Shown piece by piece: positions 1 through 64,000 of a stretch of DNA of 64,000 nucleotides. The stretch lies in the NCBI GenBank assembly GCA_963751705.1, contig CAVVVN010000008.1, positions 131,259-195,258 of the forward strand, in the 5' to 3' direction. This stretch comes from an uncultured Bacteroidales bacterium (GTDB lineage: Bacteria > Bacteroidota > Bacteroidia > Bacteroidales > GCA-2748055). The position numbers were made by a program, and so were the translations under genes. The notes below the pieces were generated by a model that saw only the letters and a list, made by a program, of their open reading frames with translations, did no database searches and was not told where the DNA came from. Within the stretch, counting starts at the first letter, position 1; every line of letters starts with the position of its first letter.

Positions 1-177
1 CTCTTTCCTTATATGCAGGCAGTTCGTTTCCTGATCGATTACCTGGATGGAGATACCTATTACAAAGTCAAACACCCGGAGCATAACCTGGTCAGAACCC
101 TGGCTCAGCTGAAGCTGACCAAAGATGGAGAGGCTAAAATGGATAAGCTAAGGACGATCATTAAGAAGCTTTCCTGA
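1..177 (+). CDS. 3' end of an unidentified gene (partial, runs off the left edge)
   Basis: Frame 1 is open from base 1 to TGA at 175-177 (...FLIDYLDGDTYYKVKHPEHNLVRTLAQLKLTKDGEAKMDKLRTIIKKLS*). It is missing from the ORF track only because it has no start in the window. Family not recognised. Confidence 0.4.
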   Translation, partial: LFPYMQAVRFLIDYLDGDTYYKVKHPEHNLVRTLAQLKLTKDGEAKMDKLRTIIKKLS

Positions 178-184
178 TAAAACC

Positions 185-802
185 ATGATTGTTGAAAAAT
201 TCACCGGACCAGAGACTCAGATTTTTTCAGTCCGGGCAGAGAATCCCCTGGCTTTTAAAAACTGGGTAGATATTGATGGAGTGTCAAGCGGCTTTTCCAT
301 CCGGCACGACGGGTCTTCCATACACCTCTATTACCAGGTCACAGAGAGCCATGTGAGGGCCTTAAGCACTGTTTATAACGGACCGGTATGGGAGGACAGT
401 TGTGTGGAATTTTTCTTCTCCCCGAATAAGGAAGGTAAGGAATACTACAATTTTGAGTTTAATGCCATTGGCACGGTGCTGGGGGGATATGGACCAGACC
501 GAAACCGGAGAGAGCATCTTCCGGAATCTGTGTTGAAGCAGGTGGAAACCACTCCCTCCCTGGGCCGGGAGCCCATCGAGGGAATCTATGGAGAAACTAC
601 CTGGACCCTCCGGGTCAGAATTCCCTTAAAAACCCTTGTATATAGCAAAATAGAAGACCTTTCAGGCCTGGATGCGCATGCAAACTTTTACAAGTGCGGG
701 GATAAGCTTGACCAGCCTCATTTCCTCTCCTGGAAACCGGTGCTAAATCCCACTCCGGATTTTCACACCCCCCGCTATTTCGGTCAGCTCTCTTTTATGT
801 AA
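185..802 (+). CDS. Small cytoplasmic CBM9-like / DOMON-like carbohydrate-binding-fold protein
   Basis: ATG at 185, 205 aa, no signal peptide. The motif run VWEDSCVEFFFSP..YYNFEFNAIGT..NFYKCGD..PHFLSW..FHTPRYFG matches my recollection of Bacteroidetes 'carbohydrate-binding family 9-like' proteins (not searched). Confidence 0.5.
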   Translation: MIVEKFTGPETQIFSVRAENPLAFKNWVDIDGVSSGFSIRHDGSSIHLYYQVTESHVRALSTVYNGPVWEDSCVEFFFSPNKEGKEYYNFEFNAIGTVLGGYGPDRNRREHLPESVLKQVETTPSLGREPIEGIYGETTWTLRVRIPLKTLVYSKIEDLSGLDAHANFYKCGDKLDQPHFLSWKPVLNPTPDFHTPRYFGQLSFM

Positions 803-825
803 GTTTGCAGAAAGATCAAATCTGC

Positions 826-1578
826 ATGGAAAAATCAGCTGATCAGCTTCAGTCTGAAAAGTTATTTAAAAAGATTTGCCGTAAAATTGGCACCACCATG
901 CGGGATCATCAAATGATTCTTGAAGGAGATCATTTGCTTGTGGGGCTCTCCGGTGGAAAAGACTCCATGATTCTGCTGGAAGCCCTTGCAGAACGCAAAA
1001 GGGCTCTCCCTTTTGAGTTCACGCTAACAGCTGCCCATGTTGAAGCCCAGGGGATCGGATATGAAATCGACAAGGAGAGATTGACCTCGTTTTGTGAAAC
1101 TCTTGGTATTCCTGTACTCTATCGGGCCATCCAGCCCGATCTTGAAAAAGATCCCTCGAAAACAGATTGTTTTATCTGCTCATGGTACCGCAGAAAAGAG
1201 TTGTTTAAACTTACGAAAGAATTGGGCTGCAACAAGCTGGCACTGGGACATCACAGGAAGGACGCCATTGAAACACTTCTTATGAATATGATCTACCACG
1301 GTTCCATCAGCTCCCTGCCCTACTCGCTAACCCTGTTTGAAGGCAGGGTACAACTGATCCGTCCAATGATGGATCTGGAGGAAAGAATGCTGGAAGATTA
1401 TGCCCGTCTGAACAATCTGGTTCAGGTGGAAAAGAGCTGTCCGCATGAGGATCGGACCCAGCGGGAGAAGATGGCCGGACTTATCAGGCAGGTGGAGGAT
1501 CTCCACGGTCCGGGACCCTACAATATGTTTAAATCGATGAACAAGATCTTTGAAGAGTACCTGCCGGTCAAACATTGA
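826..1578 (+). CDS. ttcA: PP-loop ATPase, tRNA 2-thiocytidine synthase (TtcA) family
   Basis: PP-loop LVGLSGGKDS, CxxC (CFICSW) plus a downstream Cys (SCPHED), and GHHRKD. About 250 aa. The track ORF begins at a TTG (805); the first ATG is at 826. Confidence 0.7.
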   Translation: MEKSADQLQSEKLFKKICRKIGTTMRDHQMILEGDHLLVGLSGGKDSMILLEALAERKRALPFEFTLTAAHVEAQGIGYEIDKERLTSFCETLGIPVLYRAIQPDLEKDPSKTDCFICSWYRRKELFKLTKELGCNKLALGHHRKDAIETLLMNMIYHGSISSLPYSLTLFEGRVQLIRPMMDLEERMLEDYARLNNLVQVEKSCPHEDRTQREKMAGLIRQVEDLHGPGPYNMFKSMNKIFEEYLPVKH

Positions 1579-2779
1579 ATTTTTGCATCTCCCTTTTTGC
1601 AAGGTCTGATTTGATCCGTCGGACCCGGCTGTCGTTCTGCACTCCTGTGAATCCCGCAATCACTTCGGATGGAACCTCCATCTCCAATGCATTTCTAATA
1701 AAGGTGTTTACAGCTATACCAGCGGTTAAACGCCTGTACAGGGGCTGCTTTTCTGCCCCGGCCGAATCAGAAGGTATAATCCTGGTAAGGCCGATCTCCT
1801 TTCCCATGATCCTGAGATATTTATTCATGGTGATAAGGCTCATGGATGGGAAGGCCGTGCCATTTATATAGTATTTGTTCTCGTATTTCTGAAAAATAGC
1901 GGAAGCATATTTGTTCAGGGGAATAATTCGCAATCCACTCCCAGGCTTCCTTACAAGGACCTCATCCACTTTCAAATCCTCCTTTTTCAGCGCCTGTATT
2001 TCAGAATACCTGATGCCTGCAAAACACATAAAACAAAACAGGTCCCTGGCCCTCTCCTTCCGTATGTTGTCTGTAGAGAAATCCATCAGTTTCATTAACT
2101 CATCCCAATGTAGGTACAGAGGCATTTGAGACAGTTGCAGGGTAGCATTCATTCGTTTATAAAACTGCCTGTACTCACGATAGACATTATAGCCCCTGTC
2201 GGTGGCCCAGTTTAGAAACCATACCAGGTTGTTTACTGATTTATACGTGGTGGAAGGTTTATATCCTCTCTCAGCACAAAAGTTTACAAATCCATCCAGG
2301 AATTGTCCATCCATTTTATGAAAGGAGATGGAGGTCTCTGACTGGTCCTCAAATTCACGCAAGAGCTTATAGAGTGTCCTGACCTTTCGATACGTAGCGC
2401 TACTCCAGGCGGAACTCTCACTTTCCATAAATTGGTAGAAGAGATCAAAAAAGCCGCTCATGTATTTTGGTTTCAATTGCTGAAATATCTCGCGAAAACT
2501 CCCTGAGCTTAACTCTCTTCCAGAATACTTCAGTCCTTCTAAAGTTCTGGAAGCAATAGTCTGCAAAGAATCTAACCTGTTATTCAGATCCCGGGCATCC
2601 GGATAAAATGATCGGATCCTTTGCAGATCCGGATCCCATCCATTTTTATCCACCTTCACTCCGGTACCGATTTTAACCCGGTTTCCGCCAAAAGTAACAC
2701 TCATAAATATCGGGCAATCCAGGGAACGTATATTCCCGGTTTCATCCTTGCGCTTCTCTATATGGAACCGTGTTCTCAT
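1568..2779 (-). CDS. Tyrosine-recombinase-fold (integrase-like) protein lacking the catalytic His/Arg/His/Tyr residues
   Basis: 403 aa. N-terminal Arm-type region (MRTRFHIEKRKDETGN..) and a core-binding domain. The first catalytic Arg context is kept (ARDLFCFMCFAGIRYSEI). The C-terminal box reads LTAGIAVNTF...AGFTGVQNDSRVRRI instead of xTxHxxRHTF...LGHxxxxTTxxY. The 3' end overlaps ttcA by 11 nt (convergent). Confidence 0.8.
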   Translation of the reverse strand: MRTRFHIEKRKDETGNIRSLDCPIFMSVTFGGNRVKIGTGVKVDKNGWDPDLQRIRSFYPDARDLNNRLDSLQTIASRTLEGLKYSGRELSSGSFREIFQQLKPKYMSGFFDLFYQFMESESSAWSSATYRKVRTLYKLLREFEDQSETSISFHKMDGQFLDGFVNFCAERGYKPSTTYKSVNNLVWFLNWATDRGYNVYREYRQFYKRMNATLQLSQMPLYLHWDELMKLMDFSTDNIRKERARDLFCFMCFAGIRYSEIQALKKEDLKVDEVLVRKPGSGLRIIPLNKYASAIFQKYENKYYINGTAFPSMSLITMNKYLRIMGKEIGLTRIIPSDSAGAEKQPLYRRLTAGIAVNTFIRNALEMEVPSEVIAGFTGVQNDSRVRRIKSDLAKREMQKFNV

Positions 2780-2836
2780 CTTTTACAAGTATAGCCTGAA
2801 ATACAACTATGCAGGACAGATTTTATCAATAATCCG

Positions 2837-2844
2837 TAATTTTG
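2837..2844 (+). promoter_or_regulatory. Exact TAnnTTTG (-7 type) Bacteroidetes promoter box immediately upstream of the mnmD-like start
   Basis: TAATTTTG at 2837-2844, 4 nt before ATG 2849. This would imply a leaderless or near-leaderless mRNA. No -33 element was evaluated. Confidence 0.3.
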
Positions 2845-2848
2845 CCCG

Positions 2849-3508
2849 ATGGAGAGAAAGATATTACTTACTGCGGATGGCTCCCATACCATCTTTGTAT
2901 CTGGGATGGATGAACCATATCATTCCACCCATGGTGCTCTCCAGGAATCCAGGCATATCTTTATTAAGCATGGTCTTCAAACCGTAAAGAAGAAGTCTGT
3001 CAGAATCCTGGAGTTGGGATTCGGGACCGGACTGAACGCTCTTCTCACTTTAATTGAATCGATTCCGCTTGATCTGGATATATATTACCACACTGTTGAA
3101 AAGTATCCCCTTGTAGATTCTGAATACAAGAGATTGAACTTCGAAAAGCTGGCGAAGCAGTCGCCGAAAGGTGCACTGCAAGGTTTTCATAGCAGTCCCT
3201 GGGGAGAAAGCGTTCAAATTTCGGACAACTTCACTCTTTTCAAAGAAAAAGCAGACTTCAGGTCAATGAATCCCCCCCCGCATATCAACCTGATCTACTT
3301 CGATGCCTTCTCACCAGATAAACAACCTGAATTGTGGACGAGTTCTATTTTCGATACCATTTCCCGGGCTGCAGATCCCGGAGCCATTCTGGTTAGCTAT
3401 TCTTCCAAAGGCCTTGTTCGTAGAGCTCTAACCTCCAGCGGATTCGAAGTTCATAAAGTTGCGGGACCCCCTGGAAAAAGAGAGATGATCAGAGCCATTA
3501 AAATATAA
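2849..3508 (+). CDS. mnmD: SAM-dependent tRNA (mnm5s2U34) methyltransferase, MnmD / MnmC-methyltransferase-domain family
   Basis: 219 aa. N-terminus ...LLTADGSHTIF..MDEPYHSTHGALQES.HIFI and SAM motif ILELGFGTGLNAL. YFDAFSPDKQPELW is typical of stand-alone MnmC-like methyltransferases. Confidence 0.65.
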   Translation: MERKILLTADGSHTIFVSGMDEPYHSTHGALQESRHIFIKHGLQTVKKKSVRILELGFGTGLNALLTLIESIPLDLDIYYHTVEKYPLVDSEYKRLNFEKLAKQSPKGALQGFHSSPWGESVQISDNFTLFKEKADFRSMNPPPHINLIYFDAFSPDKQPELWTSSIFDTISRAADPGAILVSYSSKGLVRRALTSSGFEVHKVAGPPGKREMIRAIKI

Positions 3509-3567
3509 TTGTGTGGTCTATAATATTTCTTTTAACTTCGCAGGCATTATTAAAAAAAAGAATTTAC

Positions 3568-4287
3568 ATGAATAACAAACAGATTATCACACTCATTGTA
3601 GTAGCAGTTGCAGCCCTGGCTGTAGGATACTTTATCGGAACAGGCACCAGCGGTGTTAAATCTGAAAGTCAGATCACCATGAAAAACAAGGCTGACTCAC
3701 TTAACTATTTTCTAGGTTTAAACTGGGGGTACAGCGTTGGCGAAGCTCCCTGGGAGATCGATGCTGACCTGCTTGCGGCTGGCCTGCTTCAGGTGTTAAA
3801 AGATAGTTCATCGTTTGATCCGATGAGTGCACAAACCGTATTTCGCGATTTAAGCGTGTCTTTTTCAGATGCTGAAGCTAAAAAAGCTGAAGAAGAATCC
3901 ATGAAAACCATGGAAGATGGAATCGCCTTCCTGGAAGAAAACGGAAGAAGAGAAGAGGTTATAACCACCGAATCTGGATTGCAGTATGAAGTAATCACTA
4001 AAGGTGATGGACCTATGCCTGATGAAACTTCAACCGTTTCCGTGTTTTATGAAGGTACCCTTATTGACGGGACAATATTCGATAGCAGCTACGAAACTAA
4101 CGACACTATTTCTTTCCCCTTAAACGGGGTGATCCCGGGATGGACAGAAGGACTCCAGCTTATGCCGGTAGGATCCACCTACAAATTCTTTATTCCGTCG
4201 AACCTTGCGTACGGATCCAGAGCCACTGGACCAATTCCTGCCAATTCTACTTTAATCTTTAAAGTTGAATTGCTGGAAGTAAAATAA
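3568..4287 (+). CDS. FKBP-type peptidyl-prolyl cis-trans isomerase, membrane anchored
   Basis: ATG at 3568 (the track ORF starts upstream at GTG 3511). N-terminal TM IITLIVVAVAALAVGYFIG. C-terminal FKBP domain GLQYEVITKGDG...VFYEGTLIDGTIFDSS...GVIPGWTEGLQLMPVGSTYKFFIPSNLAYG. Confidence 0.85.
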   Translation: MNNKQIITLIVVAVAALAVGYFIGTGTSGVKSESQITMKNKADSLNYFLGLNWGYSVGEAPWEIDADLLAAGLLQVLKDSSSFDPMSAQTVFRDLSVSFSDAEAKKAEEESMKTMEDGIAFLEENGRREEVITTESGLQYEVITKGDGPMPDETSTVSVFYEGTLIDGTIFDSSYETNDTISFPLNGVIPGWTEGLQLMPVGSTYKFFIPSNLAYGSRATGPIPANSTLIFKVELLEVK

Positions 4288-4310
4288 GACCTTGATTGAT
4301 CATTAAAAAA

Positions 4311-4341
4311 GGCTGTCCGCCATGCGAACAGCCTTTTTTTT
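4311..4341 (+). terminator. Rho-independent terminator after the FKBP gene
   Basis: GGCTGTCCGC (4311-4320) pairs with GCGAACAGCC (4324-4333) with one mismatch. A T8 run follows at 4334-4341 and an A6 run precedes at 4305-4310, so it could act bidirectionally. Confidence 0.65.
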
Positions 4342-4416
4342 AATCATAGATCGAATTGTGGCTATCTTCAATATACTATCCTTAAATTTATACCCTAACT
4401 GAAAAAAAAATCAAGT

Positions 4417-4833
4417 ATGAGCTTCGAGATAAATGGCCGCCTGGCAGAAAAATTCGAAACACAGAAAGTCTCGGACCGGTTCCAGAAACGCGAATTTGTC
4501 CTTGAGATAAAATCAACCGGTAATACCGGATACGAATTTGTTGATTTTATAAAGTTCCAGTCCACACAGGATAAATGCTCACTGCTGGACCAGTTCAATC
4601 AGGACGATATTATTAAAGTTTCCTTTAACCTAAGAGGTCGCAAATGGGAAAAAGATGGACAGGTATCGTATTTTACTAATCTCGAAGCCTGGCGCATCGA
4701 AAAAGTATCTGGCGATTCAGGCGAAGAACCGGAAGGTGAATTCCCAATTGAGTCCAGTGATTCCAGTCAGGATGCTCCCTTTCCCTCTACTCCTCCCGAG
4801 AATGATTCCGGGTTTGATGATCTGCCATTTTGA
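4417..4833 (+). CDS. DUF3127-like OB-fold protein with an acidic/Pro-rich linker and SSB-type C-terminal tip (DDLPF)
   Basis: 138 aa. The N-terminal ~95 aa (MSFEINGRLAEKFETQKVSDRFQKREFVLE...SFNLRGRKWEKDGQVSYFTNLEAWRIE) resembles DUF3127. The tail SGDSGEEPEGEFPIESSDSS..ENDSGFDDLPF ends like bacterial SSB (DDDIPF). Confidence 0.7.
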   Translation: MSFEINGRLAEKFETQKVSDRFQKREFVLEIKSTGNTGYEFVDFIKFQSTQDKCSLLDQFNQDDIIKVSFNLRGRKWEKDGQVSYFTNLEAWRIEKVSGDSGEEPEGEFPIESSDSSQDAPFPSTPPENDSGFDDLPF

Positions 4834-4862
4834 AAACTTGAAAACAAAAACAAAACCCCTAA

Positions 4863-5726
4863 TTAATTTTTGGCAGAAACATCAATCCGGCTCTCTTCTA
4901 CCGAGCGATAATGCTTCGGGGTCACACTTTTTACTGGAATTCTAAATTCAATGGTAATACCTTTAAAAGTACTGTCTGTTACCATGAGTTCTCCCTTCAT
5001 GGATTTTACCAGTCCACTTGCCAGCTTATAGCTAAGTGTAATCGTATCGTTAGTATTGTACCAATCCTCCTCTTTATCAGTCGTATCAAAGATCTTTCTG
5101 ATTTCGTCCTGTAGCAGCATGCTACTGCTGTCCTTGATGGTAAAAATCAGTGTATTTTTATCGGCGAACGATGCGCCAAACTCTATGACTCCTTTTTTTG
5201 TCTGGGCCAGGGAATTTTCAATCAGGCAGCTTAAAGCTCTCGACAGGCGTTGCTTATCAGCAATGATTTTCGCCTTTTTAAATGCCTCTCTGACATTTAA
5301 TAATAAGGCGACCCTTTCCCTGTTTAACCTGTATCGATCCATATTATACTTATCGTATAAATCCTTCAACAGATCATAAATCGCTACTTCATCCTCCTTC
5401 AGTTGAAGATTTCCTGTTTCGATCAGGGTCAGATCAATCAGGTTGTCCATCATGTTTAAGAGCGAATTGCTATTCCGGGTAATATGGTCAATGTATGCGT
5501 CCCTCTGATTGCCATCCACATCTTCATCACCAAGAAGGTGGGAAAAACCGATGATGGCATTCATGGGAGTCCTGATCTCATGCGAGATATTGGATAGGAA
5601 CCTGGTTTTCACCCTGGTACCGTCGGACTGAAACTGTTTCAGCGTGTCCTCCAGCATCGCAACCTTCTGCTCCAGTTGCCTGGTGTAATCCAGAAGCTCA
5701 TTATAGTCAGGATTTTTTCCCATCAC
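4863..5726 (-). CDS. Soluble orphan sensor histidine kinase (HisKA + atypical HATPase_c)
   Basis: 287 aa with no TM segment and an N-terminal coiled coil. H-box SNISHEIRTPMNAIIGFSHLL and N-box-like LIENSLAQTKKG. G1 (IKDSSSM) and G2 (TLSYKLASGL) lack the usual glycines. No response regulator nearby. Confidence 0.7.
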   Translation of the reverse strand: MMGKNPDYNELLDYTRQLEQKVAMLEDTLKQFQSDGTRVKTRFLSNISHEIRTPMNAIIGFSHLLGDEDVDGNQRDAYIDHITRNSNSLLNMMDNLIDLTLIETGNLQLKEDEVAIYDLLKDLYDKYNMDRYRLNRERVALLLNVREAFKKAKIIADKQRLSRALSCLIENSLAQTKKGVIEFGASFADKNTLIFTIKDSSSMLLQDEIRKIFDTTDKEEDWYNTNDTITLSYKLASGLVKSMKGELMVTDSTFKGITIEFRIPVKSVTPKHYRSVEESRIDVSAKN

Positions 5727-5791
5727 CCATTATTCAGCAATATTTCAATTATCAGTTATACCAATCCTCACTCCGAGGGGTAATTGTAAAA

Positions 5792-6547
5792 TTATTGCTT
5801 CATCCGTTTAAGGATCTTCGCAGCTTTATCTTTATAGTAATGATTTGAGGATGAGGCAATCTTGGCCAGTTTTCTCCTGGCATTATCAGTTTCATCCATT
5901 GCAAGCAAACATCCTGCAAGATACCATTCGGCCTTTTGGATATAAAGGTTGTCATCATGCTCTATAACCCTGACAAAGGATTCGCTTGCTTCCTGGTGCT
6001 GATCAATTTCCATGTAAGATACGCCCATGTAGAAATCGGCTTCCATCTTATTTGAATTGATTTCCAGTACCTCGTCGAAACAATCAATGGCTCCCTCAAA
6101 TTCTCCTTTGAGAAAATGATCCTGGGCCTTATTCATCCAATACGTGGTAACTTCGTTGTCAACAGAACGGTTCGTAAGAACCAGTTCATAGGGTTTCATG
6201 TACTTGGCAAATAAATCATTATTAGAAAGTGGCCGTCCAAGTACAGTGGCCAGACCTATGGCCACCAACAGAGCGAGTGCTGCCGATGCTGCATAGTGCC
6301 ATGGCCGAGTGAATCGAAAAACCCTTTTTCCGGTCTCCGATCTTCGTGTCTCTTCCCGCAAGTCAGTCAACTGGGTCCGAAAGTCCAATACTTCAGTATC
6401 GGCAATGGCTTCATCAACCTCCTTATAGAGGTCAAGGTCCACCAATAACTCCGGACTGGCGTTGAGCTCCTGCTCAAACCTGGCCAACTCCTTCTCTGAG
6501 AGCTCGTTGTCCAGGTACTTTTGTAAAATGTGCCTGTCGCGTTTCAT
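5792..6547 (-). CDS. Single-pass membrane protein: anti-sigma-like N-terminal helix region + C-terminal TPR domain
   Basis: ATG at 6547 (MKRDRHILQKYLDNELSEKELARFEQEL...); the track ORF is extended upstream to 6676. TM WHYAASAALALLVAIGLATVLG. TPR-like repeats (FLKGEFEGAIDCFDEVLE.., FYMGVSYMEIDQHQEASESF.., WYLAGCLLAMDE..). No sigma factor adjacent. Confidence 0.7.
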   Translation of the reverse strand: MKRDRHILQKYLDNELSEKELARFEQELNASPELLVDLDLYKEVDEAIADTEVLDFRTQLTDLREETRRSETGKRVFRFTRPWHYAASAALALLVAIGLATVLGRPLSNNDLFAKYMKPYELVLTNRSVDNEVTTYWMNKAQDHFLKGEFEGAIDCFDEVLEINSNKMEADFYMGVSYMEIDQHQEASESFVRVIEHDDNLYIQKAEWYLAGCLLAMDETDNARRKLAKIASSSNHYYKDKAAKILKRMKQ

Positions 6548-6670
6548 ATCAATAAATATTAAATTAGTGTCAAGTATGCAGGACCCACGTACACCCATTC
6601 CTGGCCATACATTTGGAACCTGTACTCCCTGGTATAAGTATGCACGCTTGCATACCTTCCAGAGTATTAT

Positions 6671-6686
6671 GCACAATTAATTGTGC
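6671..6686. promoter_or_regulatory. Perfect 16-bp palindrome GCACAATTAATTGTGC in the intergenic region upstream of the TM-TPR gene
   Basis: Read directly at 6671-6686. It lies ~125 nt upstream of ATG 6547 (minus strand) and ~145 nt downstream of the GG-peptide stop. No T-run follows on the minus strand, so an operator is more likely than a terminator. Confidence 0.35.
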
Positions 6687-6831
6687 GTCAATTCAGGAAT
6701 TTCCGTTTCCGGATTTTCCTAACCGATTAGTTGTTCCAGGATACAACTCCCCTGTTCAACTTCACGGATTTATATGTCTTGCGGTCATAGGACCGTCTTA
6801 ATTTCTAATCAAAATTTCCAATTAATCCGAT

Positions 6832-6957
6832 TTACCTTGTTGGAGGATGTACCAAATCTTCAACAGGATCTCCTTTGGACAGTCCACCTTTCAAATAATT
6901 CAGTTCAGTTTTCTTGATAGCATCGTTTGCAAATGATTTCAAATTGACAGTTTTCAT
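6832..6957 (-). CDS. Unannotated 41-aa peptide with a Bacteroidetes GG-type leader (putative exported/modified peptide precursor)
   Basis: Hand translation of the minus strand from ATG 6957 to TAA 6832-6834 gives MKTVNLKSFANDAIKKTELNYLKGG|LSKGDPVEDLVHPPTR. The leader matches the pattern M-K-x-x-x-L-x-x-F/L...L-x-K-x-E-L-x-x-I/L-K-G-G of GG-leader natural-product/bacteriocin precursors. It is too short for the ORF track. Confidence 0.5.
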   Translation of the reverse strand: MKTVNLKSFANDAIKKTELNYLKGGLSKGDPVEDLVHPPTR

Positions 6958-7023
6958 GGCTTTTCAATTAGGGGTTCAACTTCTCTTTGTTTTTGTTTTC
7001 AATAGTTAATTCCAGAAAAGCAG

Positions 7024-7032
7024 CAAACGTTA
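7024..7032 (-). promoter_or_regulatory. Candidate Bacteroidetes promoter (-7 box TAACGTTTG) for the GG-leader peptide
   Basis: The minus strand reads gggTAACGTTTGctg (plus-strand caaacgtta at 7024-7032), which contains TAnnTTTG. A TTTA sits ~21 nt further upstream. About 67 nt from ATG 6957. Confidence 0.3.
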
Positions 7033-7187
7033 CCCGGAAAAGTGAACTTTTTTTAAACTTTTTTTCTCACACAAGTGCATATGATTGATTTTATGGAGTT
7101 TAATTGCAAATATAAAAATCGGCCATTTATCAGAATTACTTGCATCCTATCCCATTATTTCTTTCATTTACGCTATATTCTTCATAA

Positions 7188-10031
7188 ATGAAACAGGTCC
7201 TTAGATATCGCATTCTCTGTGTTTGCTAATTCTTGCATGCTTCATCCAATCTCCAGGATCGGCACAGGAAAGTAGAGGAGGATCCCGAACTGGTCGACCT
7301 GATCTTTGACATCAGCAATAAGGCTTATAACTATTTCAAGATCAATATCAACCTGGATTCGGCCGAATACTATTATAAAAAAGCCATCGACCTTGCCTAT
7401 AGCTCCAGCAACTACAATATCGACGACCGGGTAGCCAATAATTACATTTCCCTGGCTTCTTTGTACCGAGAAATTTACAATAATAGTGCTGCCCTGGCAT
7501 ATATGAATGAGGCCGAAAGGATATTAAAGAAAAATGATCCCAATCACAGTTACTTTGGGACCATTTACCACAACAAGGGAAATATTTATAAAGTACAGAA
7601 TGACCTGTACAGAACAAAGGAGTATTACGAATATGCCCTGGATTTCTTAATCAAAAATGGCTACCAGAATTCAATGATTTTACCTTCTGTCTATTCCAAC
7701 TATGTTGAGTTGCTATTTGAACTGGAAGAATATGAGCTTGCTGAGGAAAAACTTATCAACGATTGATCTAAATAGATTAGATGTTAGTCCAATTATTGAA
7801 TTTCGACTTCACAATACAAATGCTTCATTATACTCCCAGCTTGGAAAGTATGAACTTGCGAAAGACGACATTTCGAGAAGTCTCAAAAATTACTTAGTGA
7901 TCCACCAGGATTGAAAGAGTACACTGATGAAATCATTAATTACTACTATGATTTGATTGGATTTTATATGTTCTATGAGGAGAATGATATAGCGCTGAAA
8001 GAATGTGACAATGCCTACATGTTTATTGAGACCCTGGATCCACACGCAATTAAATCCAAGATTCATTTACCACTCTGATATATCATACCGTGCTGCCACC
8101 ATACATTATCGAAAAGGGAATCTTGAAAAGGCGTTATGGATTGTCAACAACAGCATCAAGGATCTAAATCTCTTCCTCAGTCGATTATCTACACTAGGGA
8201 TCAAATAGTTCCCGAACTAATGAATTAGCTACAGGTCTTCCGGAGCTTCATGTATTAAAAAGTCGGATTCTTTTCAATCAATTCAACCGATCCAACGAAT
8301 TTAAAGATCTACTTAATTCCTATGAAGCCTATAAAAAGGCTATTGAAATTCTGAATTATATGAAGCTGGCCATGACCGATGAGGATAGCCGGGTATTTGC
8401 TACTTCCCAGATCCTGGAGGTATATACGGAGGCGGTTTATATCGGGAAGATGCTTTTCGATCTGACCGGTGAATTCAAATACCTGGAACAATCCTTTGAG
8501 TTTGCTGAGACCAGCAAGTCCTTTGCCCTCTATAGTGAGATTAAGGATATGGAGGCCATGCAGTTTTCCGATCTGCCCGAAGATATCAAACAACAATGAA
8601 AAACGCTTTATGGGGGAGATACAGGCTTATGAGGAATTCCTCTATACTGAGCAGATTAAAACCGATCCGGATAGTTCCCAGATCGAATTTTTTAAGGAAA
8701 CCCTGTTTCACCTGAAAGATGACTACGACGGCCTCTACAAAGACATTGAGGAGAATTACCCAAAATACTATGAGTTAAAGTATAAGCCAAACTTTATCTC
8801 CCTGGAGGAAGCTCAGGGCAAACTTGCCTACCGGGATGCCTTGATTGAATATGTGCTGTCCGATAGTCTGCTTATTACCTACGTTGTCGACAGAAAAGGA
8901 ATCAATGTGTTTTCGCAGGAAATCGGGCCTGAGTTTGCCGGTGAATGTATGGAGTATTATATGCTCCTTAACAATCAGAATTTTAGTGGGGGGGTTCACG
9001 AAAACTACCGGAGGTATGTGAATCTTGGGCATAAGTTATATACGACATTGATAGAACCCTGCCTGCAATATACCGACAGGAAAAACTTTACCATCATTCC
9101 CGACGGTGCGATTACCTATATTCCTTTTGAGGGGCTGCTTACAGAGACCACAGATACGGAATATATCAATTACTTGGATCTGCCCTATTTGATTAAGGAG
9201 TATTCTGTGGGATATTCCCACTCTTCAACCCTCCTGTTCAGTGAGCGATACCAATCCAAATCCCCTGAAGAAAAGGTGCTCGCTTTTGCTCCGATATATG
9301 TGAATTCTCTCAACACCATGGATACGGCAGAATTTCGCCAGGTGGCTGAGAATTCAGATTTCCTCTTCCCTCTGGTGGGAACCATAAAAGAGGTACAGAG
9401 CATTAATGAAACCGTTCCTTCCAGGGTTTTTATGAATGAACAGGCTACGGAAGCTAATTTTAAAAAGTATGCTGCCGACTACAATGTGCTGCATCTCGCC
9501 ATGCATACCATCATGAAAGATGATTCCCCACTGTTATCTTTGCTGGCTTTTACAAATGTGGATACGGGCGACACCATAGAGGACAACCGGCTCTATGCTT
9601 ATGAAATCTATAACATGAAGCTGAATGCCCAGATGGCAGTCCTGAGTTCCTGCAACAGTGGTACTGGTAAAATGCAAAAAGGGGAAGGGATGATGAGCCT
9701 GGCCCGCGGATTTATTTACGCAGGCTGCCCCTCAATTATTATGACCCTGTGGCAGGTGGCCGATAAATCAAGTTCGGAGTTGATGACCTCCTTTTATAAG
9801 TACCTGAAAAGGGGGAAAAGCAAGCAGGAAGCCATGCGGCTTGCAAAAATAGATTACCTGGAAACCGCTGACGATCTAACCTCTAACCCCTATTTCTGGT
9901 CAGGATTTGTGGTGCTGGGTGACGGAAGCCCCATATACCGAAAATCAGGATTCGCTTACTGGATGATCGTCATTACCCTGTTTGCAGGGATTGTAATTTT
10001 TCTTCAGTTCCGGAAATCTAAAATCAACTAA
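7188..10031 (+). pseudogene. TPR-CHAT domain protein with a disrupted N-terminal half (pseudogene or truncated derivative); C-terminal CHAT domain and TM anchor intact
   Basis: ATG 7188 (MKQVLRYRILCVC) runs into an in-frame TAA at 7227-7229. TPR-like sequence then continues through frames 3>1>3>1>2>3, with switches near 7760, 7912, 8075, 8210 and 8590. From about 8610 a clean 473-aa reading frame carries CHAT motifs (VLHLAMHT, AVLSSCNSGTGK, SLARGFIYAGCPSIIMTLWQVAD) and a C-terminal TM. Confidence 0.65.
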
Positions 10032-10087
10032 CCCGAGAAAGCAACCTGGCCAGACGCACAAATTTGGACACTACCAATGGAAGAAGG

Positions 10088-11572
10088 TCAATCCCATTCA
10101 GGTACAGGCAAATGTTCAAAACGGTTGCCACAACTTTGGTTACAAGATTTTAACCACATTATCAAAGAATCTGTCATTTGAGAAACGATCTCCGGTTGAT
10201 AATCCGCTATGTTATTTTTTTCGTAAGGATCTATAGATAAGTCATATAGCTGAACATCTGTCAACTGACCATCTATTGTTGTTGTAATTAATTTATAAGT
10301 CTGTGTCATCCAGACTGCATTTTTTGAGTATGCAAATCCAATGGGATTATTTCTTATTATTTGAGTGCCTCTAATTGCATCGGAAATATCAATACCATCT
10401 TGAGGTTGGTTAACATCATAACAACTTTCTCCAATTAAATGCATTATAGTCGGCAACATATCTGACGTGACGCAAGGCATTGACACAACTTTTGGTTTCG
10501 GAAAAGCAATTGGATAAAGCAGGACACTCGGAATCCTAATTCCTCCTTCGTACAATTCTCCTTTCCAGCCCCTGAAAGGTTTATTTGAGCCATACCCTCC
10601 ATACTCAGAGAATTTTTTATTGTATTTTGCAGCTCCGTTGTCAGCACAAAACCAAATTAGAGTGTTTTTTTCCTGACCTGTTTTTTTTAGAGTATTTATT
10701 AACCGGCCAATTTGCTCATCCATTGCAGTAATGGCTCCATAGTGGTGTTTTCCTTCCTCCCCTTCATACATATCAAGGTATTTTCCACCACTAATCGTTG
10801 GAGTATGAGGAGCATGGAAGCAGATATAAGCAAAAAATGGATGAGCTTGGCTTGCATTTATTTCAACAAACGGGATTACCCTATCCATAATAACCCGGCT
10901 GTCATCACCCGAAAGGTTATCATCATGGGCTATCATTTCCCCTTTATGGTTCCAATAATTGTTTCCCCAGAGACCTGTTTCCTCACGTTTTTTCATTCCC
11001 CAATCTCCTTTATCGGGTAATAGCATAGGATCCCATGTAGGCACCACATTCTCAGTACTAAAACACTCATCAAATCCATTTATCCAAGGTGGACTGAAAT
11101 CGGTTTCAGGCTTTCTTGGACCAGCAACATAATCTTTATCTCCTTTATCCAGCAGTCCTAAATGCCATTTCCCAAAATGCCCTGTTGCATATCCTTTTTT
11201 TTTGAGTAATTCTGAAATTAAAACATCATTATCCGCAACATGCGAGCTACCCCAATGAGAAATTCCAAGACGGGCTCCGTTTTGCCCGGTAACTATTGAT
11301 GCACGGGTTGGAGCGCAAACAGTAGAAGCTGCGTAAAATCGATCGAAACGAACTCCTCTATATGCCATTTGATCAAGCGTTGGGGTTTTTTGAATCTTAT
11401 TGCCATTGTAGCCAGTATCACCCCATCCCATATCATCGGCAACAATAACAATGACATTTGGAAATTCTTTGTATTTGGGTTCATCCGACTGAGATGAACA
11501 TGAAGTTAACCATGGTGCAATTATCAGAACAGTTAAATAGTAATGCAGAAAAATAAAATATACTCTTTTCAT
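10088..11572 (-). CDS. S1-family sulfatase (Cys-type formylglycine), lipoprotein
   Basis: 494 aa. Signal ..APWLTSCSS. PNVIVIVADDMGWGD, FGly motif STVCAPTRASIVTG, GKWHLG, and a C-terminal LYDLSIDPYEKNN. Confidence 0.9.
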   Translation of the reverse strand: MKRVYFIFLHYYLTVLIIAPWLTSCSSQSDEPKYKEFPNVIVIVADDMGWGDTGYNGNKIQKTPTLDQMAYRGVRFDRFYAASTVCAPTRASIVTGQNGARLGISHWGSSHVADNDVLISELLKKKGYATGHFGKWHLGLLDKGDKDYVAGPRKPETDFSPPWINGFDECFSTENVVPTWDPMLLPDKGDWGMKKREETGLWGNNYWNHKGEMIAHDDNLSGDDSRVIMDRVIPFVEINASQAHPFFAYICFHAPHTPTISGGKYLDMYEGEEGKHHYGAITAMDEQIGRLINTLKKTGQEKNTLIWFCADNGAAKYNKKFSEYGGYGSNKPFRGWKGELYEGGIRIPSVLLYPIAFPKPKVVSMPCVTSDMLPTIMHLIGESCYDVNQPQDGIDISDAIRGTQIIRNNPIGFAYSKNAVWMTQTYKLITTTIDGQLTDVQLYDLSIDPYEKNNIADYQPEIVSQMTDSLIMWLKSCNQSCGNRFEHLPVPEWD

Positions 11573-11602
11573 AATCTGGTTTTACGGAAGGAGGTCAGCT
11601 AC

Positions 11603-13060
11603 TCAATTTGAATGGCGGATATCTTCATATTGCTTCCTTTTTTCTTGTAGCTGAATTTTCATACGAGCAAAAACATCTGCGAATTCAGTATCATAAATTA
11701 AACTAACCATTTCCTGGGGATCATTTCTCATATCGTATAATTCCCATATGGGCTCTTTCTCTGCTTCGTAAAAATGGATTAGCTTAAAATCTTTTGTTCG
11801 GATCCCGTAATGCGACGGTACCTCAAACTGTCCGAAATAATGATAAAAATGAGCTGACAGCCAGTCATCGGGCGTTTCACCACTGAGAATCGGCTTCATA
11901 GACTTTCCTTGAAATTCTTTGTGTATTTCTATTCCGGCATAATCAAGAAAGGTTGGAGCCAGATCAAGCATTGAAATAAACTCATCTGATATAGCTGGTT
12001 TAACTTCCTCCGGATAACGAATAATCAAAGGCACATGTAATGACTCTTCATACATCCACATTTTATTAAATAATCCATGGTCTCCCATAAACCATCCATT
12101 ATCCGAGGTATATATTACAATCGTATTATTCTTCAGTCCCGAGCCATCCACAAAACCAACAAGCCGCCCAATGTTTTCATCCAATGCTGCAACAAGCCGG
12201 TAATACCCTTTATAAATACTTTGATAGGCCCATTTTTGGTAATCCTGTGTCCCCATTTCAATTGTATCGGGGACTTTTTCATTAAAATGCGCAGGATAAA
12301 TGGTTGACAATTTTGAATATCCACATTTGTTGTTTCTCAATTCCGAATTCTTGCCTTCGAATGTATCGTAGAAATTTTCAGGTTCGGGAAGTATAGTATC
12401 GGCGAATATTTTCTCATACTTTTCAGGATAATGATAAGGTCCATGAGGTGCTTTGTGATGTACTAGCAGACAGAAGGGTTTCTCTTTATCCCTGTTTTTC
12501 AACCAATCAATTGCTATATCGGTAATTACTTCCGTAAGATAACCCGGTTGCACTACCCCTCCATCTCCACCATTTTGCCATTCCTGGCCCGTCTCTTTCA
12601 TCGGGCAATCAAAAAACTGTCCCTGATAAGGGATCACATTATAATAATCGAACCCGGCAGGTTGTGATACAAGATGCCATTTACCAATAACACCTGTTTC
12701 ATACCCAGCTTGCTGCAAGAGTTTGGGAAAATTTACCTGGTTTCGGTCAAAGCTGTCACCGTTGCGCATGTACCCATTATGAACGCTGTACTTCCCTGAA
12801 AGAATTGATGCCCTGCTCGGACCACAGAGCGAAACGACGTTAAAACAATTCGTGAATCTCATTCCCTGTTCTGCCAACTTATCAATGTTGGGTGTAGCCA
12901 GAAGTGAATTCCCATAAGCACTTACGGCCCCCACACTATGATCATCGGCCATTATGAAAATTATGTTGGGCCTTTGGGAGATCTCCTCCTGTTGGTTGCT
13001 GGTACAGGAAATAAATAATAAGTTCAGACAGATCATTAAAACATGGATTGTTCTATTCAT
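11603..13060 (-). CDS. S1-family sulfatase (Cys-type), lipoprotein
   Basis: 485 aa. Signal ..LLFISCTS. PNIIFIMADDH, FGly motif SLCGPSRASILSG, GKWHL, TSDNGWFMGDHG, and ELYDMRNDPQE. Confidence 0.9.
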   Translation of the reverse strand: MNRTIHVLMICLNLLFISCTSNQQEEISQRPNIIFIMADDHSVGAVSAYGNSLLATPNIDKLAEQGMRFTNCFNVVSLCGPSRASILSGKYSVHNGYMRNGDSFDRNQVNFPKLLQQAGYETGVIGKWHLVSQPAGFDYYNVIPYQGQFFDCPMKETGQEWQNGGDGGVVQPGYLTEVITDIAIDWLKNRDKEKPFCLLVHHKAPHGPYHYPEKYEKIFADTILPEPENFYDTFEGKNSELRNNKCGYSKLSTIYPAHFNEKVPDTIEMGTQDYQKWAYQSIYKGYYRLVAALDENIGRLVGFVDGSGLKNNTIVIYTSDNGWFMGDHGLFNKMWMYEESLHVPLIIRYPEEVKPAISDEFISMLDLAPTFLDYAGIEIHKEFQGKSMKPILSGETPDDWLSAHFYHYFGQFEVPSHYGIRTKDFKLIHFYEAEKEPIWELYDMRNDPQEMVSLIYDTEFADVFARMKIQLQEKRKQYEDIRHSN

Positions 13061-13085
13061 TGCTTTTCTATCTTAGAAGTATAGT

Positions 13086-14390
13086 TCACTTGGATATACC
13101 TACACTGCTTTCTAATTCTATGATTGCATCATATAAAACCCCTGCGGATCCCTTAAATTTTTCAGATCCACGAGGTTGATTATCTAAAGTGTACCATTCC
13201 ATGAAATCATCATTTTTAATAACTCTCTGTACAAGAGGAATTAAATGTTTATACGCCTCTTCTAAATAACCATATCTGACTAGTTGCTTTACCATTCGAG
13301 CCCCAAACCAGGTCCAGTCACCACCATTTTGATAGGTATATGGAATTTCCAATTGAGGATTCTTGATAAATCCTTTTGGATAGGCTGGTTCTACAGATAA
13401 CCCAATGGAGGAAGCATTCACTCGCTTCATTCGTTTCTCCATTTCCTTCAGTGTTATCAGAATTTCATCTGTCGATAGTATTCCAGCTTCTATGGCTACG
13501 GCAGTTCCTCCAAAATAAAACACCTCCTTCTCGTTAAAACTCTCTGGGAATGGAGACTTATCCAGATATATATGTGGAATAAATTTATTGTTTTCACTAT
13601 CCCAAAGATACTTACGGACATTTTCAACCAATTGCTTTTTGAACGATCCAAATTTCTCTTCAGATTCAGGGACCATGTCAAACAGATTATTTAATGCCAC
13701 GATAAGCATTGCATTATCATAGATATCAATAGCAAGATTTGTTTTATCGTCCATATAAACTCCCCAGCTACTTTCAGGTTGTACATCACCCCAATCTATC
13801 GTAGTTGCACCAAATATAAGCCCATACTTCTCGCTATACCGGTTTTGCAATAAAAACTCAATGGCTAATTCCATTCGTTCTTTAACTGTTCTATCTCCTA
13901 CTTTATCAAGCAAAATAGTTTTGTCATTTGTGTGCTTAATATATTTATAAACAGCTTGAATAAGAGAACTTTCCTGGTCGGTTTCGACCGTTGCTTTATC
14001 GCCGGCATATTCCGGCGCCAAAGATGAACGATATTGGAAACTTGATGAATTTGGACTTAAATTTTCCCGGGGAGTGATTACATCCAGAATACTTCCATTT
14101 TCTTCCTGCATTTTGAAAAACAACAACAAATTCTCTTTTGCTTGTTCAGGAGGATTTACCAATAAAGCAATGTTCATAAACGTATTATAATCTCGAATAA
14201 AAACTTGATTTGTATACCCCGAGCCAGCATCAAATCCTTCCTTTATTGTGTGAAGGGCCTTTTCTTTTACAATCGCAAGATTCTTATCATCCTTTACTAT
14301 TATTCTCAATTTTTCAATCGATTTATCTTGTTCGGTTGCACACATAACTTGTGTAACAAGAATAATTGTAATTAATCCTAGTTTTTTCAT
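13086..14390 (-). CDS. Six-hairpin (alpha/alpha)6 glycoside-hydrolase-like protein, GDE_C/GH63/GH100-like superfamily, family unassigned (paralog of 22429-23730)
   Basis: ATG at 14390 (MKKLGLITIIL..; the track extends to 14426). Motifs GSGYTNQVFIRD, VETDQESSLIQA, TTIDWGDVQ, IDIYDNAMLIVAL and YQNGGDWTWFG recall amylo-1,6-glucosidase/neutral-invertase-type barrels. Confidence 0.6.
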   Translation of the reverse strand: MKKLGLITIILVTQVMCATEQDKSIEKLRIIVKDDKNLAIVKEKALHTIKEGFDAGSGYTNQVFIRDYNTFMNIALLVNPPEQAKENLLLFFKMQEENGSILDVITPRENLSPNSSSFQYRSSLAPEYAGDKATVETDQESSLIQAVYKYIKHTNDKTILLDKVGDRTVKERMELAIEFLLQNRYSEKYGLIFGATTIDWGDVQPESSWGVYMDDKTNLAIDIYDNAMLIVALNNLFDMVPESEEKFGSFKKQLVENVRKYLWDSENNKFIPHIYLDKSPFPESFNEKEVFYFGGTAVAIEAGILSTDEILITLKEMEKRMKRVNASSIGLSVEPAYPKGFIKNPQLEIPYTYQNGGDWTWFGARMVKQLVRYGYLEEAYKHLIPLVQRVIKNDDFMEWYTLDNQPRGSEKFKGSAGVLYDAIIELESSVGISK

Positions 14391-14450
14391 ATGATTGCTA
14401 TATAAAATTAAGCGATCGAAAACCACCCGATATATATAGAAAAGTAAAAC

Positions 14451-15809
14451 TTACTTCCCAGTTTCAAACCTTGCTCCTGTCTCCTTACTAAATTGCTCCA
14501 ATTGCCGGTGCATTTCAGAAGCCATATCCGGATATTCTGCTGCCACATTATACATTTCCGCCGGATCGAGCAAGAGGTCAAACAACTGAATCCCTTCGCT
14601 TTCGGTCACCCTGTATTTCCATTTCCCCTGACGTACCGCCTCGAGGTTTTCGCCTCGGCAATAAAACAGGGTTTCAGTGGGGGATTCCAGTGCACCGTTC
14701 AGAAGTGGCAGCAGGCTGTTGCCATCAATTTTCCGGTCACCGGGAAGAGAGGCACCGCAAACATGTGCTATGGTCGTAAACAAATCCATGGTAGTGGCCA
14801 TTTCGCCGGTCACGCGGTTTCCTTCAATATGAGTCGCCCAGCGTATAATGCCCGGAACCCGAAATCCACCTTCGTAAGTGCTTGCCTTGGCTCCCCGCAG
14901 CAACCCGGTACTGCCGGCATGCCAGCGTTCCACCCCACGCTGCAACATGCGGTCCGGCAGGTTGTGCCATGGGCCGTTGTCGCTTGTAAAAATTACCAGT
15001 GTATTTTCATCCAGGCCAAGTTCTTTCAGTTTTAAAAGAATTTGACCTGTGCTCCAGTCGATGGTTTCAATCACATCGCCATAGAGACCTCCTTTCGAAT
15101 GTCCTCTGAACTCCTCCGAAGTGGCCAACGGCAGGTGTGGCATACTGTGAGCCAGGTAAAGAAAAAACGGCTCCCCGCTATTTGTTTCCATAAAATCGAG
15201 CGCCCTTTGGGTATAGTTTTTTGTGAGCTCATCCTGCTCCCACCCTATTTCTATCACCGGCTGGTCATCTTCATACAAAAAAAGTTTATCATCTTCCGAA
15301 AGCCAGGGGCACCAGGGCAGCAGCATGTCGTTGCTGTAAGGCAGACCGTAAAACCGGTCGAATCCCCGGTTGGTGGGCAAAAATTGTTCTCCGTGTCCGA
15401 GATGCCATTTCCCGATGGCCATGGTTGAATAACCTTCATCTTTCAACATATTGGCTATGGTAATTTCCGAAACAGGCAATCCTTTTTCAAGGTCGGGAGG
15501 CCCACAATTAGTTGGAATATTCCGGATGGGATAGCGACCGGTGAGCAGCGCTGCCCGGGAGGGTGTGCACACCGAGGCCGCCGCATAAAACGAAGTGAAA
15601 CGGATACCTTCGTAGGCCATTTGGTCGATATTGGGCGTTTGAAAAACCGGATGGCCGTAGCAACTCAAATCGCCGTACCCCATGTCGTCCGCAAAAATCA
15701 AGATTACGTTGGGTTTTTGTCCCTTTTGTTGTTGAGCTGAAACAAGCGTCGAAAACCCAAAAAGTACAGCCGGAACAACGGCAATTCGTAACATTGTTTT
15801 TAGATTCAT
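14451..15809 (-). CDS. S1-family arylsulfatase (Cys-type)
   Basis: 452 aa with a signal peptide ending VSAQ. PNVILIFADDMGYGD, FGly motif ASVCTPSRAALLTG, GKWHLG, TSDNGP. Visibly more GC-rich than its neighbours. Its start overlaps the upstream stop (TCAT at 15806-15809). Confidence 0.9.
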   Translation of the reverse strand: MNLKTMLRIAVVPAVLFGFSTLVSAQQQKGQKPNVILIFADDMGYGDLSCYGHPVFQTPNIDQMAYEGIRFTSFYAAASVCTPSRAALLTGRYPIRNIPTNCGPPDLEKGLPVSEITIANMLKDEGYSTMAIGKWHLGHGEQFLPTNRGFDRFYGLPYSNDMLLPWCPWLSEDDKLFLYEDDQPVIEIGWEQDELTKNYTQRALDFMETNSGEPFFLYLAHSMPHLPLATSEEFRGHSKGGLYGDVIETIDWSTGQILLKLKELGLDENTLVIFTSDNGPWHNLPDRMLQRGVERWHAGSTGLLRGAKASTYEGGFRVPGIIRWATHIEGNRVTGEMATTMDLFTTIAHVCGASLPGDRKIDGNSLLPLLNGALESPTETLFYCRGENLEAVRQGKWKYRVTESEGIQLFDLLLDPAEMYNVAAEYPDMASEMHRQLEQFSKETGARFETGK

Positions 15810-16867
15810 TTACGTAAGTTTTCAATTTTCAAGACATAACTGTTTGTTCCATCACTTCCGTCGACAGCTACCCCACTTGGGCAATACAAGTAGTCCATTC
15901 CCCCATCTTCCGTAAAAAGCAGCTGTGGCCGTTCAAACTTGACCTGATTGGTATAACGAGCATTGGCATTTTTAGGAATCTTCCCCTTTAAATAATGATT
16001 CCCAAAATGATGGAAGCCGGATAAAGATTGTTCATTGAAATCTATTCCATCCTTTGAGATCCATAGAAGGCCTCCTCCATACTCCAGTATTCCATGATTA
16101 TCGGTAGTCAATAAACAAATATGATTCCTCCAGATAAAAGCATACCCATCCTCTATGGTCCTGTCGTTGTTCGTAATGGGTTCGGATTGAATAATGTAGG
16201 GGCCCTCCAGTCGGTCGGCAATGGCAAGTCCCATGCTTACTTTTCCTCCGGGGCGCGGCCCCGACATTGATTTGAAATATAAAAAATAACGGCCGTCCGG
16301 ATGTTTCAGCAAAGTTGGATTATTTACCCCACATCCACTGTCGTAGCACCAGATTGAGGTATCGGAAGGAGGACTTAATAAGGGTTCTTTCACGTTGGGA
16401 ACTTCTTTCCAGGGGCCATTCAGGCTGTCACTGACCATCATCCCGATTCTCTGGTTAGGACCATGATTAGGCGCTCCGTCGTTAGATATATATACCAACA
16501 CATATTTTCCGTCTATCTTTTTTATGCTAGGGTTATGAAAACCCACTGCGTTCCAGTATCCTTCACCTTTTCCTTTCCCGATTACTTCCACCAGGTGAAA
16601 GGGCCCTTCGGGTTGCTCACTAATGTAATGGGCAATTTCACTACGATATCGCCACCCCTCATCAAATGGAATCGAGCTGGGCCATCTGGCACAAAAAATA
16701 TGTACTTTCCCATTCTCGTCTCTGATTGGTGAACTTCCCCAGATGTCATATCCTGGTTCGTTTATTGCCTCTCCCACTAAAACTAAATGGTCTGAGCTTG
16801 CCACAGGATATGTTAATTGTGAAGTATCTACACCTAGCAGACAAACTAAAATGATGATCCCTTTCAC
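15806..16867 (-). CDS. Five-bladed beta-propeller glycoside-hydrolase-like protein (GH43/GH117-like clan), family unassigned
   Basis: 353 aa, GTG start. Blade-like repeats FHNPSIKKIDGKYVLVYI, VNNPTLLKHPDGRYFLYFK, EDGYAFIWRNHICLLTTD, and FERPQLLFTEDGGMDYLY. N-terminal hydrophobic signal. Confidence 0.5.
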   Translation of the reverse strand: MKGIIILVCLLGVDTSQLTYPVASSDHLVLVGEAINEPGYDIWGSSPIRDENGKVHIFCARWPSSIPFDEGWRYRSEIAHYISEQPEGPFHLVEVIGKGKGEGYWNAVGFHNPSIKKIDGKYVLVYISNDGAPNHGPNQRIGMMVSDSLNGPWKEVPNVKEPLLSPPSDTSIWCYDSGCGVNNPTLLKHPDGRYFLYFKSMSGPRPGGKVSMGLAIADRLEGPYIIQSEPITNNDRTIEDGYAFIWRNHICLLTTDNHGILEYGGGLLWISKDGIDFNEQSLSGFHHFGNHYLKGKIPKNANARYTNQVKFERPQLLFTEDGGMDYLYCPSGVAVDGSDGTNSYVLKIENLRK

Positions 16868-16885
16868 AGAAAATTCTTTAAATCC

Positions 16886-19234
16886 CTATTTTATACCCCA
16901 TTGCATATTTGGTTCACTGCCCATTTTAAAAACAAGCTCTCCACCTTCAGACAAAATATCGAAATCAATGTTATTCTTCCGATATGCTTGTCCATTCCAG
17001 GTACAGGACTGTATGTAGATATTTTCTTCTGAGTTATTCACGGTGCGAATTATCAGTTTCTCACCATTGGCAAGATCAATACTAATTTTTTGATACAAAG
17101 GGGAACCGAACTGAATATTCGGTATTGTTTCAGTTAAGCCAGCCACATCAAATAGTCCCATTGAAGCAATCACATACCATGCACCTAATTGGCCCTGATC
17201 CTCATCCTGACCGTAGCCATATCCATGAATCCGTTCTGTACCGTAAAACTCATTGCAAATTAAACGACTCCATTTTTGAGTAAGCCATGGTGCACCGCTG
17301 TGATTAAACAGGAAAGACATGTGTAAAGATGGCTGATTTCCATGATTGTAGAAGTTTTTCACACCTCCAAAAGCATGAATTGTTTTACCACTTCCAAAGC
17401 CTGATTCGCGAGACCATACAAAAATTGAATCCAGTCGTGTATTAAATTCATTATGTCCCATTTTTTGAATTAAGGTTTCCACATCATGCGGCACATAAAA
17501 GGTATACTGGTAGGAATTACCTTCCTGAAAACCTCTCCATCCCTGTTGAGGATCAAAATCCGGGATCCAATCTCCGTAAGCATTTTTGGGAACAATGAAT
17601 TTCAACGAATCATGCCACAGATTTTGCCACCCATTGGCCAACTCATTAAATCTCTCAACATCTTCCGTTTTACCCAATTTTTCGGCCATTCTGGCAGCAG
17701 CATAGGCACTGAAAGCATACTCCAGAGTATGTGATGCACTAAAATAACTGCCGTGATAAATGGTGCCCCAACGGTCCACATTTAAAAAATGCACATATGC
17801 ATCTTTTACAAAGGACCAGTTATCTAATTTACCACTCCCTTTATTACGATTTTCGGTCTCAAGTACATCTTTCTTCAATCCCTGATATACCCATTCCGGA
17901 TCAATGCCAGGAATGCCGATATTGTATGCAGCCCATGACGTTAATCCAATAAAATTGGTGCCAACGCCTGAAGTAAACCGGCTATTGGCAATACCATCAC
18001 TAAACCAACCTCGATCTTTATAAACAGTTAAATGCGTATTTACAAAATCTCTGTAAACTTCCGGATAAACTAAAGCCCATAATTGAGTTAAATTCCAGAA
18101 GGCGCCCCAGATTGCATCTGTATTAATGAAATTGAATTCAGGAGTATCAAGGCTTTTCATGGGTAAATAACCAATGGTACCATCAGCTTTAGGGTATGCT
18201 CCATTAATATCATTAGCTACTCCACGGCCAAGTAATGCATGAAAGAGTCCTGTATAGAATTTTGTCAGATTATCGTCGTTCTCATCTTCAATGTAAATGC
18301 GAGATAATTGTTTTTCCCATATGGCAAATGCATCATTTTTTACCTGATCAAAACTTTTATCTTTTGACTCTTCTATCCGATTTAAACGAGCATGGTTAAG
18401 TGAAGTGTAGGATAAGCCAGTCTTTACTGATATTACTGTATTTGCTTCGGTGTTAGTATAGGTCAAATACAGACCAGCTCCTTTACCGTTCGCCTGTGAT
18501 TTGCCAGGGTGTATTTCCTTAGCGTTAAAAGCATTTACGGCATCAGGGGGTTCGGTCACAATGGCGTTAAAAAAATGCTTCATGGGGGCTGAACCCAATT
18601 TTTCCACATCATCTTTTGCATAAAGAGCATCATACATGACCCATCCTTCAAATTCATTATCTGAAACCTGAGTTACATAGGAATCAATTACTTTTCCGCT
18701 TTCCCCCTGTCGCAGTCCTACGTTTAAGATAATATGAGACTCTTTTGCCTCTGGAAATGTATACCTTTGATACCCGACCCTTTTTGTAGCAGTTAATTCA
18801 ACTTTAATATTATAATCATCTAATTGAACCGTATAGAAACCAGGTTTACTTAATTCCGTTTCATGCCTGAAATGACTTCTAAACCCTTCTTCAGGATTCT
18901 CTAAAGCGCCGGGTATTGTTTTTATTGCGCCAGTCATTGGCATCCATGCAAAACCACCGATCTGAAATTCATGGAGATGAGCAAACCCTTCCAACGTTTT
19001 ATGCCGGTAATCATAGCCATTTGCTTCCCAACCGCCCGGACTGCCAATATGGGCGTCCGTATTTGGGCCTAACTTAGCCATCCCGAAAGGTAAAGCTGCA
19101 GGGGTGAAAAAAAACCATCGGCAATGTGCTGTACCAATATTGGGATCGACATATTTTAATACCCCATCGTTTTGGGCTTGACTGCTAATGGTCACAAAAA
19201 ATAAAGCAGTGAAAATAAATGCAATCTTTTTCAT
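16886..19234 (-). CDS. GH92 alpha-mannosidase
   Basis: 782 aa, signal ..SSQAQ. YVDPNIGT, LHEFQIGG, NHGNQPSLHMSFLFNHSGAPWLTQKW, and GQDEDQGQLGAWYV. Confidence 0.9.
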   Translation of the reverse strand: MKKIAFIFTALFFVTISSQAQNDGVLKYVDPNIGTAHCRWFFFTPAALPFGMAKLGPNTDAHIGSPGGWEANGYDYRHKTLEGFAHLHEFQIGGFAWMPMTGAIKTIPGALENPEEGFRSHFRHETELSKPGFYTVQLDDYNIKVELTATKRVGYQRYTFPEAKESHIILNVGLRQGESGKVIDSYVTQVSDNEFEGWVMYDALYAKDDVEKLGSAPMKHFFNAIVTEPPDAVNAFNAKEIHPGKSQANGKGAGLYLTYTNTEANTVISVKTGLSYTSLNHARLNRIEESKDKSFDQVKNDAFAIWEKQLSRIYIEDENDDNLTKFYTGLFHALLGRGVANDINGAYPKADGTIGYLPMKSLDTPEFNFINTDAIWGAFWNLTQLWALVYPEVYRDFVNTHLTVYKDRGWFSDGIANSRFTSGVGTNFIGLTSWAAYNIGIPGIDPEWVYQGLKKDVLETENRNKGSGKLDNWSFVKDAYVHFLNVDRWGTIYHGSYFSASHTLEYAFSAYAAARMAEKLGKTEDVERFNELANGWQNLWHDSLKFIVPKNAYGDWIPDFDPQQGWRGFQEGNSYQYTFYVPHDVETLIQKMGHNEFNTRLDSIFVWSRESGFGSGKTIHAFGGVKNFYNHGNQPSLHMSFLFNHSGAPWLTQKWSRLICNEFYGTERIHGYGYGQDEDQGQLGAWYVIASMGLFDVAGLTETIPNIQFGSPLYQKISIDLANGEKLIIRTVNNSEENIYIQSCTWNGQAYRKNNIDFDILSEGGELVFKMGSEPNMQWGIK

Positions 19235-22200
19235 CTTTGTTGAATTCCCCAGGTTTTATTTGGCTCTGGCCCCATTTCCAGTTCCAAGGTTCCGCCCATT
19301 AACAATTCTTTGGCCGGAAATTTAAAGTCATTCAGGGGCTTTCCGTTCAACATGGCGGATTGCACATACATATTTATCCGTGAAGCGTTATTCGCATTAA
19401 TGATGAATTTTTTACCCCTCCCGTAGCGATTTCCTAAATCAATTTCCACATTTTCATACAAGGGGCTGCCAATTTCATACACCGGTTCAACGCTCGTTCC
19501 TCCATCGGTTTGAAACAAACCCAGTGCAGCCATGATGAACCAGGCACTCATTTGTCCCTGGTCTTCGTCGCCCAAATAGGCATTGGAAAGGCCGTAACCG
19601 TAATAACGGCTGAGGATGGCCCGACTCCATTTTTGTGTGAGCCAGGGCTTGTCCACCCAATTGAAAAGGAAAGCAAAATGCATGGACTGCTGGTTCCCCT
19701 GTGCAACAGGATAGTCCCAGTACTGGTCCCTTTTTCCGTTATATCTTAGTTTATAACTCTCTTCAAATCCCCAGTCGAGACGTTCAATAAACCTGTCCTT
19801 GCCGATTGCTTCAGCCAGTGCAGGAACATCCTGGGGAACGAAAAAGGTCAACTGCCAGGCATTTCCTTCTACGTAATGATGATTCCGACCCGATTGATAG
19901 GGATCAAAATCGGGAAGCCACTTTCCACCTGAGTCCTTCATCCGGGCATATCCGGTTTCCGGGTCGATGGCATTCTTCCAGTAATATCCCCGGTTTAAAA
20001 AGAGTTTATAATCAGCATCTTTGCCAAGGGCTTTTGCAAACTGGCTTACCGTCCAGTCGTCAAAGGAGTATTCGAGCGTATTGGAAAAGCGACCTTTATC
20101 ATATGGTACATAATGGTATTTCATGTACGGTACCAAATCGCGGTTACCTGCAAATCCTCCATCTACTTTCCGGGCAGGAGTGGTTTGCATTTTCTTTACG
20201 GCTTCGAATGCTTTTTCTGCATTAAAATCGCGAATTCCCATCTGGTAAGCTCCCACGATCAGAGGTATTTCATGTTCCGCCACCATTACCGGAATATACT
20301 CCATCCCGGCCGGTCCTTTTGCCAACCAACCTCCGGCATCGTACATGGCCAGTTGTGAATTTACCCATCTGTTGCTCCACTCGGGAGTTACCAGGTTCCA
20401 GAATTGATTGAGGTTCCAGAAAGTGTTCCAAAAGGCATCGCATCCAAGAGCCGGTGAAGAAGGATCATCCAATTGCCGCACCTGTTCACCTGAGTCCATC
20501 CATTTTCCGTCGACATCGCTGAAGATATTCCTGCTGCAAAGAGCCCGGTACATATTGGAATAAAATCGACGTTTTTCATGACGGTCATTGGTGGTAATTT
20601 TCAACCTTTCAAACAGGTCATTCCAGGTATCTACATGATATTGCCGAACAGCGTCAAAGTCCCAACCAAAGGGGGTGGCAATTTCCGTTTCCAGGTTTTT
20701 CCCGGCATTTTCGATGCTAACGTAAGAGATACCGGTGCGGACCTGTACCACGGGGTTTTTCTCGGCGTCAAAATAGACAAATGCTCCAGCATCTTCTGGT
20801 TGTTCCCTTTCAAGAACCATTTCATTTTCTATGATTCCTTCTTCGGTCCAGAAGCCTATTTTTTCGATGGGTTGATCAAATTCTATTACAAAATGCACGA
20901 TATACTCCTGGGAAATGCCGCCTGACCAGGTATTGGGGGACTTTTGATGGCTAAACCCTTCGATTCGGGACGATCCAACCTGTTTCATGGAGACCTTCTG
21001 AAGCTGAAAACGATACTCAGCGGGAATCTGCAAATCGATTAGCACCCTTGATTGTTCTCTATCTTTTGGAAAAGTGTAACGTTGAAATCCGCATCTGGTA
21101 GTTGAAGTCAATTCAGCAGTAATATCATAATCGATAAGATCGACTTTATAATATCCAATGGGTGCCTTCTCGGTTTCTGCATTTATTCGGGAGCGATACC
21201 CCTCATCGGGTTTTCTTTCATCGCCAACATTGGTTTTTAGCGGCCCGTTGGTGGGCATCATTCCCAAGCCACCCAAAGTCCATTCGTGAATGTGACTGAA
21301 GCAACCAACCGTTTCCATGATGGGATCATATCCTGCCTGCCATCCACTGTTCTGGTTGTCAGGGCTCAACTTGACCATGCTGAAGGGCATCCAGGGCCCG
21401 GGAGCAATCATCCAGCGCGAATGGGCGGTTCCCATTTTGGTGTCGGCATAACCTGCTGCTGTGATCCGTTCACAAGGCTTTCGCTGCACCTTTCCCTTCG
21501 CAACCAGTTCACCGTCCACATGGATTTCATAATCGCTTTGTCGAGGACTTTCAACCGCTGGCATGGGGGCTTCAAAGATGTACCGCCCTGTTTCAACAGT
21601 TTCGCTTAAAATGGTACTCCCCTCGAGACTAACTTCTATCAGGGGGGTTCCCTTCAGGTGCTCAACATCCACCAGAAGAGGCTGCATGGCACCTCGGTCA
21701 TCATGGATCTCGTAATCCGGGGCTTCGACCTTTCTCACGAAAAGCTGGCCCGGTGCCTTTAATTCGGCATTCCCCGGAGCCATCATACTGATCTGGTCAA
21801 AAACAAGCCAGGAACCCTGAAGGGTGGTGAGCCTGATCTCATTGCCACCTTCCCGTATTAGTCCGGAAGGTACCGGTATCTCTATACGATATTGCGAAGT
21901 ATCGGATATTACCTCTTTGGTGATTTCATTGCTCACACCCTCCGGAAGCTGGAATTTCCATGATTCCCCATTTAATACCACTTTAAACACGGGTGGATCA
22001 TCTTTATGATTATTGACCACGTCAATGATCAACGACCATGATCCCGACTTAGGAACCTTGTCCATACCAAACAGGATGGTCAATGTATGAGAACGCCAGC
22101 CTGAAGTTCCCCAGGTGCCGCCCCATTGATCGGAAGGCCCAGGCAATATGAAAGGCCAGTTTTCCTTTTCATTCGAATGGCCGATAAGATAATAACCATC

Positions 22201-22374
22201 CTCCCATCCAAAATCCTTATCGAGGAACTGTTCGTAGCTGTCGTATGATAAAGCAAATTCAGCAGCGCTATTATCTCCCTCTCCAAGATTCCAGAGTAAT
22301 TGAGGTTCAGACTGGCAGGAAAAAAAGAAAAAAGCTGCCGGGAAAATCATTAAATTAAGAATTATCTGCTTCAT
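19231..22374 (-). CDS. GH92 alpha-mannosidase with a ~310-aa N-terminal extension, lipoprotein
   Basis: 1047 aa. Signal ..FFFFSCQS. N-terminal extra domain(s) (..GNEIRLTTLQGSWLVFDQISM..). The GH92 core starts about YADTKMGTAHSRW; QGNQQSMHFAFLFNWVDKPWLTQKW and GDEDQGQMSAWFI. Its stop overlaps the downstream start (TCAT at 19231-19234). Confidence 0.9.
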   Translation of the reverse strand: MKQIILNLMIFPAAFFFFSCQSEPQLLWNLGEGDNSAAEFALSYDSYEQFLDKDFGWEDGYYLIGHSNEKENWPFILPGPSDQWGGTWGTSGWRSHTLTILFGMDKVPKSGSWSLIIDVVNNHKDDPPVFKVVLNGESWKFQLPEGVSNEITKEVISDTSQYRIEIPVPSGLIREGGNEIRLTTLQGSWLVFDQISMMAPGNAELKAPGQLFVRKVEAPDYEIHDDRGAMQPLLVDVEHLKGTPLIEVSLEGSTILSETVETGRYIFEAPMPAVESPRQSDYEIHVDGELVAKGKVQRKPCERITAAGYADTKMGTAHSRWMIAPGPWMPFSMVKLSPDNQNSGWQAGYDPIMETVGCFSHIHEWTLGGLGMMPTNGPLKTNVGDERKPDEGYRSRINAETEKAPIGYYKVDLIDYDITAELTSTTRCGFQRYTFPKDREQSRVLIDLQIPAEYRFQLQKVSMKQVGSSRIEGFSHQKSPNTWSGGISQEYIVHFVIEFDQPIEKIGFWTEEGIIENEMVLEREQPEDAGAFVYFDAEKNPVVQVRTGISYVSIENAGKNLETEIATPFGWDFDAVRQYHVDTWNDLFERLKITTNDRHEKRRFYSNMYRALCSRNIFSDVDGKWMDSGEQVRQLDDPSSPALGCDAFWNTFWNLNQFWNLVTPEWSNRWVNSQLAMYDAGGWLAKGPAGMEYIPVMVAEHEIPLIVGAYQMGIRDFNAEKAFEAVKKMQTTPARKVDGGFAGNRDLVPYMKYHYVPYDKGRFSNTLEYSFDDWTVSQFAKALGKDADYKLFLNRGYYWKNAIDPETGYARMKDSGGKWLPDFDPYQSGRNHHYVEGNAWQLTFFVPQDVPALAEAIGKDRFIERLDWGFEESYKLRYNGKRDQYWDYPVAQGNQQSMHFAFLFNWVDKPWLTQKWSRAILSRYYGYGLSNAYLGDEDQGQMSAWFIMAALGLFQTDGGTSVEPVYEIGSPLYENVEIDLGNRYGRGKKFIINANNASRINMYVQSAMLNGKPLNDFKFPAKELLMGGTLELEMGPEPNKTWGIQQR

Positions 22375-22428
22375 TATCAGTAGTTTTTGTTTTTTGAAAT
22401 TCCTTTATTTGGGAAATATTTGATCTTG

Positions 22429-23730
22429 CTATTCCAGGTTTTCCTTTGCCCATTCCCTGAACATCATTATGGACTTTCCAAGCACACCAGCGGACCCTTT
22501 GAATTCAGCCGAACCGGCAGGTGTACCATCCAGTCTATACCATTCATAAAAATCATCATTTTTGATAACCCGTTCAAACATAGGCTGGACAAGTGTATAT
22601 GCTTCCTCCACAAAGCCATACCTGATCAGTTGCTGGATCATTCTTCCCCCGAACCAGGTCCAGTCACCCCCGTTTTGATAATGATACGGCCTGGATACAC
22701 CCTTACCAAGTACCTCTTGAGGATAAGGTGGGTAGAGAGTAAGGCCTATCGAAGGTGCGCCAGAGGCTGCAATATTTCTTTTCATATGAGACAGTACAGC
22801 AGCGATCTCTTCCCTGTTTAAATTCCCGGCTTCAATAGCCACTGCAGTTCCCCCGTGGTAATGAATTTCATTCTCATCAAATGTGGATGGGAAAGGAGAT
22901 CCATCGAGATAGATATGTGGAATGTACTTTTTATTCTCATCATCCCATAAATGTAATCTTATGTTCGTCTTGGTTTTTGTGTGCAGGTCCCTCCATCTTT
23001 CTTTTTCTTCCGGCGAATCCGCAAAACTCTCCATAGCCTCCAGAGCGATCATCAACATCGCATTATCATAAATATCTATGCTCCAGTGCGTAAGTTCATC
23101 CACATCGACTATTACGCCACCTTCTACCTGCACATCCCCCCAGTCGAAGGTGGTCGCCCCAGTAATAAGACCATATTCTGCCGAATACCGCTCCGCCAGA
23201 AGATAATCTATCGCATCTGAAAGTCGCTGATAAACGGTTTCCCCGGCAACCACCTCATTCAAAATATCGCGATCCCCTGTTTTGTCAATATACTTGAAGA
23301 TGGCCTGGATCAAGGAAGTCTCCTGATCAGTTTCAACGGTATTTTTAAATCCGATATGACCGGGGGCTGTGATTGATTCATAGGTGTTCGGGTCACCCCA
23401 GGTGAAAGCTTCCCTGGGCACGTAGCCATCCAGCAACTCCCCGTTCTTCTGCTGGAAATGAAAAAACATCAATAGATTCTCCCGAATAATAGCTACGTCG
23501 TATTCCTCACAGGACAATTCTATGAATGAATTCAAATCACGTGCCCATACCATTTGATAACCGGAACCTGCATAAAACCCATTTTTCATCAAATCCCTGG
23601 CCATCTGATCCACCTTGATAAGGTTCGTGTCGTTCATAATCTGCCGGGCAAGTTCCGGGTTCTTTGCATCCCTAAAGGAACACGAGACCAAAAATAGTAG
23701 CGAAAGTGTATAATAAACTTGTCTTTTCAT
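22429..23730 (-). CDS. Six-hairpin (alpha/alpha)6 glycoside-hydrolase-like lipoprotein, paralog of 13086-14390
   Basis: 433 aa. Signal ..LFLVSCSF. The same motif set as its paralog: GSGYQMVWARD, VETDQETSLIQA, TTFDWGDVQ, IDIYDNAMLMIAL, YQNGGDWTWFG, and FKGSAGVL. Confidence 0.6.
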   Translation of the reverse strand: MKRQVYYTLSLLFLVSCSFRDAKNPELARQIMNDTNLIKVDQMARDLMKNGFYAGSGYQMVWARDLNSFIELSCEEYDVAIIRENLLMFFHFQQKNGELLDGYVPREAFTWGDPNTYESITAPGHIGFKNTVETDQETSLIQAIFKYIDKTGDRDILNEVVAGETVYQRLSDAIDYLLAERYSAEYGLITGATTFDWGDVQVEGGVIVDVDELTHWSIDIYDNAMLMIALEAMESFADSPEEKERWRDLHTKTKTNIRLHLWDDENKKYIPHIYLDGSPFPSTFDENEIHYHGGTAVAIEAGNLNREEIAAVLSHMKRNIAASGAPSIGLTLYPPYPQEVLGKGVSRPYHYQNGGDWTWFGGRMIQQLIRYGFVEEAYTLVQPMFERVIKNDDFYEWYRLDGTPAGSAEFKGSAGVLGKSIMMFREWAKENLE

Positions 23731-23781
23731 ATGATCATAAATTTACTGATTCGATATTATATATTCCTATATGTCATTTTG

Positions 23782-25575
23782 TTACAATTGATCCATGAAC
23801 TCTGTAAGCAATTGGTATTCTCTCCAGATCCTTTGATTAATGGATGAAAGTTCACCCAATTCACCACGCGAGCGAACCCTTGAGGCAAATGCGTTTATCA
23901 TTTTTTCAACCGGCGCCTTTGACAAGGCATCCCTGGCTGTATCGATTTGCTCCTGTGTGAATGCAATTCTATTCAAATGAAGCAAATAGGATGCTCTAAG
24001 ATCCCATGCGGGTTGCATCAATCTGCCCACTTTATCCAGATAGATTGCAAACTCAAAATATGCTCCGAACCATTTGAGATTTGCAATTTTATCCGGGTTC
24101 GCCTCCACGGAAATACAGTCCCCCACCAGATCAGACATTTGTTTGCATGCTTGAAGTTGTTCCGGTGTCAATCTTCCCCAGGCAGGTCGATAAGCATAAT
24201 ATTCTTCCGACCGGATTGAATTAATAAGGCCCGAGGCGTCCAGTTCTATCATGGCCGGAGCCAGTTTTTTTTCAGCGCATGTTCCCAGCTCATCACGGCA
24301 AAAATCCCGGTAAATCTTCTGCCAGCTCGTGGTGTCTTTCGGATGAGCCGCAAAATGGGCAAAGGTTTCCCAGTTAAGGCGAATTTCTTCCGTCCTCCAA
24401 TGAATGGCTACAACACCATCAAGGCCATCATGGTAGGCCTTCTGAATATGATCTTTGATGTTTTTTACATTGGGCTGAAAATGCCAGAGTGCATAATCAC
24501 TTTCGAGCCAGGGTATGGCCCATACTTTTCGGTGCTCAGCAATTTCCTTGAAGAAATCGGGATGGGGATCCAGCCCCTGACCAGGGTTGAGCATGGAAAA
24601 AACGATATCTTCCGGAAGCGCCCGGTCCATTCCCCTTAGCAGGGAAGCCATCTGTGACTCGGCTCCCCAGCCGCCGATCACAATTTTGGTATCCGGCGCT
24701 TTTAAGCGGATATAATCATAGGCCCGCTGTATATATGCCTGGGCCCACACACCAAGGAACCGGGTAGACTCGCTGACCCCGTCTCCCGCATATAACTCCT
24801 GATACTCCTGATAGAAGGCTTCCATATCCCGGTTCCGCAGGGCTATGGCCGGGTCCACGCCAAACATGCAGTGCTCATTCAACCACAAATAAATCCAGTC
24901 AATCCCCTGGTATGTGTCAATGATATCATCAATCGTGGCATGCAGGATGCCAATGGCGTCAGGATCAAAGGGATTATAAATCAGGCTCCCTGAGCCCATC
25001 CAGTACATATCGGTATGGGTACGAATGGAGGCATATTCGGGAGGAGCCACTCCGAACTCAAAACCCATGGCCATTTCTATGTTCCTTTCGTGTGCCATCT
25101 TCATAACATCCTGCATCAGTGCCTGCGCCTGTTCATAGCGTTCTTCATTCGTATAGGCAGTGACTGCAGCGTCTGCACCAAAATACTCCGCTCCCGGAGG
25201 CAGGTCAAAGAGGGTGTCTGTTCCGAAAGCGAAATCCGCTACCTTCATGGGCAGATAACCCCAACGGGCGGTCCCGGAATGATCAAACCCGGCTTCAGGC
25301 AGCACATTTTTGTATTGGATCCTGATCATGGGCTCCACATAATTGAAATAGCGTTCTCCTCCACCCGTATAATTATGGAACGCAATGAGATTGATGCCCT
25401 GTTCCTGACAATCATCAAGATAGTTTCTGTAATCCTCCAGGTTCCATGCAGTGGGACCCGACAGGAAATTATGCCACGGCAGAACACCGCGTATCTGGAA
25501 GGATTGTGCAAAACCGTTGAACTCAATCCCTTGCAATAAAATTAATAGGAGCGCATAAACAGCAATCTTTTTCAT
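23782..25575 (-). CDS. Secreted protein of unknown family, probable (beta/alpha)8 clan-A-like glycoside hydrolase
   Basis: 597 aa, signal ..NGFAQ. Alternating strand/helix pattern. Candidate acid/base motif IYLWLNEHCMFG and candidate nucleophile motif WAIPWLESDYALW. No family recognised. Confidence 0.55.
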   Translation of the reverse strand: MKKIAVYALLLILLQGIEFNGFAQSFQIRGVLPWHNFLSGPTAWNLEDYRNYLDDCQEQGINLIAFHNYTGGGERYFNYVEPMIRIQYKNVLPEAGFDHSGTARWGYLPMKVADFAFGTDTLFDLPPGAEYFGADAAVTAYTNEERYEQAQALMQDVMKMAHERNIEMAMGFEFGVAPPEYASIRTHTDMYWMGSGSLIYNPFDPDAIGILHATIDDIIDTYQGIDWIYLWLNEHCMFGVDPAIALRNRDMEAFYQEYQELYAGDGVSESTRFLGVWAQAYIQRAYDYIRLKAPDTKIVIGGWGAESQMASLLRGMDRALPEDIVFSMLNPGQGLDPHPDFFKEIAEHRKVWAIPWLESDYALWHFQPNVKNIKDHIQKAYHDGLDGVVAIHWRTEEIRLNWETFAHFAAHPKDTTSWQKIYRDFCRDELGTCAEKKLAPAMIELDASGLINSIRSEEYYAYRPAWGRLTPEQLQACKQMSDLVGDCISVEANPDKIANLKWFGAYFEFAIYLDKVGRLMQPAWDLRASYLLHLNRIAFTQEQIDTARDALSKAPVEKMINAFASRVRSRGELGELSSINQRIWREYQLLTEFMDQL

Positions 25576-25596
25576 TATATCGTTCTGATAATTCTT

Positions 25597-25636
25597 GAAA
25601 AAGTATTCGGTGTATTAAGTTACACCGAATACTTTC
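25597..25636 (-). terminator. Strong hairpin (15-bp perfect stem) between a GH92 gene and the unknown TIM-barrel gene; possible internal terminator or attenuator
   Basis: AAAGTATTCGGTGTA (25600-25614) pairs with TACACCGAATACTTT (25621-25635) around a 6-nt loop. On the minus-strand transcript the stem is followed by UUUUUC. Confidence 0.45.
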
Positions 25637-25688
25637 ATCTGTTATTACAAAAATGTTGCTGAGACAACACTTTTATAACCAGGCTCAG

Positions 25689-27968
25689 TTACTCAATTCC
25701 CCATTCCTTATTGGGCTGATTTCCCATAATCAGTTCAAGTTTTCCTCCATTCACGATATCTTTGAATTTAAACCTGCAACTGTTGAGCGGTTCACCGTTC
25801 AGACGGGCTGACTGAACATAATAATTGTCGCTAGAGTTATTTTTAGCTTCAATCACAAACTTACCCCCGGGGTAATAATTTTCATCCAGATGGATGGTGA
25901 TCCTGTCAAAGAGCGGGCTACCGATATTGACCATCGGTTCTACGGCTGCCCCGCCTTCCATCTCAAACAGGCCCATGGAACTCATCACGAACCAGGCCCC
26001 CATCTGTCCTTCATCCTCGTCACCCAGCCAGCCATGCAGCGGGGTGGCCCCATAGTACCTGTTCATGATCTCCCGGGTCCACTTTTGTGTGAGCCAGGGT
26101 TTTCCTGAATAATTAAAGAGGTAAGCTGCCTGCATGTTCGGCTGATTGCCATGGTTGATGTAATGCGCTGCCATTCTGTCTCCGGTGGCATTGAAATTCT
26201 CATTCTGTGATAACTCAAATCCATCGTTCAACCTCTGGTTAAACTCCTCCTCGCCAATCATACTGACAAGTTCTTTTACATCCTGCGGAACAAAGAAGGT
26301 GTACTGCCAGGAGTTTCCTTCCACAAACTCGTTCCGGGGACTACTCAAAATATTAAAGTCTTCCCTGAAACTGCCATTTTCGTGCCTGGGACGCATAAAT
26401 TTGGTTTCAGGATCAAACATATTCTTGTAATATTCGGCCCGCTTCGAAAACTCCCGGAATTCCTTTTTTTTGCCGAGAGCCTTGGCAAATTGCGCCACAC
26501 ACCAGTCGTCATAGGCATATTCAAGCGTATTGGAAACATGTCCTGCTTCAGTTGGTACGTACCCATATTTCAGATATGGTTCCAGTTTCAAGTTCCCGAC
26601 AGATCCACCACAATCATATTTATGCCCGGGCACCGTTTGCTGGTGATATATAGCTTCCCAGGCCGTCTCTACATCATAATCCCTGATCCCCTTCTGATAG
26701 GCACTCACGATCAGGGGTATGGAGTGGGAGGCCACCATGATGCTCGAATACTCGATCCCTGCGGGTCCTTTTGACAACCAGCCGCCATCCCGATACATCT
26801 GCAACAGGGATTTCACCCACATGCTCGCCATATCGGGGTTGGCCAGGGTCCACAACTGGTTGAGGTTCCAGAAGGTGTTCCAGAACGCGTCGCAGCCCAG
26901 CATGGGTGAGTCATATTGCTTCACTTCTTCACAGGGATCCATATATTTACCATTTACATCGCTAAGGATAGCACGCGCTACATAGGAGCGGTAGAGGTTG
27001 GTATAGAACTTTGTCTTATCCACTTCGCTGCCTCCGCTCACCTCAATCTTGCTCAGCAGGCCATTCCAAACCTTCCGGGCGTCCGCCCTGACGGACTCGA
27101 AGTCCCAACTATACGGTTTGATCAATTCCTCCTCCAGGTTAAGCCTGGCCTGATCGATGCTGACCAGTGAGATACCCGTTTGCAGGAGGACTATTTCTCC
27201 TTCTTCCGTCTCGAAATCCACGTATGCCCCGATATCTCCTTTACCCGATATTTTGGTAATGTCTTTCTGAATTTCTTTTTCTTCCCAGCCACCAAAAAGT
27301 TTAAAAGGCTTGTTGAAGCGGGCCACGAAATGAACCACATAATCGTTGAACCTGCCACTGAGCTGATGCGAATAACCTTCAATCTCCGTATCACTTACTT
27401 TGGTGATCACGGCATCCAGCACTTCCGTTTTATATTCCTGCGGGAAGATCAGGTTGAAATATACATGACCCTCCTTAGTTTCGGGAAAGGTAAAACGAAA
27501 AAAACCGCAGCGCGTCGTACTGGTCAGTTCCGTTCGGATACCGAAGTCAACCAGGTCCACCGAATAATATCCCGGGTTGGCCTGCTCCGTATTCTTGTCA
27601 ATTCGGGAGCGATGGCCGGCAGTACCTCCTGTGCTGATCGGCACATCGGCATGGGGATATATTTGGGGTCTAAGCACCCCTTTGGCAGGCATGACTGACA
27701 AGCCAGACATGGTCCAGGCATGGATATGGCTGAATCCAAATACACTTCCGATTGTGTATTCGTAACCGGCCTTCCAATTCTGGCTCTGGTTGTCCGGGCT
27801 AAGTTGCACCATGCCAAATGGCAGGGTAACGCCCGGATTTAACATCCATCGTGATTCAGATGTACCCAACAATGGATCTGCATAGTCAACAGGTTCCTTT
27901 TGTTGCGAAAACAAATTTATAGCAGAGAAGCTGCAACAAATCAGGATAATCAAAAATACTTTTTTCAT
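25689..27968 (-). CDS. GH92 alpha-mannosidase
   Basis: 759 aa, signal ..LFSQQ. YADPLLGT, SHIHAWTMSG, NHGNQPNMQAAYLFNYSGKPWLTQKW, and GDEDEGQMGAWFV. Confidence 0.9.
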   Translation of the reverse strand: MKKVFLIILICCSFSAINLFSQQKEPVDYADPLLGTSESRWMLNPGVTLPFGMVQLSPDNQSQNWKAGYEYTIGSVFGFSHIHAWTMSGLSVMPAKGVLRPQIYPHADVPISTGGTAGHRSRIDKNTEQANPGYYSVDLVDFGIRTELTSTTRCGFFRFTFPETKEGHVYFNLIFPQEYKTEVLDAVITKVSDTEIEGYSHQLSGRFNDYVVHFVARFNKPFKLFGGWEEKEIQKDITKISGKGDIGAYVDFETEEGEIVLLQTGISLVSIDQARLNLEEELIKPYSWDFESVRADARKVWNGLLSKIEVSGGSEVDKTKFYTNLYRSYVARAILSDVNGKYMDPCEEVKQYDSPMLGCDAFWNTFWNLNQLWTLANPDMASMWVKSLLQMYRDGGWLSKGPAGIEYSSIMVASHSIPLIVSAYQKGIRDYDVETAWEAIYHQQTVPGHKYDCGGSVGNLKLEPYLKYGYVPTEAGHVSNTLEYAYDDWCVAQFAKALGKKKEFREFSKRAEYYKNMFDPETKFMRPRHENGSFREDFNILSSPRNEFVEGNSWQYTFFVPQDVKELVSMIGEEEFNQRLNDGFELSQNENFNATGDRMAAHYINHGNQPNMQAAYLFNYSGKPWLTQKWTREIMNRYYGATPLHGWLGDEDEGQMGAWFVMSSMGLFEMEGGAAVEPMVNIGSPLFDRITIHLDENYYPGGKFVIEAKNNSSDNYYVQSARLNGEPLNSCRFKFKDIVNGGKLELIMGNQPNKEWGIE

Positions 27969-28072
27969 GATTTCTAGTGTTTTGTTTAATATTTACAGAA
28001 TAAGGTTTGCTTCTTTAATATTCGCGATCAGTATAGTGACATCACCATACTGGAATTTAATGGCAATACAAA

Positions 28073-29842
28073 TCATACCTCATCATGGCACTTTTGATTT
28101 GACTTTCTGTATGATTTCACAAAGGCTTTTACAAGCATGGCCCTTTTGTCAGATTCGTTTATTATTTTGTAAGATTCTGCCGCTGCCGGTACTACAATAG
28201 TCTCAGCATAGTTGAATCGTTTTTTCAAGCCGTTTTTGGTTTCTATCAAGATACTTGAACCTTCTACCAAACTTAATACATGGCATTTATTTTCAGTTTG
28301 AACTTCAACGGCTGTCGTAAAATGATATCGGTGAACATCATACAGATGCTTTTCGTGTGTAGGCAGGTGGAAAAGATCCCAATCTGTTCCTCTGTCAATT
28401 AAAACAGGTTTGGGAATTAGTTTTTCTTTCACGTAGTCTCCTTTTCGATTGAAACAGAGATTGTCCATTGCGCGCTGAATATTTATGGGTCGAGGGTGAC
28501 CATCCATATCCATGCGAAGCCAGTCGTACATCTTGAACGTAAAAATATAAGGAGTTGAACTTATTTCAAGGACAAGATTATTAATGCCCGAACCATGAAT
28601 AGTTCCCGGAGGAATCAGAAATAAGTCATGTTTACATGCCTTGTGTGTTTGTACATATTTATCAATCTGAACTTCGTTCTTTTTCTTGAAACTTTCTATT
28701 AAGACATCCTCAAATTCTTTGGGTTTTATATCTTCCTGAAACCCCAGGAATACTTTGGCATTGTCCTTTGTGTCGAGAATATAGTAGGTTTCTTCCTGTG
28801 TAAAATCCTCGTTGAAATGTGTTTTCGTGTATTCTTTGTGTGGATGGCACTGGATGGAGAGATTTCCCCCATTGAAGGTGTCAAGAAAGTCGAAACGAAT
28901 CGGAAACTCCACTCCAAATTCAGGATAAGCTTCACCTAAAACATTTTCTCCTTCCTGGAACATTACGGTGTCAAAAGAAACCTCTGCCACATTTCCCGAA
29001 CTTTCAAAAATCAGCCCGTTTTCGGGAACAATAAGCTCGAAAGACCATGCATAATTTGGGACATCTTTATTCAATCCATTTATTTTATTTACACACCACT
29101 GCCCTCCCCAGGAACCAGGTTCAAACCATGGACGAACACGTAAAACATTCTGGCTGATTTCATTCAATCCCATTCTTAAGTCATTGCCTTTCAACCAGGT
29201 AATTTTATCGGGACGCTGTCCGTCCACAAGCAAATCAATCTCTGGGAGAATTTTCTGTTTTTGTTTATTAAGTACTATCCAATCGACAAAATAGAAACGC
29301 TTGTACATGGGTTTTATCTCATCGGGTTGTGAAGCTCCAATGTTTATAATTGATTTTGCACGTGCACGAAACTGTAATTCATTCTTTGGCAGATCGACAT
29401 AGACCAGAATCCCTTCAATTCCAGCCAGGCTGGCCCCAACACCATAAACGATATTTATGGCGGCCGTATCATCCAATTCTATGTTTTGTAATTTATCAAT
29501 CTGAAAGAAATCTGGCAGATCAAGAGTGGTTCTTGTGCCAAAAATCGGGTCTTCTCCACCCAGAAACGGGCCAATCATTTCATCGATCTCTTCTTCCTCT
29601 TTCAAATAATCAGAAACATTGATCCAGTTAGCTAAAACTCCATTTTGGTGTAAATACCTATTAAGATTCTTTTTGATTAATTCGAAAAAAACTCCCTGAT
29701 AGCCTTCGATTATTACTGTTTTGCTTTTCATTAGTTCAGCAGCCAGGCTCTCAAATCCAAGATAAATCTTCCCCTCACCTAAATTATGTGTAGGGTATAA
29801 ACAGTAATCACCCACACTTTCTTTCTTCTTTTTGACAGGCAT
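28073..29842 (-). CDS. Long-form class I phosphomannose isomerase (cupin) with an extra N-terminal domain
   Basis: ATG at 29842 (alternative GTG at 29878, as in the track). PMI-type motifs [37 protein letters not shown] and [11 protein letters not shown]. The ~250 aa before the cupin have no family I recognise. Confidence 0.7.
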
Positions 29843-29891
29843 TAAATACTGACTCGATTTTCTGTATGCTCTATTCACGTTTTTCTGGCTT

Positions 29892-32678
29892 TTAGTTTAC
29901 TTCTGATGGAGGCATTTTTTCCACTCCCCATCCTTTATTGGGATTAGGGCCTAACCACAATTCCAGAGTGCCTCCTTTGGCGAATATTTCATGTGAGAAC
30001 CAAAAATCATTCAGTGGTTTTCCATTTAATTCCGCTTTTTGGATATAGCAGTTTTCTTTAGAACTATCATGTGTCCTGATTATAAAATAGTCGCCAGAAT
30101 AATATTTGCTGTCAAGTTTAATCCTTATTTCATCAAATACAGGGCTGGTAATTTCGTACACAGGATTTACTGATTCCGTACCATTCAGACTAAACAAACC
30201 CATGGACATTAAAGCACTAACTCCACCCATTTGTCCCTGGTCTTCGTCGTGCCCTCCATAGCCCTTATCGGGTGTAACTCCCCCATAAGCCTGTTCATTT
30301 ACTTTACGTACCCAATATTGAGTAAGCCAGGGCTTTCCGGCATAGCTAAAAACATGTGCATTTGAGCATCCGGGTTGATTGGCATAGCTGACATAACCAC
30401 TGCTATATCCAAAAACAAAATCCTGCGCGTCGGCTTGTTCGAAAGCAAAATTTAGTTTTTCGCAGAGTTTATCATTCCCGCCCATCAGCCTGGCCAGTCC
30501 GGCAATATCGTGCGATACAGACCAGGTTGCCTGCCAGGCATTGGCCTCTATCCAGCCACCTCCATTTAATGCATTCGTATGTAACCATTCCCCTTTCTCT
30601 GTTTTTGGAAATATTAAACCTTCATCCGCATTATACAGTTTCTTCCAACCTTCCGACCTCTTTAGAAAGTATTTTGCATCCTTCTTTTTTCCAAGATCCT
30701 GTGCCATTTGAGACAATGCCCAATCCTGGAATGCCCATTCAAGGGTTTCCCCTGCATTGCCTGGCTTCCATCCATTTTTTTTATAAAATTCAATTTCATC
30801 TCCTCCCATCATCCCTCCTGGTTCATGATTCCTTTGCATAGTTTCAAAAGCATGTTGAGGGTCTACTTTCCGAAGCAATCCTTTCATGTATGCAGAAACA
30901 ATCAGGTTTGTTGCCGGACAGCCGGTCATAATATAGGAGTAACCACCCGCACATGGTCCACGTGGCAATAGATTTCCATTGTCAGCATATTGCACCAGAG
31001 AGGCTGAGAAATCATCGAGCAAATGTGGCCAGGCCAACCCCCACAAAATATTCAGGTTCCATTGTGTCAGCCAGAAAGCATCGGAATTATACATATTAAA
31101 CAGCGACTTTCCTGTATCATCTTTAGGCAAGGTCCTTACCTTTAATTTAGCGTTGGTATGACTGCCATTACGTTCGCCTTCGGTATAATCAGGGTAGTCG
31201 CCACTATAATCGTTTAATTTATGCCTTCCTAAAAGCGTATGCCATAAATCCGTATAGAATTTAACCCGCTGGTTGCTGGAACCACCTTTTACCTCAATCT
31301 TACCCAAGGCTTGATTCCATTCATCTTGCGCTTCCTGCTTTACTTTATTGAAATCCCAATGCTTACATTCAGCATCCATATTCATCCTGGCATTTTCTAT
31401 ACTTGTATAGGAGATGGAGACTTTTACCTGTACGGATTCGCCTGCTTTCATCTGATAATTTGCGGCGACTCCTGCAGTTGGAGCATCATGGTAGCTCCAA
31501 CCACTTTCCCGCCGCGGTATGCTCTTATTTTCTGCTTCTAGGTATTCTATATCACTTAGTTTGTTTTCACCTTCCCAACTGTCAAGCTGAAGCATAGGTT
31601 TATCGAACCTGATAACAAAATATATTTTAATGTTGGTTGGCCCCCCCCAAAGCCTGCCCACCGAATTGAATGATCCTTCGATTTCGGTGTCACTGACCTT
31701 CTTTACTTTTGCTCCGGTCATGGTGCTTGTAGAAACATACCCTCCCAGATTTACCAGAATTTTTGCGATATCATTTTTGGTGTACTTAATACGGTAAAAG
31801 CTTACCCGGTCCGTACAGGTTTGTTCCACCCAGGTTTCATACCGGTCAAGGTAAATGCGATGGTAACCGGGCTGGACAATCTCGCTGTTATGTGAGAATC
31901 CTGATTTCCAGCCTTCGTGCCAAAGCGAAGTGTTTACGTCGCCTGTGGTTGGCATCAATTCAACACCAGATAACATCCAGGCATGGATTTGCGGAAAACT
32001 GAGAACCTCCGTGCTGTTATAGTTATAGCCGCCCCCCATTTGATTTTTGTTCCGGGTCAGCGGGGCAGCACTAATCATTCCAAAAGGGCGACTCCCTGTA
32101 ACAAAAAAGAAATACCGGCCCCTTGTTGTTTCTATATAAGGGTCCACCATCGAAACAGGATCGAGTACAGTCTGCGTTGAAGGGAACACCTCTATTTCAG
32201 ATAGTCCCATATGGTCACCGATCCCGTCGGTAACTACAAAACGAAACCACTCAATGTTCTTCGGAGCAAACGTGACAATACATGCACTCCCGTCGTTGGG
32301 AATAAGATTCACACTCAGTTTGGAACCGTCGCTGAATTCAAGTGTTCCTCCTGCCAGGTGTGCGTCAAGTGTTGGCCGATCGTAAAAAATTATCTTATCG
32401 ATGCATTGAGGTGTGTCCCAGTTTAGTTGAATCCAGGGATAATTAATCGCTCCCCAAAAAGTTGTATGGCTGTCAGAAGCCCATTCACCCAAATTGGGCA
32501 TTCGGATTATGCCATCGGTAATATTTGCAGCGGCAAAATTACTATTCTGTTCGACCGATGCTTTTACGGTAGCCATTCCGGCAATATTTCCCGGTCCGGC
32601 ATGCAATTGTAACAGCCCAACCAGAAAAATAATACATGTGGATACCAGGTATTGATAGGTACATAAATTCCGTTTCAT
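29892..32678 (-). CDS. GH92 alpha-mannosidase with an N-terminal discoidin (F5/8 type C, CBM32-like) domain
   Basis: ATG at 32678 ([14 protein letters not shown]..; the track extends to 32738, which would overlap the MFS gene). N-terminal AANITDG..WASD...[18 protein letters not shown]...LSEIEVF. GH92 core with [25 protein letters not shown] and [11 protein letters not shown]. Confidence 0.85.
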
Positions 32679-32689
32679 AACTAAGGTTT

Positions 32690-33841
32690 TTAGTCTTTTA
32701 ATGCAAAGAATGACAAGATCAACAAATAAGCTGCACAAGCTACCAGTACAAAGATCCCGGCGCTTATGTTTGTCATATCGGTAATTTTACCCATTATCGG
32801 TGGGAGGACAGCCCCCCCCGAAACAGCCATAATCATCAAGCCTGAAATTTCATTGGCATTGTCCTGATATTTTTTAATCGTTATGGAAAAAATCAGCGGG
32901 AAGATATTGGATGCTGCCAGGCCAATAGAAAACATTAATGCCAGAGCAAAAAAGGATGTTGAAGAAAAAATAAACACAACAATTGTTACTAAAGTTGCAA
33001 GGGATGAGCCTAACAGAAACTTTTTAGAGGACATTCGGGTCAACAGCACGGCACCCACAAGTGTCCCCAGTAATTTGCCAAAAAAATACAGGCTTCTCCC
33101 CTGTATAGCCGGTTCAGCATCTAATCCTATTTTTTCCATTAGAAATTGCCCCGATATCGAATTAATTCCCACATCGATACCCACTATAAAAAAAATGCCA
33201 AGAACCATAAATGCGATGTACCTCACTGATAACAATTGAAGACAAGAGCCAATGGTTGCTTTCTTTTTGTTCGACCGAATTTCAGAAATTTTCGTAAAAT
33301 GCAACCAGATAACGGCTAAAAGAGAAACCCCTCCAAAAACCAAAAGCAAGATTTTCCAATCTCCAAAACGTACTGCAAAAAGGGTGGCCAGAAACGGTGC
33401 CACCATCGATCCAATGGATTTGATGAACTGTGAAAAACTTAAGAAACTCGAACTTCGATTTGATGGAACAATATCGATTAACAAAGGATTTGCTGAGACC
33501 TGAATGATTGTATTTCCAATTCCGAGTAAAGCAAAACCGCCTAAAAGTACCGGAAAAGTATAAAATATAAAGGGCAATAACAGACCCAGAGATGTTAAGA
33601 TCATCCCGATATTTAACATATTTCGTTTCCCGATTCGGTCCTGTAGAATACCAACCGGAACGGATAGAATAAAAAACCAGGCAAAAACGGCAAGAGGTAT
33701 CATTTGTGCCAGGGTATTACTTAACTCAAAATCGGCCTTTGCATTGTCCACTCCAAGTCCAACCAGGTCGCAAAAACTCATAATAAAAAAGCTTAACAGC
33801 ACCGGGGTGACGTATGCGGCAGAAATTTTTTGTTTGGTCAT
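32690..33841 (-). CDS. MFS sugar transporter (FucP/GluP-like)
   Basis: 383 aa. About 12 hydrophobic segments and the motif GILQDRIGKRNML after TM2. Confidence 0.8.
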   Translation of the reverse strand: MTKQKISAAYVTPVLLSFFIMSFCDLVGLGVDNAKADFELSNTLAQMIPLAVFAWFFILSVPVGILQDRIGKRNMLNIGMILTSLGLLLPFIFYTFPVLLGGFALLGIGNTIIQVSANPLLIDIVPSNRSSSFLSFSQFIKSIGSMVAPFLATLFAVRFGDWKILLLVFGGVSLLAVIWLHFTKISEIRSNKKKATIGSCLQLLSVRYIAFMVLGIFFIVGIDVGINSISGQFLMEKIGLDAEPAIQGRSLYFFGKLLGTLVGAVLLTRMSSKKFLLGSSLATLVTIVVFIFSSTSFFALALMFSIGLAASNIFPLIFSITIKKYQDNANEISGLMIMAVSGGAVLPPIMGKITDMTNISAGIFVLVACAAYLLILSFFALKD

Positions 33842-33844
33842 TTT

Positions 33845-34768
33845 CTAATTATATAGTTGTGAATAGTAATTATTGTCGCACAGGCGTGCACTCCCTATGA
33901 TCGCAGCATTTTCACCTAAAGCAGAAATACATATTTCGGGTTGCAGCTTGTTCATTTTCAATGCAGCTCGCAGTGGGTTCTCAAAAATTGAAAAGCTATG
34001 GGCAATGTTGCCCCCAATTACAAGGCATTCTACCCCAAAATTTTTCACCCAGGGCGAAAGAAAGGTCCCCAACATGTTTCCAAATATTTCAAATATCTCA
34101 ATGGTTGATCCATCGCTTCCTGCCAATTCGGCCATTTCTTTCACTCCCTTGATATATTTCCCTGTCCTGCTCTTATATTCATGTAAAAACCAACGAGTGG
34201 AAAAATAATCGTCCGCAATTGAATTTTTGAAGGGAATGTGATATATAAACCCATCATCGGGAACACCGTTTTCACCAGCTACCGGAAGTTTATTCCGTAT
34301 GAAAGTTGATCCGAATCCAGTCCCGAGAGTGATGGCAAGTACATGATTAAATTCTGAGGGTCTTCCCTGTGAAGTCTCACCAACAGCAAAGGCCGAAGCA
34401 TCGTTAATAAACCGGACCGGAAAATCTTCAGGCAAATTCAATATTCCCGATAATTCTTTCCTCACGTTGACTCCATGCAGGGCTCCAAACTTTTTTACTT
34501 TCTTATCAAAAAGGGCTATGCCTTTTTCATAATCAAACGGCCCGGGCATGGCAAACCCTAATCCAAGAATTTTTTGAATCCCAAATTCTTGCGACGACTG
34601 GCTTATCGCATCTGCCCATTTTTGTAATATTTCCGATTTGGAAGCTGCATTGTTTACGCTGGTTCTTACGAAAGTGTGATCCAGTGGTATATTTGTATTC
34701 AGATCAACCAGCTGACAGGTAATATGACTCCCGCCTATATCAATACCTAAAGCTAGTTTCTGTGTCAT
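33845..34768 (-). CDS. ROK-family sugar kinase (probable hexo/mannokinase)
   Basis: 307 aa. LGIDIGGSHITCQLVD (ATP-binding DxGG), NDASAFAVGE, ITLGTGFGS, and VIGGNIA. Confidence 0.8.
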   Translation of the reverse strand: MTQKLALGIDIGGSHITCQLVDLNTNIPLDHTFVRTSVNNAASKSEILQKWADAISQSSQEFGIQKILGLGFAMPGPFDYEKGIALFDKKVKKFGALHGVNVRKELSGILNLPEDFPVRFINDASAFAVGETSQGRPSEFNHVLAITLGTGFGSTFIRNKLPVAGENGVPDDGFIYHIPFKNSIADDYFSTRWFLHEYKSRTGKYIKGVKEMAELAGSDGSTIEIFEIFGNMLGTFLSPWVKNFGVECLVIGGNIAHSFSIFENPLRAALKMNKLQPEICISALGENAAIIGSARLCDNNYYSQLYN

Positions 34769-34832
34769 TGTCTGAATAGAATTGAGGAAGTGAATTCGTC
34801 ATTGTGCTGATGTGAGATGTATTGTTTTAATG

Positions 34833-34887
34833 GGCTATATCCATGTTTTAACAGGCTAAATCCATGTCTAAATTCCAAATGTCCATA
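34833..34887 (-). promoter_or_regulatory. Phased direct repeats (21-bp period) upstream of the ROK-MFS-GH92 transcription unit; candidate activator or operator site
   Basis: GGCTATATCCATGTTTTAA (34833-34851) and GGCTAAATCCATGTCTAAA (34854-34872) match at 16/19 positions. The core TCCAT recurs at 34840, 34861 and 34882, exactly 21 bp apart. Located 65-120 nt upstream of ATG 34768. Confidence 0.4.
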
Positions 34888-35116
34888 CATATGCAAAATA
34901 AGGAATTCATTGGTAATAACCGCTTGTACAGGTGTGTTTTTTATAGATTTATCAAGGGAGACCTTCCCCCGCTAAAGTTGACACCAAGTTAGCTCTACTT
35001 TAAGCCATTAGCATATTTTGAACCGGGAGGATTCGGATATTCTTTACCCTCAGAATAATTGGATGTATTACAGAACCTACCTGTTTCTTCATCCATAGCC
35101 GTTTAAATTGTGAATT

Positions 35117-37405
35117 CTAATTTTTCCACAATGCTCCCGGTTCAGGTCCCATTTCATATTGAAGTACTCCTCCTTCTACTATTTGATGAAAGGGGATCTG
35201 AGGTTTTTCTATGGGATCCCCATTAAGGGTCGCCTTCTGGATATAGATATTCTCCTGGCTGTTGTTCTTTGCTTCAATCACAAATGTTTTCCCTGGATAG
35301 TAATCCGGGTCCAGGTGTATGGTGATCTTTTCGAACAGGGGACTTGTAAGGTCAACCACAGGTTCCAGGTTTACACCGCCCACCATCTCGAACAATCCCA
35401 TGGCGCTGATCACAAACCACCCACCCATCTGCCCCTCATCCTCGTCTCCTTCCCAACCGTGATAAGGAGTGGAACCATAGTACTTATCCATGATGGCCCT
35501 GCTGTATTTCTGGGTCAGCCAGGGCTTGCCCGAATAATTAAACAGATAGGCAGCTTGCATATTTCCCTGGTTGCCATGATTGATATAGTACTCAACTGCA
35601 TCTGTCCTGGCCCTGTCAAAAGCGTGAGCCGCAAAATCGTGTCTGACCGATTTTTCAAATCCCTCTTCCAAACGCTTACTAAAAGCATCATTTCCTCCCA
35701 TGGCCTCAATGAGCCCCTTAATATCATGTGCCACGTACCAGGAGTATTGCCATGAATTCCCTTCCGTGAAACTAAAACCTGAAAACGGATTAAAATCGTC
35801 CAGCCAGTTTCCCTCCGAATCGCGGGGAACCATATACTTCAGCTCCGGATGAAAAATATTTCTCCAGTACTCCGACTTGGCCATAAAATCCTTGTAATCC
35901 TTCTTCTTCTTCAGGCCTTTTGCCATTTGCGCCACGCAATAAAAATCAAACGCAATGTCCATGGTCACATCAGTCCTGAATACATCGTAGGGCATATAGC
36001 CCTTTTCCAGATAGGTATCCAGATACATATTTCCGGCCCATCCCTTTTTACCAGGGAACCGTGTACCCTGCTTGGTGACCGCATTTCTGACGGCTCTGTA
36101 TAGTTCCTCTCCATCTCCTTCCCATATACCCTTTTGCCATGCAGAGATCATCTGCACAATTTCATGAGTTACATCCATCACCCCGGTATGTTCAATGCCT
36201 GTGGGACCACAATTGGTCCAACCAGTCTTATCAAATAACTCCAGTTGGGTATTTACCCAGTTTTTCGTAATAGTCGGCGATAACAGCGAGTATACCATGT
36301 TGTGATTCCAGTAAGTATTCCAGAAGGCATCCCCTCCGTACATTTCAGATCCGGCAGGCAGTTGTTGCTCTCTTTCAAGGGGATCAATGTACTTCCCGTC
36401 CACATCGGTCCAGGTCTGCTTCTGGCAATAACAGCGATAGAGATTGGTGTAAAACTTCTTCATATTCTCCTCTGTTCCTCCCTCAACCTCAACACGACCC
36501 AGCACTTCACTCCACTCTTTACGGGCATCAGCCACTGCAGCATCAAAATCCCAGCCAAATGGAGCAAGTTCTTTATTCAGGTTGTTTCTTGCCCCCTCGA
36601 GACTAACCAGCGACAATCCCACCTGTGCCATAACGGCTTCACCTTTTTTCACATCAAAGGTTACATAGGCTGCCACATCCTCTTTCCCTTTAATCTCCGT
36701 GACCCGTGGCTTTTCGCCGTCGGCTTTGGTCCAGCCAACCATATATTGAATATCCTTATTAAAACGAATCTCAAAATGCAATACATACTCCGTCCACGCC
36801 TTCATGGATGAATACCCTGACAGAGTACGCGGACCGGTCTGTTCAATGACTCCATCCACCAGTTTCTGGTTATATTCATCAGGTATGGAGAGATCGATCA
36901 TCACCCGGGCATCCTCATAGTCGTTATGGAAGGTATACTTATGAAATCCGCACCGGGCAGTGGCTGTGAGCTCCGCTCTGGCATCACTGTCATACAACTC
37001 CACGGTATAGTAGCCGGGGAAGCCTTTTTCTGTCTCCTTGAACACACGCGAATGGTAAGCAGCCCCGGCTCCCCTGTAAGCACAATCGGGAGGAGTATCC
37101 TTAAAAGTAGGATCCTGCACCTGGGGCATCATCAGCAAACCGGACATGGTCCAGGCATGGAGATGGCTAAATCCGGAAACATTGTTGATGGAGTAATCAT
37201 ATCCGGCCATCCACCCCCGGTTTTGATTGTCAGGCCCCAGCTGGACCATCCCATAGGGTCTGCCCGCATAGGGTCCCAGCATCCAACGGGAGTTGGAGGT
37301 ACCCAGAAACACATCCACATAATCGATGGGCCCTTTCTCCTGACCAAAGCCCTGAAAGGTTAAAGAAATCAATAAGCTTAATGATATTAGATGTGCTCTT
37401 TTCAT
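35117..37405 (-). CDS. GH92 alpha-mannosidase
   Basis: ATG at 37405 (the track starts at GTG 37408). YVDVFLGT, SHLHAWTMSG, NHGNQGNMQAAYLFNYSGKPWLTQKY, and GDEDEGQMGGWFV. Confidence 0.9.
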   Translation of the reverse strand: MKRAHLISLSLLISLTFQGFGQEKGPIDYVDVFLGTSNSRWMLGPYAGRPYGMVQLGPDNQNRGWMAGYDYSINNVSGFSHLHAWTMSGLLMMPQVQDPTFKDTPPDCAYRGAGAAYHSRVFKETEKGFPGYYTVELYDSDARAELTATARCGFHKYTFHNDYEDARVMIDLSIPDEYNQKLVDGVIEQTGPRTLSGYSSMKAWTEYVLHFEIRFNKDIQYMVGWTKADGEKPRVTEIKGKEDVAAYVTFDVKKGEAVMAQVGLSLVSLEGARNNLNKELAPFGWDFDAAVADARKEWSEVLGRVEVEGGTEENMKKFYTNLYRCYCQKQTWTDVDGKYIDPLEREQQLPAGSEMYGGDAFWNTYWNHNMVYSLLSPTITKNWVNTQLELFDKTGWTNCGPTGIEHTGVMDVTHEIVQMISAWQKGIWEGDGEELYRAVRNAVTKQGTRFPGKKGWAGNMYLDTYLEKGYMPYDVFRTDVTMDIAFDFYCVAQMAKGLKKKKDYKDFMAKSEYWRNIFHPELKYMVPRDSEGNWLDDFNPFSGFSFTEGNSWQYSWYVAHDIKGLIEAMGGNDAFSKRLEEGFEKSVRHDFAAHAFDRARTDAVEYYINHGNQGNMQAAYLFNYSGKPWLTQKYSRAIMDKYYGSTPYHGWEGDEDEGQMGGWFVISAMGLFEMVGGVNLEPVVDLTSPLFEKITIHLDPDYYPGKTFVIEAKNNSQENIYIQKATLNGDPIEKPQIPFHQIVEGGVLQYEMGPEPGALWKN

Positions 37406-37411
37406 CACTGA

Positions 37412-39721
37412 TTACTTAGGACTTAAAGGTCTGTTTTCGAATCCAGTTCCCCATGCTTCATTTGGTTTGGATCCCATCTCAAATACTAACTTGCCTCCAG
37501 CTTGCAGGTCACTTGCATATATCCAGCATTTAGTCAGTTCTTTTCCATTTAAAAATGCCTTCTGCACATATATATTTTCCGGGCTGTTATTCTTAGTTTC
37601 AATTACAAACTTACTTCCGGGATAATATTTTGGATCAAGTGTAATCTCGATTTTATCGAATAGTGGCGATCCGATTTCGTAAATTGGATTTTCGCGACAA
37701 CCTCCATCCAATTGAAATAAACCAATGCTGGTCATTACATACCAGGCTCCCATCTGCCCCTGATCTTCATCCCCTGGCCATCCATTATAGGGATTGTCGC
37801 CAAAATATTCCTGTATCATTAAACGCGAATATTTTTGGGTTAGCCAGGGTTTTCCCGAATAGTTAAATAACCAGGCTGCCTGCATGTTGGGCTGGTTCCC
37901 TACATTTACATATTCCGGGTGATAAAACTTCTTTTTGCGTGATTCAATCATCCCATGCTCCAACCGGTCGTTAAATGTACCTTCACCCATCAAATCAATT
38001 AGCCCATAAATATCCTGCGGAACAAACCAGGTGTATTGCCAGGCCGATCCTTCACAAAACCAGGTGGAATGTTGTAAGGGGTCAAAAGGTTCCATCCAGC
38101 TTCCATCAATATACCTGGGTCTCATAAATTTGATTTCAGGGTCAAACATATTACGGTAGTTTTGTCCCCGATTCATAAAATATTGATAATCTGATTTTTT
38201 ATCGAGCTGTTTTGCCATTTGAGCTACACACCAATCATCGTAAGCATATTCCAGGGTATTGGATGATCCGGCTTCAGACCATCTCCATCCGGCCTCCACC
38301 GGAACGTAGCCATGTTTCATGTAGGGTTCTAACTGACGGTTTCCAACAAAGCCGCCACCTTCGTGGTTACGTCCGGGGACGGTTTGCAGCTTGTACATGG
38401 CTTTGTATGCCTTCTCAACGTCAAAGTTGCGAATGCCATGCTGGTAGGCGGCAACAATGAAAGGTATTTCGTGAGAAGCCACCATAATTCCCGAGTATTC
38501 AATTCCGGTAGGACCTTTGGGTAACCATCCTCCGCGATCAGAAATTTCAAGCATGGAGTTCACCCATTTATTAGTTAAATCAGGTGAAATCATATTCCAC
38601 AATTGGTTTATGTTCCAGAAAGTAGTCCAGAGAGCATCGCACCCATAAATTCCATTGTCAGGATCATCAAGAACCTGTACCTTTTCGTACATGTCCCGAT
38701 ACATTCCATTCACATCAGAGAAATCTGCCCGTGCTGTATAGGTGCGATATAAATTTGTATAGAATTTTCGCTTATCGGCCTCTTCTCCTTCTACTTTAAT
38801 TTTACTCAATAAGTCATTCCACACTTCTGCTCCATGAGCTTTACAGGCTTCGAAGTCCCATCCAAAAGGCTCATTCGATTCTTTTTCAAGGTTTAACCGG
38901 GCTTGTTCGACACTAACAAAAGAAATTCCTGTTTTCAGAAGAACCTGCTCTCCTTCGTTTGTCGCAAACTCAAGATATGCACCAAAATCACCATTTCCAT
39001 AGAAAGTGGTTTCATCACTATCCGGGGTATTATTTAAACCTCCCCAAGTACCAATTGATGTAAATGGTTTGTTCAGTTTTGCCACAAAATAGATGGTATA
39101 ATCATTTTGTAAACGACAATTAATTCCCTGTCCCATTTGAGTACTATGGCCCACAATCTCTGTATCACTTATCTTTTCAACTTTGGTGTCGTATTGCCGA
39201 TACCCGTATTCTGTTGGAATTGTAAGATCAAACAGGATACGTGATTTCTTTGCTTTTGGATAAGTATATCGTTGAAATCCGGTACGTTTGGTCGCAGTTA
39301 TTTCTGCCCGGATTTTGTAGTCTTCTAAGGTGACAGCATAGTATCCGGGAGTGGCTACTTCTGTATCATGACTAAACCGGGAGCGATACCCCGAATCCGG
39401 ATCTTTTGGATGACCCGGTTCCGTTTTTAACTTGCCGGTTGTTGGCATAGTTAACAAACCGCCCATTACCCAGGAATGAATATGACTAAACCCTGCAATA
39501 TTTTCTATGGAATATTCGTATCCTGCTTTCCATCCCTGCGTTTGGTTGTCGGGACTTAAATTTACCATTCCGGATGGCATGGTTACTCCCGGGAACAGCA
39601 TCCAGCGGGAATCTGCTGTGCCAATCATAGGGTCGACATAATCAACTGCTTGTTTTGCTTGTGCTAAACAATTTATTCCTGATAAGAATAACATTAGAAT
39701 AAGTGCCATAATATTTTTCAT
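37412..39721 (-). CDS. GH92 alpha-mannosidase
   Basis: 769 aa, signal ..NCLAQA. YVDPMIGT, SHIHSWVMGG, NVGNQPNMQAAWLFNYSGKPWLTQKY, and [13 protein letters not shown]. Confidence 0.9.
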   Translation of the reverse strand: MKNIMALILMLFLSGINCLAQAKQAVDYVDPMIGTADSRWMLFPGVTMPSGMVNLSPDNQTQGWKAGYEYSIENIAGFSHIHSWVMGGLLTMPTTGKLKTEPGHPKDPDSGYRSRFSHDTEVATPGYYAVTLEDYKIRAEITATKRTGFQRYTYPKAKKSRILFDLTIPTEYGYRQYDTKVEKISDTEIVGHSTQMGQGINCRLQNDYTIYFVAKLNKPFTSIGTWGGLNNTPDSDETTFYGNGDFGAYLEFATNEGEQVLLKTGISFVSVEQARLNLEKESNEPFGWDFEACKAHGAEVWNDLLSKIKVEGEEADKRKFYTNLYRTYTARADFSDVNGMYRDMYEKVQVLDDPDNGIYGCDALWTTFWNINQLWNMISPDLTNKWVNSMLEISDRGGWLPKGPTGIEYSGIMVASHEIPFIVAAYQHGIRNFDVEKAYKAMYKLQTVPGRNHEGGGFVGNRQLEPYMKHGYVPVEAGWRWSEAGSSNTLEYAYDDWCVAQMAKQLDKKSDYQYFMNRGQNYRNMFDPEIKFMRPRYIDGSWMEPFDPLQHSTWFCEGSAWQYTWFVPQDIYGLIDLMGEGTFNDRLEHGMIESRKKKFYHPEYVNVGNQPNMQAAWLFNYSGKPWLTQKYSRLMIQEYFGDNPYNGWPGDEDQGQMGAWYVMTSIGLFQLDGGCRENPIYEIGSPLFDKIEITLDPKYYPGSKFVIETKNNSPENIYVQKAFLNGKELTKCWIYASDLQAGGKLVFEMGSKPNEAWGTGFENRPLSPK

Positions 39722-39779
39722 ACGCCGATTATTTGAATATTTAAATCCAATAAAAATCTCATAAAAGTGTCAGGATTGA

Positions 39780-42701
39780 TTACCACTTCACTTTAATAAA
39801 TTTCGTTTCATAGGGAAGTAATGCCACGCTGGCAACATCATTCGGTGATTCTCCGAGTACGTCAACCTCCTGCGTTTGAAAAGTGTTGATCCCTTTTACT
39901 GCAAAATTTGTTTGTTCCCCATTTAGTTCGCGTAAGTGAAAGATAACGGCATTTTCACCGGTCAGTGGTTTTGAATTAACCAATAATACATTGTTTGGGA
40001 ACTCCTCAAATACAGATTCAAAGTCATTGTTACGCTCAGTCTTTCCTGCAGGGATGACACGGCCTAACAAGGGGATCCTTGCATTCCAGCCAAATTGAGT
40101 TGAAAAACTATTGGATACATCGGCGGAAGAAGTAAAGTAATAGGTCCATTCAAACTCACCACGTTGGTCTACTGCAAAGTTTGTAACCCAGTAATTGTTC
40201 ATGGGCCAGCCAATCACATATGGTTTTTCAGGTTTTGCTGAAGCGTCGTAGCGCCCGGTGTTAATCCCCCCAAACTGCATCAGTGCGGTTTCGGGACTTC
40301 CAAAAACCAATTGTGTATCCTCATTTTTTACCGACACAAAATTCTGTACGGTGTTCCAGTCATTTGATGATCCGGGAATTTGATCTACTCCTGCTTCAAT
40401 CACCCCACCCTGGACTTCAAAATTGATCTTCCCATTTTCAAGTTGAAAAGGGAATGCCGCATAAATTGATTCCGGATCAGTAACGGGCTTTTTAACGACG
40501 TTGTAAACAAAGTCAATCCTTTTTGTTGTGTTATAAAGCCTGATTCCCAGCTTAAAACCCTCATCGCCATAAGCGGCCATTTCCATTTTCCCGGCAAAGT
40601 GCATCTCCTTCCAGATGGGCTGATTTTCAATTCCTTTGAAAGCAAAATTCGCAAGGCCATATCGCTTGTAGTCCTGCATCCACTTACGATCGGGTTCCCT
40701 CCTTTCGACCAGATGGCCTTTGTTTATTTCCGCCCTGTTTCCTAATTGTTCGTAAATAATTTCACCCAGTTTCCAGGGTGCATTTTTATCGACAAGTTCT
40801 TTGTTTAGTTCTTTGTCGATCAAGCTTGTAACAACTCCTTTTTTCGTGTCAACCACAATTTTGTACCACTTATTTTCCAGGGAAGAAAGCTCATTTGTAT
40901 CCATTTTCACTCTCTTTCTGCTGGCATCTTCATTGACTTCTATCCGTAACTGCTTACAGCCAAAAGCGGGAACATCATTCACCCAAATCAGCCAGTATGC
41001 ACTACCTCCGTGAGCTTCGTACACCTGTGCGGGCATTATGTCCCCTTTCTCATCTATGATCTTAAACTCCTTATTTATTGGAAGTTGCTGCTCGTCTATA
41101 TAAACCTTCATGCAGGCACTCCGTTTCCATGCCATGGTGTTAAACACTGCGATACTTGGCACATCAAGTTTAGGAATGTATTCCTGCAACAGGCCCATCG
41201 CCTCTTCATTAACAGAGCGAGCCCTGCGATGAGCTTCCCAGGCATAGGATTCTTTCAGAGCCCTTTGTTCCATAGATCCTTTGCTATAGGGGCGGCTAAT
41301 ACTTGCATGAAATCCAAAGGTATGTTCGTCGTAAAACAGGATGGCATCATTCACAGCAAAGATCCTTTCGTCAATCTCAGCTGGCATCTTTTCCCCAAGT
41401 ACTTTAGCCATGCTCAATGCTTCCTGGGACGCAATAATATCCACATGGGATTCCCTCGATTTACTAACCTCTCTTGCACCGGAACCAAACCCATCGGTCC
41501 ACCAATCGGGCCAGGCAGCACGATAAACTTCTAATTCATCAGCATGTTTTTCTTCAATTTCTTCGAAAAATTCGTATGCTGTTGCGGTTTTTATTTTGGG
41601 CCAATCATATTTCTTGTTCCATTTCATTACCATCTCACAAGCACTTTGTGATGGGGGGGAATTATCAGTTGTATATCCTGAATGCTGAATTGAAGCAATA
41701 TCAAATGGATAGCCTAATTCATATATTTCTGCCAGATATATCAACATTTTCTTTTCAAAATTTTCAAAATCATCTCCATGAATTCCGAAAAAATTACCGT
41801 GCATGTAGTGTTCGGCACGGTGAGCCAACATTCTTTTCCCTGAAGGTGATTCCCACCAAAAAACTGTTGGTTTATCAAAGGGAATTAAAGCCCGGTGCCC
41901 ATGAGTTCCCATATTCAGGTATTTTACGCCCAATGTATTATAGTAATCGCTAAAACACCAGCCAATACCATTCACATCATTTTGCATGGCTACTTTTGCC
42001 TGTAAGCCGTGCTTACGGAACTCTTCAAATGGTTTTAAAGAAGATGCGTACGTTTGTTCATCTGGCATTTCGTCAAAGTTCAGGTACATGGCGGCCAGTT
42101 CTATGCGGCCTTCTTTTACTCTTTGCTTCAGGCGGTCAATCTGTTTTTGAGGCCTTGAGATCAGATATTTTTCCACCGGCCATGTGACTTCACAGGTCCA
42201 TCTGAATTTTGCAGCATCTGGATAATCATCAGTTTGATCACAATAGTCGAGTGCATAATCAATAAACCTTAAATGCTCCGCTAAAATATCACTCTGGGGG
42301 CGTGTATACCCAATATCCGTATGCGTGTGTTGCACAAAATTCACCCGCCATTTCCGGGAAGGCATAGCAGTTGCTGTTATGGAAGTTGTTTTATCATCAA
42401 CAAGCAGTTTTAAGCCTGTTACCTTCCGGCTTTTATTAGCTTTGGCAAAAAAGAACAGGTCGTTATTTCCCTTACGCAATCTTTGTTTGATTATCACGCG
42501 GTTGCCCTGTTTGATAATGGCTTCTGTGTTGTTTTCCCCCTCATACGCGACCTTACACAATATGGGTAACTCCGTCTGATTATTCTTTAGTTCGGCTTGT
42601 AAAACCACAGCTTTTGTTATTGTAATTTTGTCTTCCGGTATTCCGGAAACAAAACCAGAACAGATAATTAAGAGCGTAATAATAATGGTTAGTTTTGTCA
42701 T
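39780..42701 (-). CDS. GH38-type alpha-mannosidase, copy A
   Basis: 973 aa with a signal peptide. Metal-site-like VNFVQHTHTDIGYT. Large multi-domain architecture. Colinear without indels with 59255-62176 (constant offset 19,475 nt). Confidence 0.8.
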   Translation of the reverse strand: MTKLTIIITLLIICSGFVSGIPEDKITITKAVVLQAELKNNQTELPILCKVAYEGENNTEAIIKQGNRVIIKQRLRKGNNDLFFFAKANKSRKVTGLKLLVDDKTTSITATAMPSRKWRVNFVQHTHTDIGYTRPQSDILAEHLRFIDYALDYCDQTDDYPDAAKFRWTCEVTWPVEKYLISRPQKQIDRLKQRVKEGRIELAAMYLNFDEMPDEQTYASSLKPFEEFRKHGLQAKVAMQNDVNGIGWCFSDYYNTLGVKYLNMGTHGHRALIPFDKPTVFWWESPSGKRMLAHRAEHYMHGNFFGIHGDDFENFEKKMLIYLAEIYELGYPFDIASIQHSGYTTDNSPPSQSACEMVMKWNKKYDWPKIKTATAYEFFEEIEEKHADELEVYRAAWPDWWTDGFGSGAREVSKSRESHVDIIASQEALSMAKVLGEKMPAEIDERIFAVNDAILFYDEHTFGFHASISRPYSKGSMEQRALKESYAWEAHRRARSVNEEAMGLLQEYIPKLDVPSIAVFNTMAWKRSACMKVYIDEQQLPINKEFKIIDEKGDIMPAQVYEAHGGSAYWLIWVNDVPAFGCKQLRIEVNEDASRKRVKMDTNELSSLENKWYKIVVDTKKGVVTSLIDKELNKELVDKNAPWKLGEIIYEQLGNRAEINKGHLVERREPDRKWMQDYKRYGLANFAFKGIENQPIWKEMHFAGKMEMAAYGDEGFKLGIRLYNTTKRIDFVYNVVKKPVTDPESIYAAFPFQLENGKINFEVQGGVIEAGVDQIPGSSNDWNTVQNFVSVKNEDTQLVFGSPETALMQFGGINTGRYDASAKPEKPYVIGWPMNNYWVTNFAVDQRGEFEWTYYFTSSADVSNSFSTQFGWNARIPLLGRVIPAGKTERNNDFESVFEEFPNNVLLVNSKPLTGENAVIFHLRELNGEQTNFAVKGINTFQTQEVDVLGESPNDVASVALLPYETKFIKVKW
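40531..41483 (-). repeat. Near-identical core of the GH38 duplication (copy A side)
   Basis: Aligned by eye to 60006-60958. I find only 4 substitutions in 953 bp (40761, 40767, 41015, 41046). 41047-41483 is a 437-bp perfect match. The next 60 nt (41521-41580) show 15 mismatches. Confidence 0.85.
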
Positions 42702-42754
42702 GGTTTTAATTTTATCATGTTAGTTATTGTGTATTCTGCTACCTGAAGATAACC

Positions 42755-45031
42755 CTATTTCCCCCATTCCAAGTTGGGCCTTGGTCCCATCTTCAGAATT
42801 AGCGAGCCACCTTTAATCAGGTCTGAATGATTAAACCTGGGGGAATCCAATTGCTTTCCATTTAAAACAGCCGATTGAATGTATTTATTCTTTGCAGATA
42901 CATCATTGGCTTCGATATAAAATGTCTTGCCATTTCCCAGGTCTATGCTAACCTTATCAAAAAGCGGACTCCCAATATCATAAACCGGACTTCCCGGACA
43001 AACAGGATAAAATCCCATTGCACTGAAGATATACCAGGAAGACAACTCTCCTTCATCCTCATCACCACATATTCCTAAAGGGCCATCATTATACCATATT
43101 TTCATGATATCCCTTACTCTACGTTGCGTCTTCCATGGCTCGCCGGCATAATTGTATAAGTAAGAAATGTGAAAACCAGGTTGGTTTCCATGGCTGTATT
43201 GTCCGATTAATCCTGTCCCGTCAGGAAACTGATTAAGGAATCGATACTTTGATCCTCTGCCGTATTGTGTCTGAAACAGAGCATCCAGCTTTGAAATGAA
43301 CTTCTCCCTTCCTCCCATAAGTGTAATGAGACCTTCAACATCCTGGGGAACATGAAAAGTGTAGGTCCAGGCGTTTGTTTCCGTATAATAGTCGCGTCCG
43401 CCCTGGCCTCCACTCCAAATGGGATCCAACATCTTGTCATTAAAAACCCAATTCCCATCCGCAAGCTTAGGTGCCATAAAACCGATACGGGAATCATACA
43501 GATTCTTATAATTCTGGGCCCGCTTCGTAAAAAGGTCGTAATCCTCCTTTTTATGTAAGGTTTTGGCCATCTGAGCCATGCACCAATCATCGTAACAATG
43601 CTCCAATGTAACCGCTACGGCCTGTCTTTTTTCGAAATTTTTTACCTGCGGAACCCATTCCTCCTGTCCCAAAGCGAGTGCCGGAAAAAATCCCTTTTCA
43701 ATATAAACGCTATCCAATTCGGTCAGAGGACCATTTTGCCAGGGAATCATTGTAGCCTGCAGTGCATTTTTTTTCATCCCTTCATAGGCTTTTTCTACAT
43801 CAAAATCCCTGAAACCCTTAAAATAGGCATCTGTTATGGTCACGATTTCATGTCGCGCAATCATCACCCGCCGTTTTAAGGCAGCATCACCAAGCCACCC
43901 GGTTTGTTCATACATGCGCAGATAAGAGCGAATAATATCATTTTGTCTTTCAGGCTCCAGAAGCAGACCTAAAGGGTACAATGATCTAAAAGATCCCCAA
44001 CTTTCACCCATCTGGTAAAAGTCGTGTCCATCAGTGGAATGAACCTGATTATCGAACCCGCTAAAATATTGTCCATATTCTGAGATATTCGTAGTTTTTC
44101 TTCCCAGAACCCGATACATAGCGGTGTAGAATATGGTGCGTTGGCTCTCTGTTCCTCCCTCGATTTGCACTTTATTCAATGCTGTGTTCCAGATGTCTCT
44201 TCCGATTTTCTTTATACGCTCAAAATCCCAGTCTGGAATCTCCCTTTCTAAATTGAGTTTGGCCTGTTCCTCACTTATGAATGAGAAGCCTACCTTAACC
44301 AGAATCTGTTCCCCCTCATCGGTAGGATATTTGGCATAAAGGCCAATATTTTTTCCTGATATAAGCTTCTCACCCCCTGATACATCTTTGCCTTTCCAGG
44401 TCCCAAAAGTGTTGATAGGTTTGTGGAATCTTGAATAGAAGTATATTTTTCTTGGAACGTCATCACCCCGTGTGGAGATTTGATACCCCTCGATAGCATC
44501 ATTGCTTACTATCTTCACAGCTGCATCCTGGAGCAATCCAATCAGTAGATTGGAATTTTCAGACTGAGGGAAGGTGAAGCGATAGATTCCAGAATGTTGA
44601 GTAACAGTATATTCAGCCTCGATATCGTAATCTTCCAGAAGAACAGAGTAGTAATAAGGAGTGGCTTTCTCAAGATCATGGTCAAAGCCCGAAGCGTTTT
44701 TATCCGGATCAACGGAGATATCTCCTGTTGTGGCCATGATCGTAAAGGCCCGGACTGAAAAATCGTTTGACATTGAATTTGCAGAAAAGGCATAAATCTT
44801 ATCTGCAAGATATGTATCTCTGATTCCGGGAGTCGTTCTCTGGGTCAGTCGAATCATCCCCCGTGGTAACTGAACATCGGGTGTCGTGGCTTTAAGAAGA
44901 TGCCCGATTGAACCTATATATGGATTCACATAATCCACCAGCTCCTGGCCATATAGGAACTTAGGCATGGCAGTGAAAATCAGACAGAAAGCAATTGATA
45001 AAGTCGTAAAATGACAGGATTTTGTTCCCAT
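42755..45031 (-). CDS. GH92 alpha-mannosidase (divergent member)
   Basis: 758 aa. YVNPYIGS, SHGNQPGFHISYLYNYAGEPWKTQRR, and GDEDEGELSSWYI (the usual GQM is replaced by GEL). Confidence 0.85.
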   Translation of the reverse strand: MGTKSCHFTTLSIAFCLIFTAMPKFLYGQELVDYVNPYIGSIGHLLKATTPDVQLPRGMIRLTQRTTPGIRDTYLADKIYAFSANSMSNDFSVRAFTIMATTGDISVDPDKNASGFDHDLEKATPYYYSVLLEDYDIEAEYTVTQHSGIYRFTFPQSENSNLLIGLLQDAAVKIVSNDAIEGYQISTRGDDVPRKIYFYSRFHKPINTFGTWKGKDVSGGEKLISGKNIGLYAKYPTDEGEQILVKVGFSFISEEQAKLNLEREIPDWDFERIKKIGRDIWNTALNKVQIEGGTESQRTIFYTAMYRVLGRKTTNISEYGQYFSGFDNQVHSTDGHDFYQMGESWGSFRSLYPLGLLLEPERQNDIIRSYLRMYEQTGWLGDAALKRRVMIARHEIVTITDAYFKGFRDFDVEKAYEGMKKNALQATMIPWQNGPLTELDSVYIEKGFFPALALGQEEWVPQVKNFEKRQAVAVTLEHCYDDWCMAQMAKTLHKKEDYDLFTKRAQNYKNLYDSRIGFMAPKLADGNWVFNDKMLDPIWSGGQGGRDYYTETNAWTYTFHVPQDVEGLITLMGGREKFISKLDALFQTQYGRGSKYRFLNQFPDGTGLIGQYSHGNQPGFHISYLYNYAGEPWKTQRRVRDIMKIWYNDGPLGICGDEDEGELSSWYIFSAMGFYPVCPGSPVYDIGSPLFDKVSIDLGNGKTFYIEANDVSAKNKYIQSAVLNGKQLDSPRFNHSDLIKGGSLILKMGPRPNLEWGK

Positions 45032-45085
45032 TTTTGAAAGATTTTTCAGTTTATTAACATTGATTGATTCATCTATTGCATTCGT

Positions 45086-46294
45086 TCAAGAATTGTACTT
45101 GTTTTTAAGGTATATATAGCATTTTTGAAATTCATGGATAAGACCTGCATCTTCTTTCGGGTCCATTCCACAAACCTCCTGAAGAATATAGGAAACTCCC
45201 TGCGCTTTGTATGCTTCAAAAAGGCGGTCCGGTTCAGACATTTCTCCATGCTCACCTGCAGCCCTAAAGAAAAATGCGCTGGCCATAGCTTCCAAAATAA
45301 GACCATAGGGTTTATCCTGGGTTTTGGCCAAGCGGATAATCCCCATAAAGCGATCGTCTGCTCCTAATTTACGAATACGATCCTGTCCCACACGGAATAT
45401 GGTATCCTGAAGTGCCCTGTTTTTAAAACGAAACAAAAGATTATCGATATGTGTATCCAGGTCCCTTGCACTAAAATCGTCAGAATAGATCCTTTGCAGC
45501 ACACTTGCAGCTTCTTGCATCACTTTCCTGACAGCCTTGTAAATAGCTTCATCTTCTAATACCTCATAGATGTATGTTGCACCGGGATGATGCAATGATC
45601 CTATATAAGCTGCCGTAGCATGCCCCAGGTTATGAATAAATGCCTTACGATCTACCCAGGCCTTAATGTTTTCTTTTGGGGCCAGCCCTGTCACCTGTGG
45701 AATACTCCCTTTAAATCCTCTGGCATCAAGGATCAATGTATTATAGCTTTCAGCATAAACTGCCAGGGGATCAAGGTCCAGTTCCGTTTGTTTCATAATG
45801 GGAACCATTTTTCCAATACTGGTTTCTACAAGGCCCACCAGTTTGTCCAATGAATAATCTGAAGGCAGATAGCCTATTAACTCTTCATGAAAAAATTGGG
45901 CAGCCGAACGTAAATTCTCAGCAATAATTATATCTAAGGGCTTGTTCTTGTCTTCCTTGTAGCGCAATAACAATCCTTCAGCGATGAGCGGAATAATTTT
46001 TTTCAGTGCGTTTTTCCCTGCAGAGACCGCAATAATCGAAGACCTGGATACCTCCCTTATTACAGATCCATGATCAAGCCCGGAAATGGCCCTTACTCCT
46101 GAAACCTTAATAGTTTTCTCCTCATCTCCTTTTATCAGCACCCTATATTCCCCATGCTTGTTGAGCAGGTCGATAAGGTTCTGATCAATATCTGAGAATA
46201 CAACTTCATACCCGGAAACCCCAAACAGTTGCCCAATGAATGAACGTCCAATCTTTCCTGCACCGAAGATTAATATCGATTTAGGACTATTCAT
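45086..46294 (-). CDS. Mannitol-1-phosphate 5-dehydrogenase-like (mannitol dehydrogenase family) oxidoreductase
   Basis: 402 aa. The N-terminus ILIFGAGKIGRSFIGQLFGVSGYEVVFSDIDQNLIDLLN closely parallels the MtlD Rossmann start (HFGAGNIGRGFIG..). Its start overlaps the PfkB gene stop by 8 nt. Confidence 0.65.
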   Translation of the reverse strand: MNSPKSILIFGAGKIGRSFIGQLFGVSGYEVVFSDIDQNLIDLLNKHGEYRVLIKGDEEKTIKVSGVRAISGLDHGSVIREVSRSSIIAVSAGKNALKKIIPLIAEGLLLRYKEDKNKPLDIIIAENLRSAAQFFHEELIGYLPSDYSLDKLVGLVETSIGKMVPIMKQTELDLDPLAVYAESYNTLILDARGFKGSIPQVTGLAPKENIKAWVDRKAFIHNLGHATAAYIGSLHHPGATYIYEVLEDEAIYKAVRKVMQEAASVLQRIYSDDFSARDLDTHIDNLLFRFKNRALQDTIFRVGQDRIRKLGADDRFMGIIRLAKTQDKPYGLILEAMASAFFFRAAGEHGEMSEPDRLFEAYKAQGVSYILQEVCGMDPKEDAGLIHEFQKCYIYLKNKYNS

Positions 46295-47468
46295 TTATCT
46301 GTTCTTTGTATTTCTCATAATAAGGATGAATTAATTGATATTTTTCGCCTGGCTTTCTTTCAAAATATGTGCCGCCCATATAGAAGCATGAATAACCTCC
46401 GGAAACAACTCCCCACATACAGGCCTTTTTTAAATCCAATTGTTTTTCCTCTCGAGAAAGTTGAGAGATAATTGAATAAATAACACCTCCCGCAAAGTTG
46501 TCACCACAACCCGTGGTATCTCCCAGGTGAAAATTCTTCAATTCGTCATATACAGCCTTGCTGACAGGCAACTCAAGATCTCGAATTCTTCTGAAAATGC
46601 TTTTTTCTTTTGCATACAAGTGAATATTCCTCGAACCATTTGTGACTATTACAGCTCCAGTTCCATTTGATTTGAAAAACTCCAATGCATCGCTAATTGC
46701 TGTTTTACCGCTTAGTCGCAAGGCTTCTTCAAAGTCGGCGATTAGGAGATCTATGTGGGCATAACTTTCAATACTCTCACCAAGTGGCCATGCTTGCTCT
46801 GGATTAGCTTTCTCATTACGAAAATCATATACAGTATTTACAATTGTAATACACCCTTTTGACTTTGCCTTAATAAGTATAGCTGTAAGATGATCGTGAA
46901 TAGACGGAACCAGTGCTGTACCTCCAAATACCACCAGATCAGAACCGAAAAAACGATCATCCAATGATTCAGCTTGAAGGTTCCATGCAGCTCCTATGGT
47001 ATTGATAAAAATACGTTCTCCCGCTCCATTGTCATAGGCAGGATCGGACAACACAATGGTGGAAGGCGTCACCTCATCACCTAAATGATAGTTGTCAGTC
47101 AATACCGGCGTTTTCTTTATTGCTTCCATCAGATAGCTGCCATCCTTGTCCCTACCCCCTCTTCCATAAAAATGAAATGTAAAATTCCCCTCATAAGCCA
47201 TTTGAGCTGCATGAATTATCGCAACTATGCCCGGACCTCCAATGTTGATCTTATCTGCAGGTCTCATATTAGTCAATTCTTCAAGCACTTCCTCAAGTCC
47301 CTTCCCCATATAGGATTCAAACTCCTCTTTAAACACCAGGCGACCTGGAATCAGGCCACCGTCACCTCTTTTTTTTGACTGGCAAACTGAGAAAAGTTCT
47401 GAATTAAAAGATATATGGTTGTAAACCCTGTCAACCAGGCAACAACCAACTCCTGAAACGCGAATCAT
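46287..47468 (-). CDS. PfkB-family carbohydrate kinase (long form)
   Basis: 393 aa. PfkB signature GDTTGCGDNFAGG and a GG dipeptide region (NIGGPG). Longer than typical fructokinases or ribokinases. Confidence 0.75.
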   Translation of the reverse strand: MIRVSGVGCCLVDRVYNHISFNSELFSVCQSKKRGDGGLIPGRLVFKEEFESYMGKGLEEVLEELTNMRPADKINIGGPGIVAIIHAAQMAYEGNFTFHFYGRGGRDKDGSYLMEAIKKTPVLTDNYHLGDEVTPSTIVLSDPAYDNGAGERIFINTIGAAWNLQAESLDDRFFGSDLVVFGGTALVPSIHDHLTAILIKAKSKGCITIVNTVYDFRNEKANPEQAWPLGESIESYAHIDLLIADFEEALRLSGKTAISDALEFFKSNGTGAVIVTNGSRNIHLYAKEKSIFRRIRDLELPVSKAVYDELKNFHLGDTTGCGDNFAGGVIYSIISQLSREEKQLDLKKACMWGVVSGGYSCFYMGGTYFERKPGEKYQLIHPYYEKYKEQINE

Positions 47469-47470
47469 TT

Positions 47471-48145
47471 TTATAAGTAATTTAGGTAATCTGATATAAG
47501 CAGGTGCAGGGGAGTTTCATCCTCCTCTATGGTCGGGAACCTTCCAACTTGCTCAAAAAAGCGATTGTCAAGGCTGTCATCATTTACTGCACTTACTTCA
47601 CCTACAAGCACTTTCCCTTTTCCAGGCTCCCCATAGAACCGGTGGTAGAGGCCTTGTTCGAGACAAATACTTTCTCCAGGTGTCAGGGTGATTTTATCAC
47701 CAGCATTCAGGCTTCTGATGATACCATCGGTTTTTACTGTAAAAGATTGATCCGAAAGCCTTTCATTTTCATCCGAATCATACAGCTCGATGATCAGGTT
47801 TCCACCGCCACGGTTGATGATATCTTCCATTTTGCTCCAGTGAAAATGCATGGGGGTCTCCTGCATTTCTTCAACGATCATGGCTTTTTCAGCATAAGGT
47901 TTTTTGTCTAATTTCATGTTCCCGTTACGCAGTGTAAAAAGAATGAGTCCGCGATTATAAAATTCTCCGCTGCCAAAATCAGTCAGATCCCAGCCTAACA
48001 TGTTGTCAACAATTTCAGAACAGGTTTCATTCTTTCCTCTCCAGTCCTCCGGATTCCAATAAGCAAAGGGGGGAAGGTGAAAATTCATTTGTCCGAAAAA
48101 GTCTTTCGATTGCTTAATAAGCAGGTTAATTTCACTTCTTTTCAT
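47471..48145 (-). CDS. D-lyxose/D-mannose ketol-isomerase family cupin
   Basis: 224 aa. MKRSEINLLIKQSKDFF..FHLPPFAYWNPEDW and PMHFHWSKMEDIINRGGGNL, as in the YdaE/Z5688-type lyxose-mannose isomerases. Confidence 0.75.
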   Translation of the reverse strand: MKRSEINLLIKQSKDFFGQMNFHLPPFAYWNPEDWRGKNETCSEIVDNMLGWDLTDFGSGEFYNRGLILFTLRNGNMKLDKKPYAEKAMIVEEMQETPMHFHWSKMEDIINRGGGNLIIELYDSDENERLSDQSFTVKTDGIIRSLNAGDKITLTPGESICLEQGLYHRFYGEPGKGKVLVGEVSAVNDDSLDNRFFEQVGRFPTIEEDETPLHLLISDYLNYL

Positions 48146-48168
48146 ATCAGTCTAATTTTATCTCGTCT

Positions 48169-49980
48169 TTATAATGACAGTAAATAGGCTACCATGTCAT
48201 CTATTTCCTGCTCACTGAGTTCGGATGTCTTTCCATGTCTATCATCCGGATTATAGATTGTAAAAACTTCACGCAGGGAAACAGCCCGCCCGTCATGCAG
48301 GTAAGGCGCCGTCCGCCAGGCTTCAATCAATGACGGGGTATCTACTTTTTTCCCAACATCCTGCCCCAGGGTTGTACCCAGATCGTACATATTCTTATCG
48401 GTATAAAGAGGCGCCGGATGGCACTGTCCACAACCCAGCTGTTCATATATCTTTTTTCCGCGTTTAGCAGCCTTCCCAAGCTTTCCTTTGATTAAAAAAG
48501 GGCTCCTTTCCGGCTCCAATGATTTCAGGTAAGCATCAATGGCTTTGGCATCCTTTTCGGGACGAACTTTAAATTGAATATGCCTAATACCTGCCCGAAC
48601 GCCTGTCTCTCCATCGGCACGTACACCCAGCCACATGGCCCGGGGGGTTTTATGTGCCCATATCATCGACTTTACATTTTTAGGATTGCCCATGCCATCG
48701 TTAAGAAGGTCCCAGTTCAATCCATCGGTGCGGGCATCGGGGTGACAGGTCGCGCAACTAAGCCAGTTCTGGAAACATAAGGATGCATCGTTGAAGAAAA
48801 TCTCACCCTGTCGCTCTGCCGTAATCGGAACCTCTGGAGCCAGCTGGTAGTATGCCGTTTGAATATTGTCCGGATCGGAGAAATCGAGCACTTCCAGGTC
48901 ATCAGAAAAATAATGGGCAACATAGACCGTATTTCCATGCACAGCAATGGCTCGCGGACCATTCCCGTTTAGCTTGATCCGCTTGCGTATATCCTGCAGA
49001 AACGAAAGGTTATTGTGTGTGTTGAGATGCACCTCCTTTGTCGTATTCCCTACTTCTGCTTCCATTTTGCGGGTCATCTCAGACAGGTTTATCAGGCTGA
49101 TTTCATGATTCCCTGCCGCGCTTACTATCATTGTTTTACCATCCCCTGAAAAACCAATAGCCCAGGGATTCGTGAAGCCCCGATCTACATCATCAAGCAG
49201 AACCGTGTATTGCAACGATAAGTCAGAAACACGGATGACACTGAGTGCATCTGTAGAAATCCACCCTCGTGCCAGTTGCGTCGTCGGTACAAAATAACGG
49301 GCCATTAAATGGGTCACATAAACATACTTACCGTCTGGAGATAGTTTAAGGCTGCGTAATCCTTCCGCTCCGTTTACGAGTGGAATGGTGGTCACTTCAA
49401 GGCTTTGGGTGTTAATTACCGAAACCCTGGAGGCGACATAGTCCAGATTGGCAGCTCCATCAGGGATATGGTTGGCAACAAATAAATATTTCCCATCGGG
49501 GGTCAGGTCGGCTGCCACCGGTTCACGTAATACCGGAACACGTGCAATCGCTTTGCCCTTCTTCAGGTTAATGATCGACACATCGTTATTGAAGCGGTTA
49601 CAAACATACAATGTTTCACCATCGGGGCTAAGTACGGGCGACATTGGGGTATGCCCCACGGGAATTTCCTGCTTAAGCCTTCCTGTTTCCGAATCAATTT
49701 GATATACACTCCCATTATATCGCCCGGCCGTCACAAACAAATCTTTCCCATCTGCAGCCGGGATCACTCCGGTAGGTTCTGAATTCAATGGGAACTCATG
49801 AAGCACTTCTTTTGTTCCGGCATCCACACAAAGAATCTTTTTACCGGTGGCTGCCGTTACATAAATGGTTTGCTTATCCGGACTCAGATCAATGTCACAG
49901 GGCGACAGATAATTCTGCGCCAAAGCGGCCGGGCAGCTAAAAAGCAATAGTAGTACAGAATAAAATACTTGCTTTAACAT
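48169..49980 (-). CDS. Fusion of an N-terminal YVTN/lactonase-like beta-propeller with a C-terminal di-haem cytochrome c peroxidase/MauG-family domain
   Basis: 603 aa with a signal peptide. Repeats LSPDKQTIYVT, LSPDGETLYVCN, LTPDGKYLFVAN and LSPDGKYVYVT. CxxCH at 48742-48756 (CATCH) and 48418-48432 (CGQCH). CCP hallmark TPSLIEAWRTAPYLHDGR. Confidence 0.8.
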   Translation of the reverse strand: MLKQVFYSVLLLLFSCPAALAQNYLSPCDIDLSPDKQTIYVTAATGKKILCVDAGTKEVLHEFPLNSEPTGVIPAADGKDLFVTAGRYNGSVYQIDSETGRLKQEIPVGHTPMSPVLSPDGETLYVCNRFNNDVSIINLKKGKAIARVPVLREPVAADLTPDGKYLFVANHIPDGAANLDYVASRVSVINTQSLEVTTIPLVNGAEGLRSLKLSPDGKYVYVTHLMARYFVPTTQLARGWISTDALSVIRVSDLSLQYTVLLDDVDRGFTNPWAIGFSGDGKTMIVSAAGNHEISLINLSEMTRKMEAEVGNTTKEVHLNTHNNLSFLQDIRKRIKLNGNGPRAIAVHGNTVYVAHYFSDDLEVLDFSDPDNIQTAYYQLAPEVPITAERQGEIFFNDASLCFQNWLSCATCHPDARTDGLNWDLLNDGMGNPKNVKSMIWAHKTPRAMWLGVRADGETGVRAGIRHIQFKVRPEKDAKAIDAYLKSLEPERSPFLIKGKLGKAAKRGKKIYEQLGCGQCHPAPLYTDKNMYDLGTTLGQDVGKKVDTPSLIEAWRTAPYLHDGRAVSLREVFTIYNPDDRHGKTSELSEQEIDDMVAYLLSL

Positions 49981-50038
49981 GTCCAGATTCTTTGCTTATT
50001 TCGATGAAAAAAAGATGAGTTATGTCGTATTTGAATTC

Positions 50039-52678
50039 TTACAATTTCATTAAAAAAGATGCCGGAGCATATGTATTCAGTTCAAAGGAAAATTTTCCGT
50101 TTTTCACTTCAATAGGATCACCTTGTTTTTCACCACGCAGGGTAAGAGGTTGAACAGACGAAACATGCATTCCTTTGGGTAATTTTACACTACATTTCCC
50201 GGAACTACCAGCTTGTTCCCACAGGCGAAGAATGGTTCCTTCTCCATCCGGATTATCTCCAAAGGCTGTTACCAGAATCCCTTCCCGGGAAAGGGTCAAT
50301 CCCTGGTTCTTACTTTTTAACTTGCCGGCTTTCCCATCTGCTGACCCAACCAGTAAGGGCAATCGGGCCTCCCATGATTTTTTTGTCAGATTCATAAGCG
50401 TTTGTTCATTCTTTGATTTGGCCCATATGCGAACCCGTTCTGTCCACGATCCCTCCTGCCACAGCGGGAAATTGGTATTCCACATGTTGTTGTATAGATT
50501 GACAAAGACCGATGCTGTGCTTGGAACATAATCCATGGAGAACTTCCACAATCCGGGTTCTCCAAAACTCATTATGGGCGAATCCATTGCCGACAATACC
50601 ATTCCTGTATTATCGGCTTGAGTAAGTGCAGCTCCTGTATTTACCGACATTAAATACCTTCCGGCCCCGGGAATGATATCGGTGGCCGGATTAATGGGGG
50701 CCCCTAATCGCCCAATAGTGAATGTGGGATTATCCACAGCAAAGGGGAAACACAACCAGCCACCCTCTGCATGTTTTTCGGCCGTTTTGTTATCGACTTT
50801 CCATTCAATATCAACATAGGCTGCGTCGTGTGGAAAGGTAAAAACCAAAGTGTAATTATCTGCAAAGCCCCGGGTATCTGTTGCTGATAAAACAGCAACA
50901 TCTGCAACATGGGTATGTGATACTGATAATTCCCAATTCTCAGGGGTAAAAGCCCAATAGGGTACTGTATCAGCTTTCGGCATTCCCGGTTTTCCGAAAT
51001 CAACCAAACCCCAACTATCCTTAATCCGGTTGTAGCTGTTCATCCATCTGTCAACTTCAACAGAACTAAAACGCTCGTGTAAAAACTGCCCTATGGCATA
51101 TGCAGAAGATTGATCTACCAATTCACGCTGGCTCTTATTCTCCTTTAAAGAAGAAACACCCCCTCTTGTCAGATCGAAAACAGCAGTAAAATGTGGTGTG
51201 ATAAGCGTCTTTTTTTTATCAGACGAAACTTTATCTTCTTTTAGGTCCTTCTCAGAAATCGTAATGTATCCACCTGCGGGAACGTCTTTGACAAATAAGG
51301 TTCTTTCATCTCCCCAGGGCAGTCTTACCATCCCGGAACGCTTCCAGGGGAGGGCATTATAAACCACAAAGCGCCTGCCGGGAACATCCACCGATCTTGC
51401 CAGTAAGTTTAGCCGGCTATCCAGTTCAGGGGATACAATGTCATTTGCATTATGGATGTATTGGCGATGAGCATCGTAGGACTTTAACCATTTTGCTTTT
51501 TTTCTCGTTGGTAAGCCCGGGATATTTTCATCCTCAGCTCTGAGCTCGGCATTAGCTTCTAAAACCCATTGTTTCCACTCATTCCCATATATTTTAAGTG
51601 GCCCATATGCAGAAGCGCTTCCCCAGGTATGTTCGCCATACAAAAGACTTTGTTCATAAGCCTTTGCAAGTTTTTCGCTTAAAGGCAGGGTCTGAATTCC
51701 CCAAATTCTCATTTGAGTATTCAGGGCATCTAAAGCAGGTCCCAGGGGACGAATATTACGGGCAATTTTCGATTCCTGAGGATTTGACATTAATCCGTGT
51801 ATCCATGTATCCGGTGTATCTCCTTTAACAACGGGCAAATCAGGGTTCTCTTCAAGCAAGGCTTTTGCAAAATCATCGAGGGTAGCGAAATGGACTTTTA
51901 CTCCGGACATCTCTTTTTCTGCATAAGCCAGAAGTTTATCAATATCTTGTTCCGTTGGTGGTCCATGATTGTCACCTGTCATCTGCATGGCCAAATAATT
52001 CTTATAGGGCCAGGTTTTAGGGGGTTTTATATCCGATCCATATAAGGATGTATAATGACAGAGTATTTTAGAACCATCGGGGCCTTCCCACCAGAATAAT
52101 TCAGGGAAACGGGGATAATTACTCGCCGGATTACAGCCCAGCTGCAAGAATTTTATTCCTGCATGATGCAACAAAGTAGGCAATACCCATGAATGGCAAG
52201 GGACATCCGTCATTTTTGCACTGATGGGCAAGGGTAGTCCGTACATGCGGTTAACTGCAGAGGAGTATCCTAACCCACGTACCAGATCTTCGTAATCAAG
52301 CGATCCGGTATGCAATGTGCCGGGAAGCCCGTGAACCACCAAAGAACCTTCTTTTATTGCTTTTTCAATCCTGACTTTACGTTCCGGAGTCTGTAAGGGA
52401 CCAAGAATTTGAGCTTGTAATGGCCAGCCGGCTACTGTCCACGAAAAATGTTTATCTGAGGGCTGCTGTGCATTTTTCTCGATCACATCTAATGATTTAT
52501 CCATCATTTCCTCCCGGTAACGTTCAAAAACATTCTCCGGCAGATCGGTATATCCTAAATCAAAGTGCGTTTTAAACACGACCCAAACATCCGTGACCTG
52601 GGACTTTTGGGCAAAACAATTCATAGTTGTAAGTGCCAGAATAACGCCGATTAAAGCTCGATTAAAAGTTTTTTTCAT
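50039..52678 (-). CDS. Divergent GH38-like alpha-mannosidase-fold protein
   Basis: ATG at 52678 (MKKTFNRALIGVILALTTMNCFAQ; the track starts at TTG 52705). VWVVFKTHFDLGYTD parallels VQHTHTDIGYT of the GH38 copies, but the first His is Lys. About 880 aa and multi-domain. Confidence 0.55.
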   Translation of the reverse strand: MKKTFNRALIGVILALTTMNCFAQKSQVTDVWVVFKTHFDLGYTDLPENVFERYREEMMDKSLDVIEKNAQQPSDKHFSWTVAGWPLQAQILGPLQTPERKVRIEKAIKEGSLVVHGLPGTLHTGSLDYEDLVRGLGYSSAVNRMYGLPLPISAKMTDVPCHSWVLPTLLHHAGIKFLQLGCNPASNYPRFPELFWWEGPDGSKILCHYTSLYGSDIKPPKTWPYKNYLAMQMTGDNHGPPTEQDIDKLLAYAEKEMSGVKVHFATLDDFAKALLEENPDLPVVKGDTPDTWIHGLMSNPQESKIARNIRPLGPALDALNTQMRIWGIQTLPLSEKLAKAYEQSLLYGEHTWGSASAYGPLKIYGNEWKQWVLEANAELRAEDENIPGLPTRKKAKWLKSYDAHRQYIHNANDIVSPELDSRLNLLARSVDVPGRRFVVYNALPWKRSGMVRLPWGDERTLFVKDVPAGGYITISEKDLKEDKVSSDKKKTLITPHFTAVFDLTRGGVSSLKENKSQRELVDQSSAYAIGQFLHERFSSVEVDRWMNSYNRIKDSWGLVDFGKPGMPKADTVPYWAFTPENWELSVSHTHVADVAVLSATDTRGFADNYTLVFTFPHDAAYVDIEWKVDNKTAEKHAEGGWLCFPFAVDNPTFTIGRLGAPINPATDIIPGAGRYLMSVNTGAALTQADNTGMVLSAMDSPIMSFGEPGLWKFSMDYVPSTASVFVNLYNNMWNTNFPLWQEGSWTERVRIWAKSKNEQTLMNLTKKSWEARLPLLVGSADGKAGKLKSKNQGLTLSREGILVTAFGDNPDGEGTILRLWEQAGSSGKCSVKLPKGMHVSSVQPLTLRGEKQGDPIEVKNGKFSFELNTYAPASFLMKL

Positions 52679-52701
52679 ACCCGTTTCCATTCTATGTAAG
52701 T

Positions 52702-55700
52702 TCAAATTATGACTTGCATATAGGTGATTGTTCCAATTTTATCAGAGTCAGGAACCTGCCATACAACTTTTTTGTCTTTGTTTAGCTCAAAAAGAGGTGT
52801 GCCTTTGCCTTTTGCATCCCAACCAAGCCAGTTGCAAACAATGGTGTTGCCATTATCAAGCCTGTTAATTCCAAGAATAAATTGCAGTTTCATCGCCGGG
52901 ACATCTTTTTCAGTTAATTCCCATACGATATTTCCTGCTGTATCATATTCAAGAATTCCTTTCTGCCACGAAACCAAGGTATGTCCATTTTTCAGGCGTT
53001 GCCCCATAAAGACATGCCCCGGGGCATTAAAGTCACGGATAATTTTTCCTTCAGCATCATATTCCCGGGCAAGATTATCTCCCAGATGTCCTACAAGATA
53101 GGTTCCCTGAGGTGTTTTCCGTGCATGCCGGAGTGCCCAGTGCCTGTCTTCATTTTTGCATGTAAGTGGAATGGTCTTTACAATCTCTCCCTGTGGATTT
53201 ATCTCACAAATGCGCAGAGGAACTGATTCTGCAATCAGGGTATTTCCATCACTCAGGCGTTGACAGCTATTGACCTCTCCTTCTGACTTATAGTAAAATA
53301 CCTGCATATGACCGGGTGTTACCTCAATGACCTCTTTGCCCGTTGCAAACAGGACATTCCCGCTGGGGAGTTTTGTCACATCCGTACAGGATCTTGCATC
53401 ATGCTCCCAGATAACACGCCCCTGCCGGTCAAATTCCCGAACCTTCTGAGCTCCATAGTCAGAACATATAAAACTACGTGATGACTGCAGCTGTGTAATA
53501 GAAGGAGAATTGGCAAGGCAGCTTTCCGGATATGGATTCTCGTACAAATGCGGTTTTTCTGCTCCTGGCGGGTAATACCACAAAGACTCCCAGTACCGCT
53601 GATCAGTCTTGTAAAAGTCAATTGGATCCTTAGCCAGGTCGAATGAATCAGGAAGTATCCCATACTTTTTCATCTCACGAACATATTCCCGACGTGGCTT
53701 AAAGCCCTCCATGTCGAATCTTTTTCGTTGATCAAGCAACGAACCTGCCGCCCGGATGCCTTGAAGGATTAATTGGTACTCCGGATCATTCTTGCTCGTA
53801 AATATCGCTTTTTGAGTACTGCTTTTTTCCAATTTACACTTCCCGTATCCTCCAGCATCAGCAGAAAGTGGAGCCAGCAGGATCAATGATTTCTCCGGGT
53901 AACTCAGGTTATAGACAATATCCCGCATAAAATTTGTCTTCCATGTTTTATCACCTACCACCCAGGCTTGTATATGAACGTAGGAAGGATGGGTTGCCAG
54001 GCGGGTATCTCCCTGATGGCAGGATGCACATTTTTTTTCCAGGACTGCTTTCATTTCCTGCACTTCGGGTAGGTCCAGATCACTGTTATCGGTAATCAGG
54101 TGTCCTTCATTCAGTCCAATTGATCCTGTTCCCAGGGCTGCGTATGTACCTGGATAAGTAGCTCCGGTATTTATCCAGTAACGAAGTAACTTAATTTCCT
54201 TCTCAGAAAGTTTCGCATCATGGTGGCTTCCATCGAGCTTGTCCATCAGCGGACTGGCAGCATCTCCTATATCACGGGGAGGATAATTACTGACTGCCAG
54301 ATTTCTTCCCATGACATACTCTCCCCTGGCCTTGAGATTGTAATAACTATGAGAATAAATGGGACCATGATCTCCGGTCAGCAATATACCTCCCATATAA
54401 TTTTCAGGCCTGTGGCATTTGACACAATGTTTGTCAAGCACCGGCTGTATATCCCTGGGAAAGTCAATAATATCCGGTATATCTCTAACGGGTTCAGGGA
54501 TGGAGGGCTTTCGCCGGGCGGCAAGCGGTCTGCTATTTTTCTGTGGAACAGGAGCAGTGGTCCTTTTTTCATGGCATCCGACACAACCTGTTACTTCTCC
54601 CGGCACAACCGATAAAAAACTCTGCATACGCTTTACACTGCTATCGTCTTTATCAAGTGCAACAAAAAAGAAAGGACGGTTTGCAGGTAGTTCCATAATC
54701 GCTGAGCCATCAGCTTCTACAGGAACTGTACCCAGAATACGTTCCAGGGTAAAGCTGCCGCCCCAGGTCAGGGGCTCCATGCTCCCGGTAAACTGACAGG
54801 GTTTTGGCAATGCTTCCAGGATCAATAGTTTTTTTATTTCTCCCTGTTTAATCCCTTCCATGTTTCTACCGGTATACACATCATTTACAAAGAGTGTTCC
54901 GGTTCCTTTCGATAGATCCACCCTGGAAGGGATAACCGGTTCCCGCTTACGCCCGGTTAAGGGACGGGGTTCCTGTACATTCGTATGACCGAATTCCGGT
55001 GGCAGAGAAAAAAATGGAAGTTCATTTCCTTCTGAATCAATAAAAAACATTTTATTGCCACTTGCTGCAATATACAAGTCTTCAGACAAGGGGTACGGAT
55101 CCCGGAAATCACTTCCCTGACTAAGATATTTCAATTGATTAAGATCATCCGGGCCATTGGAAATATTCGCCGTGGCTACTCGCCCGCTATGATCTGTCTG
55201 TCCATGCCCGGGAGAGCAGCTCAGGACAATACTGGAGCTGCCGGGAATCGGTTTGGCATCGATAAAAACATTACCCGGGTTTAAATTGCCATAATAAACC
55301 ATCTGGTTGGTTCCATCGGGCTTCATGGTCCATAAATGATGATAATGCACCTGGCTCCTGTCAATATACTCCCAGCGGGTATAGAGAATTTGTCCGTCGG
55401 GTAGCACCCACGGGGTGTTGTCATGTTCGATATTTGCAGATAACTGGCGAATATTTTTCCCATCCCCATCACACCGGTAAATAGTTGCAACGGGTACCTG
55501 CCAGCAATTCACCCATCTGTTACAGCGACTGGATACAAATATTATCCCACCGTCAGGCAGGTAGATAGGTTCAATATCGGCATAGGGGCCAAAGGTTAAC
55601 TGCTTTAAACCGGTTCCATCAACATTAATTTCGTAAATATGAAAATGCTCGCTCCCGGCTTTTCTCCAGGAAAACAGGATTTTTTGACCATCGTAATGTA

Positions 55701-56433
55701 ACTGGGGATCGCGAACCGTTCCTTCAGGATCATTCACCAAGGTGCTTATATTACCTGTGCTCATATTGTATTTGCATAAACGCCCCTGCTTCCCATAGTT
55801 TTTGTATGATGGATCCAGGCAGTAGTAGGCGAAATTTGCATACCAATGCCCCCATACGTGGTCCTTGCAATCTTCCCGAACAGCAAACACTATCTCCTCA
55901 AAGTTCAACTGCTTTTTAATCGCATTCAATTTCGCTTTGCGCCTTTTTTCAGTCTCTCTCTTTCGGAGCTCAACGATTCTTGCAGGTTCAGGATCGGGAA
56001 ATGTAATATCCCATATGGAATAACACAGGGCCGGATCTTTATTTATAGATAGGATGCGAAAGAAACGCCCCTGAAATTCCAGGTGGTTTAAGGTGGTTAA
56101 ACCACCTTTCCCATTCTTTTCATGGTATACCGTATTCCAATCTTCACCGTTTCCGGAAGATTGAATACAAAATTCCTTTGCAGAGGTATTCTCCCAGTGA
56201 ATGATAATATTCTCAAACGATACTGATTTGTGAAAGTCATAAAGCAACCAGGCAGTCTGCTCATTTTTTTTACTGACCCACCGGCTGGTTTCATCTCCAT
56301 CAAAGGCGTATTCAGCCAGATAAGTCGTACCTAATTTACCCGAAGAACGACTTATTGTATCCTGAGCCTGCAACACAGGGTTGAACAGAGATAATACCAG
56401 CACAACTGGAAAAGAAATCGATTTGATTTTCAT
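52702..56433 (-). CDS. Giant secreted multidomain protein: discoidin domain + TolB/HzsA-like beta-propeller + three CxxCH haem-c motifs (PSCyt1-like) + C-terminal beta-propeller
   Basis: ATG at 56433 (MKIKSISFPVVLVLSLFNPVLQAQ; the track starts at TTG 56454). Discoidin YAFDGDETSRWVS..AWLLYDF. Propeller DPQLHYDGQKILFSW / IEPIYLPDGGIIFVS / NTPWVLPDGQILYTR. CVGCH 54571-54585, CVKCH 54412-54426 (IQPVLDKHCVKCH..GGILL, PSCyt1-like), and CASCH 54016-54030. The C-terminal repeats run D.QGRVIWE, NPQGEIVKT, DAEGKIIRDF, DTAGNIVWEL and KDKKVVWQV. Confidence 0.8.
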   Translation of the reverse strand: MKIKSISFPVVLVLSLFNPVLQAQDTISRSSGKLGTTYLAEYAFDGDETSRWVSKKNEQTAWLLYDFHKSVSFENIIIHWENTSAKEFCIQSSGNGEDWNTVYHEKNGKGGLTTLNHLEFQGRFFRILSINKDPALCYSIWDITFPDPEPARIVELRKRETEKRRKAKLNAIKKQLNFEEIVFAVREDCKDHVWGHWYANFAYYCLDPSYKNYGKQGRLCKYNMSTGNISTLVNDPEGTVRDPQLHYDGQKILFSWRKAGSEHFHIYEINVDGTGLKQLTFGPYADIEPIYLPDGGIIFVSSRCNRWVNCWQVPVATIYRCDGDGKNIRQLSANIEHDNTPWVLPDGQILYTRWEYIDRSQVHYHHLWTMKPDGTNQMVYYGNLNPGNVFIDAKPIPGSSSIVLSCSPGHGQTDHSGRVATANISNGPDDLNQLKYLSQGSDFRDPYPLSEDLYIAASGNKMFFIDSEGNELPFFSLPPEFGHTNVQEPRPLTGRKREPVIPSRVDLSKGTGTLFVNDVYTGRNMEGIKQGEIKKLLILEALPKPCQFTGSMEPLTWGGSFTLERILGTVPVEADGSAIMELPANRPFFFVALDKDDSSVKRMQSFLSVVPGEVTGCVGCHEKRTTAPVPQKNSRPLAARRKPSIPEPVRDIPDIIDFPRDIQPVLDKHCVKCHRPENYMGGILLTGDHGPIYSHSYYNLKARGEYVMGRNLAVSNYPPRDIGDAASPLMDKLDGSHHDAKLSEKEIKLLRYWINTGATYPGTYAALGTGSIGLNEGHLITDNSDLDLPEVQEMKAVLEKKCASCHQGDTRLATHPSYVHIQAWVVGDKTWKTNFMRDIVYNLSYPEKSLILLAPLSADAGGYGKCKLEKSSTQKAIFTSKNDPEYQLILQGIRAAGSLLDQRKRFDMEGFKPRREYVREMKKYGILPDSFDLAKDPIDFYKTDQRYWESLWYYPPGAEKPHLYENPYPESCLANSPSITQLQSSRSFICSDYGAQKVREFDRQGRVIWEHDARSCTDVTKLPSGNVLFATGKEVIEVTPGHMQVFYYKSEGEVNSCQRLSDGNTLIAESVPLRICEINPQGEIVKTIPLTCKNEDRHWALRHARKTPQGTYLVGHLGDNLAREYDAEGKIIRDFNAPGHVFMGQRLKNGHTLVSWQKGILEYDTAGNIVWELTEKDVPAMKLQFILGINRLDNGNTIVCNWLGWDAKGKGTPLFELNKDKKVVWQVPDSDKIGTITYMQVII

Positions 56434-56450
56434 CTCGCAAATTTGCATTA

Positions 56451-57746
56451 TCAATTTTCCAAAAATCTTCTGTTTACTTTATTGTACCACTCTACGTTTT
56501 TCCAGTTCTCCCAATAAGGGTGGCTGTAATTCCATGGGGTAGATCCCCATAGTTGATAATCAGACGAAAGTTGCATGCTTTCTTCACACCAATCATATAA
56601 CCACTTCCAGGTCAGGTCTTTATGATCCATGTGCCACCAGGGGCCCCAGGCTTCAGTGGTCGTAAGTGGGGCACCAATTTCTTCCGACCACTCTTTTGCC
56701 CAGGCCAATCGGTTGTGCATGTCTTTCATCAGCATTGGGCGCGATGAAAGCATTGTTTTTTCCAGCCTGTCCATATAGTCTTTATGGTCGTGAATGCCCC
56801 GGTCTTTTTTTATCCCGCCAAAACCGGAACGTGAATTAAATCGTTCACTTTGGGAGAGCCAAAAGTGCAGTTCCAGTACATCAAAAGATTTAATATTCAT
56901 TGCCCTGATTTCTTTCCAATAGGAGGTAAATGAGAAGGTAAATCGTAATTCGGGATATTTGTGTTGAAAGTGGGTTAAGGTGCTGTTTAAGTAATTGCGT
57001 ACAAATTCCATTTGCCGGGGATTCCAGGCCAGCCTGTCAAAGTTCGCCTGGACACTTCCTGCCGCTTCCATGGCAGCTAATGCCGAAGCGGATGGTTCCA
57101 TGTTTATTTGACCCAGGTGGTTTAGCTCCTCTGCTACCGGGCTGAAATATGGAAATTCCTGGTCGAAATCAACATAAACAACATGGCTTAAAAGATCTTC
57201 CTTTTTCAATAGGTCCAATACTTTTTCCCAGGCTTTCCATATCTCTTCAGGATGGGTATAATCTTCCTTGAGGTTTGGGAATTCAAGTACACCTCCAAGT
57301 GCCCAGGAAGAAAGTATAACAGAGATGTTTTTCTCCTTGGCTGTTTTCATAAAATCCAATAATTCAGTAATCACGGCATGTTTGCGATCCTTATCAGTGG
57401 CACCCCAATTTTCCAGTGGAGCAGCGGCAATGGTCACTTCCTGATCCTTATGTTCCATTTTCCCAATTACCAATGGAAAAGCATCGATGCGTACCGTGTT
57501 AAACCCGCGCTCGAGGAGTTCGTCAAGAACTTTATTGTAGTCTTCAAAAAAACCACCTTTATAATGTTGATTTAACCAGGAGAAGTCCCACATGGCAATG
57601 GTCAGTCGGGATGGTGTAAGTTCTGAGCGCATGTCGTAATTTCCAGACTTTTCATTTGCTCTGGTTTCAGGCTGTTTGGACGTACAGCTAAACAGGACAA
57701 TTCCGATGAGTAAAAAAACACTCATTACACATGTGTATTTTTTCAT
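56451..57746 (-). CDS. Lipoprotein, cellulase-like (beta/alpha)8 barrel of unassigned family
   Basis: ATG at 57746 (MKKYTCVMSVFLLIGIVLFSCTS; the track starts at TTG 57767). GFNTVRIDAFP, ISVILSSWALGG, candidate acid/base VYVDFDQEFPYF, and candidate nucleophile PLTTTEAWGPWW. Confidence 0.55.
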   Translation of the reverse strand: MKKYTCVMSVFLLIGIVLFSCTSKQPETRANEKSGNYDMRSELTPSRLTIAMWDFSWLNQHYKGGFFEDYNKVLDELLERGFNTVRIDAFPLVIGKMEHKDQEVTIAAAPLENWGATDKDRKHAVITELLDFMKTAKEKNISVILSSWALGGVLEFPNLKEDYTHPEEIWKAWEKVLDLLKKEDLLSHVVYVDFDQEFPYFSPVAEELNHLGQINMEPSASALAAMEAAGSVQANFDRLAWNPRQMEFVRNYLNSTLTHFQHKYPELRFTFSFTSYWKEIRAMNIKSFDVLELHFWLSQSERFNSRSGFGGIKKDRGIHDHKDYMDRLEKTMLSSRPMLMKDMHNRLAWAKEWSEEIGAPLTTTEAWGPWWHMDHKDLTWKWLYDWCEESMQLSSDYQLWGSTPWNYSHPYWENWKNVEWYNKVNRRFLEN

Positions 57747-57810
57747 ATTGTATAAGTTATTTTGCAATTACTGAGCCCTCACCGGTCAGTGGTTTTGATA
57801 GTACCCAAAT

Positions 57811-59235
57811 TTATAATTCAAGTTCCGGATAGTATCCTGAAATTAGTTCCCTGTCTATTTTGTCAAGGTCTTTCAGCCGTACAGGTTTGTCCTGTGGCCG
57901 CAATCCCTTCTGGTTGATCCGGTTCATCAGGCTCCAATCTTTCACCGGGTACTCCGGGCTTGGATCGGCAGGTTCCCGGGCCGAGAGATCGTAACGGGTA
58001 AAATCAATTACTTTCTCCGGGCTGTTTTTATGCCAGTTCCGAAGAAGGGCCAGCCGGAATTCTTTATTCATAAACCAGCGGATCTCTTCATCACCCCATG
58101 AATTACCTATTCCCAATCCTTTTTCTTCAAAACGGTAATTCCATTTTTCATTATCCGGATAATGCTGCCTCCATATCTCCCCATACTCTCCAAACGAGAT
58201 AAACTGAACATCCGGCCAACGTTCTTTGGTTCCACTTACCCATTTTTCGAGAGCCCTTAGAACGAGCTGATCGTGCCAGTTTTTCCGTTCAGGTGCTTTC
58301 ACAAGAGAAGCCTCCCATATATTGGGAATCCAGCCAAACCCATTTAATTCAAAGCCACGGTCGAAATGCAACGATTGGGTATGCATAACCGAAATATGCC
58401 CGATATCCAGTCCCCATTCTATATAGTTTTCTATGGGCCCCACTCCGCGTCGGCTCGAAGCCCCGTTATACAGACTGGAACTGCTGGTAACACCTCCACT
58501 GATCTTTGCGCATAAGAAATCGATGCTCCAACCGTCTAGATTTACACAGTCGATAAAATCCCTGTTATTCTGGGCTGGCTTACAAAAATGTTCTTTTGAA
58601 GGATAGTAAGGATACGACGGAGATCCATCCGCACCACCACCATCAACATCATGCTGGCTCCAGATCACCCCGTGGGCAACATGGACATCCTCTTCCTCCG
58701 AAAGGTAGCGCATATTTTCAGCAGCCAGATATCCTCCCATAATGGATTTTGGCCTGTATCCGTTTCCTACAAAATCAGAAATTATCTGAAGCGCTTCACT
58801 TATTTCTTTATTTACTCGTTGCCGGGGAAGGTACATGGCCGGAAAATATCCCGGCATATAGGATATTTCATCGCCGTATTTTTTCTGGCACTCTACAACA
58901 TATTTCCTGATATCCACATAATTTTTTCTTTTATCTTCCAGTGCATTCAGCGTAAATCCCCAGGTTAAGCGGCCTTCTGGATTATTCTTTGAAAAAGCTT
59001 CACGCATATCACGCACCACTTCCAGAGTGTGTATTTCATATTCCTCCCGCGGATGAAGTTTTACATCTCTGGACACTTCCCATGGGGAAGTCCGAATCAT
59101 TATACATAAGGTTACAAAACGCTTACCTGTTAACTGATCTACTAAGGAATTATTCATTGCACTCAAGACATGAGGAGCTGCCATTGCCCCTACGCCTGAA
59201 AGAGCTGAATCTTTTAAAAAAGTACGTCTATTCAT
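57811..59235 (-). CDS. Tat-exported protein of unknown function
   Basis: 474 aa. Twin-arginine signal MNRRTFLKDSALSGVGAMAAPHVLSA. No family recognised. Confidence 0.6.
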   Translation of the reverse strand: MNRRTFLKDSALSGVGAMAAPHVLSAMNNSLVDQLTGKRFVTLCIMIRTSPWEVSRDVKLHPREEYEIHTLEVVRDMREAFSKNNPEGRLTWGFTLNALEDKRKNYVDIRKYVVECQKKYGDEISYMPGYFPAMYLPRQRVNKEISEALQIISDFVGNGYRPKSIMGGYLAAENMRYLSEEEDVHVAHGVIWSQHDVDGGGADGSPSYPYYPSKEHFCKPAQNNRDFIDCVNLDGWSIDFLCAKISGGVTSSSSLYNGASSRRGVGPIENYIEWGLDIGHISVMHTQSLHFDRGFELNGFGWIPNIWEASLVKAPERKNWHDQLVLRALEKWVSGTKERWPDVQFISFGEYGEIWRQHYPDNEKWNYRFEEKGLGIGNSWGDEEIRWFMNKEFRLALLRNWHKNSPEKVIDFTRYDLSAREPADPSPEYPVKDWSLMNRINQKGLRPQDKPVRLKDLDKIDRELISGYYPELEL

Positions 59236-59254
59236 TATATTCTTAATCGGTCCT

Positions 59255-62185
59255 TTACCAGGTAACTTTTATGAATTTTGTTTCATGGGGAAGTAATGCC
59301 ACGCTGGCAACATCTATCGCTGATTCTCCGAGTACGTCAACCTCCTGCGTTTGAAAAGTGTTGATCCCTTTAACTGCAAAATTTGTTTTTTTGCCATTTA
59401 ACTCACGCATATGAAAGATAACGGCATTTTCACCGGTCAGTGGTTTTGAATTAACCAATAATACATTGTTTGGGAACTCCTCAAATACAGATTCAAAGTC
59501 GGTGTTACGCTCAGTCTTTCCTGCAGGGATGACACGGCCTAACAACGGAATCCTTGCATTCCAGCCAAATTGAGTTGAAAAACTATTGGATACATCGGCG
59601 GAAGAAGTGAAGTAATAGGTCCATTCAAACTCACCACGTTGGTCTACTGCAAAGTTTGTAACCCAGTAATTGTTCATGGGCCAGCCAATCACATATGGTT
59701 TTTCAGGTTTTGCTGAAGCGTCGTAGCGCCCGGTGTTAATCCCCCCAAACTGCATCAATGCGGTTTCGGGACTTCCAATAACCAATTGTGTATCCTCATT
59801 TTTTACCGACACAAAATTCTGTACGGTGTTCCAGTCATTTGATGATCCGGGAATTTGATCTACTCCTGCTTCTACCAGGCCTCCCTGTACATCAAAGTTT
59901 ATTTTCCCTTCGTCAAGCAGGAATGGAAATGCCACATAGATAGCTTCAGGATCGGTCACCGGTTTCTTCACCACATTATAGACAAAATCAATCCTTTTTG
60001 TTGTATTATAAAGCCTGATTCCCAGCTTAAAACCCTCATCGCCATAAGCGGCCATTTCCATTTTCCCGGCAAAGTGCATCTCCTTCCAGATGGGCTGATT
60101 TTCAATTCCTTTGAAAGCAAAATTCGCAAGGCCATATCGCTTGTAGTCCTGCATCCACTTACGATCGGGTTCCCTCCTTTCGACCAGATGGCCTTTGTTT
60201 ATTTCCGCCCTGTTTCCTAATTGTTCGTAAATAATCTCACCTAGTTTCCAGGGTGCATTTTTATCGACAAGTTCTTTGTTTAGTTCTTTGTCGATCAAGC
60301 TTGTAACAACTCCTTTTTTCGTGTCAACCACAATTTTGTACCACTTATTTTCCAGGGAAGAAAGCTCATTTGTATCCATTTTCACTCTCTTTCTGCTGGC
60401 ATCTTCATTGACTTCTATCCGTAACTGCTTACAGCCAAAAGCGGGAACATCATTCACCCAAATCAGCCAGTATGCACTACCTCCGTGAGGTTCGTACACC
60501 TGTGCGGGCATTATGTCCCCGTTCTCATCTATGATCTTAAACTCCTTATTTATTGGAAGTTGCTGCTCGTCTATATAAACCTTCATGCAGGCACTCCGTT
60601 TCCATGCCATGGTGTTAAACACTGCGATACTTGGCACATCAAGTTTAGGAATGTATTCCTGCAACAGGCCCATCGCCTCTTCATTAACAGAGCGAGCCCT
60701 GCGATGAGCTTCCCAGGCATAGGATTCTTTCAGAGCCCTTTGTTCCATAGATCCTTTGCTATAGGGGCGGCTAATACTTGCATGAAATCCAAAGGTATGT
60801 TCGTCGTAAAACAGGATGGCATCATTCACAGCAAAGATCCTTTCGTCAATCTCAGCTGGCATCTTTTCCCCAAGTACTTTAGCCATGCTCAATGCTTCCT
60901 GGGACGCAATAATATCCACATGGGATTCCCTCGATTTACTAACCTCTCTTGCACCGGAGCCAAAACCATCGGTCCACCAATCGGGCCAGGCAGCGCGGTA
61001 AACTTCAAGTTCGCCTGCATGCTTCTCCTCAATCTCCTCAAAAAATTCGCAGGCTGTGGCAGTTTTAAGCTTCGGCCAATCGTATTTGTTGTTCCACTTC
61101 CGGATCATTTCGCTGCCCCTCAACGAGGGAGGTGAGTTATCCGTATGATACCCTGAATACTGAATAGAGGTAATATCAAATGGATAGCCTGTATCATACA
61201 ATTCTGAAAGATAGATCAACATCTTCTTTTCAAAATTTTCAAAATTATCTGTGTGAATTCCGAAGAAATTACCCTGGTGGTAGTGTTCTGCACGGAAAGC
61301 AAGCATTCTGTTCCCTGAGGGAGATTCCCACCAAAAGGCAGTAGGCCTGTCAAAGGGGATCAGGGCTCTATGGCCATGTGTACCCATATTTAAATATTTT
61401 ACCCCCAGTGTACTATAGAAGTCATTGAAACACCAGCCAATGCCGTTGACATCATTTTGCATGGCCACTTTGGCCTGTAAGCCGTGCTTACGGAACATTT
61501 CAAAAGGTTTGAGTGAGGCAGCATAAGCTTGCTCATCAGGCATCTCATCAAAGTTCAGGTACATGGCAGCCAGTTCTATGCGGCCTTCTTTTACTCTTTG
61601 CTTCAGGCGGTCAATTTGTTTTTGAGGCCTTGAGATCAGATATTTTTCCACCGGCCAGGTTACTTCACAGGTCCATCTGAATTTTGCAGCATCTGGATAA
61701 TCATCGGTTTGGTCACAATAGTCAAGCGCATAATCGATCATCCGGAGATGGTCGGCTAACACATCGCTTTGAGGACGGGTATATCCTATATCGGTATGTA
61801 CGTGTTGCACAAAATTCACCCGCCATTTCCGGGAAGGCATAGCAGTTGCTGTTATGGAAGTTGTTTTATCATCAACAAGCAGTTTTAAGCGTGTTACCTC
61901 CCCGCTTTTATTAGCTTTGGCAAAAAAGAACAGGTCGTTATTTCCCTTACGCAGTCTTTGTTTGATTATCACGTGGTTGCCCTGTTTGATAATGGCTTCT
62001 GTGCTGTTTTCCCCCTCATACGCAAGCTTACACAACATGGGTACCTCCGTCTGATTATTCTTTAGCTCGGCTTGTAATACAATCGCTTTGGTCACAGTAG
62101 TTTTATCTGCCGGCATTCCGGAAACAAAACCGGAACAGATAAAAAAGAGCGTAATAATAAATGTGAATTTTGTCATGGTTCTCAT
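59255..62185 (-). CDS. GH38-type alpha-mannosidase, copy B
   Basis: 976 aa (an alternative ATG at 62176 aligns exactly with the copy A start). About 93% amino-acid identity to copy A overall. VNFVQHVHTDIGYT. Confidence 0.8.
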   Translation of the reverse strand: MRTMTKFTFIITLFFICSGFVSGMPADKTTVTKAIVLQAELKNNQTEVPMLCKLAYEGENSTEAIIKQGNHVIIKQRLRKGNNDLFFFAKANKSGEVTRLKLLVDDKTTSITATAMPSRKWRVNFVQHVHTDIGYTRPQSDVLADHLRMIDYALDYCDQTDDYPDAAKFRWTCEVTWPVEKYLISRPQKQIDRLKQRVKEGRIELAAMYLNFDEMPDEQAYAASLKPFEMFRKHGLQAKVAMQNDVNGIGWCFNDFYSTLGVKYLNMGTHGHRALIPFDRPTAFWWESPSGNRMLAFRAEHYHQGNFFGIHTDNFENFEKKMLIYLSELYDTGYPFDITSIQYSGYHTDNSPPSLRGSEMIRKWNNKYDWPKLKTATACEFFEEIEEKHAGELEVYRAAWPDWWTDGFGSGAREVSKSRESHVDIIASQEALSMAKVLGEKMPAEIDERIFAVNDAILFYDEHTFGFHASISRPYSKGSMEQRALKESYAWEAHRRARSVNEEAMGLLQEYIPKLDVPSIAVFNTMAWKRSACMKVYIDEQQLPINKEFKIIDENGDIMPAQVYEPHGGSAYWLIWVNDVPAFGCKQLRIEVNEDASRKRVKMDTNELSSLENKWYKIVVDTKKGVVTSLIDKELNKELVDKNAPWKLGEIIYEQLGNRAEINKGHLVERREPDRKWMQDYKRYGLANFAFKGIENQPIWKEMHFAGKMEMAAYGDEGFKLGIRLYNTTKRIDFVYNVVKKPVTDPEAIYVAFPFLLDEGKINFDVQGGLVEAGVDQIPGSSNDWNTVQNFVSVKNEDTQLVIGSPETALMQFGGINTGRYDASAKPEKPYVIGWPMNNYWVTNFAVDQRGEFEWTYYFTSSADVSNSFSTQFGWNARIPLLGRVIPAGKTERNTDFESVFEEFPNNVLLVNSKPLTGENAVIFHMRELNGKKTNFAVKGINTFQTQEVDVLGESAIDVASVALLPHETKFIKVTW
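60006..60958 (-). repeat. Near-identical core of the GH38 duplication (copy B side)
   Basis: Counterpart of 40531-41483 at offset +19,475. The antisense track ORFs 40801-41013 and 60276-60488 translate identically. Confidence 0.85.
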
Positions 62186-62197
62186 TTTTCACGATAG

Positions 62198-64000
62198 TTA
62201 TTTATTGTGTAATAATCCAATACCGGGTATTTCCCCGGGATGTATGATTTGAAATAATTTCAAGTAATCGTTGTTCACAGCAAAAAGGATCCCTTGACTG
62301 CCATCTGCAAGTTTTATTTTTCGAATATTTTTTACCTCTCCTTTTACAAGTAATCCGCTATCGTAAGGCATTACAGATTTAAACGCACCTTGGCCGTCCC
62401 CCAGTAATATCCCCCCAAAACTAGCATCTCCTCTGGGTACTTCCACTTTAGAACCATACAAATTACCTGCATATATCACATCTTCATTCCCATCCCTATT
62501 TAAATCATGTACGACCATGGTATTTAAGGGAGCAATCTGCACAAAATTATCCCCTAAAGGCAAAAGCTTAAACTGTCCATTTCCTATATTTTCCACATAA
62601 GAATGGGCAAAACTTTTAATTTGATAATGTGCTGCCTGTTCTAAATGTTCTGTTGAATAAATATCGGCCAGGCTTGCTGTTGCATAGGAATGAAAATCTT
62701 TAAATTTTATTTTTATGGCAGGAATCTGTTCTGCTGAACCATCTCTGCAATCCACAGGAATCTCTATGCCATCTTCATAGGTACTAAATACAATATCATT
62801 TTTGCCATTGTTATCAAAATCATAGGTATATAGATTAAATGGAGCGTTTTCACTTGCCTGATAATTATAGTTTTTTCCCAGATTTCCCAGAATAAAGTCT
62901 AAATCGCCATCAGAGTCGAAATCATAACTTAACAAACCTAACCACCACCCATTCGTATCCGATAAACCTGCTGATTTACTTTCATTTACAAATTTTCCAT
63001 TATTGTTTTTCAGATAGGTGATTCCCATCCACTCACCGATAATGATTAAATCCTCATGCTCATCCTGATCCAAATCATTCCATAGAGCCTGGGTTACCAT
63101 GCCTAGGTTTAATAAATCCGGAGCGACATCTTTGGTTACATCCACAAATTTGATGCTATCGGTTGAACTTATATTTTGGAGTATGGAACTCTTTGGTGCC
63201 ATGGGGTAATTTCTGGGGATCATTCTTCCTCCGACAAACAGGTCCAAATCTCCATCCTTATCATAATCTGCAGGAACAACTACAGATCCACTTTCTGTCA
63301 TCTTTGGGAGAGCAGTTATTTCTTTTTTAAAAACACCGTCTCCTTGATTCATATAAAATTTATCCTGGTAATAACTATCTCCCTTCCTATTCTCATTGCC
63401 TCCACATACCACATAAAGATCTACCAAACCATCCTGGTTAGCATCAAAAAAAGCCGCACTTACATCCTCACTTATTTTATCCTTTTCCCATAGATCGGAT
63501 AATATTTCTGAAAAAGTCCCATCGCTATTTTGCCGAAACATTTTAGCCGAGGATTGGTATGCCCCTCCAACGTAAAAGTCATCTAATCCATCATTATCTA
63601 TATCTGCTACTGCCAGGGCAGGCCCATATTGGGAGGTTTTATAGGGAAGTGCTACCTGATAACGATAGTCATCGAAGGGATTTTCTTCGTGTTTATAGAG
63701 GACGCCTGCCTGTCGGGTAATATCTTTAAATAATTTTTCTTCATCCTCTAGCTTTTCCGTTTGAGGGTACCTTGCGTTTTTATAATCAATCTTTAGCAAT
63801 TGGTTTGTTTTAACTTGATTGAGGACTTGTTCCTTTCCATCTTGCCAGAGCACCTTTATTTTTTCAATTTCTTCTTTTTCCCCTGTTCCAAAATGCACTA
63901 CTGGTTCCACAGATGATTGAAAGCCCCTGGTCAGAGTCATCTCCTGGTATTGCAGTTCCCCACGATCCTCTAACCATACTTTACAACCTATTCCAAAAGC
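62198..64000 (-). CDS. FG-GAP/VCBS-repeat protein with an ASPIC/UnbV-like module (CRTAC1-like), partial: 5' end beyond the window
   Basis: Repeated Ca-binding-type motifs DIDNDGLDDFYVGG, DANQDGLVDLYVV, DYDKDGDLDLFVGG, DFDSDGDLDFILGN, DFDNNGKNDIVFS and DLNRDGNEDVIYAGN. The frame stays open from 63940 to base 64000 (..AFGIGCKVWLEDRGELQYQEMTLTRGFQSSVEPVVHFGTG.., UnbV-like). Confidence 0.75.
   Translation of the reverse strand, partial: AFGIGCKVWLEDRGELQYQEMTLTRGFQSSVEPVVHFGTGEKEEIEKIKVLWQDGKEQVLNQVKTNQLLKIDYKNARYPQTEKLEDEEKLFKDITRQAGVLYKHEENPFDDYRYQVALPYKTSQYGPALAVADIDNDGLDDFYVGGAYQSSAKMFRQNSDGTFSEILSDLWEKDKISEDVSAAFFDANQDGLVDLYVVCGGNENRKGDSYYQDKFYMNQGDGVFKKEITALPKMTESGSVVVPADYDKDGDLDLFVGGRMIPRNYPMAPKSSILQNISSTDSIKFVDVTKDVAPDLLNLGMVTQALWNDLDQDEHEDLIIIGEWMGITYLKNNNGKFVNESKSAGLSDTNGWWLGLLSYDFDSDGDLDFILGNLGKNYNYQASENAPFNLYTYDFDNNGKNDIVFSTYEDGIEIPVDCRDGSAEQIPAIKIKFKDFHSYATASLADIYSTEHLEQAAHYQIKSFAHSYVENIGNGQFKLLPLGDNFVQIAPLNTMVVHDLNRDGNEDVIYAGNLYGSKVEVPRGDASFGGILLGDGQGAFKSVMPYDSGLLVKGEVKNIRKIKLADGSQGILFAVNNDYLKLFQIIHPGEIPGIGLLHNK

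Follow-up and report, generated by a model that had tools for sequence, protein, structure and literature searches.

The 41-codon open reading frame (ORF) studied here lies on the minus strand of the window (the whole 64,000-nucleotide stretch of Bacteroidales DNA that was analysed). It is a genuine gene, conserved in uncultured Bacteroidota and under purifying selection. It encodes a precursor with a double-glycine (GG) leader and a short core, and the peptide appears to be a signal or substrate of the neighbouring periplasmic protease and membrane-sensor module, not a stray antibiotic precursor.

A conserved small gene under purifying selection

The preliminary description had obtained the ORF by hand translation; our ORF scan and translation agreed with it exactly, giving MKTVNLKSFANDAIKKTELNYLKGGLSKGDPVEDLVHPPTR followed by a stop codon. 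The parts of the gene are:

6832..6957, minus strand: precursor peptide gene, 41 aa (ORF scan and translation, homologues, selection and frame test, profile matches)
6957-6883, minus strand: leader, codons 1-25, MKTVNLKSFANDAIKKTELNYLKGG
6882-6835, minus strand: core, codons 26-41, 16 aa, LSKGDPVEDLVHPPTR (computed monoisotopic mass 1758.93 Da)
6834-6832, minus strand: stop codon TAA

The scan found 132 ORFs of at least 30 aa within the first 14 kb of the window, so a 41-codon ORF carries no meaning by itself. What places this one far beyond chance is its homologues, its pN/pS by frame, its third-position diversity and its in-frame indels. Conservation in related genomes had been named beforehand as a test of the gene, and a single-sequence search with the window peptide returned 32 homologues of 38-42 aa, at 67-98% identity. 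A profile search gave 230 homologues at E≤1, and at least 181 distinct ones, 35-56 aa long, were collected from Bacteroidota MAGs and metagenomes. They are called as genes in JGI, ENA and NCBI assemblies, mostly under the name ‘hypothetical protein’ and in a few cases as ‘natural product precursor’.

Among 63 distinct DNA alleles of the gene, pN/pS was 0.35 in the annotated frame, versus 0.97 and 1.42 in the two shifted frames, and diversity was highest at the third codon position (0.44, compared to 0.24 at the first and 0.17 at the second). ORF lengths ranged from 117 to 129 nt, meaning that every indel is in frame, and the indels cluster directly after the GG. When pN/pS was computed by part, the leader (N-terminal 25 aa) was the most constrained, at 0.18, and the core reached 0.45. 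The claim of a genuine small gene is therefore borne out by the 181 distinct homologues, the in-frame pN/pS and the exclusively in-frame indels. A motif scan of the window revealed no paralogous GG peptide: the gene is single-copy, without tandem precursors.

A Bacteroidota leader and a core anchored to its C-terminus

The first 25 residues belong to the Bacteroidota (CFB) double-glycine leader class, as had been proposed. TIGR04149 (GG_sam_targ_CFB) was the sole NCBIfam match of the window peptide, at 15 bits and E 0.017, below the curated cutoff of 25 bits; across the family, 60 of 62 diverse members matched the same model at E≤1 (the best at 4.3e-7). Residues L22(-4), L19(-7), G24 and G25 are invariant, and I14(-12) and E18(-8) are conserved in at least 90% of members. 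The ComC model NF033214 matched 7 of the 62 members at E≤1 (best 7.3e-4), the window member not being among them.

Counted from the C-terminus, the core follows the motif D-[LI]-[LIV]-x-P-P-x-[RK]-COOH, with D(-8) in 176, P(-4) in 175, P(-3) in 176 and R/K(-1) in 178 of 180 cores. Core length varies from 12 to 17 aa across the family, and this variation is confined to the side next to the GG. We conclude that the core motif is anchored to the C-terminus. The window core had been described as Cys-free and rich in Pro and acidic residues, and it is; in the whole family, Cys occurs in just 2 of the 180 cores. Pfam and NCBIfam bacteriocin models gave no match in the family except for a single member, at E 0.12.

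An invariant gene module

Two genes downstream of the peptide gene and one divergent gene upstream of it were delineated:

5792..6547, minus strand: TM-TPR protein, 251 aa, single-pass membrane protein (Pfam TPR_1/TPR_2)
4863..5726, minus strand: soluble atypical histidine kinase (Pfam HisKA 60.6 bits; HATPase_c 26.0 bits, cutoff 26.4)
7188..10031, plus strand: TPR-CHAT (caspase-like) protease gene, divergent, disrupted (tblastn of the intact L002 protein against the window)
8469-10031, plus strand: C-terminal CHAT ORF, intact, with the His/Cys dyad and a C-terminal TM helix (Pfam CHAT 200.9 bits)

The two downstream neighbours had been announced correctly, on the same strand as the peptide gene and with a kinase that is atypical (weak HATPase_c). 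In all of the first 16 loci, the CHAT gene diverges from a peptide, TM-TPR, kinase series, and the same order was found in further loci down to 59-61% protein identity; in every locus CHAT and the TM-TPR anti-sigma-like protein are two separate, divergent genes. The module architecture is thus invariant wherever the locus extends far enough. The main-family loci are all orthologous, and synteny is just as strong for unrelated neighbours (DUF3127, FKBP, methyltransferase), so gene order alone is no proof of function.

A sister subfamily (L054 and L099), whose TM-TPR and CHAT proteins are 37% and 44% identical to those of the main family, has the same gene order and an identical promoter motif (see below), with a different GG peptide (core ...DIWIPDEERR). 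In L099, an ECF-type sigma gene abuts CHAT (Sigma70_r2, 31 bits). Homologues of this sigma gene lie 1.6-5 kb beyond CHAT in three main-family loci (L006, L008 and L049). None is present in the window, where the region beyond CHAT is replaced by a sulfatase/glycosidase cluster.

The statement that the window holds no C39 exporter or radical-SAM maturase was upheld by a motif scan, as opposed to a full HMM scan: neither the ABC signature (LSGGQ) nor CxxxCxxC occurs in any window ORF of at least 180 aa. No exporter, C39 peptidase or response regulator was found in the window or within ±10 kb in relatives, no Radical_SAM/SPASM Pfam family was represented among the genes within ±10 kb in relatives, and no Response_reg gene is conserved at the peptide locus.

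A dedicated promoter-like motif

Alignment of the loci revealed two conserved elements upstream of the peptide gene:

7005..7035, minus strand: promoter-like motif GGGTAACG-N14-GGAATTAAC (alignment; exact conservation)
6965..6976, minus strand: conserved 5′-UTR box AACCCCTAATTG (alignment of 16 loci)

The promoter-like motif ends 47 nt upstream of the peptide ATG, and its -35-like half (GTAACgTTT) resembles ECF-sigma promoters. It is present once in the window, where 0 copies are expected by chance. The motif region is contained in 21 of 24 loci, each of which has one exact copy, always upstream of the peptide. In metagenomes the motif gave 92 matches; a family peptide follows in 50 of them, and ∼38 were discarded as chance matches (17 specified bases). 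No extra copy of the motif, the spacer RNA or the peptide was found elsewhere in the window.

A TAnnTTTG-type box had been placed ∼67 nt upstream of the gene. The sequence meant is TAACGTTTG at 7032-7024, in which TA and TTTG are separated by three bases instead of two; relatives do not conserve its final G, and the box is part of the exactly conserved 7035-7005 motif. Judged by eye, the motif was compatible neither with a sigma-54 promoter nor with the Bacteroidota sigma-A type (TAnnTTTG), as either the spacing or the conserved bases did not fit. A canonical TATATTTG does exist in the window, at 7114-7107, without conservation in relatives. A literature search for the motif returned nothing relevant. 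The 5′-UTR box sits just upstream of an A-rich stretch and the start codon, and its AACCCC core is also found in the sister subfamily.

These data bear on the picture given initially, that of an orphan precursor of a RiPP or bacteriocin-like peptide. Spelled out, a TIGR04149-class peptide of this kind would be matured by a radical-SAM/SPASM or other enzyme and exported by a PCAT, with this machinery encoded elsewhere in the genome, and it would act on other cells; its place beside the TPR, kinase and CHAT genes would then be inherited synteny of no functional significance. The sole NCBIfam match, extending to 60 of 62 members, agrees with such a precursor, as do the ‘natural product precursor’ names given by JGI to some members and the equal synteny of unrelated neighbours; moreover, precursors with a GG leader frequently lie at a distance from the gene for their C39 peptidase (PMC8939145). 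We nevertheless regard this explanation as unlikely. The core, Cys-free in 178 of 180 members and 12-17 aa long, is unlike Cys-bearing rSAM targets or ∼40-aa bacteriocins, and it is conserved across the family instead of being hypervariable. There is one copy per genome region, without tandem precursors, and no maturase in the window or at any locus. Finally, the dedicated, exact promoter and the same architecture in a 37-44%-identical sister subfamily argue for a functional unit. The term ‘orphan’ does not suit a gene that sits in a fixed operon-like module in every locus extending far enough, and a short, Cys-free core conserved from its C-terminus fits the precursor picture no better.

A candidate structured RNA between the peptide and TM-TPR genes

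The preliminary description had overlooked a conserved structured RNA in the space between the peptide stop codon and the TM-TPR ATG:

6548..6831, minus strand: 284-nt spacer, candidate structured RNA
6795-6782, minus strand: hairpin hp1
6767-6723, minus strand: hairpin hpA
6720-6695, minus strand: hairpin hp2 (GAAA loop)
6686-6671, minus strand: hairpin hp3
6664-6627, minus strand: hairpin hp4
6622-6579, minus strand: hairpin hp5

The spacer has a minimum free energy of -89.4 kcal/mol (z = -5.9 relative to shuffles). Over 50 distinct sequences, 54 pairs were 94.4% paired (RNAalifold was also run), and double changes occurred at 34 pairs, versus 13±2 in shuffled and 17-22 in slid controls. The RNA is present in a single copy per locus, and no Rfam 15 family matched window positions 6000-8000 at E≤1. 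We consider it a candidate new structured RNA motif. The possibility that the spacer is coding, as part of a 294-aa version of the TM-TPR ORF starting at a TTG, was rejected, since its indels are not divisible by 3 and its base-pair changes are compensatory. Hairpin hp1 is not an intrinsic terminator on the peptide strand either: no U-tract follows it, and the terminator-like match is on the opposite strand.

A structured and covarying RNA immediately downstream raises the question of a cis-acting leader ORF, possibly a ribosome-arrest peptide, in which a pause would remodel the 284-nt RNA and control TM-TPR and kinase expression. Such a peptide could be conserved relative to its stop codon, as is the case here, where Pro-Pro stands at -4/-3 and the last residue is basic; neither an obvious promoter nor a canonical terminator separates the ORF from the downstream genes, which share its strand. 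We find this improbable, given that the most constrained part is the leader (pN/pS 0.18 versus 0.45 for the core) and that an arrest peptide has no need of a match to an export leader. In addition, the variable core positions diversify with a periplasmic neighbour (see below), which is unexpected were the conserved ribosomal tunnel the sole partner, and the best-supported hairpins begin ∼37 nt past the stop, beyond the footprint of a terminating ribosome.

The membrane protein and the kinase

The TM-TPR protein consists of a cytoplasmic N-terminal anti-sigma-like domain, a TM helix (∼83-104), a periplasmic linker (105-127, GRPLSNNDLFAKYMKPYELVLTNRS) and ∼3 TPRs (128-251); this topology is predicted from the sequence, positive residues preceding the TM helix and the TPRs following it. 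Residues 77-127 are invariant and the cytoplasmic domain is nearly so. We found 265 homologues, and the 120 listed among them are all at least 78% identical. The anti-sigma-like assignment of the N-domain is suggested by sub-threshold zf-HC2 matches: the window protein scores 16.9 bits, below the cutoff of 22.2, and lacks Cys ligands, and 27 of 29 homologues match below threshold as well (best E 3e-4). An AF2 model was too poor to judge this assignment (mean pLDDT 52.6, owing to a shallow alignment). A profile search of the PDB gave generic TPR matches only, among them weak RRNPP-, PEX5- and Hop-type matches.

In the kinase, a coiled coil at the N-terminus precedes HisKA, whose H-box reads HEIRTP; HisKA and HATPase_c are its only domains, and it has no sensor domain. 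Comparison of the HATPase_c boxes in 40 loci showed that the G1 box is degenerate family-wide, and that the G2 box is degenerate in the window lineage only (TLSY for GLGY).

The TPR-CHAT protease

The divergent gene for a periplasmic TPR-CHAT protease had gone unnoticed in the preliminary description. In 14 loci the protein is intact, 939-981 aa long, with a signal peptide, the motifs LHLAMH and LSSCxSG, and a TM helix at the C-terminus. The window copy is interrupted by a TAA in frame directly following codon 13 (7227-7229) and by additional stops, and its frame changes near 7717, 8200 and 8600. The gene is also a pseudogene in L001, and it is intact in most relatives; the close relative L117 has an intact N-terminus. 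No PADLOC match was obtained for CHAT, TM-TPR, the kinase, the peptide or DUF3127, and an assignment to anti-phage defence was rejected. A literature search combining CHAT and GG-leader yielded nothing relevant.

In this particular genome, the peptide gene might be a decaying remnant without current function. CHAT is broken here and in L001 by several stops and frameshifts, the kinase G2 box is mutated in this lineage only, and the sulfatase/glycosidase cluster replaces the region beyond CHAT. Against this, the peptide ORF, the promoter motif, the RNA spacer and the TM-TPR gene are all intact here. The tract with the breaks varies among strains, the genome is probably a MAG, and chimeric assembly could account for the breaks; L117 keeps its CHAT N-terminus. 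A remnant is thus very unlikely in our estimation.

The core co-diverges with the CHAT TPR block

Distances between peptide cores (last 12 aa) were compared with those between segments of the other proteins by Mantel tests. The core co-diverges with CHAT residues ∼33-200, the N-terminal TPR block (rho 0.68, p 0.0002, n=33). The correlation was 0.37 with the peptide's own leader, 0.02 with the CHAT C-terminal half and weak with the TPR domain of TM-TPR (rho 0.27, p 0.04), and it was not significant with the kinase (rho 0.18, p 0.10) or the TM-TPR N-domain (rho 0.16). We also tested the core for co-evolution with the periplasmic domain of TM-TPR and saw nothing that phylogeny would not explain (partial rho 0.19, versus 0.21 for the kinase control). 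The co-divergence with CHAT could stem from recombination tracts that span both, as only ∼230-770 nt separate the peptide gene from the CHAT 5′ end. A peptide-signal/receptor arrangement with the downstream genes had been raised as a speculation. Of all the earlier ideas it gains most from the present evidence, but the partner is different: the CHAT TPR block (0.68) and not the kinase (0.18, p 0.10). The co-divergence also weighs against the RiPP or bacteriocin explanation.

It bears equally on a protein that is never exported, and that would consist of an amphipathic helix, a GG hinge and a tail binding the TM-TPR cytoplasmic domain or the kinase, in the manner of small modulators of TCS kinases. 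That no exporter is nearby, that the kinase has no sensor domain of its own, that the TM-TPR cytoplasmic domain is nearly invariant and that the peptide gene is co-oriented with both genes would all suit an intracellular role. However, similarity to the GG export-leader profile spans the family, and the core tracks the periplasmic CHAT TPR block, not the TM-TPR N-domain (0.16) or the kinase (0.18). We judge an intracellular role quite improbable.

Over ∼14 kb the window and L001 are identical, yet their divergence rises to as much as 27% from ∼5750 to 8600; this tract takes in 6 of the 41 peptide residues. L117 carries a third peptide allele next to a TM-TPR protein 100% identical to that of the window. 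A diversity-generating retroelement was rejected as the source of this local hypervariability, since the window/L001 spectrum is not adenine-specific (143 transitions and 111 transversions, evenly spread).

A possible peptide-CHAT circuit

The explanation that we tentatively favour, and that we hold to be a real possibility, is that the peptide is an exported ligand or substrate of a TPR-CHAT/anti-sigma-like circuit. It would be the first gene of a lineage-specific regulatory module made up of an ECF-sigma-like promoter, the peptide, a structured RNA, TM-TPR and a G1-degenerate kinase, with CHAT divergent, and the core would be unmodified or lightly modified. From the leader we infer cleavage after the GG and export by a peptidase-ABC exporter encoded elsewhere. 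The freed core might then bind the N-terminal TPR sensor of CHAT through its conserved C-terminus, either as a ligand or as a substrate or product mimic. CHAT would in turn act on the invariant periplasmic linker of TM-TPR, so that the DdvA TPR-CHAT anti-sigma design would here be divided over two proteins. Such a cleavage may change how the TM-TPR cytoplasmic domain and the kinase act on the promoter of the module itself, closing a feedback loop. Export, binding, cleavage and feedback are all proposed steps.

A more specific form of this circuit, which we think unlikely, would be a Bacteroidota peptide ‘pherotype’ system: the CHAT TPR would read the exported GG peptide by its free C-terminus, the protease would clip the anti-sigma-like membrane protein, and the ECF-type promoter that drives the operon of the peptide would be switched on. 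A new structured leader RNA and the kinase with its degenerate ATP lid would tune the output, and peptide and sensor alleles would be exchanged together between strains.

With a broken CHAT gene and a mutated kinase G2 box, the circuit may be decaying in this genome. We counted it against the circuit that CHAT is a pseudogene in both the window and L001, and yet the peptide ORF is intact. The same holds for the 15-bit TIGR04149 score of the window peptide, for the sub-threshold zf-HC2 matches, for the lack of any exporter, C39 peptidase or response regulator in the window and within ±10 kb in relatives, and for the lack of a sigma gene in the window.

Relation to known systems

The peptide resembles TIGR04149 precursors in its ∼25-aa GG leader, with hydrophobic residues at -4/-7/-12 and an acidic one at -8, and in its phylum, Bacteroidota. 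It differs from them in that the window member is below the cutoff, the core has no Cys, and no radical-SAM/SPASM maturase is adjacent; the gene is single-copy, has its own invariant promoter and lies in a regulatory, not a biosynthetic, neighbourhood. Class II bacteriocins and bacteroidetocins are ∼30-60 aa long, usually with a disulfide pair, and come with an immunity gene and an exporter, whereas the core here is 12-17 aa long and Cys-free.

There is also a likeness to streptococcal ComC/CSP and BlpC (NF033214; ComAB, ComDE), where a precursor of 41 aa likewise combines a ∼24-25-aa GG leader and a ∼16-17-aa core, encoded by the first gene of a sensor operon and showing strain-level peptide alleles together with a linked sensor segment. 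Here, in contrast, the phylum is Gram-negative, the kinase is soluble and atypical, no response regulator or ComAB-type exporter is at the locus, and a TPR-CHAT protease takes the place of a polytopic kinase as the candidate sensor. In RRNPP receptors (Rap, NprR, PlcR, PrgX), as proposed here, a TPR domain reads a short linear peptide, and the conserved free C-terminus of the ligand fits the binding mode of the PEX5 and Hop TPRs; RRNPP receptors are however cytoplasmic and from Firmicutes, with Sec-type peptide export, and the likeness derives from generic TPR matches.

On the protease side, DdvA of M. xanthus joins a TM anti-sigma to a TPR-CHAT in the periplasm, and the signal it responds to is described as still elusive (PMC11506125). 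Shared with DdvA are the periplasmic TPR-CHAT with its His-Cys dyad, a TM protein that spans the membrane once and whose N-terminus is putatively anti-sigma-like, a membrane-adjacent linker that is a plausible cleavage site, and, in sister locus L099, an adjacent ECF-type sigma. Unlike in DdvA, two polypeptides carry the TPR-CHAT and the anti-sigma-like part, most loci have no adjacent sigma, and the module adds a GG-leader peptide gene, a structured RNA and a kinase, outside any defence-island context. In the type III-E Craspase (Cas7-11, TPR-CHAT Csx29, Csx30, Csx31, sigma factor), an activated TPR-CHAT likewise cleaves a partner that controls a sigma pathway, but Craspase is cytoplasmic and RNA-activated, and the protease here is periplasmic and has no CRISPR context.

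To our knowledge, peptide cell-cell signalling is well described in Firmicutes and not in Bacteroidota, and we know of no identified activating signal for bacterial TPR-CHAT proteases outside CRISPR systems. The locus provides a small, synthesisable candidate ligand encoded beside such a protease, a natural allele series and an exactly conserved promoter usable as a reporter, which makes the activation of periplasmic CHAT directly testable. It also suggests that regulatory circuits can include GG-leader peptides that carry the label ‘natural product precursor’.

The peptide gene and its family

An ORF scan places a 41-codon reading frame at 6832-6957 on the minus strand, and its translation, MKTVNLKSFANDAIKKTELNYLKGGLSKGDPVEDLVHPPTR, is identical to that of the preliminary description. 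Searching with this single sequence gave 32 homologues, 38-42 aa in length. When 1.8 billion representatives were searched with a profile, 16 short peptides of the family (35-72 aa) were matched, as were two long, repetitive proteins (495 and 1,627 aa); against a 5.8-billion collection, the peptide profile gave 230 matches at E≤1. All named source genomes are Bacteroidota/Bacteroidales MAGs. Together with the fetched loci, these searches yielded 181 different peptides, and 63 alleles that differ at the DNA level. Among the 63 alleles, pN/pS is 0.35 in frame, versus 0.97 and 1.42 when the frame is shifted. Codon position 3 is about twice as diverse as positions 1 and 2, and length changes are in frame throughout, immediately after the GG. 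We conclude that the peptide ORF is a real gene.

In the leader (codons 1-25), the invariant residues are M1, K2, T3, F9, L19, L22, K23, G24 and G25; I14, E18, N20 and Y21 are almost invariant. This conservation amounts to hydrophobic residues at −4, −7 and −12 and an acidic one at −8, the double-glycine leader pattern. The sole NCBIfam match of the window peptide is TIGR04149, at 15 bits, under the 25-bit cutoff; a Pfam search of it gave no match. TIGR04149 is matched at E≤1 by 60 of 62 diverse family members (best E 4.3e-7), and 7 of the 62 also touch the streptococcal ComC model. We classify the product as a GG-leader peptide at the fringe of TIGR04149.

The core (codons 26-41 here, 12-17 aa across the family) almost never contains Cys. 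The residues adjoining the GG vary in number and kind, and conservation aligns by distance from the C-terminus.

Table. Conserved core positions, counted from the C-terminus, out of 180 members
−8: D, 176/180
−7 and −6: L/I/V, 176/180 and 175/180
−4: P, 175/180
−3: P, 176/180
−1: R or K, 178/180

This short core has the look of a linear recognition motif whose basic C-terminus is free, not that of a natural product with cross-links. These features bear on a rival explanation, that the gene encodes an orphan RiPP. Scanning every ORF of at least 180 aa in the 64 kb for motifs gave no ABC signature and no CxxxCxxC, in agreement with the preliminary description on exporters and maturases; motif scanning found no second GG peptide in the 64-kb window either. 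The claim of an orphan GG peptide is right as to a genuine GG-leader gene, and is not supported as to the orphan label, since the gene is embedded in a TPR-CHAT / anti-sigma-like module. This makes the finding of greater interest than an orphan peptide.

A conserved module surrounds the peptide gene

All loci of sufficient extent share one arrangement. In the window, its parts are as follows.

4863-5726, minus: kinase, 287 aa
5792-6547, minus: TM-TPR protein, 251 aa
6548-6831, minus: spacer, 284 nt
6832-6957, minus: peptide gene
7035-7005, minus: promoter-like motif
7188-10031, plus: divergent TPR-CHAT (caspase-like) protease gene

Across loci, the CHAT protein, encoded divergently from the peptide, has 940-980 aa, the CHAT-peptide intergenic DNA is about 230 nt, the spacer about 207-292 nt, and the gap between TM-TPR and kinase about 65 nt. 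The two downstream genes are as first described: a protein starting at ATG 6547 with one TM helix and C-terminal TPRs, and a HisKA protein with a weak HATPase_c domain.

When intact, CHAT proteins begin with a signal peptide, contain the catalytic dyad of His (in LHLAMH) and Cys (in LSSCxSG), and have a C-terminal TM helix, after which come basic residues. Signal peptide and C-terminal helix imply a periplasmic location for the protease and its TPRs. In the TM-TPR protein, the N-terminal ~80 aa are cytoplasmic and the TPRs periplasmic. Among 29 TM-TPR homologues, residues 77-127 (TM helix and periplasmic linker) are invariant and the TPRs variable, and 27 show sub-threshold zf-HC2 (anti-sigma) matches at the N-terminus. 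The G1 box of the kinase is degenerate (KDSSNML) family-wide.

The DUF3127, FKBP and methyltransferase genes past the kinase are as syntenic as the module genes, even at 59-61% identity. This means that the main family represents a single locus passed on vertically, in which gene order on its own proves little. The DUF3127 gene is probably a housekeeping neighbour marking the module edge; its product (4417-4833, plus) has an acidic tail, ...GFDDLPF, resembling the C-terminal tip of single-stranded-DNA-binding proteins.

Support independent of main-family synteny comes from a sister subfamily (loci L054 and L099), whose TM-TPR and CHAT proteins stand at 37% and 44% identity. Its peptide differs (MKTLNAFLNGQTKKGTISGFENCALGSEAMNKVRGG followed by DGGPTTDIWIPDEERR; L054:91-249 and the L099 contig end): the leader is longer, and what the two peptide families have in common is limited to the core signature D-[IL]-x-x-P and a basic C-terminus. 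Gene order is unchanged and the promoter motif identical. There, an ECF-type sigma-70 gene (Sigma70_r2/r4_2; L099:3060-3650, minus), preceded by an M64 peptidase gene, lies tail-to-tail with CHAT. Sigma homologues occur 1.6-5 kb past CHAT in three main-family loci (L006:1370-1939, L008:4771-5340, L049:2318-2896). No homologue of this sigma gene was found in the window, in which CHAT is followed instead by a cluster of sulfatase/glycosidase genes. Large genes on the minus strand, in one long cluster, make up the remainder of the window; their counterparts in L001, a related locus spanning window positions 1-16954, are sulfatases and glycosidases.

The promoter-like motif

The motif GGGTAACG-N14-GGAATTAAC (7035-7005, minus) occurs once in the window, with 0 copies expected by chance. 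It is single copy in 21 of 24 loci, those holding the region, and always ~47 nt upstream of the peptide ATG. Probing metagenomes with it gave 92 matches, 50 of them followed by a family peptide; with 17 specified bases, most of the others look like chance. In ECF promoters, a T-tract follows a −35 element of 'AAC' type, and by this analogy the GTAACgTTT half appears ECF-like; the −10 half has no nameable counterpart. A literature search found no paper with this motif. The TAnnTTTG box proposed ~67 nt upstream did not hold up: 7032-7024 reads TAACGTTTG, with a spacer of 3 nt, and the final G varies in relatives. On one metagenome contig (L065:10322-10480), the peptide ORF lacks its first ~14 nt, ATG included, with the motif and the remaining locus intact.

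The core diverges with the CHAT N-terminus

Distances between cores (last 12 aa) were compared with those between neighbouring protein segments.

Table. Mantel tests of core distances against segment distances
CHAT residues ~33-200 (N-terminal TPR block): rho 0.68, p 0.0002, n=33
CHAT N-terminal TPR block, full-length CHAT set: rho 0.61, p 0.0002, n=12
Own leader: rho 0.37, p 0.0002, n=33
TM-TPR TPR domain: rho 0.27, p 0.04, n=12
Kinase: rho 0.18, p 0.10, n=12
TM-TPR N-domain: rho 0.16, p 0.08, n=23
CHAT catalytic (C-terminal) half: rho 0.02, p 0.44, n=12

Near-identical genomes repeat this pattern. The window and L001 show 0 mismatches over most of 17 kb, and the otherwise identical ~14 kb is interrupted by a sharply local hotspot at ~5750-8600, with up to 27% divergence and 37 indel columns. 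Within it lie the 5′ half of CHAT, the DNA between CHAT and the peptide gene, the peptide gene itself (6 of 41 residues differ) and the 3′ end of TM-TPR. A recombination tract or allelic diversity probably accounts for the hotspot, the alternative being an assembly chimeric between strains; a DGR origin was rejected, the substitution spectrum being ordinary. In the close relative L117, the TM-TPR protein is 100% identical to that of the window, whereas the peptide allele is a third one and the CHAT N-terminus is intact and differs in sequence. The pattern is what a matched ligand/sensor pair swapped by recombination would look like, the physical linkage of both genes being a confound that stays in the comparison. 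A second, small mismatch cluster between the window and L001 lies at 15750-16250 (14 in 500 nt), inside the sulfatase/glycosidase region.

In the window, CHAT is disrupted over 7188-8600 (plus): codon 13 is followed by an in-frame TAA, several more stops occur, and the frame changes three times before residue ~460; the catalytic half is intact. L001 CHAT is broken too, at other places. The kinase G2 box (~5000-5050, minus, residues ~226-233) reads TLSY only in the lineage of the window, L001 and L109, and GLGY in nearly all other loci. Either the circuit of this strain is decaying, or mixed strains led to mis-assembly of the variable tract. Such lesions are what the rival explanation of a decaying remnant would draw on; CHAT is intact in most other loci (939-981 aa in 14).

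A putative signalling circuit

The closest precedent is M. xanthus DdvA, a TM anti-sigma factor with a periplasmic TPR-CHAT, for which linker self-cleavage on an unknown signal has been proposed (PMC11506125). DdvA joins anti-sigma and TPR-CHAT in one protein, whereas here they are two separate proteins; unlike in DdvA, a GG-leader peptide with a dedicated promoter is encoded between them. From this arrangement we propose that a distant C39-peptidase ABC exporter would export the peptide and cleave it at the GG, that the core C-terminus would bind the CHAT TPR sensor, that CHAT would then act on the invariant TM-TPR linker, and that the output would feed back onto the module promoter. Of this scheme, the data show the architecture, the topology and the co-divergence, and from these we infer export, binding, CHAT action and feedback. 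A rival explanation is that the peptide is an intracellular modulator. A literature search found no paper joining CHAT proteases to GG-leader peptides. Its function being putative, the gene is best described as a variation on the GG-leader theme that is specific to its lineage, set in a TPR-CHAT / anti-sigma-like module that also holds a candidate new RNA motif.

A candidate structured spacer RNA

The spacer (6548-6831, minus) is more conserved than the peptide ORF. Its window sequence folds at −89.4 kcal/mol (z = −5.9) into about six hairpins, and a 54-pair structure is 94.4% paired over 50 distinct sequences. Two-sided changes occur in 34 of the 54 pairs, versus 13 ± 2 in shuffled controls (0/500 reach the observed value) and 17-22 in slid controls, on a structure taken from the window sequence and limited to pairs at least 80% paired, two choices that bias toward structure. 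The clearest helices are hairpins hp4 (pair 226/241: CG 27, UA 20) and hp5 (pair 289/308: UA 24, CG 12). The element is single-copy and has no match in Rfam, and we regard it as a candidate new structured leader RNA. Its position after the peptide stop bears on the last rival explanation, a cis-acting arrest peptide coupled to the spacer RNA.

A 10-nt repeat occurs on both sides of the ORF: in a 5′-UTR box, GAAGTTGAAC-CCCT (6965-6976, minus), and in a spacer segment, GAAGTTGAAC-AGGGG (~6745-6760, minus). Both GAAGTTGAAC copies are followed by complementary CCCC/GGGG, and these sites may form a long-range pairing around the peptide ORF.

What the first reader, a model, noticed from the sequence alone, without database searches (positions are those of the whole stretch)
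23782..25575. 597-aa secreted TIM-barrel-like protein with NEH / LES motifs: candidate new clan-A glycosidase family
I recognise no family. The sequence has the alternating pattern of a (beta/alpha)8 barrel. It has an Asn-Glu pair at the end of a hydrophobic strand (IYLWLNEHCMFG) and a second Glu after another strand (WAIPWLESDYALW), which is the classic acid/base and nucleophile arrangement of clan GH-A. It sits between a six-hairpin enzyme and a GH92. A strong hairpin (25597-25636) separates it from the upstream GH92.
Basis: inference. Interest (0 to 1): 0.55.

Follow-up and report, generated by a model that had tools for sequence, protein, structure and literature searches.

The report
Unclassified periplasmic TIM-barrel glycosidase-like family
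This gene encodes a secreted enzyme-like protein with the barrel fold and paired acidic residues typical of sugar-cleaving enzymes; it belongs to a large, widespread bacterial family (also common in the gut bacterium Bacteroides fragilis) that no database names and nobody appears to have tested.

Summary
ORF 23782-25575(-) encodes 597 aa with a signal peptide and both quoted motifs. It lies between a GH92 and a six-hairpin gene, and strong hairpins fill the upstream spacer.

No Pfam, NCBIfam or PDB sequence match reaches threshold. The family is nevertheless large: 661 representatives at 50% identity, in Bacteroidota, Planctomycetota, Verrucomicrobiota, Calditrichota and Acidobacteriota. Every named member is called 'hypothetical'.

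AlphaFold2 (pLDDT 91.7) gives a canonical (beta/alpha)8 barrel plus a C-terminal helical domain. E234 follows strand 4 and E358 follows strand 7. Both are near-invariant across the superfamily, together with D360, E173, W303 and W393.

The clan GH-A label is not supported:
- The Asn of the 'NE' pair is kept in only 11 of 108 distant relatives.
- The nearest folds are GH20, GH138, GH89, GH84, GH115 and GHL10/Cwp19. A clan-A family first appears at rank 45.
- Distant relatives carry the GH67N/GH20b-type N-terminal domain.

Best reading: founding-type member of an unclassified glycoside-hydrolase-like family. It is probably periplasmic and uses a Glu/Glu pair on oligosaccharides from decorated glycans, here a sulfated alpha-mannan-type locus. 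Substrate and stereochemistry remain unknown. Novelty is moderate: a new family of a known kind.

The parts
23782..25575 (-). Complete ORF, 597 aa plus stop: the unclassified GH-like protein
   Evidence: homologues
25507..25575 (-). Signal peptide, residues 1-23 (MKK / hydrophobic core / GFA|QS), SPI type, no lipobox Cys
   Evidence: Sequence; modelled as a lone helix 2-22; same layout across the family. Read by eye, no predictor run
24331..25506 (-). (beta/alpha)8 barrel, residues 24-415. Strands: 28-33, 63-68, 167-173, 227-232, 297-302, 325-329, 351-356, 387-392. Long insertion 69-142 after strand 2
   Evidence: AlphaFold2 models
23782..24330 (-). C-terminal all-helical domain, residues 416-597 (seven helices), plus stop codon
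   Evidence: full-length fold hits favour families with barrel + helical bundle
24874..24876 (-). Codon of E234, two residues after strand 4: candidate general acid/base
   Evidence: conserved 125/125 close and 106/108 distant relatives
24502..24504 (-). Codon of E358, after strand 7: candidate nucleophile (or base)
   Evidence: 125/125 and 113/117
24496..24498 (-). Codon of D360, invariant acidic residue next to E358
   Evidence: 116/117 distant relatives
25057..25059 (-). Codon of E173 (GFEFGV) at the end of strand 3, near-invariant
   Evidence: 101/113
25599..25636 (-). Hairpin 2 of the GH92-target spacer: 15-16 bp stem, 6-nt loop, then UUUUUC; terminator-like
25639..25682 (-). Hairpin 1 of the same spacer, right after the GH92 stop codon
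   Evidence: whole spacer z = -8.0
25689..27968 (-). Upstream neighbour: GH92 alpha-mannosidase-family protein
22429..23730 (-). Downstream neighbour: (alpha/alpha)6 six-hairpin protein with only weak GDE_C/GH94 matches; adjacent to the target on all four metagenomic contigs that carry it

Best explanation
The gene encodes a periplasmic, two-domain glycoside-hydrolase-like enzyme: a (beta/alpha)8 barrel plus a C-terminal helical domain. It belongs to a large sequence family that no database classifies.

Most likely mechanism: it cleaves a glycosidic bond with two carboxylates at the C-terminal rim of the barrel. E234 (after strand 4) would be the general acid/base and E358 (after strand 7) the nucleophile. 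D360, E173, H67, W303, H392, W393 and R394 would shape the -1 subsite. It would act on oligosaccharides already imported across the outer membrane.

In this window it is one component of a roughly 54-kb one-strand cluster for a decorated, probably sulfated, alpha-mannan-type glycan. That cluster holds 7 GH92, 4 GH38-type proteins and 3 sulfatases. Its role there is probably to break a linkage or remove a decoration that GH92 and GH38 cannot handle.

Shown: ORF, family, fold, positions and conservation of the acidic residues, genomic contexts. Inferred: hydrolase activity, the roles of the two Glu, retention of configuration, periplasmic location, substrate class.
For: Fold:
- AlphaFold2 full-length model has pLDDT 91.7 and pTM 0.90, with eight strand-helix units and a helical C-domain. 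The barrel-only model has pLDDT 89.6.
- The top 50 Foldseek hits for the full-length model are all glycoside hydrolases (probability 1.00). The barrel-only list is too, apart from the GHL10 protein Cwp19. The families are GH138, GH20, GH89, GH84, GH115, GHL10/Cwp19, a GH13 branching enzyme and GH164.

Catalytic candidates:
- E234, E358 and D360 are invariant in 46 close sequences and in 32 sequences reaching down to 20% identity.
- Over 150 representatives at 50% identity the counts are E234 106/108, E358 113/117 and D360 116/117.
- Both Glu are kept in the 23%-identical Bacteroides paralogue (FQSE, PWLERD).

Carbohydrate context:
- The window cluster holds GH92 x7, four GH38-type proteins, sulfatases x3, a GH43-like protein, two six-hairpin proteins, ROK, MFS, lyxose/mannose isomerase and a PfkB kinase.
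- In other Bacteroidota the gene sits in SusC/SusD loci (18 of 78 loci). Examples: SusC-SusD-DUF3823-GH92-target in Parapedobacter, and GH3-SusC-SusD-SGBP-target-paralogue-GH26-GH5like-GH3 in Bacteroides.
- Fusions exist with GH2 and with an SGNH esterase.
- Distant relatives carry GH67N/GH20b domains, CBM6 and Laminin_G_3.

Location: SPI-type signal peptides without a lipobox are found family-wide.
Against: - No activity has been measured for any member.
- No sequence or profile match to any characterised family reaches significance.
- Fold similarity is generic: TM 0.43-0.56 at about 10% identity.
- Model coordinates could not be read. So the Glu-Glu distance, pocket versus cleft shape, and overlay on known catalytic residues are all untested.
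- There are four or five conserved acidic residues (E81, E173, E234, E358, D360), so the true catalytic pair may differ.
- Genomic context is heterogeneous. GH92 is a neighbour in only 8 of 78 loci, and outside Bacteroidota the neighbours are unrelated housekeeping genes. The mannan link therefore holds for this window, not for the family.
Confidence: 0.55

Rival explanations
1. It is a new family inside clan GH-A. This means a classical 4/7 retaining glycosidase with the NE acid/base motif, evolutionarily tied to GH5, GH2, GH26, GH164 and similar families.
For: The barrel fold is confirmed, with Glu after strands 4 and 7. The close family keeps N233-E234 in 124/125 sequences. GH164 (clan A) appears among the barrel-only hits at E 7e-8.
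Against: - N233 is kept in only 11/108 distant relatives.
- No clan-A family is in the top 50 of the full-length search, and the first is at rank 45 in the barrel-only search, behind GH20, Cwp19 and GH138.
- Relatives carry the GH67N/GH20b N-domain and the protein has a C-terminal helical bundle; both are typical of the GH20/67/84/89/115/138 group.
- hhalign against GH10, GH26, GH5-like and PF12876 gave probabilities below 1%. This is a low-power test because the profiles are thin.
Confidence: 0.12
2. It is a substrate-assisted hexosaminidase-type enzyme like GH20, GH84 or GH85. N233-E234 at the end of strand 4 would play the role of the GH20 Asp-Glu pair, acting on an N-acetylhexosamine residue.
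For: GH20 hexosaminidases are the top barrel-only fold hits (E 1e-10, TMq 0.54-0.56). GH20C, GcnA and GH84 share the barrel + helical bundle layout. A polar residue adjacent to Glu at strand 4 mirrors the GH20 D-E pair (established knowledge of GH20, recalled not tested).
Against: - N233 is not conserved in the superfamily: it is P, S, H or A in most distant members.
- An invariant Glu/Asp pair on strand 7 fits a protein nucleophile better.
- No hexosamine-related genes (GH18, GH20, NagA/NagB) were seen in the window or in the recurrent PUL types.
Confidence: 0.08
3. It is a uronidase, functionally analogous to GH67, GH115 and GH138. It would remove glucuronic or galacturonic acid (possibly 4-O-methylated) from decorated mannans or xylans.
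For: - GH138 is the best full-length fold hit and GH115 is also listed.
- Relatives carry the GH67 N-terminal domain. The only profile hit in PDB sequences is that domain of GH67.
- No GH2, GH79, GH67 or GH115 gene is found in the window, although diatom and fungal alpha-mannans are often glucuronylated (established knowledge).
- Neighbours in other loci include GH10, and corrinoid methyltransferase sets that could demethylate a methylated sugar.
- R394 is conserved in 105/117 distant representatives; R75 and R104 are invariant only in the close family (32/111 and 51/110 in distant ones).
Against: This is a resemblance of fold only. There is no sequence match to the GH67, GH115 or GH138 catalytic domains. 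GH67 and GH115 are inverting enzymes with different catalytic residues (recalled). The context evidence is indirect and heterogeneous.
Confidence: 0.12
4. It is not a hydrolase. It could be a barrel-fold glycan-binding or accessory protein, or another carbohydrate-active enzyme (lyase, phosphorylase, transglycosylase, esterase) that merely shares the fold.
For: No biochemical data exist for any member, and all names are 'hypothetical'. The closest barrel by target-normalised TM, Cwp19/GHL10, is a cell-wall-lytic enzyme rather than a PUL glycosidase.
Against: Five acidic residues, three Trp/His/Arg positions and several Gly at strand ends are under near-absolute conservation down to 20-25% identity. 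That pattern is typical of a catalytic site. The protein is secreted and sits inside glycosidase clusters and SusC/D loci. Every family among the top fold hits is a glycoside hydrolase or, for Cwp19, glycoside-hydrolase-like.
Confidence: 0.1

Closest known systems
GH138 (alpha-galacturonidase of the rhamnogalacturonan-II system; PDB 6HZE/6HZF/6HZG)
   Same: Best full-length fold match (E 3.5e-11, TMq 0.43-0.46) and among the best barrel-only matches (TMq 0.50-0.54). It has a (beta/alpha)8 catalytic barrel followed by helical elements and is PUL-encoded in Bacteroides. From memory, it uses two Glu in a retaining mechanism.
   Different: About 9-10% identity and no sequence or profile match. GH138 proteins are about 860 aa with extra domains. 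Catalytic residues could not be overlaid.
GH20 beta-hexosaminidases, especially GH20C/GcnA with a C-terminal helical domain (5A6B, 2EPO), and GH84
   Same: Top barrel-only hits (E 1e-10). GH20C and GcnA share the barrel + helical domain layout and similar length. Distant relatives of the target carry the GH20b/GH67N-type N-domain.
   Different: GH20 uses an Asp-Glu pair and the substrate's acetamido group as nucleophile. The target has Asn-Glu, with a non-conserved Asn, plus an invariant Glu/Asp on strand 7. There is no Pfam GH20 match.
GH89 alpha-N-acetylglucosaminidase (human NAGLU 4XWH, CpGH89 2VCA)
   Same: Highest query-normalised TM for the full-length model (0.49-0.52). It has a barrel with Glu after strands 4 (FNEM) and 7 (APEG) and an all-helical C-domain (established knowledge). 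Two superfamily members show faint NAGLU_N hits.
   Different: hhalign of the family profile against a verified NAGLU sequence (residues 246-720 of the 4XWH chain) found nothing (probability 0.2-0.3%). The target lacks the N-terminal domain.
GH67 / GH115 alpha-glucuronidases
   Same: Same three-part plan in distant relatives: GH67N-type N-domain, barrel, helical bundle. The GH67 N-domain is the only PDB profile hit. GH115 structures are among the fold hits.
   Different: The target itself has no N-domain. There is no match to Glyco_hydro_115 or the GH67 catalytic models. Those families are inverting (recalled).
GHL10 (Pfam PF02638; C. difficile Cwp19, 5OQ2/5OQ3)
   Same: This is the only Pfam family with any signal: 8 of 32 superfamily members hit it, best E 1.6e-5, over the strand 3-4 region. 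Cwp19 gives the highest target-normalised TM for the barrel (0.58).
   Different: The target scores 15.8 bits against a gathering cut-off of 27.9. Cwp19 is a cell-wall protein of a Gram-positive bacterium with no helical C-domain.
Clan GH-A families (e.g. GH164 beta-mannosidase 6T7G, GH5, GH26)
   Same: (beta/alpha)8 barrel with Glu after strands 4 and 7, and an NE pair in the close family.
   Different: The NE Asn is not conserved in the superfamily. Clan-A folds rank behind GH20, GH138 and GHL10. There is no profile similarity.

Membership tests
Clan GH-A | (beta/alpha)8 barrel catalytic domain | tested here: met
   AlphaFold2 models with eight strand-helix units, pLDDT 91.7 and 89.6
Clan GH-A | Acid/base Glu at the end of strand 4, preceded by a conserved Asn (NE motif) | tested here: not met
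   E234 is at the right place and is invariant. But the Asn is kept in only 11/108 distant family representatives, and it is Ser in the Bacteroides paralogue
Clan GH-A | Nucleophile Glu at the end of strand 7 | tested here: inconclusive
   E358 lies two residues beyond strand 7 (351-356) and is conserved in 113/117 representatives. Its catalytic role and its distance to E234 could not be measured
Clan GH-A | Closer in structure or profile to clan-A families than to other barrel glycosidases | tested here: not met
   No clan-A hit in the top 50 for the full-length model. First clan-A hit (GH164) is at rank 45 for the barrel alone. hhalign against GH10, GH26, GH5-like and PF12876 gave probabilities below 1%
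Clan GH-A | Retaining double-displacement mechanism | not testable with these tools
   Needs NMR of products or trapping of the glycosyl-enzyme
GH20/GH67/GH84/GH89/GH115/GH138-type architecture (not a formal clan) | Barrel followed by a C-terminal helical bundle | tested here: met
   Helical domain 416-597. The best full-length hits are exactly the families with this layout
GH20/GH67/GH84/GH89/GH115/GH138-type architecture (not a formal clan) | N-terminal alpha/beta domain (GH20b/GH67N/NAGLU_N) | tested here: not met
   Absent from the target: the mature chain starts at strand 1. It is present in 10 of 32 sampled superfamily members
GH20/GH67/GH84/GH89/GH115/GH138 (sequence families) | Significant match to the family's catalytic-domain model or to solved members | tested here: not met
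   No Pfam, NCBIfam or PDB match in the barrel. hhalign against NAGLU was negative
GHL10 (PF02638) | Score above Pfam's gathering threshold | tested here: not met
   15.8 bits against 27.9, with a partial match to profile positions 60-159 of 311
GH195 (endo 6-sulfo-alpha-1,3-mannanase, GH99-like; PMC13063451) | GH99-like catalytic domain | tested here: inconclusive
   No GH99 structure appears in the top 50 fold hits of either model. No GH195 sequence was available for direct comparison
CAZy GH families without structure or Pfam model | Sequence match to the dbCAN/CAZy family models | not testable with these tools
   No CAZy or dbCAN library was available. Literature searches for GH190-GH201 found no matching description

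The most novel reading that the evidence does not exclude
The protein founds a new CAZy glycoside hydrolase family with a specificity not yet described. One example would be an enzyme that removes or cuts at a decorated residue (sulfated, methylated, xylosylated or glucuronylated mannose) so that GH92 and GH38 mannosidases can proceed. The same family would then be a missing activity in abundant human-gut Bacteroides PULs that also encode corrinoid O-demethylase-like genes.
Probability: 0.3. Interest if true: 0.62.

Novelty: new variant of a known kind. Interest (0 to 1): 0.45.

Why it matters
- If the protein is active, it defines a new glycoside hydrolase family. The family is large: 661 clusters at 50% identity, across at least five phyla.
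- It is carried by very common human-gut bacteria. The B. fragilis orthologue cluster alone has 1495 member sequences.
- Such families fill 'hypothetical' gaps in polysaccharide utilisation loci. They can explain how decorated mannans and other complex glycans are fully dismantled.
- It also links a barrel + helical-bundle layout and the GH67N-type N-domain to a further sequence family. That bears on how the GH20/67/89/115/138 group is related.
- It is not a new kind of mechanism or system.

Tried and rejected
- Paralogy with the other unannotated 601-aa protein at 28073-29878: BLASTP E 0.41, so they are unrelated. That protein is manA/cupin-like.
- PDB sequence searches with single sequence, close profile and broad profile. 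The only hits were spurious helical matches and the GH67 N-domain or Ig-like domains of distant relatives.
- hhalign of the family profile against verified human NAGLU, and against GH10, GH26, GH5-like, GH3, GH29, GH92, GH120 and PF12876 taken from the fetched loci: all below 1% probability.
- A conserved gene neighbourhood as a route to the substrate. Neighbours are heterogeneous, and outside Bacteroidota they are essentially random.
- The GH138 paper could not be read, so GH138's catalytic residues are quoted from memory only.
- Literature searches found no description of this family. Topics tried: new GH families (GH190-201), corrinoid demethylases in PULs, glucuronoxylomannan PULs.
- GH195 (sulfated-mannan endo-mannanase) was considered and set aside because it is GH99-like.
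- The 618-aa length of the cluster representative P0001 cannot be an N-terminal extension here. An in-frame TAA lies at 25617-25615.
Full report
1. THE OBSERVATION

The ORF at 23782-25575 on the minus strand is real: 597 codons with an ATG start. Both quoted motifs are there. IYLWLNEHCMFG contains N233 and E234. WAIPWLESDYALW contains E358.

The N-terminus (MKKIAVYALLLILLQGIEFNGFA|QS) has the form of an SPI signal peptide without a lipobox cysteine. In 46 relatives the same pattern recurs, and the mature chain begins directly at the conserved F-x-I-R-G-V-L-P-W-H-N-F segment.

The gene lies between a GH92 (25689-27968) and a six-hairpin protein (22429-23730). Together they fold at -40.4 kcal/mol, z = -8.0. 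The second has a 15-16 bp stem followed by a U-run and looks like an intrinsic terminator or a processing/stability element. Whether transcription actually stops there is not known.

2. NO KNOWN FAMILY, BUT A BIG FAMILY

- Pfam gives only a sub-threshold, partial GHL10 hit (15.8 bits against a cut-off of 27.9).
- NCBIfam gives nothing.
- PDB sequences give nothing, whether queried with the single protein, a 46-sequence profile or a 32-sequence broad profile.
- Yet the word-indexed search finds 426 clusters.
- The exhaustive search finds 661 representatives at 50% identity with E <= 1e-3, of which 97 have E <= 1e-30.
- Every name any source gives is 'hypothetical' or 'uncharacterized'. This includes a Bacteroides fragilis cluster of 1495 member sequences (AKA50868.1, I9VZ70_BACFG) and B. 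intestinalis WP_270611491.1.
- Genomes carrying the gene span Bacteroidota, Planctomycetota, Verrucomicrobiota, Calditrichota, KSB1, Ignavibacteriota and Acidobacteriota.

The exact protein occurs only on metagenomic contigs. The closest relatives are Marinilabiliales/Prolixibacteraceae-like: 82% identity over a fragment from Mariniphaga, and 63-65% from Tangfeifania, Proteiniphilum and a Prolixibacteraceae MAG. The window is therefore probably from that part of Bacteroidota. This is an inference.

3. FOLD

AlphaFold2 with the 46-sequence alignment gives a confident model (pLDDT 91.7, pTM 0.90).

| Element | Residues |
|---|---|
| Signal helix | 2-22 |
| Strand 1 | 28-33 |
| Strand 2 | 63-68 |
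| Strand 3 | 167-173 |
| Strand 4 | 227-232 |
| Strand 5 | 297-302 |
| Strand 6 | 325-329 |
| Strand 7 | 351-356 |
| Strand 8 | 387-392 |
| Seven-helix C-terminal domain | 416-597 |

Each strand is followed by a helix. There is a long insertion after strand 2 (69-142) and a shorter one after strand 4. A separate model of residues 24-415 gives the same barrel (pLDDT 89.6).

E234 sits two residues past strand 4 and E358 two residues past strand 7. E173 ends strand 3, and H392-W393-R394 end strand 8.

4. CONSERVATION

In the close family, N233, E234, E358, D360, E173, E81, H35, H67, W303, H392, W393 and R394 are invariant or nearly so.

Conservation over the 150 representatives at 50% identity, many only 25-30% identical to the target:

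| Residue | Kept |
|---|---|
| E234 | 106/108 |
| E358 | 113/117 |
| D360 | 116/117 |
| E173 | 101/113 |
| E81 | 103/109 |
| W303 | 113/114 |
| W393 | 115/117 |
| H67 | 104/108 |
| R394 | 105/117 |
| N233 | 11/108 |

At position 233 the distant sequences have Pro, Ser, His or Ala instead of Asn. The 23%-identical paralogue next to the orthologue in Bacteroides has FQSE and PWLERD at the two sites. The two Glu are therefore good catalytic candidates. The 'NE' signature is a feature of the close family only.

5. WHICH BARREL GLYCOSIDASES IT RESEMBLES

Foldseek with the full-length model against the PDB ranks these families:

- GH138 (E 3.5e-11).
- GH20C and GcnA.
- GH89 (highest TMq, 0.49-0.52).
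- GH84.
- GH115.

All are at about 10% identity. These are precisely the families built as a barrel plus a C-terminal helical bundle. No clan-A family is in the top 50.

With the barrel alone, GH20 enzymes lead (E 1e-10, TMq 0.54-0.56). Next come the GHL10 protein Cwp19 (TMt 0.58), GH138 and a GH13 branching enzyme. At rank 45 comes the clan-A GH164.

Distant relatives of the target are 800-1500 aa. They carry an N-terminal GH67N/GH20b (faintly NAGLU_N) domain and C-terminal CBM6 or Laminin_G_3 modules. The only PDB profile hit is that N-domain in GH67.

Profile comparison with a verified human NAGLU sequence, and with clan-A and other glycosidases taken from the fetched loci, found nothing.

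Conclusion: this is a glycosidase-type barrel, about equally remote from several groups. Its domain architecture points to the GH20/67/84/89/115/138 assemblage rather than to clan GH-A. Clan membership cannot be decided with these tools, but the specific clan-A claim fails two of its tests.

6. GENOMIC CONTEXT

In the window, the gene is part of a roughly 54-kb run of same-strand genes:

- Three sulfatases.
- Two six-hairpin proteins.
- A GH43-like protein.
- Seven GH92.
- Four GH38-type proteins (three with N- and C-terminal GH38 domains, plus DUF3863/3864).
- MFS transporter, ROK kinase, a manA-like protein, D-lyxose/mannose isomerase, mannitol-dehydrogenase-type and PfkB enzymes.
- A PF12876 cellulase-like protein.
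- Two beta-propeller/cytochrome c proteins.

This fits catabolism of a decorated, probably sulfated, alpha-mannan. A comparable four-enzyme cascade (sulfatase, GH195, GH92, sulfatase) for diatom C6-sulfated alpha-1,3-mannan was published in 2026 (PMC13063451). The target is not the GH99-like GH195 described there.

Across 78 genome loci the context is not uniform. SusC/SusD occur in 17-18 loci, distant paralogues in 11 and GH92 in 8.

Three PUL types recur:

- SusC-SusD-DUF3823-(GH120-like)-GH92-target-sugar transporter-PhyH, in Parapedobacter and Mariniphaga.
- GH3-SusC-SusD-SGBP-target-paralogue-GH26-GH5-like-GH3-URO-D-like methyltransferase-B12-binding protein, in B. fragilis, B. intestinalis, B. 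hominis and relatives.
- Target-GH10-URO-D-like methyltransferase-GH120-like, in Prolixibacteraceae.

Other neighbours include GH29, GH36-like, GH116-like, sulfatases and SGNH/SASA esterases. There are fusions to GH2 and to an SGNH esterase. Outside Bacteroidota the neighbours are unrelated.

So the family is firmly tied to complex-glycan breakdown. No single substrate emerges. Mannose-, xylose-, fucose-, galactose-, acetyl-, sulfate- and methyl-related partners all appear.

7. MECHANISM PROPOSED

Most likely (about 0.55): a periplasmic glycoside hydrolase using E234 as acid/base and E358 as nucleophile. The strand-4/strand-7 geometry usually goes with retention of configuration. D360 and E173 would assist, and the Trp/His/Arg positions at strand ends would bind the -1 sugar.

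Its periplasmic, non-lipoprotein nature suggests it works on imported oligosaccharides. In this locus it would plausibly clear a linkage or decoration that blocks GH92 and GH38.

Rivals:

- A true clan-A member (0.12).
- A GH20-like substrate-assisted enzyme (0.08).
- A uronidase analogous to GH67/115/138 (0.12; this is a substrate-level variant of the main idea).
- A non-hydrolase (0.10).

I could not read model coordinates. So the Glu-Glu distance, the pocket shape and residue-level overlays are all untested.

8. NOVELTY AND VERDICT

No Pfam, NCBIfam or PDB entry covers the family, and none of the held literature describes it. I could not query CAZy or dbCAN, so a recent CAZy family without a structure cannot be excluded.

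It is best described as a candidate new glycoside hydrolase family: a new variant of a well-known kind (barrel glycosidase in a glycan-utilisation cluster). It is widespread and present in major gut Bacteroides.

This is useful to CAZyme specialists and is testable, but it is not surprising in kind. Interest 0.45.

Noticed in passing
window 48169-49980 (-) and 52702-56454 (-): Two large secreted-type proteins combine beta-propeller repeats with c-type cytochrome/di-haem peroxidase-like domains. They partially match hydrazine synthase beta/gamma and the alpha-subunit middle-domain models, far below cut-offs. The second also has an F5/8 type C domain. Haem proteins inside a mannosidase cluster are unusual.
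   Followed up: no
L074:111-3701; L021:19828-21706; L019:19924-21777; L007:4994-6256; L012:13069-14331: PULs that carry the family in gut Bacteroides and other Bacteroidales also encode URO-D-like methyltransferases, a B12-binding corrinoid protein and, in L074, a methionine-synthase-activation-like protein. This is the make-up of a corrinoid-dependent O-demethylase. It hints that the target glycans carry O-methyl sugars. A literature search found no description.
   Followed up: partly
L017:11785-15000 (and c3 orthologues in L015, L019-L023, L057, L070, L074); L005:4288-9811: Distant paralogues (about 23% identity, 870-1080 aa) with a GH67N-type N-domain and CBM6/CBM35 lie directly next to the orthologue in Bacteroides PULs. 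Proteiniphilum has three family members in tandem. Both Glu are conserved in them.
   Followed up: partly
P0129 and L062:9974-14983; P0239: Natural fusions of the family domain exist. One is with a GH2 (beta-galactosidase/beta-glucuronidase-like) module, about 1670 aa. Another is with a GxDLY/SGNH acetylesterase plus Laminin_G_3, 1548 aa.
   Followed up: no
window 28073-29878 (-): A 601-aa protein with no Pfam family and only a weak partial match to class I mannose-6-phosphate isomerase (TIGR00218, 32.8 bits against 116). It is unrelated to the target.
   Followed up: partly
window 22429-23730 (-) and 13086-14426 (-): Two (alpha/alpha)6 six-hairpin proteins have only weak or near-threshold matches to GDE_C, GH94-superfamily and GH100 models and no NCBIfam hit. 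They are further candidate unclassified glycosidases in the same cluster.
   Followed up: no
window 25576-25688 (-): The GH92-target spacer holds two adjacent strong hairpins, not one. The second is followed by a U-run. The whole spacer has z = -8.0 against shuffles.
   Followed up: yes
window 10088-63940: About 54 kb of genes all on the minus strand: 7 GH92, 4 GH38-type, 3 sulfatases, sugar-catabolic genes. No SusC/SusD pair lies inside the window, so the transport genes, if any, must lie outside it.
   Followed up: partly
L062:8238-9950, L027:11932-13665 (cluster c46); L047:7425-10808; L027:7696-9894: Several further large proteins that recur next to GH92 and the family in Bacteroidales loci have no Pfam match at all.
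   Followed up: no

Follow-up and report, generated by a model that had tools for sequence, protein, structure and literature searches.

Mosaic identity between two predicted GH38 alpha-mannosidase genes of an uncultured Bacteroidales bacterium points to partial gene conversion

Two genes predicted to encode GH38 alpha-mannosidases (copies A and B) lie intact in what appears to be one very large same-strand mannan-degradation locus of an uncultured Bacteroidales bacterium. The pair is very probably explained by partial interlocus gene conversion between old A and B catalytic lineages. The first-pass annotation of the window (the whole 64,000-nucleotide stretch of DNA analyzed) had proposed that old gene lineages recently underwent gene conversion or recombination with each other, as opposed to a recent duplication of the whole gene. 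This proposal stands: silent-site divergence (pS) is 0.047 in the homogenized tracts versus 0.70 (saturated) in the diverged blocks, segment trees conflict, and the lineages have separate orthologs. Together, the mosaic, the silent sites, its repetition in other assemblies, and the tree conflict make recent non-reciprocal recombination between old lineages a well-supported reading.

The two copies are uninterrupted ORFs in direct orientation, 19.5 kb apart (Table 1); their strand, minus, was absent from the first-pass annotation. Copy B can be taken to extend to 62185 or to 62176, where an in-frame ATG is the equivalent of the copy A start. The claimed colinearity, with a constant offset of 19,475 nt and no indels, was borne out by a constant-offset comparison and by blastn of the window against itself. 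The blastn match (39780-42728 versus 59255-62202, 91.25% identity) contains one gap, located upstream of the start codon. The repeat consists of the gene and ~27 nt of upstream sequence only, ending at the stop codon on the other side, and outside it identity immediately falls to background (~25%). Within the CDS, 253 of 2,922 positions mismatch and there are no indels.

Identity is not uniform, and the differences are strongly clustered along the gene. HMM segmentation resolved five near-identical tracts (97.3-99.3%) alternating with six diverged blocks (61-85%), sharply bounded from each other. The longest perfect run is 437 nt, compared with a maximum of 149 nt in 5,000 permutations, and for third codon positions alone the longest run is 145 sites (permutation maximum, 69). 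Clustering of A/B differences thus far exceeds chance. Several base-level counts made earlier were reproduced: 40531-41483 differs at exactly four sites (40761, 40767, 41015, and 41046), 41047-41483 is a perfect 437-bp tract in the mismatch list, 39960-40395 has seven differences where about seven had been claimed, and the patch between core and second block is indeed diverged, with 35 mismatches in 40398-40530. A figure of 15 mismatches in the 60 positions next to the core is correct for 41520-41579, but the interval it was assigned to, 41521-41580, has 14. The description of the flanks as about 75% identical is incomplete, as additional near-identical tracts occur at 42073-42230 (97.5%), 42327-42548 (97.3%), and, at the 3' end, 39846-39913.

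Table 1. Positions in the window of the two GH38 genes and of the segments that make up their mosaic.
Feature	Copy A or window position	Copy B position	Strand	Gene nt	Residues (aa)	Remarks
GH38 copy A	39780-42701		-		973 in total	ORF list
GH38 copy B		59255-62185	-		976 in total	Counted from ATG at 62185
Main homogenized core	40513-41519	59988-60994	-	1183-2189	395-730	HMM
Second homogenized tract	39937-40397	59412-59872	-	2305-2765	769-922	HMM
Diverged patch within GH38C	40398-40512	59873-59987	-	2190-2304	731-768
Main diverged block	41520-42072	60995-61547	-	630-1182	211-394
Older homogenized tract in GH38N	42073-42230		-	472-629	158-210
Diverged block with H-x-H-x-D motif	42231-42326		-	376-471	126-157
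Homogenized tract, N-terminal beta-sandwich	42327-42548		-	154-375	52-125	97.3% identical
5' end, moderately diverged	42549-42728		-		1-51	Signal peptide, plus ~27 nt of common upstream sequence
3' end, small mosaic	39780-39936		-			39914-39936 diverged; 39846-39913 homogenized; 39780-39845 85% identical

The main core has 7 differences in 1,007 nt (99.3% identity, pS 0.030 by the Nei-Gojobori method) and the second tract 7 in 461 nt (pS 0.060). The patch that separates them is 70% identical, with pS 0.93, and surrounds the family-invariant residues P743, E744, Y747, P751, and F752. The main diverged block, which takes up the last two thirds of GH38N, the catalytic domain, is 77% identical (pS 0.78, pN 0.095), and the block with the H-x-H-x-D motif is 74% identical (pS 0.87). 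The older tract within GH38N has dS 0.17 and no amino acid differences; residues 1-51, at the 5' end, are 84% identical (dS 0.41). It had been suggested that homogenization affects the non-catalytic center and C terminus and leaves the catalytic N-terminal half diverged. This is accurate for the main boundary, which at aa 394/395 coincides with the end of GH38N (Pfam, aa 393), but aa 52-125 and 158-210 are homogenized too, the latter inside GH38N, and the saturated patch at aa 731-768 falls inside GH38C.

In copy A, a predicted signal peptide (Cys at residue 14) is followed by an N-terminal beta-sandwich (aa ~26-118), GH38N (aa 120-393), and GH38C (aa 608-797). PF01074 and PF07748 match copy A with 104.8 bits (E=6.8e-30) and 37.9 bits (E=3e-9) and copy B with 97.4 and 35.1 bits, all above the curated cut-off of 25 bits for each model. 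Searches of the PDB with phmmer and profiles returned no GH38 chain even at E=10, only spurious pentatricopeptide-repeat matches. For the AlphaFold2 model of copy A (pLDDT 85, pTM 0.85), the top Foldseek matches in the PDB are SpGH38 (2WYI/2WYH; TM 0.66-0.71 for 2WYI), 5KBP, and Golgi mannosidase II (E 1e-37 to 1e-29, TM 0.6-0.7). Both the domain models and the multi-domain fold assign the copies to the GH38 family, and alpha-mannosidase activity is predicted. H125, H127, D129, D242, and D346 occur in both copies and do not vary across 37 homologs; by motif resemblance, they may be counterparts of the catalytic residues of solved GH38s. The two proteins differ at 71 residues, concentrated in the signal peptide/N terminus, in two catalytic-domain blocks, in a single C-terminal-domain patch, and at the C-terminal end, so any difference in specificity can be sought in a few testable blocks.

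The locus qualifies as a PUL via its counterpart in a sister strain (L004, outside the window), where SusC-like (1230-4337) and SusD-like (4349-6183) genes lie directly upstream of an FG-GAP gene that is itself followed by copy B. Blastn self-comparison of the window identified no other converted paralog pairs; its seven GH92 genes are 63-74% identical over alignable stretches and lack high-identity tracts.

Purifying selection acts on both genes, and pN is 0.006 in the tracts versus 0.10 in the blocks. Protein constraint cannot account for the mosaic, given the contrast at silent sites, which are themselves homogenized in the tracts. Nor does a nucleotide-level force keep the core constant, since it differs by 10% from the ortholog in R2, a gene of a related species. 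Embedded structured RNA was considered as a source of the nucleotide identity and excluded, as an Rfam search of the window found no structured RNA and the core varies between species. Silent-site divergence falls into several classes (about 0.02-0.07, 0.17, 0.4-0.5, and saturated), which indicates several events of different ages. Base composition was also considered for what it might reveal about a donor or a foreign source. The catalytic block has a GC3 of 0.31 in A and 0.48 in B; genes across the locus span 0.29 to 0.56, which makes composition uninformative on this point.

The first-pass annotation had suggested comparison with orthologs in relatives, and segment trees (neighbor joining with bootstrap) place the window copies, W_A and W_B, in conflicting clades supported at 99-100%. 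For the catalytic segment (nt 630-1182), W_A groups with R2 and W_B with P3 (P0003), from a third organism, each at 100%. For the core (nt 1183-2189), W_A and W_B group with each other at 100%, and at 99% with R2 added. In the patch, W_B joins R2 and P3 (100%) and W_A joins P4 (P0004) and P6 (94%); the block with the H-x-H-x-D motif again pairs W_B with P3 (100%). The two types of catalytic block have separate orthologs: R2 (94%) and P0004 (87%) for the A type, and P0003/L087 (92% nucleotide identity) for the B type. The two cores of this genome share 99.3% identity with each other but 90% with R2, which makes the main event younger than the species split.

R2 is itself composite. Its identity to the window varies from 0.72 to 0.99 along the gene, and its 5' sequence, catalytic block, and upstream context are of the A type, whereas its patch is B-type and its downstream neighbor is that of the B side; it is the one GH38 copy in the 23 kb seen. 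P3, from the only other organism found with the B type, has its B-type catalytic segment in an A-locus context. A protein search with the B catalytic segment for further B-type orthologs gave short fragments only, and the closest (P0138-P0140) are all A-type. Just 14 residues, mostly conservative changes, separate the A-type and B-type clades, and the wider family carries the A-type residue at 9 of the 14 sites, including the otherwise invariant E142 (D in the B type), which makes the B type a coherent, derived form retained by two organisms. Given the single copy in R2 and the A-locus context in P3, A and B may be old resident paralogs or may instead be swappable or imported cassettes, and copy B could be a xenolog gained by transfer and then partly converted.

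The same mosaic occurs in two further assemblies of the same species, GCA_942492075.1 (L001/L004) and ENA ERZ25039603 contig_59742 (L003/L005), each with a contig that spans both copies, which makes an assembly artifact unlikely. Every source is a metagenome assembly, and the core might in principle stem from repeat collapse, chimeric joining, or cross-mapped polishing; the presence of 14 indels and clustered substitutions in copy B of S3, confined to the homogenized region, shows that assemblers struggle there. However, the three assemblies, 0.03-0.4% apart in the flanks, have identical segment boundaries, and contigs of 142 kb to 1.09 Mb traverse both copies and the 16.5-kb spacer. In addition, both ORFs are intact in the window, and the diverged blocks on either side tie each core tract to its own copy. 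We regard an artifactual core as extremely improbable.

Among strains, copy B of S1 has the A state at five sites in a row (gene nt 2805-2890) as well as at 1212, 1218, 1687, 1935, and 2398, and site 1781 is A/A in S1 versus G/G in the window strain. None of the 7 A/B differences of the main core is present in every strain, and the same holds for 12 of the 14 over the two largest homogenized tracts. The window and S3 differ at 5 positions in ~20 kb of flank and at 10 in GH38A, 9 of which match the B state. In the S3 assembly, noise coincides exactly with the homogenized part of copy B, so S3-specific conversions could be polishing artifacts. Overall, the strain-specific patches suggest transfer in both directions, some of them possibly artifacts of this kind, and conversion is probably still operating among strains.

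Alternatively, a recent whole-gene duplication could have produced copies that were first identical, one of which later imported the diverged blocks by homologous recombination with DNA of other species. The mosaic relationship of R2 to the window, its joining of an A-type catalytic block to a B-type patch, the locus context of the P3 block, and the unequal GC3 of the two catalytic blocks would all fit such imports. Yet at least six separate imported blocks are needed, interleaved with untouched tracts, and the best external match to any diverged block is 92-94%, so that no donor is in hand. A single duplication also does not predict that homogenized tracts differ in silent-site age (0.02 to 0.17), and the strain-specific patches show the state of the other paralog rather than a foreign state. 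Import after duplication therefore seems improbable, and we favor gene conversion between old lineages.

Under gene conversion, the catalytic segments of A and B would represent the two old lineages, with saturated silent sites, and the remainder of each gene would have been overwritten by the other copy via homologous, non-reciprocal recombination. The molecular pathway presumably involves RecA and repair of heteroduplex. Several events of different ages would be required, the largest of which would have covered at least 1.0 kb of the core after the split from the nearest related species. Grouping of the core with R2 weakly suggests that this event proceeded from A to B. The 115-nt patch requires an extra event in any scenario.

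Persistence of the diverged catalytic blocks may reflect maintained sub-functionalization of A and B, but a neutral barrier accounts for it equally well. Specifically, a block diverged by ~25% may stop recombination from starting or passing, leaving the homogenized tracts convertible. The minimal processing segment for RecA-dependent recombination in E. coli is roughly 20-30 nt. In the diverged blocks, the maximum length of an uninterrupted match is 6 to 27 nt, being 24 nt for the 553-nt catalytic block and 6 nt for the patch. Such matches are at or below this length and may be too short to start recombination, and the small, mostly conservative set of clade-discriminating residues also accords with neutrality. 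On the other hand, protein conservation within the family is highest in the diverged blocks, which flank the invariant H125/H127/D129, H298/Y299, S341/G342/D346, and Y747, and the B type is derived and coherent. We give the mechanical barrier slightly less than an even chance. A more speculative and rather unlikely possibility is that the GH38 catalytic sub-domain is an exchangeable cassette, with A and B types kept by selection for different mannoside specificities, and that the scaffold evolves in concert and supplies the homology for moves between loci and species. The presence of the B type at the B locus here and in an A-locus context elsewhere, and the A/B chimera in R2, support this. 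If general, conversion-driven modular shuffling would diversify the enzyme specificity of polysaccharide loci.

More broadly, the pair indicates that carbohydrate-active enzyme paralogs of one polysaccharide locus do not evolve independently. Whole-gene trees and percent identities can mislead, as 91% overall conceals saturated segments beside segments that are 99.3% identical. For metagenome assembly, a 1-kb near-identical core amid diverged sequence is a polishing trap, as the noisy S3 copy illustrates; the two genes also offer enzymology a natural series of chimeras. Current understanding of recombination is unchanged by these genes. The phenomenon is of a known kind, clean but ordinary bacterial gene conversion, and what is new is the instance in a CAZyme gene of an uncultured Prolixibacteraceae-like bacterium. 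We found no open-access paper describing conversion events among glycoside hydrolase paralogs of PULs.

Among bacterial paralogs, tufA/tufB of Salmonella and E. coli are a known case of interlocus gene conversion. The release-factor genes RF1/RF2 are reported as another (PMC4530459). The GH38 pair is similar in that the paralogs are dispersed within a single chromosome, segments group by genome and not by orthology, silent sites are homogenized, and there were multiple events. It is distinct in being a non-essential secreted glycoside hydrolase in a polysaccharide locus, and in that conversion is partial, with 11 interleaved segments, the unconverted part being a catalytic sub-domain. The modules of assembly-line polyketide synthases are also reported to undergo gene conversion ("GRINS"; PMC8256042), which likewise gives domain-scale mosaic homogenization in multi-domain enzymes with sharp boundaries near domain borders, but there the partners are modules of one gene and here they are two separate genes. 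A model for HMA4, in which tandem plant paralogues acquire mosaic divergence by interlocus gene conversion under selection (bioRxiv 10.1101/2025.10.29.685298), shares the feature that most of the gene is homogenized and some parts stay diverged; it concerns a plant, is a modeling framework, and takes the new copy to be under selection. Recombination between paralogs during evolution experiments with E. coli is reported to have yielded chimeric genes with deletion of the intervening DNA (PMC13626634). The single GH38 gene of R2 looks like the expected remnant of a crossover between two paralogs, whereas the window retains both copies, which indicates non-reciprocal exchange without deletion. 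Finally, characterized GH38 enzymes (Streptococcus pyogenes SpGH38, 2WYH/2WYI; Enterococcus faecalis, 5KBP/3LVT; Golgi mannosidase II) match over the full-length fold (TM 0.63-0.71), share the GH38N and GH38C Pfam domains, and, by motif resemblance, may share the conserved H-x-H-x-D motif and the later invariant Asp. Relative to these enzymes, the window pair is only 10-13% identical, beyond detection of any PDB chain by sequence or profile, and has an extra N-terminal beta-sandwich.

Comparing the window with itself at a constant offset of 19,475 nt, which aligns its paired GH38 alpha-mannosidase genes (copies A and B), gives ~25% identity up to 39779, which is background, and high identity from 39780 to ~42720, with background again beyond. 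A blastn search of the window against itself joined the two genes in one match (39780-42728 versus 59255-62202, 91.25%), whose only gap precedes the start codon. Copy B has an in-frame ATG (62176) equivalent to the start of copy A. Over 2,922 nt of coding sequence the copies mismatch at 253 positions, 173 of them third codon positions, with no indel. The mismatch list reproduces the counts of the first-pass annotation: 40531-41483 has 4 differences and includes 437 bp of perfect identity (41047-41483), a second block (39960-40395) has 7, and the diverged patch that separates it from the core has dense mismatches at 40398-40530.

Features of the window and segments of the paired GH38 genes
Feature	Coordinates	Strand	Remark
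Copy A	39780-42701	minus	intact ORF, 973 aa
Copy B	59255-62185	minus	intact ORF, 976 aa
Near-identical A/B tracts (HMM)	gene nt 154-375, 472-629, 1183-2189 (core), 2305-2765, 2789-2856		pooled pS 0.047, pN 0.006 (Nei-Gojobori)
Diverged A/B blocks (HMM)	gene nt 1-153, 376-471, 630-1182 (catalytic block), 2190-2304 (patch), 2766-2788, 2857-2922		pooled pS 0.70 (saturated), pN 0.10 (Nei-Gojobori)
Third GH38	50039-52705	minus	unrelated to A/B
Beta-propeller/lactonase-like protein	48169-49980	minus	C-terminal cytochrome c domain
1,250-aa protein	52702-56454	minus	F5/8 type C, hydrazine-synthase-alpha-like and haem-binding motifs
~600-aa protein	23782-25575	minus	zero Pfam matches
~600-aa protein	28073-29878	minus	zero Pfam matches
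Tyrosine integrase	1568-2779		left edge of window; unrelated to GH38 finding
Histidine kinase fragment, TPR proteins, CHAT-domain protein	5792-10031		unrelated to GH38 finding

When mismatch positions were shuffled (5,000 replicates), the longest perfect run averaged 67 nt and never exceeded 149; the observed A/B run is 437 nt. At third codon positions alone, it is 145 sites versus a permuted maximum of 69. A two-state HMM divided the gene into 11 segments. Nei-Gojobori dS is 0.02, 0.03, 0.06, 0.07, and 0.17 for single tracts and 0.41 and 0.49 for the two terminal blocks. Together with pooled pS and pN, these values place the A/B identity at silent sites. The pS/pN values indicate purifying selection on both genes, and the spread of dS points to homogenisation of several ages. 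In one recently homogenised stretch (42327-42548, aa 52-125), 5 of 6 differences are non-synonymous (dN/dS ~1.4), too few for significance; the pattern could reflect relaxed constraint in the N-terminal domain.

We compared, as DNA, the GH38 genes of five more relatives: R2 (L002), P3 (L087), P4 (L007), P5 (L088), and P6 (L006). R2 is ~88% identical to copy A in nucleotides. Over the catalytic block, nucleotide identity is 0.94 for copy A and R2, 0.87 for copy A and P4, and 0.92 for copy B and P3. The two copies share only 0.77, a distance like that of copy A from P5 and P6 (0.78-0.80). Over the core, the copies are 0.99 identical, and the window shares 0.90 with R2, 0.83 with P3, and 0.77 with P4. 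Neighbor-joining trees of the segments (500 bootstrap replicates) conflict accordingly. The catalytic block groups copy A with R2 (100%), then P4 (99%), and copy B with P3 (100%); the core unites the two copies (100%) and joins them to R2 (99%), and nt 2305-2765 also unites them (100%). In the patch, copy B groups with R2 and P3 (100%) and copy A with P4 and P6 (94%). Thus, the catalytic split is older than the splits among these organisms, and the core was homogenised after the window lineage parted from R2. Both can hold only if the copies have recombined with each other, and the proposed gene conversion or recombination between old lineages is well supported by silent sites and conflicting trees.

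As far as can be told from assemblies alone, the mosaic is not an assembly artefact. A 1.09-Mb contig carries proteins identical to both copies. Two other assemblies each have both on one contig, GCA_942492075.1 (strain S1; L001 = A, L004 = B) and ENA ERZ25039603 contig_59742 (strain S3; L003 = A, L005 = B), with segment-by-segment A/B identities like those of the window. Their divergence from the window is 0.07-0.45% over aligned loci and 0.03-0.3% outside the GH38 genes. In copy B of S3 (L005 10010-12930), 14 indels and clustered substitutions, all inside the A-like homogenised region and none in diverged blocks, break the gene into ORFs of 431, 159, and 76 aa. These are probably polishing failures at a real repeat, and a warning for comparisons between strains. 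In L004, copy B has a 1-nt non-homopolymer insertion (at 9663 + gene nt 331) that shifts the frame, so that the gene call starts at an internal Met (861 aa). The cause is a sequencing error or pseudogenisation in that strain.

Exchange probably continues among the three strains. All 7 A/B differences in the core, and 12 of 14 in the two largest tracts, are polymorphic, with both copies alike in some strain. In S1, five successive sites of copy B (nt 2805-2890) show the A state, as do its nt 1212, 1218, 1687, 1935, and 2398. Copy B of the window shares the outgroup state at nt 1218, 1687, and 2857, so these are not new B mutations. At nt 1781 both copies have G in the window strain and A in S1. 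The window and S3 differ at 15 positions in 22.9 kb, 10 of them within the 2.9-kb copy A, where 9 of the 10 equal the B state. Because copy B of S3 is poorly polished, the apparent B-to-A patches of this strain may stem from cross-mapping; the S1 patches are cleaner evidence, both being at assembly level.

Pfam places GH38N at aa 120-393 and GH38C at aa 608-797 in both copies. An AlphaFold2 model of copy A (pLDDT 85) matches full-length GH38 structures (SpGH38 2WYI/2WYH, E. faecalis 5KBP, Golgi mannosidase II) with TM 0.6-0.7 at 10-13% sequence identity; sequence and profile searches of the PDB found no chain related to this clade. The clade (protein A and its homologs in alignment A1) has an additional beta-sandwich at the N-terminus (aa ~26-118). 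The main mosaic boundary, aa 394/395, is the end of the GH38N match. The earlier picture of a diverged catalytic half and a homogenised non-catalytic centre and C-terminus is only roughly right, since homogenisation also covers aa 52-125 and 158-210 and the saturated patch (aa 731-768) sits inside GH38C. Diverged blocks flank family-invariant residues (H125/H127/D129, H298/Y299, S341/G342/D346, Y747).

Why the catalytic blocks stayed different has two explanations that we consider about equally likely. Recombination may be unable to start there, a neutral barrier, as the longest identical A/B runs in these blocks are 6-27 nt. Alternatively, selection may keep them different. Fourteen positions set the six genes of the A-type clade apart from the two of the B-type clade. 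At 9 of the 14, the A residue is also that of the wider family, one of them (E142D) otherwise invariant, making the B type a derived, coherent variant. Judged from sequence, this would fit different specificities, without proving them.

Catalytic type is not tied to locus. P3 (P0003; L087 182-4397, ENA ERZ23498523), the only other gene found with a B-type catalytic block, is colinear with the A locus (window 38510-42710), downstream GH92 included, at 81.6% over 4.2 kb. P4 is an A-type gene after an HZS-alpha-like gene, and P5 lies before it. For R2, we compared L002 4548-14318 (ENA ERZ25039603 contig_32569) with window 39781-48159 and 56449-57767. One GH38 was seen within 23 kb; it has A-type 5' and catalytic sequence and the upstream neighbors of copy A (L002 4548-12921 colinear with window 48159-39781, 91%), yet a B-type patch. 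Directly after it comes the cellulase-like gene that the window has on the side of copy B, and DUF3863 is absent. This looks like what a crossover between both paralogs would leave. Copy B may have long resided here as a paralog, or it may be a xenolog that arrived by transfer and was later converted in part; whichever its origin, conversion between copies A and B is the recent step. A reading in which loci and species exchange catalytic cassettes on a scaffold that evolves in concert seems to us unlikely.

From 10088 to the window end (64000), all sizeable genes share the minus strand, without a break over at least 54 kb. The locus encodes three sulfatases, seven GH92, three GH38, DUF3863/3864, cellulase-like, GH43-like, and GH94/GDE-like proteins, D-lyxose isomerase, PfkB and ROK kinases, mannitol dehydrogenase, and an MFS transporter. 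In a sister strain, SusC/SusD-like genes lie just past the point matching the window end. The gene content of the run points to a very large locus for the use of alpha-mannan that may be sulfated, and per-gene GC3 (0.29-0.56) hints at a patchwork origin. Two proteins with haem or cytochrome c domains, kept beside GH38 genes in relatives (L088, L007), are unexpected redox company for glycan degradation. The two ~600-aa proteins may be uncharacterised carbohydrate-active proteins; that at 28073-29878 has a counterpart (L007 359-1839, 71% nt) in an uncultured Sunxiuqinia sp. MAG. This MAG is the nearest named genome (83% aa), making the host Prolixibacteraceae-like.

Bacterial paralogs are well known to undergo interlocus gene conversion, as in tufA/tufB. 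Our literature search found no open-access report of it in PUL glycoside hydrolases. It is described for RF1/RF2 in PMC4530459 and, as a further bacterial case, for PKS modules in PMC8256042; mosaic divergence under conversion has already been modelled (bioRxiv 10.1101/2025.10.29.685298). The GH38 pair is a well-documented new instance of this known process.
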